Assembly (NCBI RefSeq): GCF_006345805.1
Contig: NC_043001.1
Span: forward strand, 64,976,001 to 65,040,000
Direction of reading: 5' to 3'
From: Octopus sinensis
Taxonomy: Eukaryota
Length of the DNA: 64,000 bases
In this document: piece by piece, positions 1-64,000 of the stretch
Layout: each line of letters starts with the position of its first letter
How positions within the stretch are numbered: the stretch's first letter is position 1
The notes under the pieces: model-generated
What the model saw: the letters and a program-made list of their open reading frames with translations, nothing else
Told to the model about the DNA's origin: nothing
The model's database searches: none
Translations under genes and position numbers: made by a program

Positions 1-500
1 CCTTTGTCCCTTACAGTAGCCACCAATATATCTCTGACATTCATCTCTATCACTGTACATTTTTCTCCCTTGCCACCTCCCCCCACACATCATCCTACTA
101 TTTTCTGATCTATCTAGAGATCTATTATACTGCTGCTCCCTTTACTTCTTGAACTGTCACTTATCACTTCTTCCTTTTTGAGCTACTCTTATTTCTTTTA
201 CCCACCCTCATACTGATATTTATGACTGACCACACTCCTATCCTTGTTCCATTCATATATTCACATCTACATCCAATCTGTCAGTCTCCTCTCACACTCT
301 AATATATTTATTCACTTACCCTTCCCAATTCTTTATATTCTCTCTTATACTCTCTTCTTGTAATTGCACTCTGATACTGTACCACCACCTGTCTTTTTTC
401 CAGCTACTCCCAGCCACTCATATAGAATGCAGAGTAGCTTGTCTTTCTATCATATTTTAACTTCTCAACACCTGGCATAAAACCTACTTCCTTCTTCATT
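1..500. repeat. Old pyrimidine-rich interspersed repeat, related in opposite orientation to ~54480-55040
   Basis: Segments such as ccaccacctgtcttttttccagctact and cttctcaacacctggca match the reverse complement of tagctggaaataaaacagatggtgg and tgccaggtattgagaag near 54550-54660. Confidence 0.4.
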
Positions 501-539
501 ACAACACCATTCAGTCAAGGGTTCTTTTGCTTTACAATT

Positions 540-742
540 TACTTGGTGACCTCACCTGTGAAAACAGCACACAAGATACTCTGTGCAGTGATTGGTATTA
601 AGAAGTGTATCCATCCATAGAAACCATGCCAAAGCTGACTATGGAGCTTGACATTGTCCTCTTGCTTATTTGATCCTGTCGAATTGTCCAACACATGCCA
701 GCATGGCAGACAGATGTTAAATGACAATGATGATGATGATAT
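540..742 (+). mobile_element. Degraded RTE-LINE 3' tail ending in (ATG)n
   Basis: Diverged match to the tail of the younger copies (gtccaacacatgccagcatgg...gttaaatgacaatgatgatgat versus 40345-40407). Confidence 0.65.
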
Positions 743-744
743 AT

Positions 745-1150
745 GGAATCAAAATGAAGGTTAACAGTGAAAGTAGTTGTATAATGCTTGGTAGTGAGAA
801 ATGGACTCTAGGTGCAAAGGACATGCAAAAATTAGAAAAGAATAAAGCGTATATGTTCTTTTGGATGTGCAACATCAGTGCACATGTATGGTATAGTGCA
901 AATATGCTGAGGGAAAAATTAGACATAAGTGGAATCAGATGTAGCCTGCAAGATAGAAAATCTGATGGTTTGTTCATGTGATGTGTGTGGATGAACAAAG
1001 TTGCATAAAAAAGAGCCAATTGCTAAATGTGGATGGAACTTAAGGAAACTCAGAATGACATAGAAAGAAGTAGTGAAGGCTGATCTGAAGATGTTGAACT
1101 TCAAGGAGGAGAAGACAAAGGACAAAGGTGATTGATAATTCGCAGTCTCA
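745..1150 (+). pseudogene. 5'-truncated, decayed RTE ORF C-terminus
   Basis: ORF 721-981 peptide MLGSEKW...MFFWMCNISAH...LREKLDISGIRC aligns to MLHGSETW...MLRWMCNVSVH...LREKLDLRGIRC of the 2914-6027 ORF. Confidence 0.8.
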
Positions 1151-1580
1151 ACAAAGCTAATCTGTTACAGTGAAAGCAAGGTCCTAAAAGTATTATGCTT
1201 ATGCCTGTACATGCTTAACCCTGCATGAAATCTGTCCCAATCAAGTATTCTGCTGCATGTCATCTTCCTAATGTGCATCCCTCATCAGTCCCCAAACTAT
1301 AACATTACTCAGCTGCTGTAATCATTTGAGATCAGGATCAGCACGTATTTCATTTGCATTTTAACACAAACAGTTACCTCCTCCTGACTCTGGAACCACT
1401 TTTTAAACTCCATCCCTCATTCTCATTATCATCTATGTCTATATTACTTTCTACTGATTACACTCTTCTCTGTGCTTTTAGTAATCTCTCCTTCCTACAT
1501 TTTAGGTTAACAATACTTTGTCTTTAACACCTGTCCTATCTGCTTTCATTCTCAACACTTTGTCATATCCACCATCTTTG

Positions 1581-2017
1581 TTAAAAGTTAACATATTTAG
1601 AACACTGATTGAGTCAGTCCTTCTCTATGGATCAGAGACCTAAAACTTATTGGCTCTCTTACAAAAACAACTAGATGGAACATATACCAACCTTCTCAGA
1701 AAGATATAGAACATCAGTTGAAGATCACACCCAACACTTAGTAACATCTATGGAAATCTGATACCAATATCCCTATAGTTAAAGCAGAAATGGCTACAAT
1801 TTGCTGGCCACTGTCATTGAGCAGAGAAAGAGGTTATCTCATCCCTGCTCCTATGGCATCCCTCTGGAAGTGTTTTCTCCAGGAAACTGACATTTCCAGA
1901 TACTATATCTCGGGACTCAGGGCTGGCTATTAGAGACCTGAACACAGCAATGCAGGACCGTGTCATGTGGAAAGGGATTGTCAATAGAGTTCCAACCAAC
2001 CATTGGTTGGTTGAAGG
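1581..2017 (+). mobile_element. Decayed 3' end of a different RTE/RTE-X-like LINE
   Basis: Reads LKVNIFRTLIESVLLYGSET*..LDGTYTNLLRK..LQFAGHC..KEVISSLLLW..TFPDTISRDSGL..AMQDRV with stops and frameshifts; runs into (ATC)n at 2018. Confidence 0.6.
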
Positions 2018-2199
2018 ATCATCATCATCATCATCATCATCATCGTTTAGCGTCTGCTTTCCATGCTAGCATGGGTCGGACGGGTCAACTGGGGTCTGTG
2101 AAGCTGGAAGGCTTCGTCAGGCCCAGTCAGATCTGGCAGTGTTTCTACGGCTGGATGCCCTTCCTAACGCCAACCACTCCGCGAGTGTAGTGGGTGTTT

Positions 2200-2866
2200 T
2201 TTACGTGCCACCTGCACAGGTGCCAGACAGAGCTGGTGAACGGCCATGAACGGATGGTGCTTTTACGTGTCACCGGCACAGGGCCAGGCGATGCTAGCAA
2301 CGGACACGAACGGATGGTGCTTTTACGTGCCACCGACACGGGGCCAGACAGAGCTGGAAAACGGCCACGAACGGACGGTGCTTTTACGTGTCACCGGCAC
2401 GGGGGCCAGCCGAGGCTGGCAACGGACGCGAACGGATGGTGCTTTTACGTGCCACCGACACGGTTGCCAGACAGAGCTGGCAAACGGCCACGAGCGGACG
2501 GTGCTTTTACGTGTCACCAGCACGGGGGCCAGCCGAGGCTGGCAACGGACACGAACGGATGGTGCTTTTACGTGCCACTGACACGGGGCCAGACAGAGCT
2601 GGCAAACGGCCACGAACGGATGGTGCTTTTACGTGCCACCGACACGGGGCCAGACAAAGCTGGCAAACGGCCACGAACGGACGGTGCTTTTACGTGTCAC
2701 CGGCATGGGGCCAGGCGAGGCTGGCAACGAACACGAACAGATGGTGCTTTTACATGCCACCGACACGGGGCCAGGCAGAGCTGGCAAACGGCCACGAGCA
2801 AATGGTGCTTTTACGTATCACCGGCACGGGTGCCAGACGAGGCTGACAGCGGACACGAACGGATGG
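2200..2866. repeat. GC-rich minisatellite, ~11 units of 60-62 bp, two alternating unit types
   Basis: Anchor cgga(t/c)ggtgcttttacgtg recurs at 2251, 2311, 2372, 2433, 2495, 2556, 2617, 2678, 2738, 2799 and (partial) 2860. Confidence 0.95.
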
Positions 2867-2913
2867 GTCACTTAACCCCTGCTTTCTGATATATGATTTG
2901 ATTTTGATTGTTC

Positions 2914-5900
2914 TCACTGGTTTTGCCGGGTCTTCTCACGTACAGCATACTTCCATAGGTCTCGGTCTCTGGTCATTTCCTTGGTGAGACCTAGAGTTCG
3001 AAGGTCGTACTTCACCACCTCGACCCAGGTTTTCCTGGGTCTACCTCTTCCACAGGTCCCCTCAACTGCCAGGGTGTGGCACTTTTTCACACACCTATCT
3101 TCATCCATTCTCACCACATGACCATACCAGCGCAATTGTCTCTCTTGCACACAACATCTGATTCCTCTTAGGTCCAACTTTTCTCTCAAGGTACTTACAC
3201 TCTGTCGACTATGAACACTGACATTACACATCCAACGGAGCATACTAGCTTCATTTCTCGTGAGCTTACGCATGTCCTCAGCAGTCACGGCCCATGTTTC
3301 ACTGCCATGTAGCATGGCTGTTCGTACACATGCATCATACAGTCTGCCTTTTACTCTGAGCGAGAGGCCTTTAGTCACCAGCAGAGGTAAGAGCTCCCTA
3401 AACTTTGCCCAGGCTATTCTTACTCTAGCCGTTACACTTTCAGCACACCCACCCCCACTACTGACTTGGTCACCAAGATAACGGAAGCTATCAACTACTT
3501 CTAGTTTTTCCCCCTGGAAAGTGACGGAAGTTGTTTTCTGCAGATTTTCAGAGGTTAATGCTCCCGAGCATCTGCCACATACAAAAACCATCTTCCTAGT
3601 TAGCCTTCCTATGACATTGCTGCACCTCTTATGTGTCCATAGCTTACACTTGGTGCATCTTATAGAGTTTCTACCTACACCTTTTCTACAGATCGAGCAG
3701 GGCCATCTACCTGAAGGCGTTTGTGATTTGTCTGCCTTCCTACTTATTAGGACTTTGGTTTTAGCTAGGTTGACTCTAAGGCCCTTCGATTCTAAACCAT
3801 GCTTCCACACCTGAAACTTCTTCTCCAGTTCTGATAATGACTCAGCAATTAGAGCGAGGTCATCAGCATAGAGGAGCTCCCAGGGGCATCCTGTCTTGAA
3901 TTCCTCCGTTATTGCCTGGAGGACTATGATAAATAGGAGGGGGCTGAGGACTGAGCCTTGGTGAACCCCTACCTCTACCCGGAATTCTTCACTGTACTCA
4001 TTGCCAACCCTCACCTTACTAGCAGCGTCCCTGTACATGGCTTGCACAGCTCTCACTAACCATTCATCTATTCCTAGTTTCCTCATTGACCACCATATGA
4101 GGGATCGGGGGACCCTGTCGAAGGCTTTCTCCATGTCAACAAAAGCCAGGTACAGGGGCTTATCTTTGGCTAGGTATTTCTCCTGCAGCTGCCTTACCAG
4201 GAATATAGCATCAGTGGTACTTTTCCCTGGCACGAAACCAAACTGCATCTCATCTAAACTAACTCTCTCTCTAATTAGTTGGCTTATGACCCTCTCTGTA
4301 ACCTTCATCACCTGATCCAACAGCTTGATACCTCTGTAATTATTTGTATCTAGGGCATCACCTTTACCTTTGTAGCAGTTGACTATTATGCTGCTACACC
4401 AGTCATTGGGTATGACTCCTTCATGTATCACCTGATTAACTATACAGGTGACTAGGCTATAGCCGACACTACCAGATATTTTGAGCATCTCTGCAGTGAT
4501 GCCTGATGGGCCTGGGGCTTTCCCTGTCTTCATGCTTCTAATTGCCTTAGCTACTAAGGAACTATCAACCCTGATAGCTGGTCCCTCTGTTGGGTCAACG
4601 TTCGGCAGACTCTCCTTATCCCATTCATTTTCTTTATTCAGCAACCTTTCATAGTGGCGTCTCCAAGCCTCTCTCTTTGCATCCTCGTTTAGCGCAAGTG
4701 AACCATCTTCCATGCGAACACACTTCTCTCCCACCACATCACAATTCTCTCTCACACACTGTCTTGCAACGCGAAACACCTCCAGTCTTTGGTCCTCACG
4801 GCGCAGAACATTGGCAAATTTTTTCTTATCTGCTTCCCCTCTGGCTAGATAGACCTGTCTCCTAGCTTCCCTTTTAGCAGTCTGATACAATTCCCTGCTA
4901 CCACCATTCTTCCAGTGCTTCCAAGTCTGTCTCTTTTCTCTAATAGCCCTGTCTACGACACTGTTCCACCACCACGTTACCTTGGGATGAGAAGGGACTT
5001 TGCACCAGCCACAGATCTGGTCAGTGGCTCTCAGCAGGTTGTCCCTTAGAAACGTCCAGTTATCCTCTACCCCATGTGATACTCTATCCCCTTCTACTTC
5101 GTCAAAGGCTTCAAGTAACATGTCTCTAAATCTCTGTCCATTCACAGGATCCTTAAGCTTCCAGATCCTTTTTCTCCATGTTGGTCGTCTTCTGGTTGTC
5201 CTCCTACTCCTGATCCTAAAGTCACTAACTACCAGTCTATGTTGTGGGGTGCATTCTTCGCCTGGGAAGGTTTTGGCATTTATAAGTAGCCATCTCTCCC
5301 TTTGCCTGGCAAGGATGTAGTCAATTTGGCTGGTATGTTGGCCCGATCGGTAGGTGACTAGGTGGCTGGTAGGTTTCCTGAAGTTAGTGTTGCAAATCAT
5401 AAGATTATTTGCATCGCAGAACTCCAGCAGCCTGGTTCCCTCCTCGTTGTGGGAACCAGAGCCATAGCCTCCATGTACGCCATGGAAGCCCCCAGCATGT
5501 CGTCCAACGTGACCATTGAAGTCACCAGCCACAAAGAGAAGGTCTCTGTCGTTCGTCAACGAGGTAGTCTGCAGTAGAGTGTCATAGAATCGGTCTTTCT
5601 GTCCATCAGGTAGCCCCGACTGAGGAGCATAGGCTGATATAATGGTTGCTAAACTATGATGAAGCGCTAATCTAATCTTAAGTATTCTGTCGCATACTCT
5701 GATTACCTCAATTACTTTATCTACCCATTTCTCAGCGATAAGTATACCCACGCCTCCAACCCCGTCAGTGTTCCCTGCCCAGAAAATCTTGTACCTGTGT
5801 TCCTTGCCTGTGAGGAACCTAGCAGAACCTCCTCTCCACCCTACTTCTTGCATGCAACATATATCCACACGTCTCCGATCAAGCATCTCAACTATCTCGC

Positions 5901-6021
5901 CAGACCTACCTTTCAGCGTGCCAACGTTGAGGGTGTGGGAGGTATGGGCCCTAGAGACCCTGCGTCGGTGGACAGTAGCTTCATGTACCTGAAAAGAAAG
6001 CTCGCATTTGGCAGAATTCAT
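2914..6021 (-). CDS. RTE ORF: APE endonuclease + reverse transcriptase + PHD-like C4HC3 finger, ~1035 aa, no stops or frameshifts
   Basis: Motifs NVGTL, QEV, AYAPQ, GDFNGHVG, DYIL, QHRLV (APE); NYRGIKLL, FVDMEKAFDRV, GVHQGSVLSPLLF, YADDL (RT). The track starts at TTG 6027; the first ATG is 6021. Confidence 0.92.
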   Translation of the reverse strand: MNSAKCELSFQVHEATVHRRRVSRAHTSHTLNVGTLKGRSGEIVEMLDRRRVDICCMQEVGWRGGSARFLTGKEHRYKIFWAGNTDGVGGVGILIAEKWVDKVIEVIRVCDRILKIRLALHHSLATIISAYAPQSGLPDGQKDRFYDTLLQTTSLTNDRDLLFVAGDFNGHVGRHAGGFHGVHGGYGSGSHNEEGTRLLEFCDANNLMICNTNFRKPTSHLVTYRSGQHTSQIDYILARQRERWLLINAKTFPGEECTPQHRLVVSDFRIRSRRTTRRRPTWRKRIWKLKDPVNGQRFRDMLLEAFDEVEGDRVSHGVEDNWTFLRDNLLRATDQICGWCKVPSHPKVTWWWNSVVDRAIREKRQTWKHWKNGGSRELYQTAKREARRQVYLARGEADKKKFANVLRREDQRLEVFRVARQCVRENCDVVGEKCVRMEDGSLALNEDAKREAWRRHYERLLNKENEWDKESLPNVDPTEGPAIRVDSSLVAKAIRSMKTGKAPGPSGITAEMLKISGSVGYSLVTCIVNQVIHEGVIPNDWCSSIIVNCYKGKGDALDTNNYRGIKLLDQVMKVTERVISQLIRERVSLDEMQFGFVPGKSTTDAIFLVRQLQEKYLAKDKPLYLAFVDMEKAFDRVPRSLIWWSMRKLGIDEWLVRAVQAMYRDAASKVRVGNEYSEEFRVEVGVHQGSVLSPLLFIIVLQAITEEFKTGCPWELLYADDLALIAESLSELEKKFQVWKHGLESKGLRVNLAKTKVLISRKADKSQTPSGRWPCSICRKGVGRNSIRCTKCKLWTHKRCSNVIGRLTRKMVFVCGRCSGALTSENLQKTTSVTFQGEKLEVVDSFRYLGDQVSSGGGCAESVTARVRIAWAKFRELLPLLVTKGLSLRVKGRLYDACVRTAMLHGSETWAVTAEDMRKLTRNEASMLRWMCNVSVHSRQSVSTLREKLDLRGIRCCVQERQLRWYGHVVRMDEDRCVKKCHTLAVEGTCGRGRPRKTWVEVVKYDLRTLGLTKEMTRDRDLWKYAVREKTRQNQ

Positions 6022-6249
6022 GAGCAAGTAATACAGTAGCCTTCAATTCAACCTGCATAACACTACCCATTCATATTTTGCACTGTATGATCATTACCTT
6101 ACCTAGGTCGAAACTAGGGGTAGGGATGGTGAAAGAGCATTTGCAGTCTTCAAGGGAAGCAACCCAGGGATGAAAAGAATAGGAACTTCCGGCATGTGTG
6201 GAGGGGGTGGGTGGGCGGGTCAACCCCAAACTAGCAAGAGGATTCTGTT

Positions 6250-6495
6250 AATCGTGATAGCAAGAAAGTAGGTTTGAAAGTATCAGAGAAGTCAATTTTT
6301 AGGGGAGACGATGAGTGGCTATGAAACGGGAGCAAATAGGGAGACGAGACAAGACTAAACGAAAAACATTACATGAATGGTATGTTGAAAATATGAATAG
6401 AGGGTACTGAAAAATCGTGATAGCAAGAAAGTAGGTTTGAAAGTATCAGAGAAGTCAATTTTTAGGGGAGACGATGAGTGGCTATGAAACGGGAG
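6250..6495. repeat. Perfect 83-bp direct repeat (6250-6332 and 6413-6495)
   Basis: aatcgtgatagcaagaaagtagg...gctatgaaacgggag occurs twice, 163 bp apart. Confidence 0.95.
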
Positions 6496-6741
6496 AAAAA
6501 AAAAATATATAGCAGCAATTACATAGAGATATCAAATAGCCATAGCAACAAATTCACTTGATAATTCCTAGCTAATAACAGAAAGGAAATAAATCACATG
6601 AGTTTGAAGCTTCAGGACATTTTAATAAGTTGTCCAATATATGCTGAATGTTCTTTTTCAGTTGCATATTTTTTTGGATGCCCCATGTTGAATTGCAAAA
6701 TTCTAATGTGATATTTGTGTAATAACAAAATTTAACCTGGA

Positions 6742-6784
<43 letters not shown>

Positions 6785-7063
6785 GAGAGAGAGGAGGAGA
6801 GAGAAAATTGAAAACAAAGAATTAAACATGAAATGAAAAAATCGTTTAAATAAAAGCTTGTTAAAAAATATCTTGTACTGAATATTTAAATTTGTGAAAT
6901 TGAAATATTCAATAATAAAAAGGAGTTCAGAAAGTAAATTTTCCTGAAAACTTCAATTTATAAAAAATTTCACTTGCTTAGTAAATATATTATTCAGTAA
7001 TATATCATAGTTGTAATATATCTCTAATTTAAACAAACTTCAAGGTAACCTAACTACGTTTAA

Positions 7064-7164
7064 CATACTAGAAATAACAGCAATCATATAGTTATTATTG
7101 TAAGACTTATAGCATACTAGAAATAACAGCAATCATATAGTTATTATTGTAAGACTTATAGCAT
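7064..7164. repeat. 49-bp tandem duplication inside an old repeat fragment
   Basis: catactagaaataacagcaatcatatagttattattgtaagacttatag at 7064 and 7113. Confidence 0.9.
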
Positions 7165-7306
7165 TCCAAAACAGCCATACCACTTCTTAATTAAAAAAAA
7201 AAATTATACCAGTATATAAAAAAAATTTCATTTTGTCAAAAATATTCATTTAACAAACTCCAGAAACTGATATTATTCTTGAAATTGTGCTCATATCATA
7301 AGACTC

Positions 7307-7708
7307 AAAGTTGTGTTGTAAGTAGCTTGCTAACCAACCACATGGTTCCGGGTTCAGTCCCACTGCGTGGCACCTTGGGCAAGTGTCTTCTGTTATAGCC
7401 CCGGGCCGACCAATGCCTTGTGAGTGGATTTGGTAGACGGAAACTGAAAGAAGCCCGTTGTATATATGTATATATTTATGTGTGTGCATGTATGTCTGTG
7501 TGTCTGTGTTTGTCCCCCTAGCATTGCTTGACAACCGATGCTGGTGTGTTTACGTCCCCGTTACTTAGTGGTTCGGCAAAAGGGACCGATAGAATAAGTA
7601 CTGGGCTTACAAAAGAATAAGTCTCAGAGTCAAGTTGCTCGATTAAAGGTGGTGCATGGCCGCAGTCAAATGACTGAAACAAGTAAAAGAGTAAAAGAGT
7701 TAAAAGAG
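7307..7708 (+). mobile_element. tRNA-derived CORE-like SINE (family 1)
   Basis: B-box-like gggttcagtccc, CORE-like ccttgggcaagtgtctt, internal (TA/TG)n and (gtaaaaga)n tail; five copies in the window. Confidence 0.85.
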
Positions 7709-8128
7709 CTATTTAGTCTAATAGCATTCATTCATTCAATAAATAATTTTTTTTACATTATGTATATAGAATAAACTGTGGGTTTTGCAAATAGCAAATT
7801 AAAACTTGAAATGAAAACATTGAAATGAATATATATTAAATTATCATTTATGAAAATAGAGGTGAGAGAGAGTGGGAAATATTTGCCTGCAATTAATTAA
7901 TATTTATTAAACATTAAAATCTACTCTGCAGTGAAAGCAATGGATATTTAAATTTGTGAAAAACTTGTAGTTCAAATATTCAATAAACTTTAGAAATCAA
8001 AATTACAGGAAATTTCTTAGAATATGAATTTATAAAAATATTTCCAGATGGTTAAGCCTTTAATAATTGCTTTCTTTTAGTAACTGTTACATACCTAATT
8101 AATAAGCAGCTTTCTCCATTATAATATA

Positions 8129-8670
8129 CAAGGGTGAGTCAAAAAGTAATGCCATTTTGCTCAGGGCAGGTATAATTAGCAACACAGGAACATGTATCAT
8201 ACATCAAAATGAAGCTGGTCCTGTGTGGACCACATCCCTACTTCTCAACAGTCCCCGTTTCTCTCAATAGCAATGTGCCACCTTCAAATGAGAGCATGTA
8301 TCTCTGCCCCATAAAATTCTGTTGACTGTTCTTTGAGCCACTTCTTCACTACAGTTTTCACTTCCTCGTCCCTGGAATAATGTTTACTTCTCAAACTCTC
8401 TTTTGTGGAAGAGATGATAGTCCAGTGATGAGGAAGTGAAAACTGTAGTGAAGAAATGGCTCAAAGAACAGTCAACAGAATTTTATGGAGCAACGATACA
8501 TGCTCTCATTTGAAAGTGGAACATTGCTACTGAGAGAAAAAGTGACTATGTTGAGAAGTAGGGATGTGATCCAGAGAGAACCAGCTTCATTTTGATGTAT
8601 GATACATGTTCCTGTGTTACTAATTAAACCTGTCCTAAACAAAATGGCATTACTTTTTGACTCACCCCCG
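8129..8670. mobile_element. Mariner-derived foldback MITE; both ~242-bp arms are the transposase 3' end plus TIR
   Basis: TA|caagggtgagtcaaaaagtaatgcc ... ggcattactttttgactcacccccg|TA. The right arm reads DEEVKTVVKKWLKEQSTEF..DYVEK, a mariner C-terminus. Confidence 0.9.
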
Positions 8671-8899
8671 TAGATAGATAGATATAATACTTTTTTTAGG
8701 CTCAGGAAAAACAATTGCTTCTTATCAATCACAGGAGAAAGAAGCAGCAGGTTATACTGCAAGTACAAAGTAAAAGGAATGTTTGGCTCTATGGATATTC
8801 AGTGTGATATGATATCCTCACCCATCCTTTTCCCTACTAGAAGGTACAACATGTATTGTGTAGCTTTACCTAAACCTCATCACTGATCTGAGCAGATGT

Positions 8900-11200
8900 A
8901 AGTACTCTGCTTAGATGTCTTTACTCACACCAGAATATGGCTCTCTAAGGCACTAACTTCTCCACCTGGTCTGATGGAGGCTACATGTTGCACCAGAATA
9001 ATACCTCCTTCTGGGAGATATGTCCTCTTTTGGTTATAGTTTGATTGTTCAATGGCATCTTTCTATGATTCCATTTCTACTTAGCCTGTATGTAGTTTTA
9101 AAATACAGCTTGGTCTTCCACCATCTCTCTAAGTGACTCTGAACAAAACACTGCTTTTGTCCATTAGCATCTCATCCACTTGGCCCCTCTCCAAAACTTT
9201 TGTTCAGAAGTCTAATAATTTCAACTGCAGCCTCTGCTCTAATCTCCCTCTGTATAACTACTTGCCCATAACTTCAGTCATGATAAGCTTCAACCTTTGG
9301 ATGCATTGCATTTACTGCCAGCTACTTCCAATAACTTCTCACTCAAGTCTCTCCCCTTTCATGCACACTTGGTTGATTGACTGACACCTGTTCCAACTTT
9401 TAACCACCTTCCAAACACTCTCCTTTGTAACATCAGAGTCAACCCTTCTGGTCAAAAATATTGTCCTGATCATCTCTGTATGATACACATCATGGCTTCT
9501 CTTTAGCTTCAGATCCTCCAGATTTTCCAATCAGCATTCAGCATTCAGTTCCCTCTCTAAATCCTCTGGCATCCACATTTTCCTCACCCCAGTAAGGGCA
9601 TCTTCTTCAGTTTTCTCTGAGAGTACAAGTACTATTCACAGCTGCAGGTTAAATTCTTTGATCAACAATCATCTCTATCACTCTTCAGATTCTCTTATAG
9701 GTAAATTAGGGATCTCACTCACCCAAGCACAATTTAGATTTGGACCCCCTTCTAAACTAAATTTATTTCCTTCAACATGGCATCCAATTTAACTACATTG
9801 ATATGGTAGTTGTCCTTCTTTCTTAGCTAAGCTGTATCCTCTGTCTCAACTTCACCTATTTCTAGGACAACTCCCATGGCTATGCTACTAGCATCACACC
9901 ATACAAGACCTCTCCCTGACTTAGGCAGTTAGGTCATCGTTGAATAGGAGTAGACATCTTTAGTTTGTTGTTTACGGCTGTGTGTTATTTCATATAGACA
10001 TAACCATTGTTGTTTAAATACATATTTATTCTTATTGGTTTAATGTGCAATATTTACATGTATACATATACATAAAAAGTTTTTGTAGTTTTTCGCAATA
10101 TACTTCTCTGTATTGCAGGAATAGTGTTTGTTCATCATAATTGAAGAACTACTTTTTACTTCAGGCTGAGTTTCAGCAAAGGAAAACTTGACATTGTAAA
10201 AGCTGGTTACTTTTGCTTCAAAGGGCTGCTCACTGGCTTGTTTTTGGTAAGAAGTGAGAATATGTGTTCCCTGGTGGCTTTTATAACCATGCAAAGTGCG
10301 GGAACTTCTAAAAACTCATGGAATGTTTTACTGTATGGCATATTTCTGCTAGCTGATTGGTCAGTTATCAAGGAGCATCATCTGACTCAAGTGTGGACTG
10401 GAACCAGCTACCAGGGTTGTGAGGTTTTAATTCTAGGTCTTGCTACAGATGCATACCAAATTTCTTCTCACTGGATCCTCCTTTCTAACTCTCTCCAAGA
10501 TATCTTTCTTCATTACAACTGTTCCCTTTCCAACTTTCTGTCCTCGACTCACTCGAGCTGTTCTCCTCCTAGTTGTCTGCACATGGAAAACAGACCTCAA
10601 TTACTCAAATCATCCTTCAAGTCCAGAACTTCATTTCCTCTCTGAAACACCAGTTCATCTGACCTATCTCCCCTCAGCCTCACTCCCAATGCCGTCCCTC
10701 CCACTATAGATTCTAGTAGGTTTGCAACCGACCTGAACCTCCTCAGATTATCCATCACTTCTGCTGTTGTCACCATTGCCTTGTCCACCAAAATGTCATC
10801 TATGTAGGAGTAAAGAACTCCTTTCATTCTGACCACCTTTCCCAGTATCATCTTGAGAATTGTGACTATGATCTTTGACACAGTTCAGTTCAAATTCGAA
10901 CATAGTCAAGCACTAGATCTTACCTCCCGAACTTCACCAGCTATTATTTCCACAACGTTTTGTCCACATGAAACTGTAGATTGGCTGACTTCAAATCTAT
11001 TATTGCAGAAATCCCTCTCATCTGCCTCCACTCTCTAAAGGTCTACCTACATATATTCGTGGCCTCTCTATTAGAGTTACATGTCACTTGCTTATTCAAC
11101 TTCAATCCTACGTTGGCCAGACTTAATTCTTAATTGGTTGAACAACTGCAATCAATGACAACATCTCACTGAAGGGAGTCGGTCAGTGTTGGAGGGAGTT
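8900..11200 (-). mobile_element. Heavily decayed Gypsy-like LTR retrotransposon pol remnant (RT then integrase)
   Basis: LIAVVQP..IDLKSANLQFHV..LWK (10940-11160), SYIDDILV (ORF 10597-10881), integrase-like RTIFL..VWKVVKSW.RCQSI (9339-9530) and ERG..EMLMD. Confidence 0.65.
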
Positions 11201-11448
11201 AGTACTAAGTTAGTTGTACTTAATACTGATCAGGGACAAAAGTAAGTTTCTTTTTCCTGTTTCACTAACCACTAACCAGTAAACAAAATTTATTACTGGC
11301 AATTCTATGTGATATAAAAGTAGACAACACAGCAACAATCTACGTATTTAAATAACCCCAAAACACGATGGACCACTCAGCGAAGTTCGTTGTTTTGGAT
11401 TACATTTTGAAGCGGGCGTCAAAAACAGTTTCCCCTCACTTGGTTTAC

Positions 11449-11762
11449 GGTACTACTTAAGAAGAGTGGTCCCGGTGCGCGCACTCGTTTACTCGCGCAT
11501 CTGCGCTAGCTAGTCGTGACTAGTCAATCCTATAACGATTACCTAGCAAAGTAAATAAAACACAAAATAAATAATTTTTTTACACAAAGTAAATAATTTT
11601 TTAAACAAAGTAAATAAAACACAAAAACACAGAGTAAATATTTTTTTAAAACAAAGTGAATAAAACAAAAACACAAAGTAAGGATCGACTAGTCACGACT
11701 AGCTAGGCGGATGCGCGAGTACGCGAGTGCGCGCACCGGGACCACTCTTCTTAAGTAGTACC
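11449..11762. mobile_element. 314-bp MITE with ~80-bp TIRs and a 9-bp TSD (Mutator/MULE-like)
   Basis: ggtactacttaagaagagtggtcccggtgcgcgcactcg ... cgagtgcgcgcaccgggaccactcttcttaagtagtacc, flanked by TTGGTTTAC at 11440-11448 and 11763-11771. Confidence 0.85.
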
Positions 11763-13619
11763 TTGGTTTACTACATTAATTACATTAAGTCTACGTGAGA
11801 AAAAGTAGGTATGGATGTATGCGTGAAAGAAGAGAGCGACAATAGGTGTATGTGTGAAAGGAGATATGTGTGTGCGCGTGTAAAGAAGAGAAAGTGGATA
11901 GGTGTGTTGAAGAGAGAGAGAGAGAGAGAGGGAGAGGTAACAAAAGCATGTGCTTGGCAACGTTTGTTTTGATGTCGCCTCGTTGTCCGCTTTCATTTAT
12001 TCACGTCAATGCAATATCACCACTATATCATCAACAATAAACTATGTTCATTGCTAAATAGAAAAGCAGTAATGATTACGACCCAAAAGAACAGTAGCTA
12101 GTGTAGACACAACACATAATTGAATGTTTATATTAGCAACACGTTGTTACACAATATATATACATAATTCACTATAATAATAATAATATTATTATTATTA
12201 TTTAGTCACTGTTACGTTATTAACAAAAAGTTTGCCATAGTAAATACCAATATCGATATGGTATCTTCTGATGACATATTTAAGACATCTCAGTTACTGA
12301 TAATAATCTTCTGGATTATCTTTAATTCTCAAGTTCAATGTCACAAACTACCACCTGATTCCAGTTCGGAACTTCTTCCAAGTTACTCTTTACCAAGTAA
12401 GTCTCCCTCTTTCTAATAATAATTGCAGGGAGACCTGAGCAAAAAAATTAAATCTATTTTTATGTTTATACTAAAATATGTATTTTTAAAGGGCACGGAA
12501 TATGCTCGGAAAGACTTTCCAATTGATCTCTAAAAATGTACAAATTCTTTTCATTTATGCAGAATTCCTTCTATTGTATTATCATAATTTCTTTTATTGT
12601 ATAAAATTTATGATTTATTATTAAAATTATTAATAGTAAGTCCTTGACAGTTGCCCAACTTGCTAGAAATAACAGTAAAATTTTCCTGAAATCACACTAC
12701 CGTCTTACCTACCACTCATTGGGTTAATATATTTCTAACTTCAAATATTATCAATCAAGCAAACTAACATACTATAATTGAGACACCTAAATCTTTAGAG
12801 GTCGGATTTGATAGCGAATAACGAGAATTGGGGTGTATGTGGTTGTCCTGGATGCTAGAAACAACAGCCAAACCGCCCTCAAATCGCACCATATTGTCTC
12901 AAATCAAAAGAAAAACACATTTGATAGTGTTGTCTTACAATCCACCTTAGAATGGTATGGCCACGATTCGCGTCTTTGATTACAGGTCTGCTCAAATAGG
13001 ACTGACCTGTGGTTACACAAATCTCGTCCTGTTATTTCAAACAACAGAAGACTACCATGAAAACCCGCCATTACAATCCCTAAGGTTTAAAATAACCCAA
13101 ATTGAAATAGAAATCTTAAAACGGGATAACTAAAGAATTAGCAAAGTGCAGTAGATTTAGTTACGATCCTTTACGTTTCGAGTTCAATTCCTGTCGACGT
13201 CAACGATAAAAATGTGGTCTAGAACTTCAATAATGAGGAACCTCAGCGAATAAGAAAAAAAATATCACATATAAAACAGTTTTCTCTTTAAATCAAAGAG
13301 GTCGTGTTTTTTAATACTTTAATTACATTAACTTTGATTTAATTTGCTAATTAGATTATCAACAGATTAATATTATCCCCCTCATAATTTGCACATAAAT
13401 ATTAAAAAGGCTGCTCGCAGTTGCCAAATATTTTTCATGTTTGTTGTTATTTAGTCCCCTGTCAACCCTGAATAAACAAATCAAAGACGCTCCAGCCATG
13501 ACGATCAAAGATTACATTATTCAATGAGTGGTTAATATATAGATCCATGCCCAGGTGGCAAAAATGGAAAAAAATATGTGTAACAGGTGTAAGGCATCGT
13601 ATATTGAAGGAATATGACG

Positions 13620-13948
13620 AAAAAAAAGCGCGCTGACAAACGGGTGGGTGGGTGGGGAGAGGGCTCGGAAAATTCCCACGATCAACCGTAGAGGATCCGA
13701 GCAATAAACCTCAACGCCCGGTCGCAGGAGCGCAACAGAAACCGTCTAAATACTTCTCATGCAATGTATATACAACAAATATCGAGAAAAAAATGCGCGC
13801 TGACAAACGGGGGCGTGGGGAGGGGGCTCGGAAAATACCCACAATCAACCGTAGAGGATCCGAGCAATAAACCTCAACACCCGGTCGCAGGCGCGCAACA
13901 GAAACCGTCTAAATACTTCTCATGCAATGTATATGCAACAAATATTGT
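13620..13948. repeat. Tandem duplication of a ~165-bp CpG-rich unit
   Basis: gcgcgctgacaaacggg...gctcggaaaat...ggatccgagcaataaacc...catgcaatgtatat occurs twice with few substitutions. Confidence 0.9.
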
Positions 13949-13954
13949 TGGGTG

Positions 13955-14138
13955 GACAAACACACATATATATACATATATACGACGGGCTTCTTAAAGG
14001 TTCCGTCTACCAAACCCACTCACAAGGCTTTTGCTGGCTCGAGGCTATAGTAGAAGACACTTGACCAAGGTACCACGCCGTGGGACTGAACCCGGAACCA
14101 TGTGGTTGGTGAGGAAGCTACTTACCACACAGCCATCC
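13955..14138 (-). mobile_element. CORE-like SINE family 1, 3'-truncated
   Basis: Reverse complement of the 7307 and 26694 copies. Confidence 0.85.
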
Positions 14139-14408
14139 ACTCTTTCTCGAACACATCTCTTCTAAACCCTGCCAACGCTGTTTCCCCGAACACACTTCTC
14201 GACAAAACTCATATTTTTTTGTAACTTTCAAATAAAATAATAAAAAAAAAACCTTAATTTCATATTGATGTGGGGAAAATACTCCGAAAGAAATATTTGC
14301 AGAAAGGTGAGTAGATTCATTACACAATTCATTTCATTGTGTTACCGCAGTTTAGTGAGATTTGGCTGTTATTTCTAGCATGAAAATAGCCGGCTTGAGG
14401 GGGATATA

Positions 14409-14773
14409 TCTTTATATATAAAAGTGAAGTTGTGTGCTATCTGTCTCCTACGATTTAGATTCCTAACTACTCCCACATTTTGCGGTGCAGTTTAACCGAA
14501 ACCGGGTATCTTATAGTCGTGATTCATATCGAGCCCTACGATGCGTCTACGATTTAAAGAAAAATTTACCATCAATTTTCCCCATTTTTAACGCATTTTT
14601 GGCATAAGGGAAGTAACTCTCTAAAAATGTATTATTAAATCTCAGAACGTAAAAAGCTACAGTAACACCCCCCCCTTTTGTGGTTAACCATATTGAGATG
14701 GCTTTACATCTCTAAAAATGCTTATATAGTTATTTCCCTTACAAACCCGAGCAACGCCGGGCGATACTGCTAG
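14409..14773 (+). mobile_element. Non-autonomous Helitron, family A
   Basis: A|TC start, subterminal hairpin cccgagcaacgccggg, CTAG|T end; second copy at 22868-23250. Confidence 0.85.
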
Positions 14774-14775
14774 TC

Positions 14776-14806
<31 letters not shown>

Positions 14807-15034
14807 TTATTTTACAAACAAAAAGTGAAAACTGAAGTAATGGAATTTGAATTTTTGAAGTTGCAATTGATAATTATTCTGTGACAATCAATAATATTGT
14901 GAAAATATAATCTGTACTTACCACATGCGTGGTAGATTTGCTGATTATTTTCAACAAATCTACCACGCTTCTATTTCAAATTCTTTAACGTTGTCAGTTG
15001 TTGCAGCAGCCTCGTGGAAATTGGTCGAACATCT

Positions 15035-15985
15035 TTATTGCCCAGGATACAAATTCGCAGCTTGCAATAAAAATTCATGGATCCTTTTGGGAGCAGAGCG
15101 GAAAGCTTGCATGAATTGGTATCTAGCAACATATTGTTTTAAGTAACACGGTTTAATTCCAGCCCTTATGACGTTTCTTTTTAAGCTCCCCCAAAATCTT
15201 TCGATTGTCTGTGTATGAATAGATGAGTTTGCTGGATCTACAAAGTTCTGGCTGTGATTTATCTGAAAATGTGTGTAACCTAAACTATCTAACCTATTAT
15301 ATACGGGCCAACAATCACTATATACAGTTGAACCAGGGTGAATGTGGCGTCTGATTAATGGAATTAGTGTGGAAGAATCTCGCCTTAGAATTTCACCACA
15401 TTCCGATGTCAGGGGTATCAAAAAATTTTTCTTGGAATCTCTTTCTATTCTGCCAAAAAGCCAAATAGTTTTCACAAGTCTCCCCCTGTTATATTTCCTC
15501 CTAACCAAGACTGTCTCATCTATTTCAACTTCGATCCCTGGCCCTCCAATTGGTGCTTGGGAATTTGCGACCCAATGAAGGCAGACTTCAGAGCAGAAAG
15601 ACCTCCAATCAACAGACGTGGCAAGCGTTATATCTAAATTCTCCATAACAGCTTGGTGCGACCAACCTTCTATTAAGAAATGGTTTATATACAAAAGAAT
15701 TTTCCATGGGGATAATCGACTCCGATTCAAAAAGGTGTTCTTAAATATGGAAACAGAAAAACCACATTCTGTCGCCTTCTGTCTTCTTCTGCGAACCATT
15801 TTCCTGCAACGAAATATATCTGTTCCATTTTGTAGAACACATGGTGAATTGCACGTTGGGCAATTCACATTTCTTGGTATTACTCCATGTTCTCGAAAAA
15901 ATTCTAATGCCGAGTCATCTTTATGCCGAAATCTCGAAATCCCGTCATACAGACTCAGCTCGCACGGAATAACACACGATGCCAT
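15035..15985 (-). CDS. Merlin / IS1595 (ISXO2-like) DDE transposase, 316 aa, intact ORF
   Basis: Cys-rich N-terminus (CPTC..C..FRC), IGGPGIEVEIDET, KYNRGR, WLFGRIER, TLIPLI..HIHPGSTVYSDCW..Y..L, H..INHS.NFVDP, HTQTIERFWGSLK; ATG in good context (gcatcATGG). Confidence 0.9.
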   Translation of the reverse strand: MASCVIPCELSLYDGISRFRHKDDSALEFFREHGVIPRNVNCPTCNSPCVLQNGTDIFRCRKMVRRRRQKATECGFSVSIFKNTFLNRSRLSPWKILLYINHFLIEGWSHQAVMENLDITLATSVDWRSFCSEVCLHWVANSQAPIGGPGIEVEIDETVLVRRKYNRGRLVKTIWLFGRIERDSKKNFLIPLTSECGEILRRDSSTLIPLIRRHIHPGSTVYSDCWPVYNRLDSLGYTHFQINHSQNFVDPANSSIHTQTIERFWGSLKRNVIRAGIKPCYLKQYVARYQFMQAFRSAPKRIHEFLLQAANLYPGQ

Positions 15986-16249
15986 GATGCAAATTAAAAT
16001 GACCAGATTAAAGATAAATTCAAATAATATTAACGTTCAGTGAATGTCTCAAAATATTTTTGTATAAAGTGAAGAACACGTCTTGTCACCGTGAAGACAC
16101 GTTTTAGAAAGGCCTTTTCCACGCTGCCTGCGCACGCAATTACCCCACACACATTCATTTAACACTAGGTCAAAAACGAAAACAAATAAAACAACTAACA
16201 ATAACAGGCATCGCTTCCCATACACCTTACCTAGAAATATAGATACCAC

Positions 16250-17240
16250 TCATTTATCTAACGACTTAGATAGCTCTATTCCCAGACGCCCTAAAAAAAG
16301 TGGCGGTCACTCTATTTTATGGTACACATCTCCATTCTCACTTAACGTTAAGAACTTAGCTAAATCCTTCTTTAGAATACTAGACTCTAACTTCCCTCGA
16401 CAACATAAATATCACTCTATCTTTAATTGATCCACCCTGAAACTATCTTATTCTAACTCACCTAACTTTGAATCTATTGTAGCAGCCTCGAATAAACAAA
16501 AGCTCTCTCTTTACTATCAAAACTCACATAACTACAACTCTACTAATACAAATAATCAACACACACACAGATCCAGCACATACCCTTACATTAGACCACA
16601 ACCACAACCCAACCCTTTCTACTGACACTGCCCGGAACATCACCACAATCTCTAACGCCCCTACAAATAGCAGAATTAATAATAACAATAGTAGTAGTGG
16701 CAGTGATAGTAATGATAATAATAATAATAATAATATAGAAATTTTCACCCCCTTCTATAACCTTTCTTCTGACAATACTATCTCCTCTATTACCGAACAG
16801 GGTCCCCAAAATTCACATAATTGTAATTGCTGTCCTGGAACCACCTGCCCGTTACAAACCCATTGCAGAAGATATAATGTAATTTACAAATGCACAGCCC
16901 TTAATCTATTACACAACTCTACAGCCATATACATAGGATCAACAAAAAATTCTAAGCAGCGGTATGCCACTCATCTCCATTCTTTTAGATACGATAAACA
17001 TAGTAAATCTACAACACTTGGCAACCACATACATCAGCTCAAAAATGCAAATATACCCTATCATGGTCCATACTGGACTCAGGACTTCCCTACTGAGGTC
17101 AACACTCAACCTGCAAGCTCTGCCTGACGGAGGCATTCCACATATTAAAGCACAACTCTCCAACACTGCTAAATAAACATAATGAGGTACTAAACACATG
17201 CAACCACTACTTTTATCACACATTCAAATTCTACCACAAA
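16250..17240 (+). mobile_element. Penelope-like element remnant (post-RT linker + GIY-YIG region)
   Basis: ILWYTSPFSLNVK..SNFP..HKYHSIFN..LKLSYS, CNCCPGTTCPLQTHC..NVIYKC and CKLCLTEAFHILKH..LLNKHNEVLNTCNH, across frameshifts. Confidence 0.8.
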
Positions 17241-17385
17241 TCCAAATGCCAGAATGACCATACAGTACATTTCCACAATACCCCTTAGGTAATCCCAATA
17301 ACCTTATAAATCTACATTGTAACTCCTAATCCCTATCTAGTTCCTCACATATACAATCATCTGATTGTATTTGTATGTATGTGCA

Positions 17386-17484
17386 TACATGAACACCACC
17401 CTGTACTTAACTCCATGTCCCCCTACATGGCCTTGCTATTTGCTTTTGAGCCAAATTAACTAACTAACTAACTAACTAACTAAC
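17386..17484 (+). mobile_element. Short CR1 3' tail with (TAAC)n
   Basis: Essentially identical to the reverse complement of the CR1 tail at 49979-50075. Confidence 0.9.
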
Positions 17485-18189
17485 ACCCATGTGTGCGTGT
17501 ATATGTATGAGTGTATGCGTATATGTATATATGTGGGTATGTGTAAATATACATATGCATGCAAGGTATATATACCTGCATATACAGGGGCGATGATACA
17601 TGCAGATGAACATATAAGTGAACGTGCATATGCATGCGAGTAAGGATTGTATGTGTAACATGTCTGATATGTACATGTATATACATCTTCACATATATAT
17701 TTTCTTATATTACTAAGCACTGAACTGCTAAACATATAAATTCCTTAATTCTTCATACTACTAACCCCTCTCTCTGCCCCTACACTTAGACTATACTACT
17801 ACACATTTATCATTCCTTTAATTCTTACCCACCTCATTCCTTCTATCTTTTTACATTATAATACCTTTCTCTCTCTTTCACCCTTCATCTCCCCACTCCT
17901 ACTTTCAAATTATCTCCACTGACCACTGACTGATCTATATCTTCATTTTTCTTTTATTCTCTTTTCTCTTTATTCCTTTTATCCCTCTCTTCAGGTTTTT
18001 TTTAGTTTTTATTTTTATTATATTGTTATTATTTTATTAATTTTCTTCTTACTTTCTTCTTTTTCTCTCTTTTTTCTCTCTCATTTTTTCTTTCTCTTCT
18101 CTTTTTTTCTTCCCTTTTCTTTTTCTCTTTCTTCATTCCTCTCTTCCTGTTTGACCCTACTAATACACTCCCTATTTTTAGGTCACTTT

Positions 18190-18555
18190 AAATAAAAACC
18201 TTTGACTCTGGGACACTGTATATAAATTATCTACTTGGAATGACCAAGTTTAAAAACTGCTGGATTTCACTCATAAGGGAGTCTTACATTGTGTATAAAC
18301 TCTATATTTGGAAGGACCCATTTGGACTTTCAGACTTTACTCATAGGGTATTGGAATATTACATATATACCATTCTGTCTAAAAAATAAATTTACAACTT
18401 CAATATCCATGCATATCTTGCATTTATTTTCTTTCCTCCACCTCACTCTCTATTTTGTATCACATCTAAACTAACTATGACTTAACCATCCCCTCACACC
18501 GTCTTTGATGAAGGGATATAATTAATAAATATCCTGGAAACAGCTGTAAGACCTT
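18190..18555 (+). mobile_element. Probable Penelope-like 3' remnant with a degenerate hammerhead motif
   Basis: Peptide ..CWISLIRESYIVYKL..PFGL resembles a GIY-YIG element C-terminus; ttgatga...gaaacagctgta at 18505-18548. Confidence 0.5.
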
Positions 18556-18634
18556 CTATCTATAAATGTTCTAATATCTACACAGCCTTGGTTTTTTATC
18601 TCATTACGCCAAAAATTCTTATATATATAATATA

Positions 18635-18669
<35 letters not shown>

Positions 18670-20271
18670 ATATTATATAATATATATATATATATAATAT
18701 ATATAATATATATATAAAGTTTCATTGGATTTCAAAAATCTACCCATACTGTACCACTATTCAGCATAGAGTGAATGTTAAATAGATTGGATTGAGTTTA
18801 TATTTAATTAGCATGTATAAGATAGAAAGAAAAGATAAAAGTTAAAAAATAAAGTAAGAAATAAAAGTAATAGAAGTAAAAAACGAGAAATAAAAGTAAA
18901 AATAAAGATAATAAAGTTAGATACACATAAATAAAATGTAGCAAAATTGGAATACAGTAACAAAAAAAAAACATAGAGTAGGATAAGAGATAAAGAGATA
19001 AAATACTATAGAGCTGAGAACAGGATGTTGGCTTGGATGAGATGGTAGTGGTCATAAATAATTTCTTAGTTTGACCACTCATTGAATTATAGATTAAGGT
19101 TGTAATTTGATATCATTGTGATGAATGGTCAGTTTACCCAAACTCACCACTAAAAATTACTAGCTTTATAAATTTATCTATTACATGGGTCCATCCACTT
19201 ACTTAGAAGTCATAGTATATGTATATGTGTGTATACACATGCACTCATACAGATACATACGCTAACATGCTCCAGCGTATACAAGTCCGCCTCATTATGC
19301 ACAGCTCTAAATACATGACTATACACATACATTTCTACACATATCTACAGTTACACCCTAGTAACCATGTACATACACTACCATATTCACATATCCTTAA
19401 GCACACGTACAGATATAGATATAGATATATATCCATGTATAGTATCCGGATACATTCATGCACGGCCATCCATGTATACATACTTACAATACACCTTACA
19501 AGTGTATGTCTTGTTTTTGAATACGTAACAGTTATATTTAATATACTATTCTCAATAGATTGAGTTCCATATATTGAAAAATTTTTTTAAATGGTTTTTT
19601 AGGCCTGCCTATGACAAATCCAATAGACCTGGTATTAAGTAGCAACAAATTGAAATGAGGGATGATCAATAAAGGAAATGATTTAAAAAGAAAAGAAATA
19701 AATATAAGTGATAAAAGGGAGTAGCAAATTAACAATAAATGAAATAATTGATATAGAGATATAAGGTTCTATGGGAATAGAGTTTTGTAAGAATCATTTA
19801 AAAAAAAATAGAGCTTTACAAGAATCATTTTAAAAAAAATAATAGTAAAAGAGCATTAGAAGTAGTAAAAATACTGACAGAATAAACCGGTGATATTAGA
19901 AAGATGTTGTAAGATATCAAAAATATCAAATATATTTGGAAATACATAAAAGACACCTGACAAGATACATAAAAAGATAGATAATAATAGGTTACCAAGA
20001 GGTAAAATAAAATGAATGGGTAAAAAGCAAAGTGAAAATGTAAAGAATAAAATAAAATGAAATGAAAATTAAGATGGAAGTTAAAAATAAAATACGAAGA
20101 AAAATTATAATAATAGTAATAATATAATAAGATAATAGTAATAATATAGTGATTGGAGAAATTTCAAGTCTATCCACTTGTGTAAATTATAGTCCTATTT
20201 TAATTGTTTAGGAAGTGTTATATGAAGTTAAAAGAGTTTAGGTTCCTATCCACTCATGATTACTAGTATAA

Positions 20272-20871
20272 TCTCTTATTATAAAAGGCAGATTTTATCT
20301 GCCTCCCTTTGTCTCTTATAGAAATCTACAATATAGGATTTCTTCAATTACAATTTACCTAGCATTTTTAAGAGTAGAATGCTTCGGGTCGTGCCAGGTC
20401 CAGTTTTTAAAATTCCAACCCCAATTAAGCAAAATTTAGAGAAAACTCACATTGTGGAGTGTAAGTCAAGTGCTTTTCTTAGTGTGGGCTACAGCACACG
20501 CACACACACACACACAAAAACGGAGCGATCTGCTTCACTCACGCTATCACCCTAATTTCTACTCCTTTCTCTTTGCAAGTGTGCAACGATTAAAGTGAAA
20601 CTATTTCTATAAAACGAGAGAAGTGTACCTTAAACCACTACTCAAAAAAAAAAAAAACAGCAAACAGAAACAAATAAATACATAACGATTTACTCCTCAC
20701 ACAATTTCTTCAATTACAGTTTACCTATGATTTTTACAAGTACTTCCATTCGGTCATGCCATACAAAATTTCTTTCAATTTCACCCCCAATTAAGACAAA
20801 ATTCGAGAAAACTCAATATTTTAACATTTCACTCCGAAAGCATTGATGTACATGTGTGCGTGCGTGAGTGT

Positions 20872-20910
<39 letters not shown>

Positions 20911-21896
20911 GATGGGGTGTGTGACACAGAAAGTGTGGTGTGTAAGTGAAGTGCTTTTGTTAGTGTGTGTAAAGAGACAGAGAGAGTAATGTTGTGCTGT
21001 GTACCTAAAGCACGCACACACACACACACAAGCGGAGCGCGAACTTCAAAACAACTTCGCACGCTATCTATCTGGTTTGCCATTCCTCACACACACGCAT
21101 ACACATACATATATGACAGTGACAAACACAAACGTTTCAAACAACTACATACAAACACTCAAACACACACACACGTGTGTGTTTGTTATTAGTAAAAAAG
21201 GCGCCAAACACAACTCACTTCTCATTCGAACACATTTGCAAAAACACACCGACGGTCGGATTGCCATAACAATACAGAAAAGGTAAATTGGTTTTTAATT
21301 TACTTTCTGTCGTAGAATTTTGGTAGTATTAATTGGCGAGCGTACTTCTGTTGTCAATTGTTGACAGAAAGAAATTGTAAGCTAAGAAGGTGTGTGTGTG
21401 CGTGCACTGTGTGTCAGTGTGTGTGTGTGTAGGAAGTGAAGGATAAAAATATTGCAAGAAGTGGACAGATGTACATATATACATCCATACATACATGTGT
21501 GTGTGTGTCTATGTATGTGTATTAATGTGTGTGTGTTATCTCTATATAAAGCTGAAGTTGTCTGTGTGCGCCACGTTTGGTAACCTTCAACTAACACTAT
21601 CTCCTCCGAGACCCTGCGGCGCAAGTTGACCAAAATTGAGAGTATGATAGAAGAAGGGTTGCTCTTCCTTCCGTAGAACATAAAATTCATATCGGACCAT
21701 GTTAACACCAAAAATTATTTACATCAAAAAGCTGCTTTTTTCTATGAAAATCCCCATTTTTTACGATTTTTTCACTGCTGTGTCGCCACTTTTCGGTATA
21801 TTTCGACCAGAAAAATGTTCACAAAATTTTTACTTTTCAAAATTACAATTCCAGCGGGTCGAAACAAATCCGAGCAACGCCGGGCGATACTGCTAG
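20272..21896 (+). mobile_element. Composite Helitron, copy 1 (family C 5' end + captured segment + family B Helitron)
   Basis: A|TCTCTTATTATAAAAGGCAG start; ends in hairpin + CTAG|T; colinear with 33228-34732. Confidence 0.7.
21539..21896 (+). mobile_element. Non-autonomous Helitron, family B
   Basis: A|TCTCTATATAAAGCTGAAG start; ccgagcaacgccggg hairpin; CTAG|T end; twin at 34375-34732. Confidence 0.85.
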
Positions 21897-21955
21897 TATA
21901 TTTGCATATTCATATTTGCATATATAGACATATATAGATTTACATATATACATAT

Positions 21956-21997
<42 letters not shown>

Positions 21998-22065
21998 ATT
22001 TGTATATATATTTGTATATGTATATATGTAAATCTATAGATATATATATATATATATATACACGT

Positions 22066-22369
22066 GGAGGCGCAATGGCCCAGTTGTTAGGGCAGCGGAC
22101 TCGCGGTCGTAGGATCGCGGTTTCGATTCCCAGACCGGGCGTTGTGTGTGTTTATTGAGCGAAAACATGTAAAAGCTCCACGACGCTCCGGCAGGGGGTG
22201 GTGATCCCTGCTGTACTCTTTCACCACTCTTTCTCTCACTCTTTCGTCTGTTGGCCTGCTCGATTAGCCAGCGGGGTGGCGTCATTCGTAGGCTAAAACA
22301 ATGCGAACGCATTGTGACCAGCGATGTGTAACTACATCTGATGGACTGGTCGGTCACGTGATCACGTGA
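22066..22369 (+). mobile_element. tRNA-derived SINE (family 2) with (cacgtgat) tail
   Basis: A box tggcccagttgtt, B box gtttcgattcc, non-tRNA body, short tandem tail; embedded in (TA)n. Confidence 0.8.
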
Positions 22370-22534
22370 TATATATATATATATATACATACATATATAT
22401 ATATACATATATATGCATATATCTATATACATATAGATATATATACAAATATATATACATACATCTATATACATATACATGTATACATATATATATAAAT
22501 CTATAAGTATACCTATATATATATTATATATATA

Positions 22535-22582
<48 letters not shown>

Positions 22583-22867
22583 GCATACATATATTTGTAC
22601 ACACACTTATCTAGATATACATGCACACACACATATAAATGCATAAATATATATATATATGTATATCTACATAAATATATATATATACACATATATATAC
22701 ACATATGCATACATATATACAAATCTATATATATACATCTCTACACACACCCCTGTATATACATATATATACATACATATATATTTACGCATATATATGC
22801 ACATATATACATACATATATATACATATTTACTTATATATACATATAAATCTATATATATACTTATA

Positions 22868-23250
22868 TCTTCATATATAAAAGTAAGGTTGTGTGCTGTC
22901 TGTCTCCTACGATTTAGATTCCTAACTACTCCCACATTTTGCGGTGCAGTTTAACCAAAACCGGATATCTTATAGTCGTGATTCATATCGAGCCCTTCTG
23001 GGTATTAGCGCGCATCTACAATGAGTCTACGATTTAAAAAAAAATTTACCATCAATTTTTCCCATTTTAATGCATTTTTGGCATATATAAGGGAAGTAAC
23101 TATCTAAAAATTTATTATTAAATCTCAGAACGTAAAACCCCTCCCTTTGTGGTTAGCCATATTGAGATGGCTATTATACTTTACGTCTCTAAAAATGCTT
23201 ATATAGTTATTTCCCTTACAAACCCGAGCAACGCCGGGCGATACTCCTAG
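22868..23250 (+). mobile_element. Non-autonomous Helitron, family A
   Basis: TC start, hairpin and CTAG|T end; high similarity to 14409-14773. Confidence 0.85.
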
Positions 23251-23559
23251 TATTATTATAAACATTATTGAAGTTATTAGTGTTGGCTAATAGGACCTAC
23301 GTGCATGGTAGTGATATTCTAAATTTTAGAGTGAGTGACTAAATTATTTAGATATGTTCTCTATAAATAAGTCTAAAGTCCTCGGATTGTTTAATACGTG
23401 TGTACTATATGGGGTCCGAATCTAGCTAGGCGAAAGTAAACCGAATAAGTAAGTAGTTGGGGGTAAGCCCAGGAGTTGTTAATTCAATGCCTGAACAGTG
23501 GTAGGAGGGAGTAGACGATGGAATTTCCAATGAGAGAAGATCATGAAGGGATTAAAATT

Positions 23560-24700
23560 GCTAATGGAGACTTAAGGCTTATAGTATTTAAAGGTTTTAG
23601 TCAAATTATGCATACAAGTTGGTTTGAATTCCAATCTTTTATTAACTAGCTTGTCCTTATTAGGGAATCTAATGATTTTCAAGAGTTCTAAGGAACATAA
23701 ACTGGCAACCAGTTCTATTATTTTTATAAATTGTTGCTGATCCAACTATAGACCATCTAAGGTTAAAGTTAATATTTTTGTCTTTAAGTTCCCATATCCT
23801 ATGCGATAAGGAAGTGCTATTAGCCTTATGTTTGAGTCTAAATGATCACCTATGGTTATAGAACCTAGATTTCCAGGCGGATGAACAACCAATGTAGGTG
23901 AGAGTATTCGATTCCGTAATTATTTCACAAGAGTAGACTGTTCTTTGCTAGGCAGTTTCCACGTAAAGGACATGTTGTTGTCGTTACACAATTGCACCCA
24001 AATTTATAATTGCCAGGTCGTCTGTTATTTTCACATGGAGGGTAAATGTTGATAGAATTGCTATCTTGCTTACTTCTAGGGTAGTTAGAGTCTATGCCTA
24101 CACTGTCGTTACTATTATTGTTATTATCCCTATTGGTGTTGTTCAAAGTTTCACTACCTCTATTCTTTCTGCCGTTAATAGTGATGCTAGATCTATTAGC
24201 CATATCAACATTATTATCAATTATATTGGTATTGTGACTAGTATAATTATTGTCGCAATTACTGTTTGAGGTGGAACAAGTTATTCTATTTGTCGTAGCA
24301 GTAGTGTCATTTAACGCGGCAGTACTAAAGGGTGTGCCACTAATCAGTGTTAGGTCTGGGTTTATCAATTCATCTAGTACACTGTGATTCGATATTGGGA
24401 TAGGATAATTGAGCCTAACACTGTTGCTATCATTATAATTACTGCTATTATTACCATTATCAACAATGTTATTACTATCAGGATCATTACTATAGTAATT
24501 ACTGTTTCTGTTATTATTATTATAGTTATTGTTACTATTATTAATATAGACACTTGTTGTCAATACTAAAATCATTATTTAAGGAACTGCTATCAGTTAT
24601 CTTTACATTGTTAACCCAGTGGTTAGACACCATAGGTGCAGGAATAATAACTTGGTTATTGTTATTAATTTGGATCCTACCATTATTAGTTCTTGGATTA
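23560..24700 (-). mobile_element. Penelope-like remnant: Asn-rich linker + GIY-YIG endonuclease
   Basis: GCNCVTTTTCPLRGNCLAKN (end of ORF 23925-24575), then after a frameshift TLTYIGCSS..RFYNHR*SF..NSTSLS..IWELKDKNINFNLRWSI. Confidence 0.8.
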
Positions 24701-24712
24701 TTAGAGTTAGAA

Positions 24713-24771
<59 letters not shown>

Positions 24772-24839
24772 AGTGAGTGGACAAACAAAAGCAAGGCACT
24801 CAACATTTTTACTGGGAGTTACATGTATGGATCAAAACA

Positions 24840-25051
24840 GTTTGATTGAAATTTGTTGGTACTCTGAGTTTCAAGCGTGATGCTAATCTTCAGCCATTTT
24901 GAATTCGATTCAAATTCAGAATGGCTGAAGATTAGTATCATGCTTGAAACTCAGAGTACCAACAAATTTCAATCAAACTTTTTCAAATTCAAAATGGCTG
25001 AAGATTAGCATCATGTTTGAAACTCAGAGTACCAACGAATTTGACTCAAAC
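24840..25051. repeat. 66-bp near-perfect palindrome followed by a third, direct copy of the arm
   Basis: Arms 24840-24905 (inverted), 24913-24978 and 24986-25051. Confidence 0.9.
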
Positions 25052-25084
25052 CATTTTGATTCATGTACATATACATATACATTC

Positions 25085-25117
<33 letters not shown>

Positions 25118-25659
25118 TGTATGTATGTATGTACGTATGTGTGTATGTACTTATGTATGTATAATATACACACATGCACACATGTATATATTATTATCAT
25201 TGTGTGAGAGAGCAACACATGCCATCAAAGTGACAGTGGGGTACAAATATATGAAGCCCAATATACCCATCATTACTACACTTCTAATAAGGGGACACCA
25301 GAGATATGCATCACATGCAGGTGGGGCCCAATTAGAATTTTCTCAGATTTAAAACTCCATCCCACTTAAAAGGTCCCTGAATAAAGTTTGTTTAAAAATG
25401 ATGAATGAAACATTCATGTTTCCAGAGGAGAATAATTTTGTTTTTATCTTGTTAATTATTGATTAAAATAATATCAAGCACTGGACAGGGTAGAATGTGA
25501 TTGCAGTAAGACACTGCACTGGGTGGTGATGAAGGGCCTGTGTGTGTTAAAGCCCCCCCCACCACCACCACAACCAACCCTCAACCATGAGGATGAGCGT
25601 ATTTGTTCATTCATTCAAGAAGAAATTGTATTTCTAATTTCAAATATTATATACATATA

Positions 25660-25751
<92 letters not shown>

Positions 25752-26300
25752 CCCCCTTGGAGTGACCAGCTAGGTTTGCCATTTCTAAAAGCCAAGAATC
25801 ATTTACTATTGAAAGATTGACCAGCTGCAAAGATATCAACACATTTTTTTCTTTCTCTCCTTCTTCCTTTCCTTCTCTTTTCCTTTAACACCACTTTCAG
25901 ATACAAAAGCACACACACACACGCACGCGCACTCTCTCTCACTTTCTCCCCATTCCTCACTGTCTTGTACTATCTTATATCTCTCTCTACCCTTACGCAA
26001 TAATACTATAAAAAGAGACAAAATTCCTGCAAGAGTTCAATCTGACGACTCCACTAGAGTGGACGCAAGCGCTAATATATGAGTTATAAAACCATGTGAT
26101 ATATTAATAAATATCTGTAAATATAAACCCATCCATAGTTCTGAGTACCTCATTTCTTCTATTATATAATACCTGTACATCATCTCCAAACCTTCTGATA
26201 TATATATATATGTATATGTATGTATAATGTAACCACATGTAGATCGTTGGCAGTTTTTTTCCTCTGTCTTCCTTTTCTCCTGGACTTTCCACTGTCTCCT

Positions 26301-26335
26301 GTTTCTGAAGAAGAGCTTTGCTCAAAACGTAAAAC
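26301..26335 (+). ncRNA. Minimal type I hammerhead-like motif (G12A substitution) in a repeat at ~26230-26440
   Basis: gttt-CTGAAGA-a-gagc ttt gctc-aAAA-CGT-A-aaac. Confidence 0.55.
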
Positions 26336-26693
26336 TACCTTTCTTTCCTTCCCTGATCGTCTGCTAATACTTTGCATGTACCACGTCCTTGTGTTGTTGT
26401 TTTTCTCTAGTTTTTTCTTTATTTTTGGGGGATTAACTATATAGATGTATATATATCAAAATAAGCAACAAGGATATCCAGAGGTATACCCAAATGCTAC
26501 AATGATGACAGTGATGATGATTATGATGGTGATGGTGGTGGTGGTGCTGGTGGAAAAATAGCCTCTAAGAATGAATAAAGTACAAAGTAATTCCACCACA
26601 GATATGGTTTAATCCAAACAAAGACAAAAGCATAATCAATTGTTTGTTTGTGTGTGTGTTTATGTTCATAAAAATAATTCTACATTAAGTCGA

Positions 26694-27053
26694 GGCGCAG
26701 GAGTGGCTGTGTGGTAAGTAGCTTGTTTACCAACCACATAGTTCCGGGTTCAGTCCCACTGCGTGGCACCTTGGGCAAGTGTCTTCTACTATAGCCTCGG
26801 GCCGACCAAAGCCTTATGAGTGGATTTGGTAGACGGAAACTGAAAGAAGCCCATCGTATATATGTATATATGTGTGCATGTATGTTTGTGTTTGTCCCCT
26901 AGCATTGCTTGACAACCGATGCTGATGTGTTTATGGCCCTGTCACTTAGCGGTTTGGCAAAAGAGACCGAGAGAATAAGTACTAGGTTTACAAAGAATAA
27001 GTCCTGGGGTCGAGTTGCTCGATTAAAGGCGGTGCTCCAGCATGGCCGCAGTC
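26694..27053 (+). mobile_element. CORE-like SINE family 1
   Basis: ggcgcaggagtggctgtgtggtaag head, CORE-like ccttgggcaagtgtctt; colinear with the 7307 copy. Confidence 0.88.
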
Positions 27054-27069
27054 ATATATATATGTGTGT

Positions 27070-27240
27070 GTATGGGAGCAACTGTCTTTGAAGACTCATA
27101 TTGTTGTTGAATACTTGAAATGAAGAATAGATAGACAGCTGACAACTGATGAAGAGTCTTTTCTCTGTGTTTACTTATCCTATTTTCCATTTTTTCTTGT
27201 TGTTCACATATTTCAATCGTTTTTTCCTTGTTTGTTTACA
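27070..27240 (+). repeat. Interspersed repeat with a second copy at ~30415-30580
   Basis: tatgggagcaactgt...aactgatgaag(a/g)g...ttttccattttt is shared. Confidence 0.6.
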
Positions 27241-27295
27241 TATTTCATCTTATTTGCACTGCTTGTGACATCCTGTACCTATATATGCATATATA

Positions 27296-27402
<107 letters not shown>

Positions 27403-27470
27403 ATGTATACACACACACTCACACACACACATATACATACATACATACATACTTATATATATATATATAT

Positions 27471-27900
27471 TGGACACTAAACTTTGCTTGTGAAGACCTG
27501 TTGAGGCAGGTGAAATCGAAATCAAAATCAAATTTGATGCCTGGTATCCGTGCTAGTGGAGCACTGAGAGTACCATACCAGCGTGATCGTTACCTGCATC
27601 GCCTTCTGGTACTTGTGCTGGTGGCATGCAAAAAAACATTCGAGCGAGGTTGTTGCCAGTGCTGTTGGACTGGCTCCTGTGCAGGTGGCTGCTGCCAGCA
27701 CCACCTGACTGGCCCTCGTGCCAGTGTCCGTAAAGGCACCCACTACACTCTTGGAGTGGTTGGCGTTAGGAAGGGCATCAAGCTGTAGAAACTCTGCCAG
27801 ATCAGATTGGAGTCTGGTGCAGCCATCTGGTTGCCAGACCTCAGTCAAATTGTCCAACCCGTGTTAGTATGGAAAGCGGATATTAAATGATGATGATGAG
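27471..27900 (+). mobile_element. RTE 3' UTR-only copy with (ATG)n tail
   Basis: cttgtgaagacctgttgaggca ... ggttggcgttaggaagggcatc ... attaaatgatgatgatg, as downstream of the RTE stop at 39875. Confidence 0.85.
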
Positions 27901-27922
27901 ATATATATATATATATAGTATA

Positions 27923-28287
27923 CTGTGTAACTGGGTTTCTTTGAACAGTTTTAGACTTCTTATTGCAATAATTTCCTAACCTTTTTTTCAATCTTAACTA
28001 AATTTGACTGTTAAAAATAAGTTGCAGTCAGTATTTGATTACTTTTTTTTTATATAATTGTCACTGTCCAAAGTAATCCCTAATTTGGGGTTACTTCGAA
28101 CAGTAATGTATATGTTATAAAAAAGTTGTTTTTTATTAACAAAGGTGTAGGAGTGGCTGTGTGGTAAGTATCTTGCTTACAAACCGTGGCACCTTGAGCA
28201 AGTGTCTTCTACTATAGCTTTGGGCTGACCAAAGCCTTGTGAGTGGATTTGATAGATGGAAACTGAAAGAAGCCTGTCATATATATG

Positions 28288-28323
<36 letters not shown>

Positions 28324-29934
28324 TGTGTGTGTATCTGTTTGTCTCCCCAACATCGCTTGACAAACGATGCTGGTGTGTTTACATCTCTGTAACTTAGCGG
28401 TTCAGCAAAAGAGACCGATAGAATAAGTACTAGACTTACAAAGAATAAGTCCTGGGGTCAAATTGCTTGACTAAAAAGCGGTGCTCCAGCATGGCCACAG
28501 TCACATGACCAAAACAAGTAAAAGAGTAAAGAGTAAATACAAAAGAAAAATCAATGAACAGCTTTAAGTGTTATAGCACTAAAGAAAATGTCACACATTT
28601 ATCAGTAAGTCACATTTTATATTCCTCATTCTCGTTCAAGGTTTGGGAATCGATAGAAACCCCTGTTGTTCAGTGGAATCTCTTTTGTTTTCATTTCTAC
28701 CACATCTTCCCAGTCGTAGACAAGTTTATCCTTCTTCAGTGGCCACCTCCACCCTATCTTTTTACATTTTGTCAGTGATGACATAAGTGATCCATCACTT
28801 CCATTTGAGATCACTTGACCAGGAAATGTTTTCCCTTCATACTTCACAATGACAAAGCTGTCTATGTTTTCTGCTCTTGCCATGTCTGAAGTACTGGAGT
28901 GCCTGTCACATTCATTCATAGAAATATCTCTATCCACAGAGTTTAGCTCTTCATCGTGCAAATTCTCTTGCTGCTCTCTTTCTCCATGCTTCTCTATAAC
29001 TGTTGATGAACTGGTGGCCATCATTTCACCACCAGAAGCACTGATGTCCTCAGTGCTTGTACTTTTGCCAAGCGTAATGTTCAACTTCTTTCATCTCTTC
29101 TTTGGCCTGCTCTCATCCACTCCTCTCATTGACTTTAGCATTCCCAACACAACATCCAAAACTCTTACATTGATGACTTCATCATCTTCTTTGCTCACTT
29201 CATGGTCTGGTAGCTGATATAAAACTTTGTCTGGATGAAAAGGGTGAATTCCACATTTCATGAACTCACTTTCCAGATTCTTGTAGGAAAGAGAGCAGTA
29301 TGCAGCAGTGTGAGCAGAGCAGGAAAAGCATCTTTAGTTAAGGTCTTGGAGTTTTTCCTGCCAATCATTTAAGATTTTTTTCCAACTTTTTTTAAGAGGC
29401 CCATAGAATGCCACATCAAGTGGTTGAAGTATATGTGTGGAATTGGGTGGTGGCAACTTGCTTACTGCTGAAAACATTGATCGGGGTTACTTTGTATACT
29501 GTTCAAAGTAACCCTGCTGGATAATCAAAGGAGGGACATGTCATGTTATACAAGTTTTTACAAAGATACCAAAGTTATAAAAACACTTCAATAGAAAATT
29601 ATTAACTAGTTAACATCTATTTTAACAAAAGCTTGTATCTTTTATGCAAGAAGTGCTTTAGCTACTGACAAAAGTATTTATATTTTGCCAAAATGTTTGT
29701 TTTGCTGAAATTTGAAGAAGCTGACAAATTCTTTCTTTGAGTGGATAATCAAAGTTACATTTACAAATTTTACTTTATGTATTGAAATTATACTATCATA
29801 GAAATATAATTCTAAAGTTTAACAACACATTTAAACAATTCTGTAGGAAATTTTAGTAAAAAGCAATAAGAGGAAACAAAATATTATATTTTGTTCAAAG
29901 TTACCCTGGTGTTCAAAGTAACTCTGTTTCATGA
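27923..29934 (-). mobile_element. Internally deleted pogo/Tigger-like DNA transposon
   Basis: Degenerate TIRs (..ggg(t)tactttgaaca) with TA at both ends; LPPPNSTHILQPLDVAFYGPLKKSWK at ~29380-29460 (DDE_1-like); C-terminal ORF 28626-29084. Confidence 0.75.
28144..28537 (+). mobile_element. CORE-like SINE family 1 nested in the pogo remnant
   Basis: Colinear with the other copies; small deletion in the tRNA head. Confidence 0.85.
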
Positions 29935-30589
29935 TATATTATTTTATATTATTTAATTGAAGATGACACATTCATTTCCAAGTAAGTTTATCTTTGCCTT
30001 TTTGATGCGACTCTCTACTCTATACTGTTTTCTTCCTCCATCCTTTTCTAATTCCCTTTTTATCCCCTCCCTCCTTCACTGTTTTCTATCTGTCTTTCTC
30101 TCTCTCTCTCTCCCCCTCTTTCTCTTTTTCTCTCTCATTGCTCACACGTGACCATTGTCCATCTTTCTTTTCCTCACGTGACCATCTTTCTTTTCCTGCA
30201 GGCACATTTAAAGGAACAAACATGTTTCCTCTCTCTCTTTTCTATTTTTTCTCTTTCCAAAAAAATGGTTCTCCCAGTATTTGCTATTTTCCTCTCATTC
30301 TGGTCTAACGACCTTCCATGTTTTTTTTCTTTTGGTTTCCTTGTATATCTTCACTGTCATTTTTTTGTTTCCAAATTTGACCCTCCATAAATCCTTAATT
30401 TTATTTTAGAATTTATGGGAGCAACTGTTTTTGAAAACTGATATTGTTGAATGCTCAAAATGAGGAGTAGATACACAATTGCCAACTGATGAAGGGTCAT
30501 TTCTCCATGTTTAATTGCCCTGTTTTCCATTTTTTACTCGTTGTTCATGTATTTCACTCATTTTACCCTCGTTTGTTTATACCATTATA

Positions 30590-31163
30590 CGAAGGGAAAT
30601 TACTGTGTTATTGACCGCTATTAAGACAAAAGAGCTATTCGAATGTCTGCTAAGTAAGGAAAGGTGGTAAAAAGTTCATAGTATTTGCGTAAACACACCT
30701 GTTCATACCTACACATGCCCACCTGCACACCCACGTGTGTACACATACATTCATCCACCCTCACTTGAAAACGTACACATCCTCACTTGCATCCTTCACC
30801 AAATGTATATGCATATACATACAAACTCACACACACACACATGTGCACCATAAAAGTGCATACATACGCACAAGCACAAGAAAAAACAGGGTTAAGGGTA
30901 ACAATATAGAAAAAAGGCATAAGGGAGTATACAAAGAGTAAACCATGTCTATATACGAAGGATGCAAGTGAGGATGTGTACGTTTTCAAGTGAGGGTGGA
31001 TGAATGTATGTGTACGCACATGGTGTGCGGGTGCACATGTGTAGGTATGAACAGGCACGCTTACGCGAATACTATGAACTTTTTACCACCTTATCTTACT
31101 TAGCAGTCATTCGAATAGCTCTTTTGTCTTAATAGCGGTCAATAACACAGTAATTTCCCTTTG
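30590..31163. mobile_element. 574-bp Tc1/mariner-type MITE with ~205-bp TIRs
   Basis: TA|cgaagggaaattactgtgttattgacc ... ggtcaataacacagtaatttccctttg|TA. Confidence 0.9.
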
Positions 31164-31201
31164 TATAACGATCATTTTTCATAGTGTTTTTCTGATGGCT
31201 G

Positions 31202-31262
31202 GATAACTGAAGAGATGGTGGCGTGGATTTCCACCTCAGCATCCGAAACTTGGAGGTTTATC
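31202..31262 (+). ncRNA. Degenerate type I hammerhead-like motif
   Basis: gataa-CTGAAGA-gatg..gtgg/ccac..catc-c-GAAAC-ttggag-gt-ttatc; stem I gataa/ttatc is perfect. Confidence 0.45.
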
Positions 31263-32504
31263 ATGGCTACTGAATAATTGTCACATATTACATTTACAGA
31301 TAAATTCCTCTATTTATATAATATCGAGGTCTCTTTCTTTCTTTTGTTATCTTACTGTTTTTATCAATAATATATATATAATTTCAGTAAAACAATTAAG
31401 ATTCAAGTGAATTCCAATGGATTCAAATGAATGCGGTACTTAACTTAGATGCACCAGAAATCTTTATGGTATTAACCATAAAATAATGTGGGGTGATTAT
31501 AATCAAGAAAAAAGCAACAAGAATGGATTAGTTGTTCAGTACAATTGTTTCATACGAAGAACAGTTTTATTTAAAGCTGCAAATATTGCAGCAAATACAA
31601 ATATCCCGTATTCATCAGCTAAAACACATATGAGTTTTCCAAACATCCTACAGAAGTATCGGAGAGAGTTCTATGAAATTCAAAGTTAGATTGTAAGCAG
31701 ACTTAAAATGTTTTCTAATGATGCACAGTTTTATAAAAAGTTTTTAAATGATTGTTAACTTCTCAGAGAAGGTGAATCCATCCATAATAATGCAGATGTA
31801 ATTTCCGGAGATATGAGGAAAGATGTTAATCACAGAGAGGGTGAATGTATCCATAATAATGCAGATGAGGTATGAGGAAAAAATGTTGATCGCACATCTA
31901 TTCATTTCACAACCAAGTTGTTATATATATATATATACATGCTAATACAAAACCCACATTAAACTCCTCACTTGTATCACTATCGAACCAAGAGTTTAAC
32001 TACAGTCTATCCATAGCACTTACTTAGCATTACCTGCCGCTCTTTGGATCTTCTAGATTCCAATACCTTTCATATATATATATATATACATATATGTATA
32101 CATGCACTTTAACAAATAAAAATCAGATCTGTTCACAGAAAACATTATAAATACACTGGATTCCAAAAACCGCTGTTATAAGTGAAAGTCTTTTACGATG
32201 GAAAGAGAATCACAGAAACTGTAAACAAAACCATTTTTTTACTATCTTCATTTCTTGTTTTCCTCCCTCTTAACTCAGCATGACCAAAACTTCGATGATC
32301 CCCATTTCTTATCGATCACTACTTACACTATTGAATTTTGTGCATTTAAACAAATGACCCACATTTTTTATATTATTGATTGTTATGAGCATTTAAATCA
32401 CATTTCATATTAAAACTTTTAAACATTGAAACTTTTAAACATGTTTTTCTAATTCATAATTTTAAATTTTTACCATTGATAAACAAGAAATATTGTTGAA
32501 ACTA

Positions 32505-32640
32505 ATTTGGTATATATTTGGTATATATTTGGTATATATATTTGGTATATATATTTGGTATATATTTGGTATATATATTTGGTATATATTTGGTATATAT
32601 ATTTGGTATATATTTGGTATATATATTTGGTATATATTTA
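32505..32640. repeat. Minisatellite (ATTTGGTAT[AT]n), ~11 units of 11 or 13 bp
   Basis: Direct reading. Confidence 0.95.
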
Positions 32641-32697
32641 AAAACAATTACAAGTTTTTCAAATTTAGGCGCATTTTCAACAACAAATTTGCATTTT

Positions 32698-32758
<61 letters not shown>

Positions 32759-32879
32759 ATGTGTGTGTATATATATGTATGTGTGTGTGTGTGTATATAT
32801 GTATATGTGTGTGTGTGTGTGTGTGTATATATATGTATATATGTGTGTGTGTGTATATATATGTGTGTATAAAAAATAT

Positions 32880-33210
32880 ATATAAAAATACAAAATGGGA
32901 CAAGAACGCAAAACACTCAAAGAGACGACACAAAAAACGGACGGGTCAGTCGAAGCCTCTAATCTTCAGTCAAGAACTGGATCACCCTCGCAATTTCGGC
33001 TGATTAATCTTAAGATCGCTCCGATCCGGCCAGCCCCAAGGAAAAACTAAGCTACGAGCATTAGATTTCTTGGAAAAAGGATCGAATGTATATGAAACAA
33101 GGACAGAAAAATGGACGATGCCACACGGATATAAATACAAAAAACAATAATAGTAATAACAGGACAAAAACAGCAGGTGTCTTACGACTTTAGACAGTTC
33201 AACTTAGCTT
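32880..33210. repeat. Interspersed repeat with a second copy at ~37945-38280
   Basis: Shared aaaatgggacaagaac, cagtcaag, ggccagccccaaggaaaaactaagcta and caggtgtctt. Confidence 0.7.
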
Positions 33211-33227
33211 AGCTATATATATATATA

Positions 33228-34730
33228 TCTCTTATTATAAAAGGCAGATTTTATCTGCCTCCCAAACCGTTTGTTTATTATACAAATCTACAATATAGAA
33301 TTTCTTCAATTAGAATTTACCTATCATTTTTACGAGTAGAATACATCGGGTCGTGGGAGGTACAGTTTTTCCAATTTCAACCCCAATTAAGCAAAAATTC
33401 GAGAAAACTCTATATTTTTAGATTTTCCTCTTTCATTTTAACTGCTTCACTCATACCATTACCACCACATTTTCTGCTACTTTCTCTTTGCAAGTGTACA
33501 CACACATAAACACGCAAACATATACGATATCCTTTCTCATTTCAAATGCTTTCCTCCGTTTTTTTTCGGGAAGTTCTTTTGAAGTTGGTGTGCATCAAAA
33601 GCATTGATGTACATGTGTGTGTGTTTGATGGGGTGTGCGACACAGAAAGTGTGGTGTGTAAGTGAAGTGCTTTTGTTAGTGTGTGTAAAGAGACAGAGAG
33701 AGTAATGTTGTGCTGTGTGTGTATGTGTGAAAGACAGAGATAACTGAACTTTTTTTATTCACTTTTTGTAGTGAATGACTGAGAGAGAAAAGAGAGAGAG
33801 AGGTTATGTATGTATATATGTATGTATGGCTTCAGTGACACACACACAAAAACACATACCTACGTACATCTAAAGCACGCACACACAAGTGGAGCGCGAA
33901 CTTCAAAAGAACTTTGCGCGCTATCTATCTGGTTTGCCATTCCTCACACACACGCATATACATACATATATGACAGTGACAAACACAAACGTTTCAAACA
34001 ACTACATACAAACACTCAAACACACACACACACACGTGTGTGTTTGTTATTAGTAAAAAAGGCGCCAAACACAACTCACTTCTCATTCGAACACATTTGC
34101 AAAAACACACCGACGGTCGAATTGCCATAACAATACAGAAAAGGTAAATTGGTTTTTAATTTACTTTCTGTCGTAAAATTTTGGTAGTATTAATTGGCGA
34201 GCGTACTTCTGTTGTCAATTGTTGACAGAAAGAAATTGTAAGCTAATAAGGTGTGTGTGTGTGTGTAGGAAGTGAAGGATAAAAATATTGCAAGAAGTGG
34301 ACAGATGTACATATATACATCCATACATACATGTGTGTGTGTGTCTATGTATGTGTATTAATGTGTGTGTGTTATCTCTATATAAAGCTGAAGTTGTCTG
34401 TGTGCGCCACGTTTGGTAACCTTCAACTAATACTATCTCCTCCGAGACCCTACGGCGCAAGTTGACCAAAATTGAGAGTATGATAGAAGAAGGGTTGCTC
34501 TTCCTTCCGTAGAACATAAAATTCAAATCAGACCATGTTAACACCAAAAATTATTTACATCAAAAAGCTGCTTTTTTCTATGAAAATCCCTATTTTTTAC
34601 GATTTTTTCACTGCTGTGTCGCCACTTTTCGGTGTATTTCGACCAGAAAAATGTTCACAAAATTTTTACTTTTCAAAATTACAATTCCAGCGGGTCGAAA
34701 CAAACCCGAGCAACGCCGGGCGATACTGCT

Positions 34731-34732
<2 letters not shown>
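33228..34732 (+). mobile_element. Composite Helitron, copy 2
   Basis: Same 5' end as 20272; 33597-34732 is colinear with 20838-21896, including the family B junction; CTAG|T end. Confidence 0.7.
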
Positions 34733-34765
<33 letters not shown>

Positions 34766-34780
34766 ATGTATATATGTATT

Positions 34781-35575
34781 ATCATCATCATCATTGTTTA
34801 ATGTCTGTTTCCTATGCTGGCATGGGTTGGATGGTTCAACTGGGGTCTGGGAAGCTAGGGGCTGCACTAGGCCCCAATCTGATATGGCAGTGTTTCTACA
34901 GCTGGATGCCCTTCCTAACGCCAACCACTCCAAGAGTGCAGTGGCTCAATGTTTGAAGGTCATGCTTCACCACTTCATCCCATGTCTTCCTGAGTCTCCC
35001 TCTACCCCTGATTCCTTTCACTGTTGGGGAGTGGCACTTCACACAGCTCTCCTTGTCCATCCACAGTACAAGACCACATCCGATGCTTCTTATGTCTACC
35101 ATTTCTCTTAGAGCGCTTACACTGTTGTATGTGCACACTGATACTACACATCCAGAGGATCATGCTAGCTTCATTTCTTTCAAGCCTGTGCATGTCTTCA
35201 GCAGTCACGGCCCATCTTTCACTGCTGAAAAGTATGGCAATTCGCACACATGCATCATACAATCTACCTTTCACTCTGAGCGGGAGGCCCTTTGTCACCA
35301 GTAGGGGTAGAAGCTTTCTGAACTTTGCCAAGGCTATTCTTATTCTAGTGGAAACACTCTTTGAGCATCCATCCCCACTACAGAAATTGGTCACCTAGGT
35401 AGTGGAAGCTATCAACTACTTCTAGTCTCTCCCCCTGGCATGTGATGGAATCTGTTTTCTGAGCACTTGCGGTGTTTATTCCCCCTGTGCATCTAGTTCA
35501 CACAAAAGCTATCTTCCCAGTTAATCTTCCTTTGATGTTGTTGCACCTCTTATGTGTCCATAGCTTACACTGGGT
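34781..35575 (-). pseudogene. Truncated RTE fragment with 3' tail and a deletion in the 3' UTR
   Basis: ORF 35002-35394 RIRIALAKFRKLLPLLVTKGLPLRVKGRLYDACVR matches the RTE ORF; (ATC)n at 34781. Confidence 0.85.
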
Positions 35576-35998
35576 ATATATACGTGTACATATACACACA
35601 CACACATGTACATATACACATGTACATATACACATGTACATATACATATGTACATATACATGTACATATACACATGTACATACACATGTACATATACACA
35701 TGTACATATACACATGTACATTTATATATACACACACATGCAAGTGTTTATTTACATATATACACACACACATATGCACATATATATCTATACACATACA
35801 TATACACGTGTACATATGTATACACACACATACACATGCGTACATATATATACACACACACATATACACATGTGGACATATATATATACACACACATGTA
35901 TATACATGTGTACAGATATATATACACACACACACACACATACACATGAACACACATATTCACACACACATATACACGTGTACACATACACATGTATA

Positions 35999-36030
<32 letters not shown>
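35575..36030. repeat. Compound microsatellite with (tacacatgtacata)n units and (CA)n
   Basis: Direct reading; explains the His/Thr/Tyr and Val/Cys ORFs here. Confidence 0.95.
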
Positions 36031-36800
36031 TAGGGTCATCCCATAAATAATGCAGTTATTTTCATACTTCTTTTATTTTTCCAAATTAAGATTAAGTTCT
36101 TTTTAAACTAAAATATACTCTCCCTCAATTTCTACAATGCTTTTCCATCTACGTGGTAGACTTGCAAGGCTCATTTTTCAAAATTAACTTGTCCATGATG
36201 AAAAATACTCTTCCAGTACTGTTCTGACCTTATCTACAGAATTCATGATTTTTCCGTCCAAATGATTTTGAAGATTGCAGAATAAATGATAACCAGATGG
36301 GGCATTGTCTTGCGAATATGGTGAATGAGGCATCATTTCCCATTCAAACTGTTTGAGTCTTTGGAATGTCATCTTTGTTGCATGTGACCAAATATTATCC
36401 TGATGGAAGAACACCTTTTGTCTTAAACCAAATATGGTCATTTTACTTCTAGTGCTGACTTAAGCCACTCAAGCTTCTAGCAGTAGAACTCTTCTGTTAT
36501 TGCTTGGTTTGGGTTTAAAAGTTCAAAGTGGACTAAACCTTTCATATCCCACCAAACAGATAACAACAATTTACAGGGGTGAAGACCTTCTTTAGCCTGG
36601 GGTGCCACTCTTTCTTCTTTCCCTACCCACTGACTTCAGCACTTGACATATTTATAGAGAACTCATTTCTTGTCATCAGTCACTATTTGGTCCAAAAACA
36701 GGTTCATTCATGAGATGTGACAGCAAAGAAGAGCACACATTCACTCATTGCGCACAATTAGACTCAGAAAGTTTGTGAGGAAACCATTGACCCAAATTGA
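36031..36800 (-). pseudogene. Decayed mariner transposase, same family as 62351-63265
   Basis: TIR gggtcatcccataaataatg; WFPHKLS..IVTDDKK, LLLSVWWDMKG, FHQDN..HSPYSQD.APSGYHLF. Confidence 0.85.
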
Positions 36801-36802
36801 CT

Positions 36803-37425
36803 TTTAAGTTTTAAAGTTGTAGCCCACTTCAGCTGTTTATAGCAGTACTTGGAAGGAAGGTGTGTAGTGTGTGATTGTCACATTGACCATGAGAAAGTTG
36901 TCATGGTGATACCTACTCAGATGCCTACACAAAGTTGCAGAAAGTGTATGAGCTGCACACAAATATATGAGTGGTTCAGACATTTCTGAAAAAATGTAAA
37001 TATTGATGAATCTTTTGGGAGACTTGCAATCAGCAGAACTGAGAAAAACATTGCAGATGTGTTTGCAGCTGTGAGGGGAAATCATCAAATCACCATCCGT
37101 GAGTTATCAGAGGATGTGTAGATTAGTTACAGTTCAATTCAGTCCATTATCACTGAAGATTTGGGTATGAGATGCGTGTCTCCCAAGTTTGTGCCAAAAC
37201 TGCTTTCAGTTGCACAAGATCTCCGTGATTGCGTTGGGAATGCTGAAAACCTTTTGAAAACTCTGCATAGGCCTCTGAGCAGGTATCGCCAAGGTTTTGG
37301 CAAAATTAATGCTGATTCTCTGCTCAGCTTTATCTGTCATGGTCAATGCGATGAGCACAAGCTATGCACATTCCTTCCAAGCACTACTGTAAACAACAGA
37401 AATGAGCTAGAACGTTAAAACTTAG
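36803..37425 (+). mobile_element. Old mariner derivative: N-terminal transposase fragment between diverged ~100-bp inverted arms
   Basis: QIYEWFRHF..GR..ITIRELSED..IITEDLGMRCVSPKFVPKLLS; 36803-36900 is the diverged reverse complement of ~37330-37425. Confidence 0.65.
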
Positions 37426-37519
37426 TGCACATGCACAGCAGAGTCCAAGGTCAATCTGTGACAAGTGGCTTCACTCTGCATGCTGTAACTTTGTTACTAT
37501 GGTAACAGTCCAGACACTT

Positions 37520-37935
37520 ATTGATCAGACCACCACGCTTGGATGGTGTTCATGCCTGTGCCAAGAACATCTGAGCATGATCGTTGTGATCATTGCCAGA
37601 GCAGCCAACTGGCTTCCGTACCCGTGGCACGTAAAAGGGCACCATTTCAAGCGTGATCGTTACCAACGTCGCTTCACTGGTACCTGTGTTGGTGGCACGT
37701 GTAAAAGATTCGAGCGAGGTACTACCTGACTGGCTCCCATGCAGGTGGCATGTAAAAAGCACCCACTACAGTCTTGGAGTGGTTGGCGTTAAGAAGGGCA
37801 TCCAGCTGTAGAAACTCTGCCAGATCAAGACTGGAGCCTGGTGCAGCCATCTGGTTGCCAGCCCTCAGTCAAAACCGTCCAACCCATGCTAGCATGGAAA
37901 ACGGACGTTAAACGATGATGATGATGATGATGATA
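37520..37935 (+). mobile_element. RTE 3' UTR-only copy with (GAT)n tail
   Basis: ggcacgtaaaagggcacc, ggttggcgttaagaagggcatccagc, gttaaacgatgatgatg. Confidence 0.85.
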
Positions 37936-38562
37936 TGTATATATAAAAAAGAACACAAAAAATGGGACAAGAACACAAAACATCCAGACAGATGATACAA
38001 AAAAGAGACAAGAAAAAACAAGGATGAGACATTCGGAGTTTTCTTTCCTCAGTCAAGTTCTAGATTATCTTTGCAATTTTGGCTGGTTATACTCAAGATT
38101 GCTCCAATATGGCCAGCCCCAAGGAAAAACTAAGCTAAGAGCACTAGTTTCCTTGGAAGAAAGCAGCGAATGTATACGAAAACAAGGATGGAAAAAAAAA
38201 ACCGAGGAAATGGTATACAAATGCAAATAACAGGACATTAACAACAGGTGTCTTTCAACTAAGGACAAATTAAATTAAGCTGGTGTGTGTGGAAGTGAAG
38301 CCTTATGGCAGGAACATAAGAGATGACAGGCATGGGGAGGAATATAGATGTTGCATGGATGGTAGTTGAACCAAGAAACAAAGGTCAGGCTTGGTTGAAC
38401 ACTGGTCACATGGAGAGAGAGATAATGGCAGAGAGATAGAAGAATTAGGGAGGGACGAGAAAAAAAGAAAAGGGACAGAGTGAAGTGAAAGAGGAGGGAA
38501 GGTGAGAATGAAGAGAAAGCCAGGCAGGAAATGTGAGATAGGGGAATGAAAGAAAGAAGAGT

Positions 38563-38662
38563 NNNNNNNNNNNNNNNNNNNNNNNNNNNNNNNNNNNNNN
38601 NNNNNNNNNNNNNNNNNNNNNNNNNNNNNNNNNNNNNNNNNNNNNNNNNNNNNNNNNNNNNN
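38563..38662. other. Assembly gap (100 N)
   Basis: Direct reading; it abuts an RTE copy. Confidence 1.
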
Positions 38663-40407
38663 AGCTTTCGACAGGGTCCCCCAATCCCTTATCTGGTGGT
38701 CAATGAGGAAACTAGGGATAGATGAATGGTTAGTGAGGGCTGTGCAAGCTATGTACAGGGACGCTGCTAGTAAGGTGAGGGTTGGCTACGAGTACAGTGA
38801 AGAATTCCCGGTAGAAGTAGGGGTCCACCAAGGTTCATCCCTCAGCCCCCTCCTATTTGTCGTAGTCCTCCAGGCAATAATGGAGGAATTCAAGACAGGA
38901 TGCCCTTGGGAGCTCCTCTATGCTGATGACCTTGCTCTAATTGCTGAGTCACTATCAGAACTGGAGGAGAAGTTTTAGGTGTGGAAGCAAGGATTAGAAT
39001 CGAAGGGCCTCAGAGTCAACCTAGCTAAAACCAAAGTCCTAATAAGAAGGAAGGTAGACAAGTCACAAACGCCTTCAGGTAGATGGCCTTGCTCGATCTG
39101 TAGGAAAGGTGTAGGTAGAAACTCTATAAGATGCACCAAGTGTAAGCTATGGACACATAAGAGGTGCAGCAACGTCAAGTGAAGGCTTACTAGGAAGATA
39201 GTTTTTGTACGTGGCAGATTCTCAGGAGCAATAAACACTGAAAATGCGCAGAGAGCAACTTCCGCCACATTCTAGGGAGATAAACTAGAAATAGTTGATA
39301 GCTTCCGTTACCTAGGTGACCAAGTCAGTAGCGGGGATGGGTGTGTTGAAAGTGTAACTGCCAGAGTAAGAATAGCTTGGGCAAAGTTCAGAGAGCTCTT
39401 ACCTCTGCTAGGGACAAAAGGCCTCCCGCTCAGAGTAAAAGGTAGACTGTTTGATGCTTGTGTACGCACAGCCATGCTACATGGCAGTGAAACATGGTCC
39501 GTAATTGCTGAGGATATGCGTAAGCTCGCAAGAAATGAAGCCATTATGCTCCGATGGATGTGTAATGTCAGTGTTCATACTCGACAGAGTGTAAGTACCT
39601 CGAGAGAGAAGTTGGACCAAAGAAGCATCAGTTGTGGTGTGCAAGAGAGACGTTTGCACTGGTATGGTCATGTGGCGAGAATGGATGAAGATAGTTGTGT
39701 GAAAAAGTGCGACACCCTAGCTGTTGAGGGAACCTGTGGAAGAAACGGACCCAGGAAAACCTGGGATGAGGTGGTGAAGCACGACCTTCGAAATTTAGGT
39801 CTCACCGAGGAAATGACTAGAGACCGAAACCTTTGGAAGTATGCTGTGCGTGAGAAGACCCAGCAGGACAAGTGAGACCATCATCCATGGCCTCAGTCCA
39901 CTTATGCATACCTTTCCTTCTTGGGACACAAAACCCTACTTGTGAAGACCTGTTGAGGCAAGTGAAAATCAAAAAATCAAAAATCAAAATCGATCAACAT
40001 GAATGGAAATTGTAGCTGTGATACCAGTGCTGGTGGCACATAAGAGAACCATCCGAACGTGGCCGTTGCCAGACTGGCTTCCGTGCCGGTGGCATGTAAA
40101 AAGCACTATCTGATCGTGGCCGTTTGCCAGCCTCGCCTGGCCTCCGTACCGGTGGCACGTAAAAAGCACCATCCGACCGTGGCCGTCTGCCAGCCTCGTC
40201 TGGCACCTGTGCTGGTGGCACGAAAAAAGCACCCACTACACTCATGGAGTAGTTGGCGTTAGGAAGGGCATCCAGCCGTAGAAACATTGCCAGATCAGAC
40301 TGGGCCTGGTGCAGCCTTCTGGCTTCCCAGACCCCAGTTGCACCGTCCAACTCATGCCAGCATGGAAAGCGGACGTTAACGATGATGATGATGATGATGA
40401 TGATGAT
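38663..40407 (+). mobile_element. RTE LINE 3' portion (RT to tail), disrupted; 5' part lost in the gap
   Basis: ORFs 38703-38978, 38979-39182 and 39474-39875 match the intact RTE ORF, with a Q-to-stop at 38976 and a frameshift near 39180; three VNTR units in the 3' UTR; (GAT)n tail. Confidence 0.92.
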
Positions 40408-40481
40408 ATATATATATTTATATTATATATATACATGTAAATATATATGTATATATATATATACATGTATAGATACACATA

Positions 40482-40534
<53 letters not shown>

Positions 40535-40829
40535 GTATGTATATAATATGTATGTATATATATGTATATTATGTATGTAATGTATGTATATATATGTTGT
40601 ATATATATGTATGTATATAATATGTATGTATGTATTTATATATGTAGTATATAATATGTATGTATGTATTTATATGTATATACATATTTATGTTATATAT
40701 ATATAATATATATATATATAATATATATATAATGGGAAGCTTTATGGAAATAAACAAAAGACGAAGGCAGGTGGAATATAAACAAACAATTGTATTAGTA
40801 TGGCGCTCAGGAATATAAATAAAACAAGT

Positions 40830-40865
40830 TTTTTACGTTTTGAGCCTACGCTCTTCAACAGAAAG
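40830..40865 (-). ncRNA. Minimal hammerhead-like motif (CUGUUGA core, G12A)
   Basis: The minus strand reads ttt-CTGTTGA-a-gagc gtag gctc-aAAA-CGT-A-aaa, the same architecture as 26301. Confidence 0.4.
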
Positions 40866-40932
40866 ATACACAGAAAAGAAACACAGAAAGAAACAAGGAG
40901 AGAAAAAAAAATGCGTGCAGAAGCTAGCGAAT

Positions 40933-41000
<68 letters not shown>

Positions 41001-41017
41001 TATATATTATATATAAT

Positions 41018-41066
<49 letters not shown>

Positions 41067-41596
41067 TAGTAATAACTGATTATTATGTATGCTTATAAAT
41101 GTAAATAGTATGTACATTTAAGTATATATATAAGAATTATTGTATATTTATATATGTATGTATGTGTAGATCTATATATATATATAAGTATTTAAATGTG
41201 TGTGTATTTTTATTTATTCTATATTTATATTTATTCGTAACTTAACCTTATGTACTTTATAAATCTCTGACAAAGCCTAGAGAAACACCCGGGTACCTCA
41301 ATTTCATCTACTTATTACTTCAGTCTACTGGAGAAATAAAGATAGAATGAGGTATTTTTGCCTCTTGGCTGAAACAGCTGTAAGTTACTTTCCCAATTTA
41401 TATTCATGTATGTTATATTGTAATAATTACTGGTATCTTTATATATTAATATATTTTATATTTCATATGTAAAGCATAATATGTTATACATTTATGTATA
41501 TTCTTGTAATTGTCAGTTTAGTAAATAAATAAGTTGACATAATATAATGTCTAAAATTTGATGAACCACTTATTGATCCCTGCCATTATCTTATTA

Positions 41597-41678
<82 letters not shown>

Positions 41679-41737
41679 TGTGTATATATATATATATATA
41701 TAAAAAAGTTGAGTTGTGGGTATCGCACGAGTGGGAT

Positions 41738-43713
41738 TATATAAGAAAAAAGGTTTGAAAATGCAATTTAAACGATGTTTATTTACTTAACCGGTTTCAC
41801 TCTTTGGTAAAAGATTGTCAAAAGTAACATTAAAAGTATCATTGAATAATATGGGTTCCAAATAGTTTTTACATAATTGTCACATTGAATATTATGCATT
41901 CAAAAAAGTTTTTTACATAATTGTCACATTGGATATTATGAATTCAAAAATGTTTTTTTTATTTGTACAAAATGTACATAAGTATAAATATAGTGTTTGC
42001 TAACAGAGAAGTTCAATAGTGTGATGAGAATATTTGGAAAAATTGGCAGAAAAGGATAAAACAAAATATTATTGGAAATTTGGTTGCGTTAATTATTGGT
42101 TGTCGCAAATTGTCACATTACATGTATATATATACAGTCTTTGGTATGTATATCCAATATTTTGACAACAAATTAAAATGGATTTTTTATACATCTCAGA
42201 ATATTTTAAGTTGAAGGCGAGAATGTGTTGTTACTAACCTGTTTATTTTAGCAGAAAGGTTGAATTGAGAGAAAAAAGGTTGTACCCAGTTGTGGGTATA
42301 CTCCCCTTCAAGCATCAATGGTTTTGGGGTTATCAGGAGGTTAGTATGCCTGCTGGTCAAGCAGCTTCTGTTTGTCACACACATATATACACACACACAC
42401 ACACACACAACAACACACACACACACAGCATACAAACACACACCACATACACACAACACACACACACACACACACACAGAACACACACACACACACAACG
42501 CACCCACATATATAATATATACACACAACACACAAATATAACATGTATTTATATATAATATACAATGTATGCATTGTATGTATGTATATTGTGTGTATAT
42601 GTGGTATATCTATGTATGTGTATGTAAACACTATTTATATGTATACATGTATATATGTATATGCATTGTCTATATATATATATATTATATGTATGTATTG
42701 CGTACGTATATTGCATGCATAAATTGTGTATGTGTATTATATACATGCTGTATTTGTATATTGTATGTGTATATATATGCTAGGTGTATTTGTGGGATAT
42801 TTATATTATGTATGGATGTGTGCGTGTGTTGTGTGTGTGTGTGTGTGTGTTGTGTGTGTATGTGTGTTATATATATATGTGTGTGTATATTATATATAAA
42901 TACATGTTATATTTGTGTGTTGTGTGTATATATTATATATGTGGGTGCGTTGTGTGTGTGTGTGTGTTCTGTGTGTGTGTGTGTGTGTGTTGTGTGTATG
43001 TGGTGTGTGTTTGTATGCTATGTGTGTGTGTGTGTGTGTTGTTGTGTGTGTGTGTGTGTGTATATATGTGTGTGACAAACAGAAGCTGCTTGACCAGCAG
43101 GCATACTAACCTCCTGATAACCCCAAAACCATTGATGCTTGAAGGGGAGTATACACCACACTGGGTACAACCTTTTTTCTCTCAATTCTGCCTTTCTGCT
43201 AAAACAAACAGGTTAGTAACAACACATTCTCGCCTTCAACTTAAAATATTCTGAGATGTATAAAAAATTCATTTTAATTTTTGCTGTCAAAATATTGGAT
43301 ATATATACCAAAGACTGTATATATATACATGTAATGTGACAATTTGCGACAACCAATAATTAACGCAACCAAATTTCCAATAATATATTTGTTTTATCCT
43401 TTTCTGCCAATTTTTCCAAATATTCTCATCACACTATTGAACTTCTCTGTTAGCAAACACTATATTTATACATGTAATGTGACAATTTTGTATAAAAAAA
43501 ATTTTTGAATTCATAATATCCAATGTGACATTATGTAAAAAACTTTTTTGAATGCATAATATTCAATGTGACAATTATGTAAAAAACTTTTTTGAACCCA
43601 TATTATTCAATGATACTTTTAATGTTACTTTGACAATCTTTTACCAAAGAGTGAAACCGGTTAAGTAAATAAACATCGTTTAAATTGCATTTTCAAACCT
43701 TTTTTCTTATATA
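41738..43713. repeat. ~2-kb inverted repeat: arms 41738-42563 and 42885-43713, microsatellite spacer
   Basis: Arms are colinear reverse complements, including unique sequence, a ~43-bp subrepeat and (CA)n/(TG)n tracts, with scattered differences. Confidence 0.95.
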
Positions 43714-43751
43714 TATAATATATATATATTATATATATATATATATGTGTG

Positions 43752-43805
<54 letters not shown>

Positions 43806-45081
43806 ATGTATATATATTATATGTATATGTATGTATATATTTGTATGTATGTATGTATATATATGTGTGTGTGTATGTGTGTATATGTGTGTGTGTATGT
43901 GTGTGTATGTATGTATGTATGTATCTATCAACATACATACACACACGCATACATACATACATACATGGAGACAGAGAATGGGGAGGAGAGACTGCATTCT
44001 TATACACAGGTGCTCAGCAATGCAAAATGTTTTAGGTATTAGTGGTTGTATTTATGCAAAAATATGCTGAACTCTTGTGACATCCTTGCACATGGGAGCT
44101 GGTAAAGATTAATTAATGACACCTCATGTACCTGACTGCTGAATTTAGTAGATTACCATGGTACAGACAGCTTTTAGGAAATCTTACTACTATGTGAGAA
44201 ATGACATAAGAAGCTCATTGTAAACAGGGCTCGGGTGCTCTACAACTTGTCAGAAAAGGTTAAAAGAGGAGACAAAAAACAGACATACAAGGCAAGCAAA
44301 GAAAGACAATGGAAGCTTTAAGTGCATGCACAGTAGACAATAAGACACAAACAATAAAGAAAAGTAAACATTAAAAGAGTCAGAAAAAGCAAAGGAATCA
44401 TATGTACACCAGGAGTAGTATTGGTGAATTTTGGGAAGCATGGAATTTTAAGAGGATCCAAATATATAGAAAAGCAATTAAAGATAATTAAAAATTCATT
44501 GGAACATTGGCGCTAAGGCTTGTCTAAATTAAATGTCTTGACCTTATTTAGTTTTAGGATTAGAGATTAGTGTTAATTTGAGTGATTAAATATCTAATTA
44601 AGCCCTGGAATTAGGGCCCTTGTTAATAACAATTGAGCAGGCCACTACAGAGCAATTACTTGAAAATAAGCAGATTTTAAATAAGGTTTTACTGTCAATC
44701 TCTACAATAACAAACCCTGAGATAATGAAGGTGTCTCTATAAATTCACTTGATTTTCTAGAAATAGCAGATCACATCGAAAGGATGCATTGGACAATATA
44801 GATGAGGTGGTAACACCTGGATGGACTTATGTTTGTATATGTCTTTCTCTACATGTTTGTGTGTGTGTGTGTATGGACTGTGGGGTATGTATGTGTGTGT
44901 TTGTGTTTTGAATCTATGTATTTCATGTGTGTGCATTTGTATATTTTTTGTATGTATATGTGTGCTGAAGTTTAGTAATTGTTATAGATTATTGCTTTGC
45001 TTTGGTCCATCAATTTAAAAACTGAAGTTTTAGGGTCACCATGCTGAGATTCAGTGACATATAATGTGAGTTTTGCTTTAG

Positions 45082-45296
45082 CCCTTTTGATGCCAACCTG
45101 CCTGAAACTGCTTCTGGCTCTGTAGTACAATTGTTTTGCTTTCAAAAGCTCTAAATTAAAATCTTCCACCAATAATAGTCACAATTTATGTTTCTAACAC
45201 TAGCTTAATGATAACCAAGTTATTTTGCTAACTTCTTTGTTATATTTCAAATTAATTGAAACACAGCATATCAAGAGAAATGTGGTAACAAATGGG
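45082..45296. mobile_element. Probable piggyBac-type MITE
   Basis: TTAG|cccttttgatgcc ... ggtaacaaatggg|TTAA; left end degenerate. Confidence 0.5.
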
Positions 45297-45347
45297 TTAA
45301 ACCTGGTGGAACCTGTACCGTTTTGAGGTTTGATTTGAGAGTGAGTA

Positions 45348-45394
<47 letters not shown>

Positions 45395-45412
45395 TAGATA
45401 GATAGATAGATA

Positions 45413-46045
45413 AGTTTCTTTATTGGCCACACAGGGCTGCACACAGATGGGACAAATTACAAGGTAGAGCTTTTATTTTGTGGGATGAAAAAAACCAAAA
45501 AAAAGCAAAAAAAACCAAAAGAAACAAAAAAAAGTGGCGTAGGTTTTCGATCAAAAGGGATCGTAAAAGGGGAAAAAGAAAACATAAAGGAAAATAAAAA
45601 TAAAAAAGGAAGAAAAAAGAGGGAAAAAGGGGGAGAGGAAAAAAAACGATCAATAGGGATCGTGTATCACAGTGTCATGATGTACGGTGTAAAGGGGGAA
45701 GAAGATAAGGTTTATCCTTGGGAAGAAAAGCCTACGAAAAAGACCACGGTAACCTCGGTCAATATTGTTATATGTTACCACATTTGTTTGCAAGTGGGTA
45801 ACCCTCTGTTTTCAATTTCTGGGTTCATAGGATTATGCTCAAGGTGGCTTCGTCATTCATACGTGCCATCCTTGCTACATTCACCCATCTTTTTTTAAAA
45901 CATTCGCTAGACAAAACTTGCCTCTCTACTCTCACTTTCCTTTTCAAGTGGTACTTGAAGAAGTTGATGAGAGATTGACCAGAGAGGAAAGTGTTTGTCT
46001 CCAATCCTTTCAGACGCGTCCACCAGATACATTCCTTTGCCATAA
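45413..46045 (-). mobile_element. 5'-truncated L1/Tx1-clade copy bounded by (GATA)n tracts
   Basis: MAKECIWWTRLKGLETNTFLSGQSLINFFKYHLKRK matches the ORF2 end of the adjacent element; 3' end ..gtgtggccaataaagaaact followed by (TATC)6. Confidence 0.85.
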
Positions 46046-46431
46046 GATAGATAGATAGATAACTTTTTATTGTAGCCACACAGGGCTAAACACAGAATAA
46101 AAATGGACGAAATACAATGTAGAATTTTTTCTTTTCGAGGTGAGATGGGTGGGGCACAAAAAAAAAAGTTTGATCAATAGGGATTTGTGGGTTGTGTGGT
46201 GTATAAAAAAGCAATATATATATATAAAGTTCACAGTTTAGGTGTAGCCTTGGAAAGAAAAACCTACAAAAAAGACCAAGGTCACCTCAGACAGTTCGAA
46301 AATGAACACATGAGTAAGTCGCCTTACTTCTCGTTCTCTTTTGGTTACAGATTTATGCTTAAAATAGTGTCGTCTTTCATACTGACCATTTTTGCCACTT
46401 TTACCCACTTTTTATTAAAACATTCGGTCGA

Positions 46432-49400
46432 CTAAGCCTTCTTCTCTATTTTCATCCTCCTTTTCAAGTGGTACTTGAAAAAGTTGACGAGAGACTGACC
46501 AGAGAGGAAGGTGTTTGTTTGCAGTCCTTTCAAACGCGTCCACCACACACATTCTTTCGCCATAGCCATCAGCGTAAGGAAAACCGTTTTCCCTTCCCGT
46601 TTAAAGGAAGGTGGTGGAACAACATATACACAATAGACTCGGCCGATAGGCGGGCCCGACCTACACGTAACAACAGCTGTTCGACGAAGGTCCATAGCTC
46701 TGAAATATCTGGACACTGCACGAGTGCGTGCAGAACGGTTTCGTCGCTCTGACCGCATCTCGGGCAGGTCGGTCCGGTGATGGTTTTCGAACCGTGCCTG
46801 TAGCTCTTCTCTCGAACAGGTAGTGTGTCTCGATAGCACTGCCAAGCCAGGGATTTCTGGAAGTTATCCATAGGCACCGGCCCGAACGTCATCCTGAACA
46901 GGCGGGTTAGGAATTTCTCGTCGACGCCCAGGTTTGCCCCGAGTGTGTCGTCGGACCTCCCCTCCACTAGTCCTCTATAGAACGCTTTAGTCGTTTGTAA
47001 GTTGCACAAGTTTGACCCCGGTCGGCAGAGTTGCTGTAGAGCTTGGTGACACTCTCGGTGCCAATCGCCCAGTTTCGGTCTCTTCTTGATCCACGTTTGC
47101 AGTTCGGTCAGTGAGACGAGCTGCAGGAAGGCTCGCCTCACAAACGGCGCCCACACCTGTTCACCGTCGTCGATGAAGTTCCAGAGATGTTGCAGTCTCA
47201 GCGCATGCCTGCGCATCATCAACCACGGCATGCCCAGTCCTCCATTCAATGGATGTTGACAGCAAATGGACTTCCTCACCATCGGAACGCCACCCTTGCA
47301 CAGGAAGCGGAAGAGTATGTGTTCAAGTTTGGTGATGGTGGCGTCGGGACAAGGTACGACGGTCAGGCGGTAATCGATGACGGATGCGATGTACGCGTTC
47401 GCCACCGCCGCCCGGCCTTTTAGAGACAGCTTTCTCTTGGCCCATGTATGGCTGAGAGCGACCACTCTACTCGTGATCTCGTCCCAGTTCTTATCCATTT
47501 GGAGGTCCGGACTGAACCAGACCCCGAGCAATTCAACCGGTCCGTCAGTCTAGCGTCCCACTACTGAGCCGCATTCGGATGGCATGGGCTTGCTTCTCCA
47601 GGTGCCAAGTAGCAAACCCACTGACTTTTCCGGGTTAATCTTCGCTCCCGTCACCGTTTCGTATTTTCTTAGTGTCTCGCCTATCATCTGGATGTGTTTG
47701 TCGCTCGACACTATGACGGTGACATCGTCCGCATATGTCGACATGCTTGTCCCGCAACCCAGTTCCCGTGGGATGCCCCTCAGTGTTGCCAGCTTCCGTA
47801 GTAGCGGCTCGAGAGTCAATACATACAGAAGCGCCGACAAGGGACACCCCTGACGGACCGAACGCGTGATGTCAAACGGTTTCGACAGGTGACCGTTCAC
47901 CCGAATCACTGATCGGATGCCACTATACAAGGCAGCGATCCAACCGCGGAAGATGGGACCGAAGCCAGCCGCCCTGAGGACGGCCGCCAAGTACCGATGG
48001 TCGACCCTATCGAAGGCTTTAGACTGATCCAAATTGATCAGCCAGGATCCTTAACTACCCTGTCCACAATGTAGCGCATCAGATGGAGGTTGTCATGTAT
48101 GGTTCTGCCCGGCACGGCGCATGTTTGCGCCCTGTCGACCAGTTTACCAATGAGAAGCGCCAACCTCTTGGCTATTACTTTGGCCAAAATTTTCAAATCT
48201 GCGTTGAGCAGAGTGATGGGCCTGAAATTATCTATAACATTTCCCTTGTTTGGATCTTTCTTTAGCAACGTCACTGCACCTCGGCTCACGAAACCAGGGA
48301 TTCTCCCTTTTTGTTGCCAGTTGCAGTAGACTGATGCCAACAGGTCGCCAAACAAGTCTGGCATTTGACAATACAGCTCATAGGGTAAACCATCCAATCC
48401 AGGCGACTTATCCCTCGCACAGCCCGCCATTGCATCCTGCACGTCCGCGGCTGTGATGGGACTTTCACAACACTCCGCTTCTCTTGCCGAGAGCCGCGGC
48501 AGGTCGGTCAGGTAGGCACTGAAATCCATCCCGTGTTCCGACCCACCACTCGCACCAAACAGTCGAGCAAAGTGCCGTTGAAAGGCCTCACACATCCTTT
48601 CGGGTTCGAGTAAACTGCATCCCTGTTGATCTATTAGAGACCGAATGGTGGCTCTGTTCCCATGCTGCTCCTCCGCTATCCGGGCCTCTCGCGCAGCTTC
48701 GATTCCTTCGTTCCTTAAGGCACGCATTTTAGCTCTGACGACGCAACCTTCGTGCTTGGCGTTGAGGTGTTGGTCGAGGGCCATCCTCGCAGCCAGCACG
48801 TTGGTTGCGCTGCCAGTGGTAAGTGCCTCTTCTAGTTTCTTAACCAGGTCTCCCTCTACTCTATTTCGATCTATCGCTAATTCCTTGCTAAACCTAATTG
48901 ATTCCGATTTTATTGCCATTTTTCAGGGCATACCACCAGCGGTTGTTAACGACGGCTCCCGTCAGCGCCCTTTTAATTAACTCGCTAATCTGGTTCCTGT
49001 AAACCTGTCGCGCTAAGAGCGACATGTTCAGTTTCCAGTAACCGGGACCCTGTCTATGTGTCTTATCTAAGTCGAGCGTACACGTCACAAATTTGTGATC
49101 TGTGTAGCTGACTATTTTAAATTGTGGACATCCTACACTATCCCTATCCGCTGTTCTGCATAGAATTCTATCTAGATAAGATCTTGACGATCCGACACGG
49201 TTTGTCCAAGTCCACGTTGGCACGTTCGGATGGTCGAGTCGGAACCTGTCAGACAAATGGAAACGTCTGAGTAGGTCTTTGAGGCACTTACATCCCCTTC
49301 TATTCCTATCCATTCCCACATAATCTAGATACGTGTCCAAGGTAGCGTTCCAATCCCCTACTAACAGTAAAGTTCTAGACGTACCCAGGAAAACCTCTAG

Positions 49401-49772
49401 ACGTCTGAAGAAATCCGCCCGACCCGTTAAGGATGGTGCATAAACTGCCATCAGACAGAATGCACACCCATTTCTGCCATCCACGTCCAAGACAACCAGC
49501 CTACCCTCCGGGTCTAGGAATATTGTTCTTACTTTTACATTTAGACTCTCTCGAAAAAGCACCGCGGTACCTCCACCACCCATGTTCGGCAGACAGGGAG
49601 AAAAATAAATGTCAAATTGATCGCCACACATGGACACGAGGGCCCGTGGCTTGCTGAGTCTGGTTTCACTGATAGCTACTATATCCACGTTCAGTGACTT
49701 GATGTTTACAAGGTAACCTTGCTTCCAAGCCGACGCCAAGCCATGCGCATTCACACAACCTAATTTAAGCAT
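46432..49772 (-). pseudogene. Tx1/L1 ORF2 (APE, RT, CCHC) broken by three frameshifts and one W-to-stop
   Basis: GCVNAHGL, ISET, VYAP, VGDWN, YLDRI, YTDH, GPGYWKLN; KSPGLDGLPYELY, NFRPITLLNADLKILAK, DQSKAFDRVDH, RQGCPLS, YADD; CPRCGQSDETVLHALVQC. Breaks near 48900, 48035, 47550 (in-frame TAG) and ~46620. Confidence 0.92.
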
Positions 49773-49978
49773 AATTGACGTTTACGAAAATTGTGTTTCA
49801 CACACTACATTGGAAGAGACAAGAGGCAAGAGGGAAGGTCACTTACTCATTTCGAAAGTTTCATTTTTTTCTTCTTCTTTTGTAGTGTCTTTGATGAGGT
49901 GTTTGTATAGTTTTTTGGAGAGGTATCGTTGAAACCCGCCTACCGCATTTGGAAATCTTGTTTTCAGTGTATGGTGTT

Positions 49979-50520
49979 GTTAGTTAGTTAGTTAGTTAGT
50001 TAGTTAATTTGGCTCAAAAGCAAATAGCAAGGCCATGTAGGGGGACATGGAGTTAAGTACAGGGTGGTGTTCATGTAAAGAGTTCAGGCCACTTGAGGTC
50101 CAGGGAGGCTTTGAACAAAGCGGTCGTCGGCATCTTCACCATCTCGTCTGGCAGCTTGTTCCGCGGATCCGCAACCCAGACGGAGAAAGCTCCTCTCCTT
50201 CGATTGAGATGAAATCGTCGCAGGTAGAGCTTTTCGGAATGACCCCGCAGCCGACGCTCTGGAGCAGGAGTGAAGAACAGCTCTTTCGAGAGGTTACACT
50301 TCCCGCTTATGATGTTGTGGGTGAGAATGAGATCACCACGGCGGCGGCGTTTTTCAAGAGAATAAAGGTCGAGCGTCCTCAGCCTTTCTTCGTAGGACAA
50401 ATTTTTGAGACCATGAACCATGCGGGTAGCCAGCCTCTGGACTCTTTCGAGGTGCTGTATGTCTTTGAGTAGATAAGGAGAAGAGGCTTGAATCCCATAC
50501 TCCAATATGGGTCTCACCAG
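49979..50520 (-). mobile_element. 5'-truncated CR1-clade LINE with (TAAC)n tail
   Basis: RPILEYG..LERVQRLATR..LSYEERLRTLDL..SLEKRRRRGDLI..RGHSEKL..N.LP..FKASLD. Confidence 0.92.
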
Positions 50521-52204
50521 CGTGTTTGTGTTATGTGTACAATTCTTATGTGTTTTGGTGGTGTGGTGCGCGGATGATTGTTTGTCTTAAGGTCATCTTC
50601 ACAGATGTCCGTGTTTGATGCAATGTAATCTATTAATTTTTTATTGTCTGTGTCTATTGCAGTTAGTTGTGTGTGTGGTTTTGCGGGTTCATTGATTTTT
50701 TGATTGTCTAAGGGGATGCTGTCCGGAGTTAAATATTGCCCTGCTTTACTTCCTTGTTTGGTGGGCTTTTTTGATCTTTTCCTTTTACCCCCTGTGGCTA
50801 TTTGCCATTCCGTCGAACTTTCGTCGTCCGACGAATCTGAAGGGGGTAAAGGCAAAGCATTTGCGTTAATATGTATGCTTGTAGAAATTGTTGATGTTTT
50901 GTGCGGTGTTTGTGTTGTTGTGGTGTTAGGGGTAGAATTTGTCTTCTTGTCACTGTTTTCTGTCTTTTTAATTGTCGTCCTCGGTGTTGGTGTTGGTCTA
51001 TCTTTTGGTTCAGTATGTTGAATTGGTTGCGACGTCAACGGTGATTGTGTTGGTACTGTTTCTTTTCTTGGTGATGTTGTTGGGGTTTGTTTGCTGGTTT
51101 GTTGTTTTTCTTGGCATTGTTCCATAACTGAGTGTGTTGGTGTTGGCAACAAGTGTTTTTTATTTATTTTCTGATTTGTTCTTTCTTGTTTTTTCTGTGC
51201 CAGAGCGCACTTGGCAATTAAATGTTCTGGGCTGCCACAGTTGTAGCATCTAGGCTTTTTGCCTTCCGCTACAACATATAGGCTTTGCCCATTTTCTAAA
51301 TGGATCCTATCAGGTAGGTTCTCGATAGAGGACCCCTCAATCTGGATGGTCACTACTATTGTTTTACCACCCCAATTGTCGTTTTTGTACACGGCGGTTT
51401 CTAATATATTTATCTTTTTCAAATGGTAACAGATTGCCCCTGTTATCCATTTGTTAGGTATCTGAGGGGTACATTTTTAATGCTAATTCTACTCACTCTC
51501 TGGCTTTTGTAATATGGTACCATAATGATTTCATCATTTTGCAAAGACTCCGTAGTGAGCTTTTGCCACTTCCTGGTTAGGGAAGCGGACCACCACTGTA
51601 TTAAACTGGGGACCCCAGTTTATATATTCTTTTTTTTCATTATGCTTTTTAAACACTTTTCTATGTCCGTTTTTGTAATCTGTTCATTTTGTTTTTTGTT
51701 TTTTCTTATAATTTTATATATAATTGTCTTATTTTCTATTTCTTCCTTTATGTGTTGAGGTGTATGCAGCACTAAATCTTGCCCTTGGGTTGTAAAGAGT
51801 GCTCTCGTTTCTATTAACTCTTCATTCGTAAATTTTACTATTTCTTTTTTCTGATGCAGAGTGTCAGCGAAATTTACTGGTGTTGTTGATTCTTTTATAT
51901 TAACATCTTCACTAGTAGATAGTAAGATATTTATTTCCTTTTTATTGTTCTTGTTGTTTTTGTTAATAGTTTTCGCGTGAGTTTCATTTTTATCATTTAT
52001 GTTGGTCATGGTGGTGGTGGTGGTAGAGGTGGTGGTGGTAGTAGTAGTAGTCTCGTTGTTGTTGTTAGTGGTGGTGGTGGTGGTGACAGGGCTGTTACCG
52101 CAAGTGGTTGCAGCGTTCACTACCACGTCATTCAGGTTTGCACTTTGCATGCATAAGTTCTTTTTTTCTCCTAGCGTTTCCAGACTAGGAAAATGCTGGT
52201 CCAT
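50514..52204 (-). pseudogene. Tx1/L1 ORF1 (gag-like, CX2CX4HX4C knuckle), frameshifted and interrupted by CR1
   Basis: CYNCGSPEHLIAKC in ORF 50514-51422. ORF 51620-52204 continues across frameshifts through EYINWGPQFNTVVVRFP..VPYYKSQRVSRISIKNV. A probable ORF1 remainder lies at 49850-49978. Confidence 0.75.
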
Positions 52205-52454
52205 AAAGGAACGTGACCAGCGTTCTACAATAACATTTCACGACATTTTCAAAATGTCGAGAAGAAAAATACACAAATTAAATAGGGTTGAAACTGCCCC
52301 TAGGGGCGAATTCCTCCCTTGGGAAAGCACTCAAACGAAAGTTGGGTGCCTTACACACCTTATTTACAAAAATGTACACAAAATATGGGCTATAAATAGT
52401 CAAAATAAACGATTACCTTCGGAGCCAAGGTGACAACACATCCGTCGATAAATA

Positions 52455-53396
52455 CGAGGGGCGTTCAATAAGTAATGCCCCTGACCCACTTCCCATAGCA
52501 GTAGAGCAACGAACTTGGCACAGTTATTAGTCTTTTTCTACATAGCAACCACCCAGAGTTACGCATTTCTCCCATTGTTTGATGCAGCTCTGGAGACCGT
52601 TTTTGTAGAAGACCCCAGCTTGGTCCTCCAACCTGAACGTGACTTCAGAAATCAAGGCTGCATCATCTGGGAAACGCTTTCCTTTCAAAAACAACTTCAT
52701 GACTGGGAAGAGGTGAAAATCAGAGGGTGCAAGGTCAGGAAAGTAGGGGGATGGGGGAGGAGTTCATAGCCATACGCCTGTGCTTCTGATCTGGCAACAA
52801 GCGAGTTGTGGACCGGAGCGTTGTCCTGCAGGAGGAGGATGCCTTTGCTGATCTTGCCCCGCCTCTTGATTTTGATAACTTCTCTTAATTTCCTCAAAAG
52901 TGAAGCATAATAGGCTCCTGCAATTGTGGTACCCTTTGCCAGGAAATCTGTCATCACTACTCCGTCCTGGTCCCAGAAGACTGTGAGCATGACCTTGCCA
53001 GCGGAGGGCTGCACCCTTGCCTTCTTTGGAGGGGGTGAGTCACGGTGCTTCCACTGCATTGACTGGGCTTTGGTCACCAGATCAGAAGCACAGGCATGCA
53101 GCTATGAACTCCTCCCCTTGCACCCTCTGATTTTCACCTCTTCCCAGCCATGAAGTTGATTTTGAAAGGAAAGCGTTTCCCAGATGATGCAGCCTTGATT
53201 TCTGAAGTCATGTCGTGGTTGGAGGACCAAGCTGGGGTCTTCTACAAAAACGGTCTCCAGAGCTGTATCAAACGATGGGAGAAATGCATAACTCTGGGTA
53301 GTTCCTATGTAGGAAAAGACTAATAACTGTGCCAAGTGTCGTTGCTCTACTGCTATGGGAAGTGGGTCAGGGGCATTACTTATTGAACGCCCCTCG
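52455..53396. mobile_element. Mariner foldback: 3' half of the transposase (minus) joined to an inverted copy of its own 3' end
   Basis: TA|cgaggggcgttcaataagtaatgccc ... gggcattacttattgaacgcccctcg|TA; KVMLTVFWD..LLLQDNAPVH..HPP..DLAPSDF; strand switch near 53075. Confidence 0.93.
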
Positions 53397-53619
53397 TAAT
53401 AGAAAAGATTAGCTTCATGTGAGAGGCAGGAAAAATACTCTCTTCATCATAGTCAACAATTCCTTTAACTTAGGGTTGAGCTAACCAAGGAAACTTGTCT
53501 GTTGTCTGTACTTTCTATATGTATCTCTGATGTGTTTTTGACTAAGAATTGGTTGGTTACTTATTTGTGTGGCAAGAGGTGTGGATATTGTGTTCATGGT
53601 ACATGCTTATTATTTTTTA

Positions 53620-53915
53620 TTATGCTGATGATCTTGCTCTAATTACTGAGTCACTATCAGAACTAGGGGTAAAGTTTCAGGTGTGGAAGCAAGGATTAGA
53701 ATTGAAGGGCTTTAGACTCAACCTAGCTAAAACCAAAGTTTTAATAAGTAGGAAGGCAGACAAAACTTTAGGTAGATGTCCCTGCTTGATCTGTAGAAAA
53801 GGTGTAGGTAGAAACTCCATAAGATGTACCCAGTGTAAGCTATGGACACACAAGAGGTGCAGCAATACCAAAGGGAGGCTAACTGAGAAGATAGATTTTG
53901 TATGTGGCAAATGCC
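53620..53915 (+). pseudogene. Internal RTE fragment (YADD to PHD-like finger)
   Basis: YADDLALITESLSEL..CLICRKGVGRNSIRCTQCKLWTHKRC..CGKC. Confidence 0.85.
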
Positions 53916-55045
53916 TTAAAATATATTTTAATAATGAAGAAATGGTTAGACTCAGAACATAAATATAACAAGATATGAGCACCAAATTTTTTATGCAACC
54001 CATTTTTCTTAAATGGAAACAAGAAAAATTTTTTAATTGGAACATCTAGTCATTATTGAGTTTTTCAGCTTCAAGATATTAATTAGTTAATCTAGTATAG
54101 CTCGATTAATTTTATAACTGAGTTTTTCAACATTATTCTCAAATAAAATTTACCCCAATTAGTGTCTGAAAGTACATACAAATGTAGAAATTTATTGGGT
54201 TTTGTTTTTCTTTCTAATTCACAGCACTAATCTTTGATATAACTCTCTCCATTAATGCCTATCACTGCAATCTCTTTGACATCATTCAGTGTCTGTTTTC
54301 TGTGCTGGTATGGGTTGAACAACTTGACTGGTTCTGGAAAATCACAGGGTTGCATTGAGCCCCTTTGTCAGCTTTGGCATGGTTTCTGTGACTGGATATC
54401 CTTTATGATGCCAACCACTGATCATAAGTGAGGTCACCAAGTAACTTTCAAGAGAAGAAAAGAGCGTGAAGAAGGAAAAAGGAAAAAGCCTCCTCCACTA
54501 AATGGTGGTGGATATTTGAGAAGAGTATAGGAGAAGTGGTGCTCCAATGCCAGGTATTGAGAAGCTGAAATGTCTTGCTATAGAAAAGATACAAGACTGC
54601 CCCGCCCCACCCACATTAGGTGGGTGGTAGTAGCTGGAAATAAAACAGATGGTGGTGGGATATCTGGGCATCACAACATACAAAAAAGGTGCATATAAGG
54701 GAGGATATAGTCAGTGGATCAGGGGTGGGAGGGGGAAGTTTTATAAGAGTGTGAGGGGTAAGTAAATAAATGGTTAGAAATAATAGTGGGGAATGTATGT
54801 AGTGATAAGCAAGGTGCAGTTGATGGGAAATACCAGTATAGAGAGGGGTGAGATGAGAGATGTAGGAGTGGTTTAGGAAGGTCAAAAAGTAGGAGAATGA
54901 TGTGCAAGTTGTAGGAGAGGTGAGGAAGGATATGTAGTGGTACATAAGGTGGGGGTGGGGCATAGTAAGTGGGGTGTGATGGCAGATATGAAAGAGTATT
55001 GAGAATGATAACAGATATGAAAGGTATTAAGGATGGAATGATATA

Positions 55046-55274
55046 AAAGGCAGCAAACTGGCAGAATCGTTAGCACGCCGGACAAAATGCTTAGCGGTAT
55101 GTCGTCTGCTGTTACGTTCTGAGTTCAAATTCCGCCAAGGTTGACTTTGCCTTTCATCCTTTCGGGGTCGATTAAATAAGTACCAGTTACGCACTGGGGT
55201 CGATATAATCGACTTAATCCGTTTGTCCTTGTTTGTACCCTCTGTGTTTAGCCCCTTGCGGGTAGTAAAGAAAT
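55046..55274 (+). mobile_element. tRNA-derived SINE (family 3) with a 24-bp TSD
   Basis: A box tggcagaatcgtt, B box gagttcaaattcc, body ttgcctttcatcctttcggggtcga; aggtattaaggatggaatgatata at 55022-55045 and 55275-55298. Confidence 0.9.
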
Positions 55275-55374
55275 AGGTATTAAGGATGGAATGATATATG
55301 TGCCAATTCTGCTCTCAGTTGATCGCAGTAGCTGAGTAGCACCTTCTAAGAAAGATACAAGACTGGAAATTTGG

Positions 55375-55530
55375 GGTTGGGGTCAGTCGATTAAATCTAC
55401 CTCAGTACTTGACTGTACTTTATTTTATCAAACCTGGAAGGCTGAAAGGTTAAACTGAAATTAGCAAGATTTGAACTCAGAACATAAAGAGCCAAAACCA
55501 TACTGCAAGATATTTTGTGTAATGCACTAA
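55375..55530 (-). mobile_element. Decayed SINE family 3
   Basis: Reverse-complement similarity (gatttgaactcagaac, cagtac..ttattttatc) to the 55046 copy. Confidence 0.6.
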
Positions 55531-57824
55531 CAAGCCTACCAATCCACATAATTAGTAATAATACCTGAATTTCTGCAAGCTTAATTTTAATGACAGGCTT
55601 TTTGTTGTTGTTGTTTAACTCCAGGACAGTCCTAATTGAGTAGTTCTATGATCATAGACATTCTAGATATGACCATCCTCTTCTTCATGCAAAATATATC
55701 TAGGACTACACTATCTAACATATTCCATTTTGCTTAAAGATGGCAGGGAGATTTGGTTGCTATTTATAGTATGAAATGCAACCATACTGAGGTGTTCTGA
55801 ATGGCTTGTTATACAGTTGTTGTTTAATATCAGAGTAAGATGACTTGGTCACAGCCTGGAAGGGAAGGACACATTAGATAATGTAGTCCTAGTTAGTCCT
55901 AACATGACAGGATGGTCATGGCTGGTCTACTAGATTTGCTCAATCAGGATTGAGATGGAGATACACAACAGCAATGACAGCTGTCTTGTAATCACCCTGT
56001 TACTAATTCACTTACAACTTGTTGTGATTTTAGTCTTGATTACGTGATTTTGATTGTCTCGATTGCTGCTATATGCCTGCACTGCGACTGCGTGGAGTTC
56101 TGTTCTGTTTGCAGACGACATGTTCAGTGTTGATTTTAGTTAGTTGAGAATGTAGAAACTCGCTGCATAAGAAATGTTATTGCGTTGAAGTTTGGTTTTG
56201 CTTACAATTTAGCAATCTTTGTTTGTATCATATATTGCTGTATTTTTAGTCGATTAAAACCTTTTAAACTTTGATATTTGAGTATGGGTTCATAACACAA
56301 CTAACACTAAATTGGTTTCAAGTATATCACTTCGTCATAATCATTGTCATAGTAACTTCAATGATCAACACATTCAGTTGTTTCTCTACCCACTTATAAA
56401 CATGACACTAAAACACCTCATTAGTTGCTTGTCTTGCTAAGTGTCAGGGTGCTAAGCAAAATTCTATAACAACAAAGCAACCATGAACCAACAGTGCCCT
56501 GCAGCTGTAACTGCATCATTAACAAGTGGGTAGCTGCAATATTAAAAACAAAATACTTATCATTTCCTCAAGAAAAAAACATGAACTGTTGTGTAGCAAA
56601 TTGTCTTTCAAGTCACCATTCATGTCTTAAGTATAACAGCAATACAGTTAGAGCAACTCATTTCTCTTTTGCCAATCCTTTGTAGTGTACAATAATTGCA
56701 CAACCATAATATTTACTTTCTTTGAATGAAGATAAAAGAATCTCTCCTTTCCCTCATTCTTTTTAACTTATGCCTGCTCAAAAAGTAGATGCTGCTTCAT
56801 ATACTAATAACAACAATGTGTTAAGATGTACCCCAATATATATTTTTTTAGCAATATCAATGTGCTAAGATGTATCTCACCAATGAGAATTTGAAGGAAA
56901 ACCTGCCATGCTGCGACTGAATTAATCCTGGTCATGCCCTCTGTGGCTACCACCGAAAATATCTGATACACAAACATGAATTGTTTGTGTACAGGGAAGC
57001 AGCATGTCTGGATTGTTAAAATGGATCTCATACGACAAACATTGCATGTTGGGATGTACTGTATAGTTTTTCAGTTTGGCAGAGGTATGGAATTAACTGA
57101 AATAGATTACACCTAATTGTTTCACTGACTTTATGAGTACCACACATATGCTTACTTAGGGGTTGGCTTAGGGTTAAACAAGAACAAAACAATGCCATTA
57201 AAGGGAAAATAAAGTGATTCCCGATGAAGAATTTCGTAGGACAAAGCCTATATACAGAAAGTGAATGCTATTGTTTAGCTCTTAGTCATTCTTGATTGAG
57301 TTGATCTATGATTTAAGGCATTCCAGCTGTGACCATCCCACTTACTTATTTACAACCCATCCAATGTGTTCTTCCTTTTTCAAAATGGTAGAGTGTGATT
57401 TGAGGGAGATTAAGTTGTAATTTTAAGCAAGATGACATGTAGAGGCTGTCATTGTCTTCCATGTCTGTAGTGTGCCAGTGAAGATAACAGCATTAATATA
57501 AAGGTTAATGAAGTCAGAGATGACAGAACCCTGACTCTCACTAATGTTGTTAACATTGAATAATCCAAACTATTACAACTGTGAAACTTGATAGGGATTT
57601 GTTTATTGTAAATGCAAAATAGATTTGAAAGGGCAAACATATAATCACAAAAAGCCTATAGAACAAAACAAGTGTTTACTGTATATCTTTGTATGCATTA
57701 CTATTGGATAGTTTGCTGTATATCTTTATACAAATTACTAAATGATACTATTATAATAAGAAATATATTATATCTTTACAGAGATATATTTGTAAGTAAA
57801 TATATACTTTCTCTTTCTTTTCAG

Positions 57825-60800
57825 GTTCTCTATTTACAATATTTGACAAGTCAAAAGATGACAGAACATCTGGTATATTGATGTATTTCAAAGATGATGC
57901 TTCATCAGTCGAAACTTCAGTGAATTTGTTTTCTAGTTTTACACAAGCTCAAACCAAATCATTCCTTCAGCAATATCAACTTGAAGTTCTTCTTAGTCCT
58001 TCTAGTTCTTCTTATTTCCAGTCTAGTTCATCTATTTTACTTTCCTCAAATAATTTACAAACCAATGGGCCCTCAATTTCTTTGGCATCGTCTTTAGTTA
58101 CAGCTTGTCTTTCAATTTCTATGTTTAACAGTCTTACTGCCAATATTGAAGACCCTAATAATTTACATTCCATTGGAATATCACAAACTGAATTTGTATC
58201 TGAAGGTGACAGCTCCATTTCAGATATGTTTAATCCATATTTCCAACCACTTGATAACTTTTTTCCTGTATCTAATTCCTTGTTACTGGATTCAACTAGC
58301 CAAATATTGAAATCTATTTTAGCACTAGAAAATTTAAATGATTCTATGGCATTAGAAAACTTTCCTGTTCTCAAAATGAAACCATTAATGAAGGAGCAGA
58401 ACATCAACCAAAGTAAATTTGATTCACAGATCTATACCATTTCTACTGGAGTCAGTTCTTTAAATATTAACAGCAGACTATTGAATATAAATACTAGTTA
58501 TGTATATAGTTTTAAACAACAGCCACACACTCAAATTAATTCAGACTCTCCATTTGATGAAATGATGTCAGAATCACAAATATTTTCATCATCATTTGCT
58601 TTGAAATCATCACAGCCTTATATATCCCCTATTTTTCAAACTACAAGTAAACTTCTCTCAGAGACGCAAACTCGATCAGATTTTGATCTTAATGCAAAAC
58701 AATATTTTACTCAGAAGAATTTTTATTCTTTATCTACATTGAAAGATCTTATAACCAAAAAGTCTGGCTCTACTGAGACAGAGAATCTCCACGGCGCTCT
58801 AATAATTTATTCTACCCAACAAATGCTATGGGCTAATTCTAAGACAGAAAGTATGTCACCATATAAATGTGATCAAACTAAACTATTTGTTCTCCATCCT
58901 TCACAATCACAAATATCTCAAATAGATGAAATAGAAAGTCTGTATCCAATCAATAAAAATCAAATATTCTTATACAATGACCATTTCTTGGGATCTTTTC
59001 AAAGTGCAATATCCCAGAGTTATTTGAGCCCATTTAAACATTTTACCACAAATGAGAGACCATTTTCTGATTTGAAGTTCTCTCTATCAGGAAATACTTT
59101 TGCCTCAGTGAATGATCCAGCTTCTTCCACTTTTAGAAGACCTATTACTAATTCATTGGAATCTAATTCATTACATCAGCCAAAATTTATCAAACTAACC
59201 ATATCTCAGTTGATCTCAGCTTATTTTGATGAATCTCAAATACATTTTGATAGTAAAGAGCTTTTATATATGGCAACTGCTGCTGCCATTTCTGAAATAC
59301 CTCAACAACAAGCAAAATGGTTAAGCAACTCTTTCAATTTTCAGAAATCTTTTCACAATAATTTGTATCAGTCTATCATACCAATGTCTCATTTTAACGA
59401 TAATCAATCATTACTACCATCATTAAAGTCTGAAATTTGGGATGTATCTAATGAATTTTGGAAATCAAAACTTGAGCCAGTGATAATGAAATCACCTGAA
59501 GCTAATCTTTTTGGCTCTAATAGTGATAATTTAGTTCCAACTTTGAGACATCGAACAACAGATATTGTAAATCCTACCCAGAGCATGTTACAATATTTCT
59601 TGGAGAATTTGTATACAGAATCTATGACAATAGATGAATTTGATACAAAAGAATCTCCTCACTTATCAAATACAGAAATATTGGAACCATCTGAGGCTGT
59701 GAGTTTAGTTAATGTTGAGGACCTTTTATTGAGGACCTTACAAAATATTTTCCCATCATTTGTGTCTTTAGGAAAAACTAATACAGACACTTCCTTTACT
59801 TCATCTTCAGAAGAATTATTTCATTTACTAAATTCAGGTCTTTCATTTCATACTCAACCTTCTCACAGCATGGAACTTTTACAACCATCTACTCACACAT
59901 ACATTCCTATTACTGATTTATCTGAACTATCTTTAGCTTCTTCACAGATTCAAATGCCATTAAGTTTTCAAAGTCCAGTTAATTTTGATCTTATGAACAA
60001 ATTTTCTTCACCTAATATGATCTTTTACTCAGATTCTGAACAAATATTGCAAACCTCTCCTGAAAATTTCCAACCATCTCTTACTATGACCAAATCAAAT
60101 GTCTTCAGTGAGGGGCATGATAGTTATGTTTATGATAGCTTACGCTCAAAATTGGAAATTATTACAGCACCAAAAGATTCATTTGATAAAACTCAGAGTT
60201 ATTCCAATCATGTTATTTCCAGCCATATTCCAGAATTAATTGATTCATATTCAAGTTCTTCAACTTTAGAAATACCTGAAAATATTTATTTCTCTAAGTC
60301 TTTATTACCTCTAACATCATTGAAGAACTTAATTAGTACATCATTAACTCCTGAAGTAATTTATTCAAATCCTTTTCTGCCTAATTCCATTCAGTTTGAT
60401 GATCCAAAATTTTCACTATATTCTCTTGAAATAATTGAAATATCTTCTATGATTGATCAGTTTACACAAGAATTGCCATTGATTACGCCTCCAGTTTTTG
60501 GAAATACCATAGAATCAAATTTCAAATATTCTCCAACAACATCTACTTCCTCACAAAGTTCAGATTTCATTAGTTCCACAGAAAATGGAAATACTTCCAT
60601 ATTGGCATCATCCTACTCCAGTAATTCAGTGAATCCTGTTTATGATTCTTCAATGATAAATGTTGCTGTCACCAATTTTACCATGCATAATAGTTTGGTA
60701 TCAACCTTACATTCTGACATTGACTATCAACTGGAATCTATATATTCATCATCAGAATCTGTTTATCTATATTCGTCTCAGATACCACTGTTTGTGTTGT

Positions 60801-61238
60801 CAAGTTTTATTAGTGAAGATAAAGAATCAAACCATTTAATTCCAGAATTTAGTTATCTGTATTCATCTCAGACATCTATGCTTGTATCATCAAGTTTTAT
60901 TAGTAAAGATAATTCAAACCCGAAATCTTCCTCAAATATATCTAATTCTAGTTTATTCACTTCAAGTAATTTAACACTTTCATCCAAACAAATGGCAACT
61001 TTGTTGATATCAAATTATACTTTAGCATCAATTAATACCAATACTTCAACAAAACAGGAGTCATTGAATAATAATAACTCTGAAACAAAGAGAATTTCAA
61101 ATCTTTTGACTGCTACAGAAAGTAGTTCCATGCAAAAAACTGAATTTTATGTTTCTACTTCATCTGTATTGGAAATGTCTTCTCGAAACATGCAGCTCAA
61201 CAACAGCCTTTATTTTCAACATTTTTGGATTGTTACAA
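57825..61238 (+). CDS. Giant internal exon (3414 nt, 1138 codons, phase 1-1) encoding a Ser/Thr-rich mucin-like extracellular stalk; parent gene unidentified
   Basis: Polypyrimidine acceptor ctttctctttcttttcag|G at 57824/5, in frame with the 1154-aa ORF; donor ACAA|GTAAGC at 61238/9; two Cys inside the exon; many N-x-S/T sequons in the last third; no TE motifs. Confidence 0.8.
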
Positions 61239-62350
61239 GTAAGCCAATTTTAGTGATATTTCTATTTTTATTTGGTCACACAAAATACTTTACTGTTCTG
61301 TGTCTTTCACATTCTTCCAATATATATATATATATATGTTAATGTCTTATTTATACTCAGAAATATGGTAGATGCTGCTAATGATGATGATAATGACAGT
61401 GATGGTGATGATATGATTCTCATTGCTGAATCTGTTGAAGCATTGCTGTATAAAGAAAGCAAAACATGAAGTTTGGTTTATTTTCTTGGGTCTGAGTGTC
61501 AACATGTCAAATACTAAACTTAATATCAGTAACATGGAGTATGGCACTGCATGGACCTTGGCAGATATGTAATACAGGAGATGGTAATCTTGTTTAATTC
61601 TGTTGTGATTTTCTTTCTGTTTATTTTGTTTCCTCAAAGATTTTCCATTTGGTGGCCAGCTTGGAGTTCCTAAAATATCTAATCTGTAAGACCCAATTAA
61701 AACATATGTTGCTGACCCACCAAATTTGTTGAATTACCATTTTTTAATTGTATTAACTTGTTCTGAACTGCCCCACCATCTTAGGCGCTTTCATGCAGAG
61801 CTTTGTTTCCTTTCCTTATAACTACTTTTGTTAATCTCTTTCTCTTTTCACTTTTGCTGCTGTTTCTAGCACAGTGAGTATCTCTATAGATACTACCACA
61901 TTGGCACATTTTTAGCAGGTCTCTTTTTATTGGTTTGTAGGTTTTTGATGTGAACAAAAACCATTGTTCTTCCTCTATAGGGAAGTCTGTGAATCGGTCT
62001 GTTAAGGTTTCTAATAGAATCTAAAAGAACTGTGGCTTAAAGATAATGTAGCAGCGCAGAACCTCAAACACTGGAGGTATTTAGATATTGTTCATGATTA
62101 ATAACTACTCTGAGTAAAGCTATATGTAAGCCATGTTTAAAAAAGGGACAACCTTGAAAAAATGATTATTTTCAGGGAAGAAATTATTATTTATGATTCA
62201 ATAAAATTATGAATATTATAATTGATGTATATGTGTGTAAATCCACTGAAATTCTGAAGTTCACAACTGATTTTCTCCAAACTGGGAACTTGGTTGCTTG
62301 TTGGTTCAAGGGACAGGACTCTTGATGATATCTTTTTCTACCACTATATA

Positions 62351-63265
62351 TTGGGTCATTCCATAAATAATATGTTTTCTTATACTTCTTTTATTTTTCA
62401 AAATTATAAGATAAATAAAGTTCCTTTTTAATCTAAAATGTACTCTCCTTAATTTTCTGCAATGTTCTTCCATTTATCTGGTAGACTTGCAAAGCCCCTC
62501 TTCCAAAATTCACTTGTCCATGATTAAAAATACTCTTCCAGTACTGTTCTGACCTCATCTACAGAATTCATATTTTTTCTGTCCAAATGATTTTGAAGAG
62601 TGCAGAATAAATGATAATCAGAAGGGGCAATGTCCAGCAAATATGGTAGGTGGGGCATTGTTTCCCATTCAAACTGCTCCAACCTTTGGAATGTCATCCT
62701 TGCTGTATGTGGCTGAACATTATCCTGATGGAAGAACACCTTTTGTCTTGAAACCAAAAGATGGTCGTTTTCCAATGGCATGCAGGTGTCAATGAATGGT
62801 TGAATGACCAAATCCAAGCTTCTCTGCTCGTTCCTCAACAGTTACAATGGAATTTTGTTCCACCAGGGTTTGTTAGGATGTCCTCATCAAGCTCTACAAA
62901 TCTTCCAGGACAAGAATCATCTTCTAGGCTTGGAATTTCTGGAACAATCATTGACATTGGCTTACCCTTATTGTCCAATTCCCATATACTGCATTAATAT
63001 TCCTCACACTTTCCATTGCATTGTTGCCTTTATTGAACTCATAGAGCAAAATATGCTGAATATGCTCTTTTGTCACTTCCATTATAGCTTTGAAAAAATA
63101 AGTGTTAAAATTGAACTGCAATCTTCAAAATTTGCACTAAGAATAAGTACAAGGTAAAATTACTACCTGTTTTTATAGTAAGCTGATGCAGATAGTTTAT
63201 CCCATCCCCCTCCAACTTTTAGTGCATGTGATTGAAAAAATTGCATTATTTATGGGATGACCCAA
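62351..63265 (-). mobile_element. Internally deleted mariner with both TIRs
   Basis: TA|ttgggtcattccataaataa ... ttatttatgggatgacccaa|TA; VFFHQDNVQPH..HLPYLLDIAPSDYHLF. Confidence 0.9.
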
Positions 63266-63499
63266 TATTATGACTTTTCTCTACTGATCTGTTATGGAGC
63301 TGAATTGATGCTGCTTTCCAGTGATTGATAGTTATCTGAATTTACTGCCAGTCAACAGTTTTTGTAGCAATTACGGAATTCAGATGGTTCTGAGATTTTA
63401 CTACTCTAGCAAAGCTGTTATCAAATTGTATTACAGTAGCCAGTAGTTGTTCATATGTTCTAATGCTAACAAAATGACAGACCTAGGAAACAGAACATT

Positions 63500-63716
63500 T
63501 GTGGTTGCATGGTAAGAAGTTAGCTTCACAACCACATGGTTCCAGGTTTAGTCCCACTGTGTGACACCTTGGGCCGACCAAAGCCTTGTAAGTGGATTTG
63601 GTAGATGGAAACTGAAAGAAGGTCAATGGATGGATGAACGATGGATAGATGGATGGGTGGACAGACAGACAGATGGCCACAGTCAAGTGACTGAAACAAG
63701 TAAAAGATAAAGGATA
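63500..63716 (+). mobile_element. CORE-like SINE family 1 with internal deletions
   Basis: ccacatggttccaggtttagtcccactg, gtggatttggtagatggaaactgaaagaag, gactgaaacaagtaaaag. Confidence 0.8.
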
Positions 63717-64000
63717 AAATATATACTCTCCAATACTGAAAAATTGTACAAAATATACCAGAATCAGCAATAAAACAAACATGCAAATTGACTAAATATT
63801 ATTTCTCATATAGATATGTCCAACTATGAAGAAAGTTTTAAATCCTTTCATTAGGCAGGCTTTTGATCTCTGCCTCACAAGGCATTAAAACTTCAGCACT
63901 TCAGAAGAAAAAGAGGAATTCTGGTTTAAGCACCCCATATAACCCCTCATATTTTTTTTATTTTTTGGAATTTTCAGAAAATTTTTGTGAATTTGTGTTC

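What the first reader, a model, noticed from the sequence alone, without database searches (positions are those of the whole stretch)
57825..61238. 3.4-kb symmetric exon encoding a non-repetitive Ser-rich stalk
Seen: 1138 open codons in very AT-rich DNA, phase 1 at both ends, only one internal duplication (30 aa, at ~60753 and ~60843), and sequons clustered near the C-terminal end. Established: phase 1-1 exons are typical of extracellular modules, and giant Ser/Thr exons occur in adhesion GPCRs, polycystin-like proteins and EYS. Being symmetric, it could be skipped as a cassette. Inference: the stalk of a very large surface or matrix protein. Which family cannot be told from this window.
Basis: partly seen in the sequence, partly recalled or inferred. 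Interest (0 to 1): 0.7.

Follow-up and report, generated by a model that had tools for sequence, protein, structure and literature searches.

The report
Giant exon of octopus KIAA1549 homolog
The 3.4-kb open stretch is a real coding exon, exon 2 of the Octopus sinensis member of the KIAA1549 membrane-protein family, and it encodes that protein's long serine-rich outer domain; this is an ordinary, already-predicted gene part, not a new kind of feature.

Summary
The frame is open from 57800 to 61339 (1180 codons, none of the other five frames is open). A consensus acceptor sits at 57824/57825 and a donor at 61238/61239, both phase 1. There is one ~81-nt duplication, and 9 of 13 N-glycosylation sequons lie in the last 250 residues.

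The window is Octopus sinensis. The exon is exon 2 of LOC115212170 (RefSeq "uncharacterized protein", 1864/1901 aa). Exon 1, a signal-peptide-like leader, lies at 12258-12396, also phase 1, across a 45.4-kb intron full of transposons. The full protein matches Pfam PF12877 (KIAA1549/UPF0606) at 59 bits against a cut-off of 24, and the match begins in the last ~36 residues of this exon. Downstream come an RKKR furin-type site, one transmembrane helix and a cytoplasmic tail. That is the human KIAA1549 layout, whose ectodomain is a mucin-like, densely O-mannosylated region.

In the O. bimaculoides orthologous locus the exon is open and both splice sites are identical. All five indels are multiples of three. 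dN/dS is about 0.70. Selection therefore keeps the frame and the Ser-richness but barely constrains the sequence. No homolog of the exon was found outside Octopus. No gene model skips the exon. Interest is low.

The parts
12258..12396 (+). Coding part of exon 1: ATG plus 46 codons plus 1 base. Encodes a signal-peptide-like leader (MVSSDDIFKTSQLLIIIFWIIFNSQVQC|HKLPP...). Donor is A|GTAAGT, phase 1.
   Evidence: tblastn of P0001 aa 1-47 at 100% identity. Sequence read directly. Hydrophobic h-region by Kyte-Doolittle.
12397..57824 (+). Intron 1, 45,428 nt (29,251 nt in O. bimaculoides). Holds transposon ORFs and microsatellites.
57825..61238 (+). Exon 2, 3414 nt, phase 1 at both ends. Encodes aa 47-1184 of XP_036358607.1, the Ser-rich ectodomain.
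   Evidence: Open, in-frame and with identical splice sites in O. bimaculoides.
57806..57824 (+). Polypyrimidine tract and CAG acceptor of exon 2.
   Evidence: Sequence read directly. Acceptor AG and tract conserved in O. bimaculoides.
61239..61244 (+). Donor GTAAGC of exon 2.
   Evidence: Sequence read directly. Identical over 30 nt in O. bimaculoides.
60752..60920 (+). The single internal duplication. Copies at 60752-60833 and 60842-60920, period 90 nt (E-x-x-YLYSSQ...SSFISxD). Also present in O. bimaculoides.
60590..61207 (+). C-terminal segment with 26% Ser that holds 9 of the 13 N-X-S/T sequons. All 13 sequons are conserved in O. bimaculoides.
61127..61238 (+). Last ~37 codons of the exon: start of the Pfam KIAA1549 (PF12877) match, profile positions 101-137.
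   Evidence: P0001 matches profile positions 101-280 at aa 1148-1332 (59 bits). O. bimaculoides P0005, which lacks the exon-2 residues, matches only 138-280 (48.5 bits).
58222..58223 (+). Internal acceptor-like site ttcag|AT (phase 1), used by a chimeric O. vulgaris gene model (P0004). Status doubtful.
60620..60621 (+). Internal donor-like site A|GTAAT (phase 1), used by the same chimeric O. vulgaris model. It joins directly to exon 3 and would remove the last 206 codons in frame.
61359..61469 (+). Short ORF in intron 2 that O. bimaculoides models use as a terminal exon (…WIVT-I-RNMVESAV…KESKT*). The acceptor tatag|TC of O. bimaculoides reads tatac|TC here, so it is probably not a conserved coding exon.

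Best explanation
**Identity.** Window 57825-61238 is exon 2 of the Octopus sinensis gene LOC115212170, a divergent member of the KIAA1549 (UPF0606, Pfam PF12877) family of type I membrane proteins.

**Gene layout.** Exon 1 (12258-12396) supplies a signal peptide. Exon 2 supplies about 1100 residues of Ser-rich, Cys-, Gly- and Arg-poor, acidic, non-repetitive ectodomain. Its last ~36 residues are the first residues of the conserved juxtamembrane module. Exons beyond the window supply the rest of that module (with an RKKR furin-type site about 85 residues before the membrane), one transmembrane helix and a ~540-residue cytoplasmic tail.

**Inferred mechanism, by analogy with human KIAA1549.** The exon-2 domain would be a mucin-like scaffold densely O-glycosylated on Ser/Thr in the ER. 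In human this is O-mannose added by POMT1/2 and is needed for ER exit. N-glycans would sit near its base. The ectodomain could be released or held after furin cleavage in the Golgi.

**Shown versus inferred.** Shown here:
- It is a coding exon with these boundaries and phases.
- It belongs to a protein with a PF12877 match.
- The protein has a signal-like leader, one TM helix and an RKKR motif.
- Selection keeps the frame open while the amino-acid sequence is nearly free to change (dN/dS ~0.7).

Inferred: disorder, O-glycosylation, furin cleavage and any biological role.
For: **Identity of the exon.**
- It is 100% identical to aa 47-1184 of XP_036358607.1.
- Exon 1 maps in the window with a matching phase-1 donor.

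**Family.**
- Pfam PF12877 hits the full protein at E = 4e-16, 59 bits against a cut-off of 24.
- The same family hits the O. bimaculoides C-terminal half at 48.5 bits.

**Topology.**
- There is a single strong TM helix (KD19 = 2.87 at about aa 1319).
- There is an N-terminal hydrophobic leader.
- There is one R-x-K/R-R motif, at aa 1230-1233.

**Human architecture from the literature.**
- The layout is signal peptide, O-Man mucin-like domain (aa 62-864, at least 92 O-Man sites), S/T-rich region, SEA-like domains with a furin site 74 residues before their end, TM and C-terminal domain (PMC13570299).
- POMT1/2 dependence and disorder of the ectodomain are reported in PMC11292533 and PMC8280732.

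**Evolution against O. bimaculoides (L001).**
- The locus is collinear.
- The exon is open in both species.
- Nucleotide divergence is 3.6%.
- The five indels are 9, 18, 6, 3 and 3 nt. The adjacent intron has indels of 4, 3, 1, 29 and 4 nt.
- dS = 0.049, dN = 0.034, dN/dS = 0.70, bootstrap 95% interval 0.46-1.08.
- Under neutral substitution, P(no stop arises) is about 0.004. P(five in-frame indels) is about 0.004.

**Composition.** Ser is 2.1-fold above, and Cys, Arg and Gly are 0.05-0.28-fold of, what the local base composition would give.
Against: - Only 180 of the 676 Pfam profile positions match. The 410-residue C-terminal tail gives no PF12877 signal even at E <= 1. Homology is therefore shown for the juxtamembrane ectodomain module only.
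- No non-Octopus homolog was retrieved by either protein search. Orthology to human KIAA1549 or KIAA1549L by reciprocal best hit was not established.
- The exon domain has 34% hydrophobic or aromatic residues and only 4.7% Pro. This is unlike classic mucin domains, so it may contain folded parts.
- The only structure prediction (single sequence) was uninformative, with pLDDT 43.
- No transcript or glycosylation data were available.
Confidence: 0.85

Rival explanations
1. The gene is a lineage-specific octopus membrane mucin that shares only one juxtamembrane (SEA-like) module with KIAA1549. It would not be an ortholog, and the giant exon would have no evolutionary relationship to the human O-Man domain.
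For: The Pfam match covers profile positions 101-280 only. The cytoplasmic tail does not match. The exon has no detectable homolog outside Octopus among 1.84 billion representatives.
Against: The order of parts is the same as in human KIAA1549: signal peptide, long S/T-rich domain, the module with a furin-type site at a similar distance from the membrane, TM, long tail. PF12877 is the only family hit and scores well above its threshold. Mucin-like domains usually lose detectable similarity quickly, and dN/dS here is 0.7.
Confidence: 0.1
2. The exon encodes folded domains of an unrecognised type (for example divergent SEA-like or beta-rich modules), not a disordered glycosylated stalk.
For: L, I, F, Y, V, M, W and C together make up 34%, as in globular proteins, and mean hydropathy is only -0.29. 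Human KIAA1549 has three SEA-like domains. Only about 130 residues lie between the exon end and the TM in octopus, so further modules, if present, would have to be in this exon.
Against: There is no Pfam or PDB sequence match for the exon. dN/dS is 0.70, differences are spread evenly over codon positions (47/38/37), and five indels arose in 3.6% divergence. This is unusual for a folded core. Near absence of Cys (0.2%) and Gly (1.3%) is atypical of extracellular folds.
Confidence: 0.15
3. The exon is a regulated cassette, or has an internal alternative donor. Isoforms lacking all or the last 206 codons of the Ser-rich domain would then be made in some tissues.
For: Both ends, and the flanking exons, are phase 1, so skipping keeps the frame. 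An O. vulgaris model joins an internal phase-1 donor at 60620/60621 (A|GTAAT) directly to exon 3.
Against: That model is a chimera with ADAM-like and DENN-domain genes and carries a 'myotubularin-related' name, so it is weak evidence. All four models that begin at exon 1 include the whole exon. No read data were examined.
Confidence: 0.1
4. The open frame is not a functional exon. It would be a chance ORF, a transposon ORF or a decaying pseudo-exon.
For: dN/dS is not significantly below 1 at the upper bootstrap bound. There is no domain hit within the exon.
Against: Chance openness is about 1e-36. The exon is single-copy and collinear in O. bimaculoides. No stop and only in-frame indels occur in either species, with joint probability under neutrality of roughly 2e-5. 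Splice sites are identical. There is no transposon domain, unlike neighbouring ORFs.
Confidence: 0.01

Closest known systems
Human KIAA1549 (UPF0606; RP86 gene; partner in the KIAA1549::BRAF fusion) and its paralog KIAA1549L
   Same: Pfam PF12877 match in the juxtamembrane ectodomain. Both are type I membrane proteins of about 1900 aa. Both have a signal peptide, then a ~800-1100-residue non-repetitive Ser/Thr-rich domain, then an extra S/T-rich stretch with N-glycan sites. A module with a furin-type site follows ~75-85 residues before the membrane, then a single TM and a long tail.
   Different: There is no detectable sequence similarity in the Ser-rich domain or in the cytoplasmic tail. The octopus domain is Ser-dominated (S 19.7%, T 7.4%, P 4.7%) and AT-codon biased. 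The furin-type motif is RKKR instead of RMWR. Octopus has room for only about one SEA-like module after the giant exon, against three predicted in human. O-mannosylation is untested in octopus.
Alpha-dystroglycan mucin-like domain (the other major POMT1/2 substrate)
   Same: A non-repetitive Ser/Thr-rich extracellular region of a membrane-associated glycoprotein complex, processed proteolytically next to a SEA-like module (from PMC13570299 and PMC11292533).
   Different: No sequence relationship and no dystroglycan domains were found by Pfam. The dystroglycan mucin domain is much shorter.
Membrane-tethered mucins such as MUC1 (O-glycodomain, SEA, TM, signalling tail)
   Same: The overall layout. 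The authors of PMC13570299 use the same analogy for KIAA1549.
   Different: Classic mucins have Pro/Thr/Ser tandem repeats. This exon has no tandem repeats, low Pro, and no Pfam SEA hit.

Membership tests
KIAA1549 / UPF0606 (Pfam PF12877) | Match to the family profile above the curated gathering score | tested here: met
   P0001 scores 59 bits, E = 4.2e-16, against a cut-off of 24 (aa 1148-1332, profile 101-280). O. bimaculoides P0005 scores 48.5 bits.
KIAA1549 / UPF0606 (Pfam PF12877) | Type I topology: N-terminal signal peptide and a single transmembrane helix | tested here: met
   By Kyte-Doolittle windows there is one strong TM (2.87, about aa 1319-1337) and an N-terminal hydrophobic leader followed by VQC|H. 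No dedicated signal-peptide predictor was available.
KIAA1549 / UPF0606 (Pfam PF12877) | Large N-terminal non-repetitive Ser/Thr-rich (mucin-like) ectodomain | tested here: met
   The exon encodes 1137 aa with S+T = 27% and no tandem repeats. The human counterpart spans aa 62-950.
KIAA1549 / UPF0606 (Pfam PF12877) | Juxtamembrane SEA-like module(s) containing a furin-type cleavage site | tested here: inconclusive
   An RKKR motif lies at aa 1230-1233, about 85 residues before the TM. The SEA-like fold could not be checked because the single-sequence AlphaFold model had pLDDT 43. There is no PDB sequence match.
KIAA1549 / UPF0606 (Pfam PF12877) | Conserved cytoplasmic region (profile positions ~281-676) | tested here: not met
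   The best matched stretch reported ends at profile position 280. The last 410 residues alone give no Pfam hit at E <= 1.
KIAA1549 / UPF0606 (Pfam PF12877) | Dense POMT1/2-dependent O-mannosylation of the ectodomain | not testable with these tools
   Known for human only (PMC13570299, PMC11292533).
KIAA1549 / UPF0606 (Pfam PF12877) | Reciprocal-best-hit orthology to vertebrate KIAA1549 or KIAA1549L | not tested
   Protein searches returned only Octopus sequences.
   Pfam scan of the full 1864-aa protein finds only PF12877. Only one TM-grade hydrophobic segment is present.
Classic tandem-repeat (PTS) mucins | Tandemly repeated Pro/Thr/Ser-rich units in one large exon | tested here: not met
   There are no tandem arrays beyond 2-3 copies of 9-19 nt and one 90-nt-period duplication. 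Pro is 4.7%.

The most novel reading that the evidence does not exclude
The octopus KIAA1549 ectodomain shares no detectable sequence with the human one. It evolves almost neutrally (dN/dS ~0.7), yet its length, open frame and Ser-richness are kept. If it is still a selective POMT1/2 (O-mannose) substrate, substrate choice would depend on composition or on the adjoining conserved module, not on a peptide motif. That would bear on the open question of how POMT1/2 pick so few targets. A second, weaker possibility is an internal alternative donor (60620/60621) giving an isoform without the N-glycan-rich base of the stalk.
Probability: 0.25. Interest if true: 0.45.

Novelty: new member of a known kind. 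Interest (0 to 1): 0.2.

Why it matters
- It gives a family name (KIAA1549/UPF0606) to an octopus gene that RefSeq lists as uncharacterized.
- It shows that O. bimaculoides annotates the same gene as two loci, and that O. vulgaris has chimeric or truncated models of it.
- KIAA1549 is a human retinitis pigmentosa gene and the usual BRAF fusion partner in pilocytic astrocytoma. Its normal function is unknown.
- A cephalopod member with the same layout but an unrecognisably different, frame-preserved, near-neutrally evolving ectodomain supports one idea. What matters in that domain would be bulk properties (length, Ser/Thr content, glycosylation), not sequence.
- Beyond that, the finding is an ordinary annotated exon.

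Tried and rejected
1. **Pfam on the exon alone:** no hit. The PDB sequence search of the exon and of the juxtamembrane region also gave no hit.
2. **Exhaustive HMMER search of the exon** against 1.84 billion representatives: only the Octopus cluster.
3. **Word-indexed searches:**
   - The exon and the full protein returned only four Octopus clusters.
   - A typed 700-aa C-terminal query returned nothing, not even the protein it was cut from. I treat that as a tool limitation, not as evidence.
4. **The look-up of encoding contigs:**
   - P0001 and P0003 are not on record.
   - For P0002 the gene range is too long, 169 kb.
   - P0008 succeeded and gave the O. bimaculoides locus.
5. **Single-sequence AlphaFold2** of aa ~1075-1350 gave pLDDT 43. 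It was not used, and no fold search was run on it.
6. **Rfam on the whole window:** nothing.
7. **Chance ORF, transposon ORF or pseudo-exon:** rejected on the calculated probability of a chance open frame, on orthology and on indel phase.
8. **The O. bimaculoides 'terminal exon' just downstream (61359-61469) as a conserved secreted-isoform exon:** rejected, because its acceptor AG is AC in O. sinensis.
9. **Antisense ORF 58012-58407:** its length is only marginally unusual against codon shuffles (2.3%) and nothing else supports it.
Full report

Yes. The frame containing 57827 is open stop-to-stop from 57800 to 61339, 1180 codons, the longest open stretch in the window. Across 57825-61238 the other five frames hold 57-135 stop codons each. 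From the local base composition the chance of 1180 open codons is about 1e-36.

The sequence upstream reads ...ctttctctttcttttcag|GTTCTC, with the AG ending at 57824. Downstream it reads ...GTTACAA|GTAAGC, with GT at 61239-61240. With the first full codon at 57827 and a lone first codon base at 61238, both ends are phase 1.

The translation is 19.7% Ser, 10.8% Leu, 7.6% Asn and 7.4% Thr, with almost no Cys, Gly, Arg or Trp.

Tandem Repeats Finder sees only trivial arrays. 5-mer self-matching finds a single duplication, with copies at 60752-60833 and 60842-60920.

There are 13 N-X-S/T sequons, fewer than composition shuffles give (22 +/- 3.9). Nine lie in the last 250 residues (binomial P = 3.6e-4). 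That segment is also the richest in N, S and T.

**2. What is it?**

A protein search with the exon gave a 100% match to NCBI XP_036358607.1, [quoted passage not shown], 1864 aa. It also matched O. vulgaris (99%) and O. bimaculoides (91%).

Mapping that protein back to the window places aa 1-47 at 12258-12398 and aa 47-1184 at 57824-61237. Exon 1 starts at the ATG at 12258 and ends at 12396 with the donor A|GTAAGT, phase 1. The split codon A+GT gives the Ser at position 47. Intron 1 is 45,428 nt.

Later exons lie beyond the window. The two O. sinensis isoforms differ only by a 37-residue cassette in the cytoplasmic tail.

**3. Family**

The exon alone has no Pfam hit. The full protein matches PF12877, "UPF0606 protein KIAA1549", at E = 4.2e-16 and 59 bits against a cut-off of 24. 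The match covers aa 1148-1332 and profile positions 101-280.

The O. bimaculoides protein P0005 begins just after the exon-2 residues. It matches profile positions 138-280 at 48.5 bits. The last ~36 residues of the giant exon (about 61127-61238) are therefore the start of the conserved module.

Hydropathy shows one strong transmembrane segment (about aa 1319-1337) and an N-terminal hydrophobic leader. The only R-x-[KR]-R motif is RKKR at 1230-1233.

The literature describes human KIAA1549 as a type I membrane protein with these parts in order (PMC13570299):
- a signal peptide;
- an O-mannosylated mucin-like domain (aa 62-864, at least 92 O-Man sites);
[quoted passage not shown] - a TM and a C-terminal domain.

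O-mannosylation by POMT1/2 is required for ER exit and furin processing (same paper). The ectodomain is described as highly disordered (PMC11292533). The protein is lost from photoreceptors when Pomt1 is deleted (PMC8280732).

The octopus protein has the same order of parts. Exon 2 corresponds in position to the O-Man domain plus the S/T-rich region.

The limits of this assignment are:
- Only 180 of 676 profile positions match.
- The cytoplasmic tail does not match.
- No non-Octopus relative was retrieved.
- The SEA-like fold could not be checked, because the model had pLDDT 43.

**4. Is it under selection?**

The orthologous O. bimaculoides locus was fetched as L001 and is collinear with the window. 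There the exon spans L001 32396-35788. The acceptor AG and its pyrimidine tract are conserved, and 30 nt at the donor are identical.

| Measure | Exon 2 | Next 1 kb of intron |
|---|---|---|
| Nucleotide divergence | 3.6% | 4.8% |
| Indel sizes (nt) | 9, 18, 6, 3, 3 | 4, 3, 1, 29, 4 |

Both species have zero stops in the exon.

Nei-Gojobori estimates are dS = 0.049, dN = 0.034 and dN/dS = 0.70, with a bootstrap interval of 0.46-1.08. Differences are spread 47/38/37 over codon positions.

Simulating 122 neutral substitutions gives at least one stop in 99.6% of runs. Five in-frame indels have probability (1/3)^5 = 0.004.

So selection clearly preserves the reading frame, while the residue sequence is only weakly constrained. 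Ser is enriched 2.1-fold over what the local base composition would encode. Cys, Arg and Gly are depleted to 0.05-0.28-fold. This is what one expects of a spacer or glycan-scaffold domain whose bulk properties matter.

The C-terminal 726 residues are 94% identical with no gaps between the two species. That is only slightly more conserved than the exon (92.4%).

**5. Cassette idea and alternative forms**

Skipping exon 2 would keep the frame, since exon 1, exon 2 and exon 3 all have phase-1 boundaries. No model does this.

An O. vulgaris model (P0004) uses internal phase-1 sites at 58222/58223 (ttcag|AT) and 60620/60621 (A|GTAAT). However, it is a chimera with ADAM-like and DENN-domain genes.

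O. bimaculoides models end in a short exon that corresponds to window 61359-61469. Its acceptor AG is AC in O. sinensis, so it is unlikely to be a conserved coding exon. The O. bimaculoides annotation splits the gene into LOC106873933 and LOC106878674.

**6. Verdict**

This is a genuine, already-predicted coding exon. It is the giant exon 2 of the octopus KIAA1549-family gene and encodes its Ser-rich ectodomain.

Cassette skipping is unsupported.

Novelty is limited to naming an unnamed cephalopod family member and documenting frame-preserving, near-neutral evolution of its ectodomain.

Noticed in passing
window 2917-6042 (-): Intact 1042-codon LINE ORF2 with apurinic-type endonuclease, reverse transcriptase and a weak PHD/C1-like zinc finger. 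GC is ~50%, well above the surroundings. It lies upstream of the gene. Related copies occur at several places in the O. bimaculoides locus.
   Followed up: partly
window ~46572-52237 (-), inside intron 1: Degenerate LINE split over several ORFs (zinc knuckle, endonuclease, RT, zf-RVT). The 8-kb stretch at window 45406-53397 corresponds to only ~0.7 kb in O. bimaculoides (L001 23808-24500). It is therefore a lineage-specific insertion or deletion, and part of why intron 1 is 45.4 kb here against 29.3 kb there.
   Followed up: partly
window 15038-16036 (-): 333-codon ORF with an ISXO2/IS1595-like DDE transposase domain (Pfam PF12762, E = 7e-16). It is probably a Merlin-type DNA transposon in intron 1 (the superfamily name is from memory).
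   Followed up: no
window 62524-62838 (-): 104-codon ORF whose sequence (…HLPYLLDIAPSDYHLF…) looks like the C-terminal part of a mariner-type transposase. Pfam gave no hit at E <= 0.01, so this rests on recollection only.
   Followed up: no
window 2199-2866 and 40027-40233: A ~61-63-nt GC-rich tandem repeat (10.9 copies), and 3.4 copies of what by eye looks like its reverse complement. It is probably part of a repeat or SINE family.
   Followed up: no
window 58012-58407 (-), antisense to the exon: An open stretch of 131-139 codons on the opposite strand, also open in O. bimaculoides. Its length is reached by 2.3% of codon shuffles. It is most likely a by-product of the sense-strand codon content.
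   Followed up: yes
window 61359-61469 (+); L001 ~35905-36018: Short Asp-rich ORF just after the exon-2 donor, used as a terminal exon in O. bimaculoides RefSeq models. Its acceptor is not conserved in O. sinensis.
   Followed up: yes
public gene models (not window coordinates): Annotation problems for this gene. O. bimaculoides splits it into LOC106873933 and LOC106878674. O. vulgaris CAI9722309/CAI9722310 fuse part of it to ADAM-like and DENN-domain genes under the name 'myotubularin-related protein 13-like'. Another O. vulgaris model (P0002) skips the SEA-like and TM exons.
   Followed up: partly
tool behaviour: the search for homologous proteins with a typed 700-aa C-terminal fragment of P0001 returned no hit at all, not even P0001 itself. 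The same protein given by id was found.
   Followed up: no
window 11912-11935: A (GA)n microsatellite about 320 nt upstream of the start codon of exon 1. The 5' UTR and promoter were not examined.
   Followed up: no
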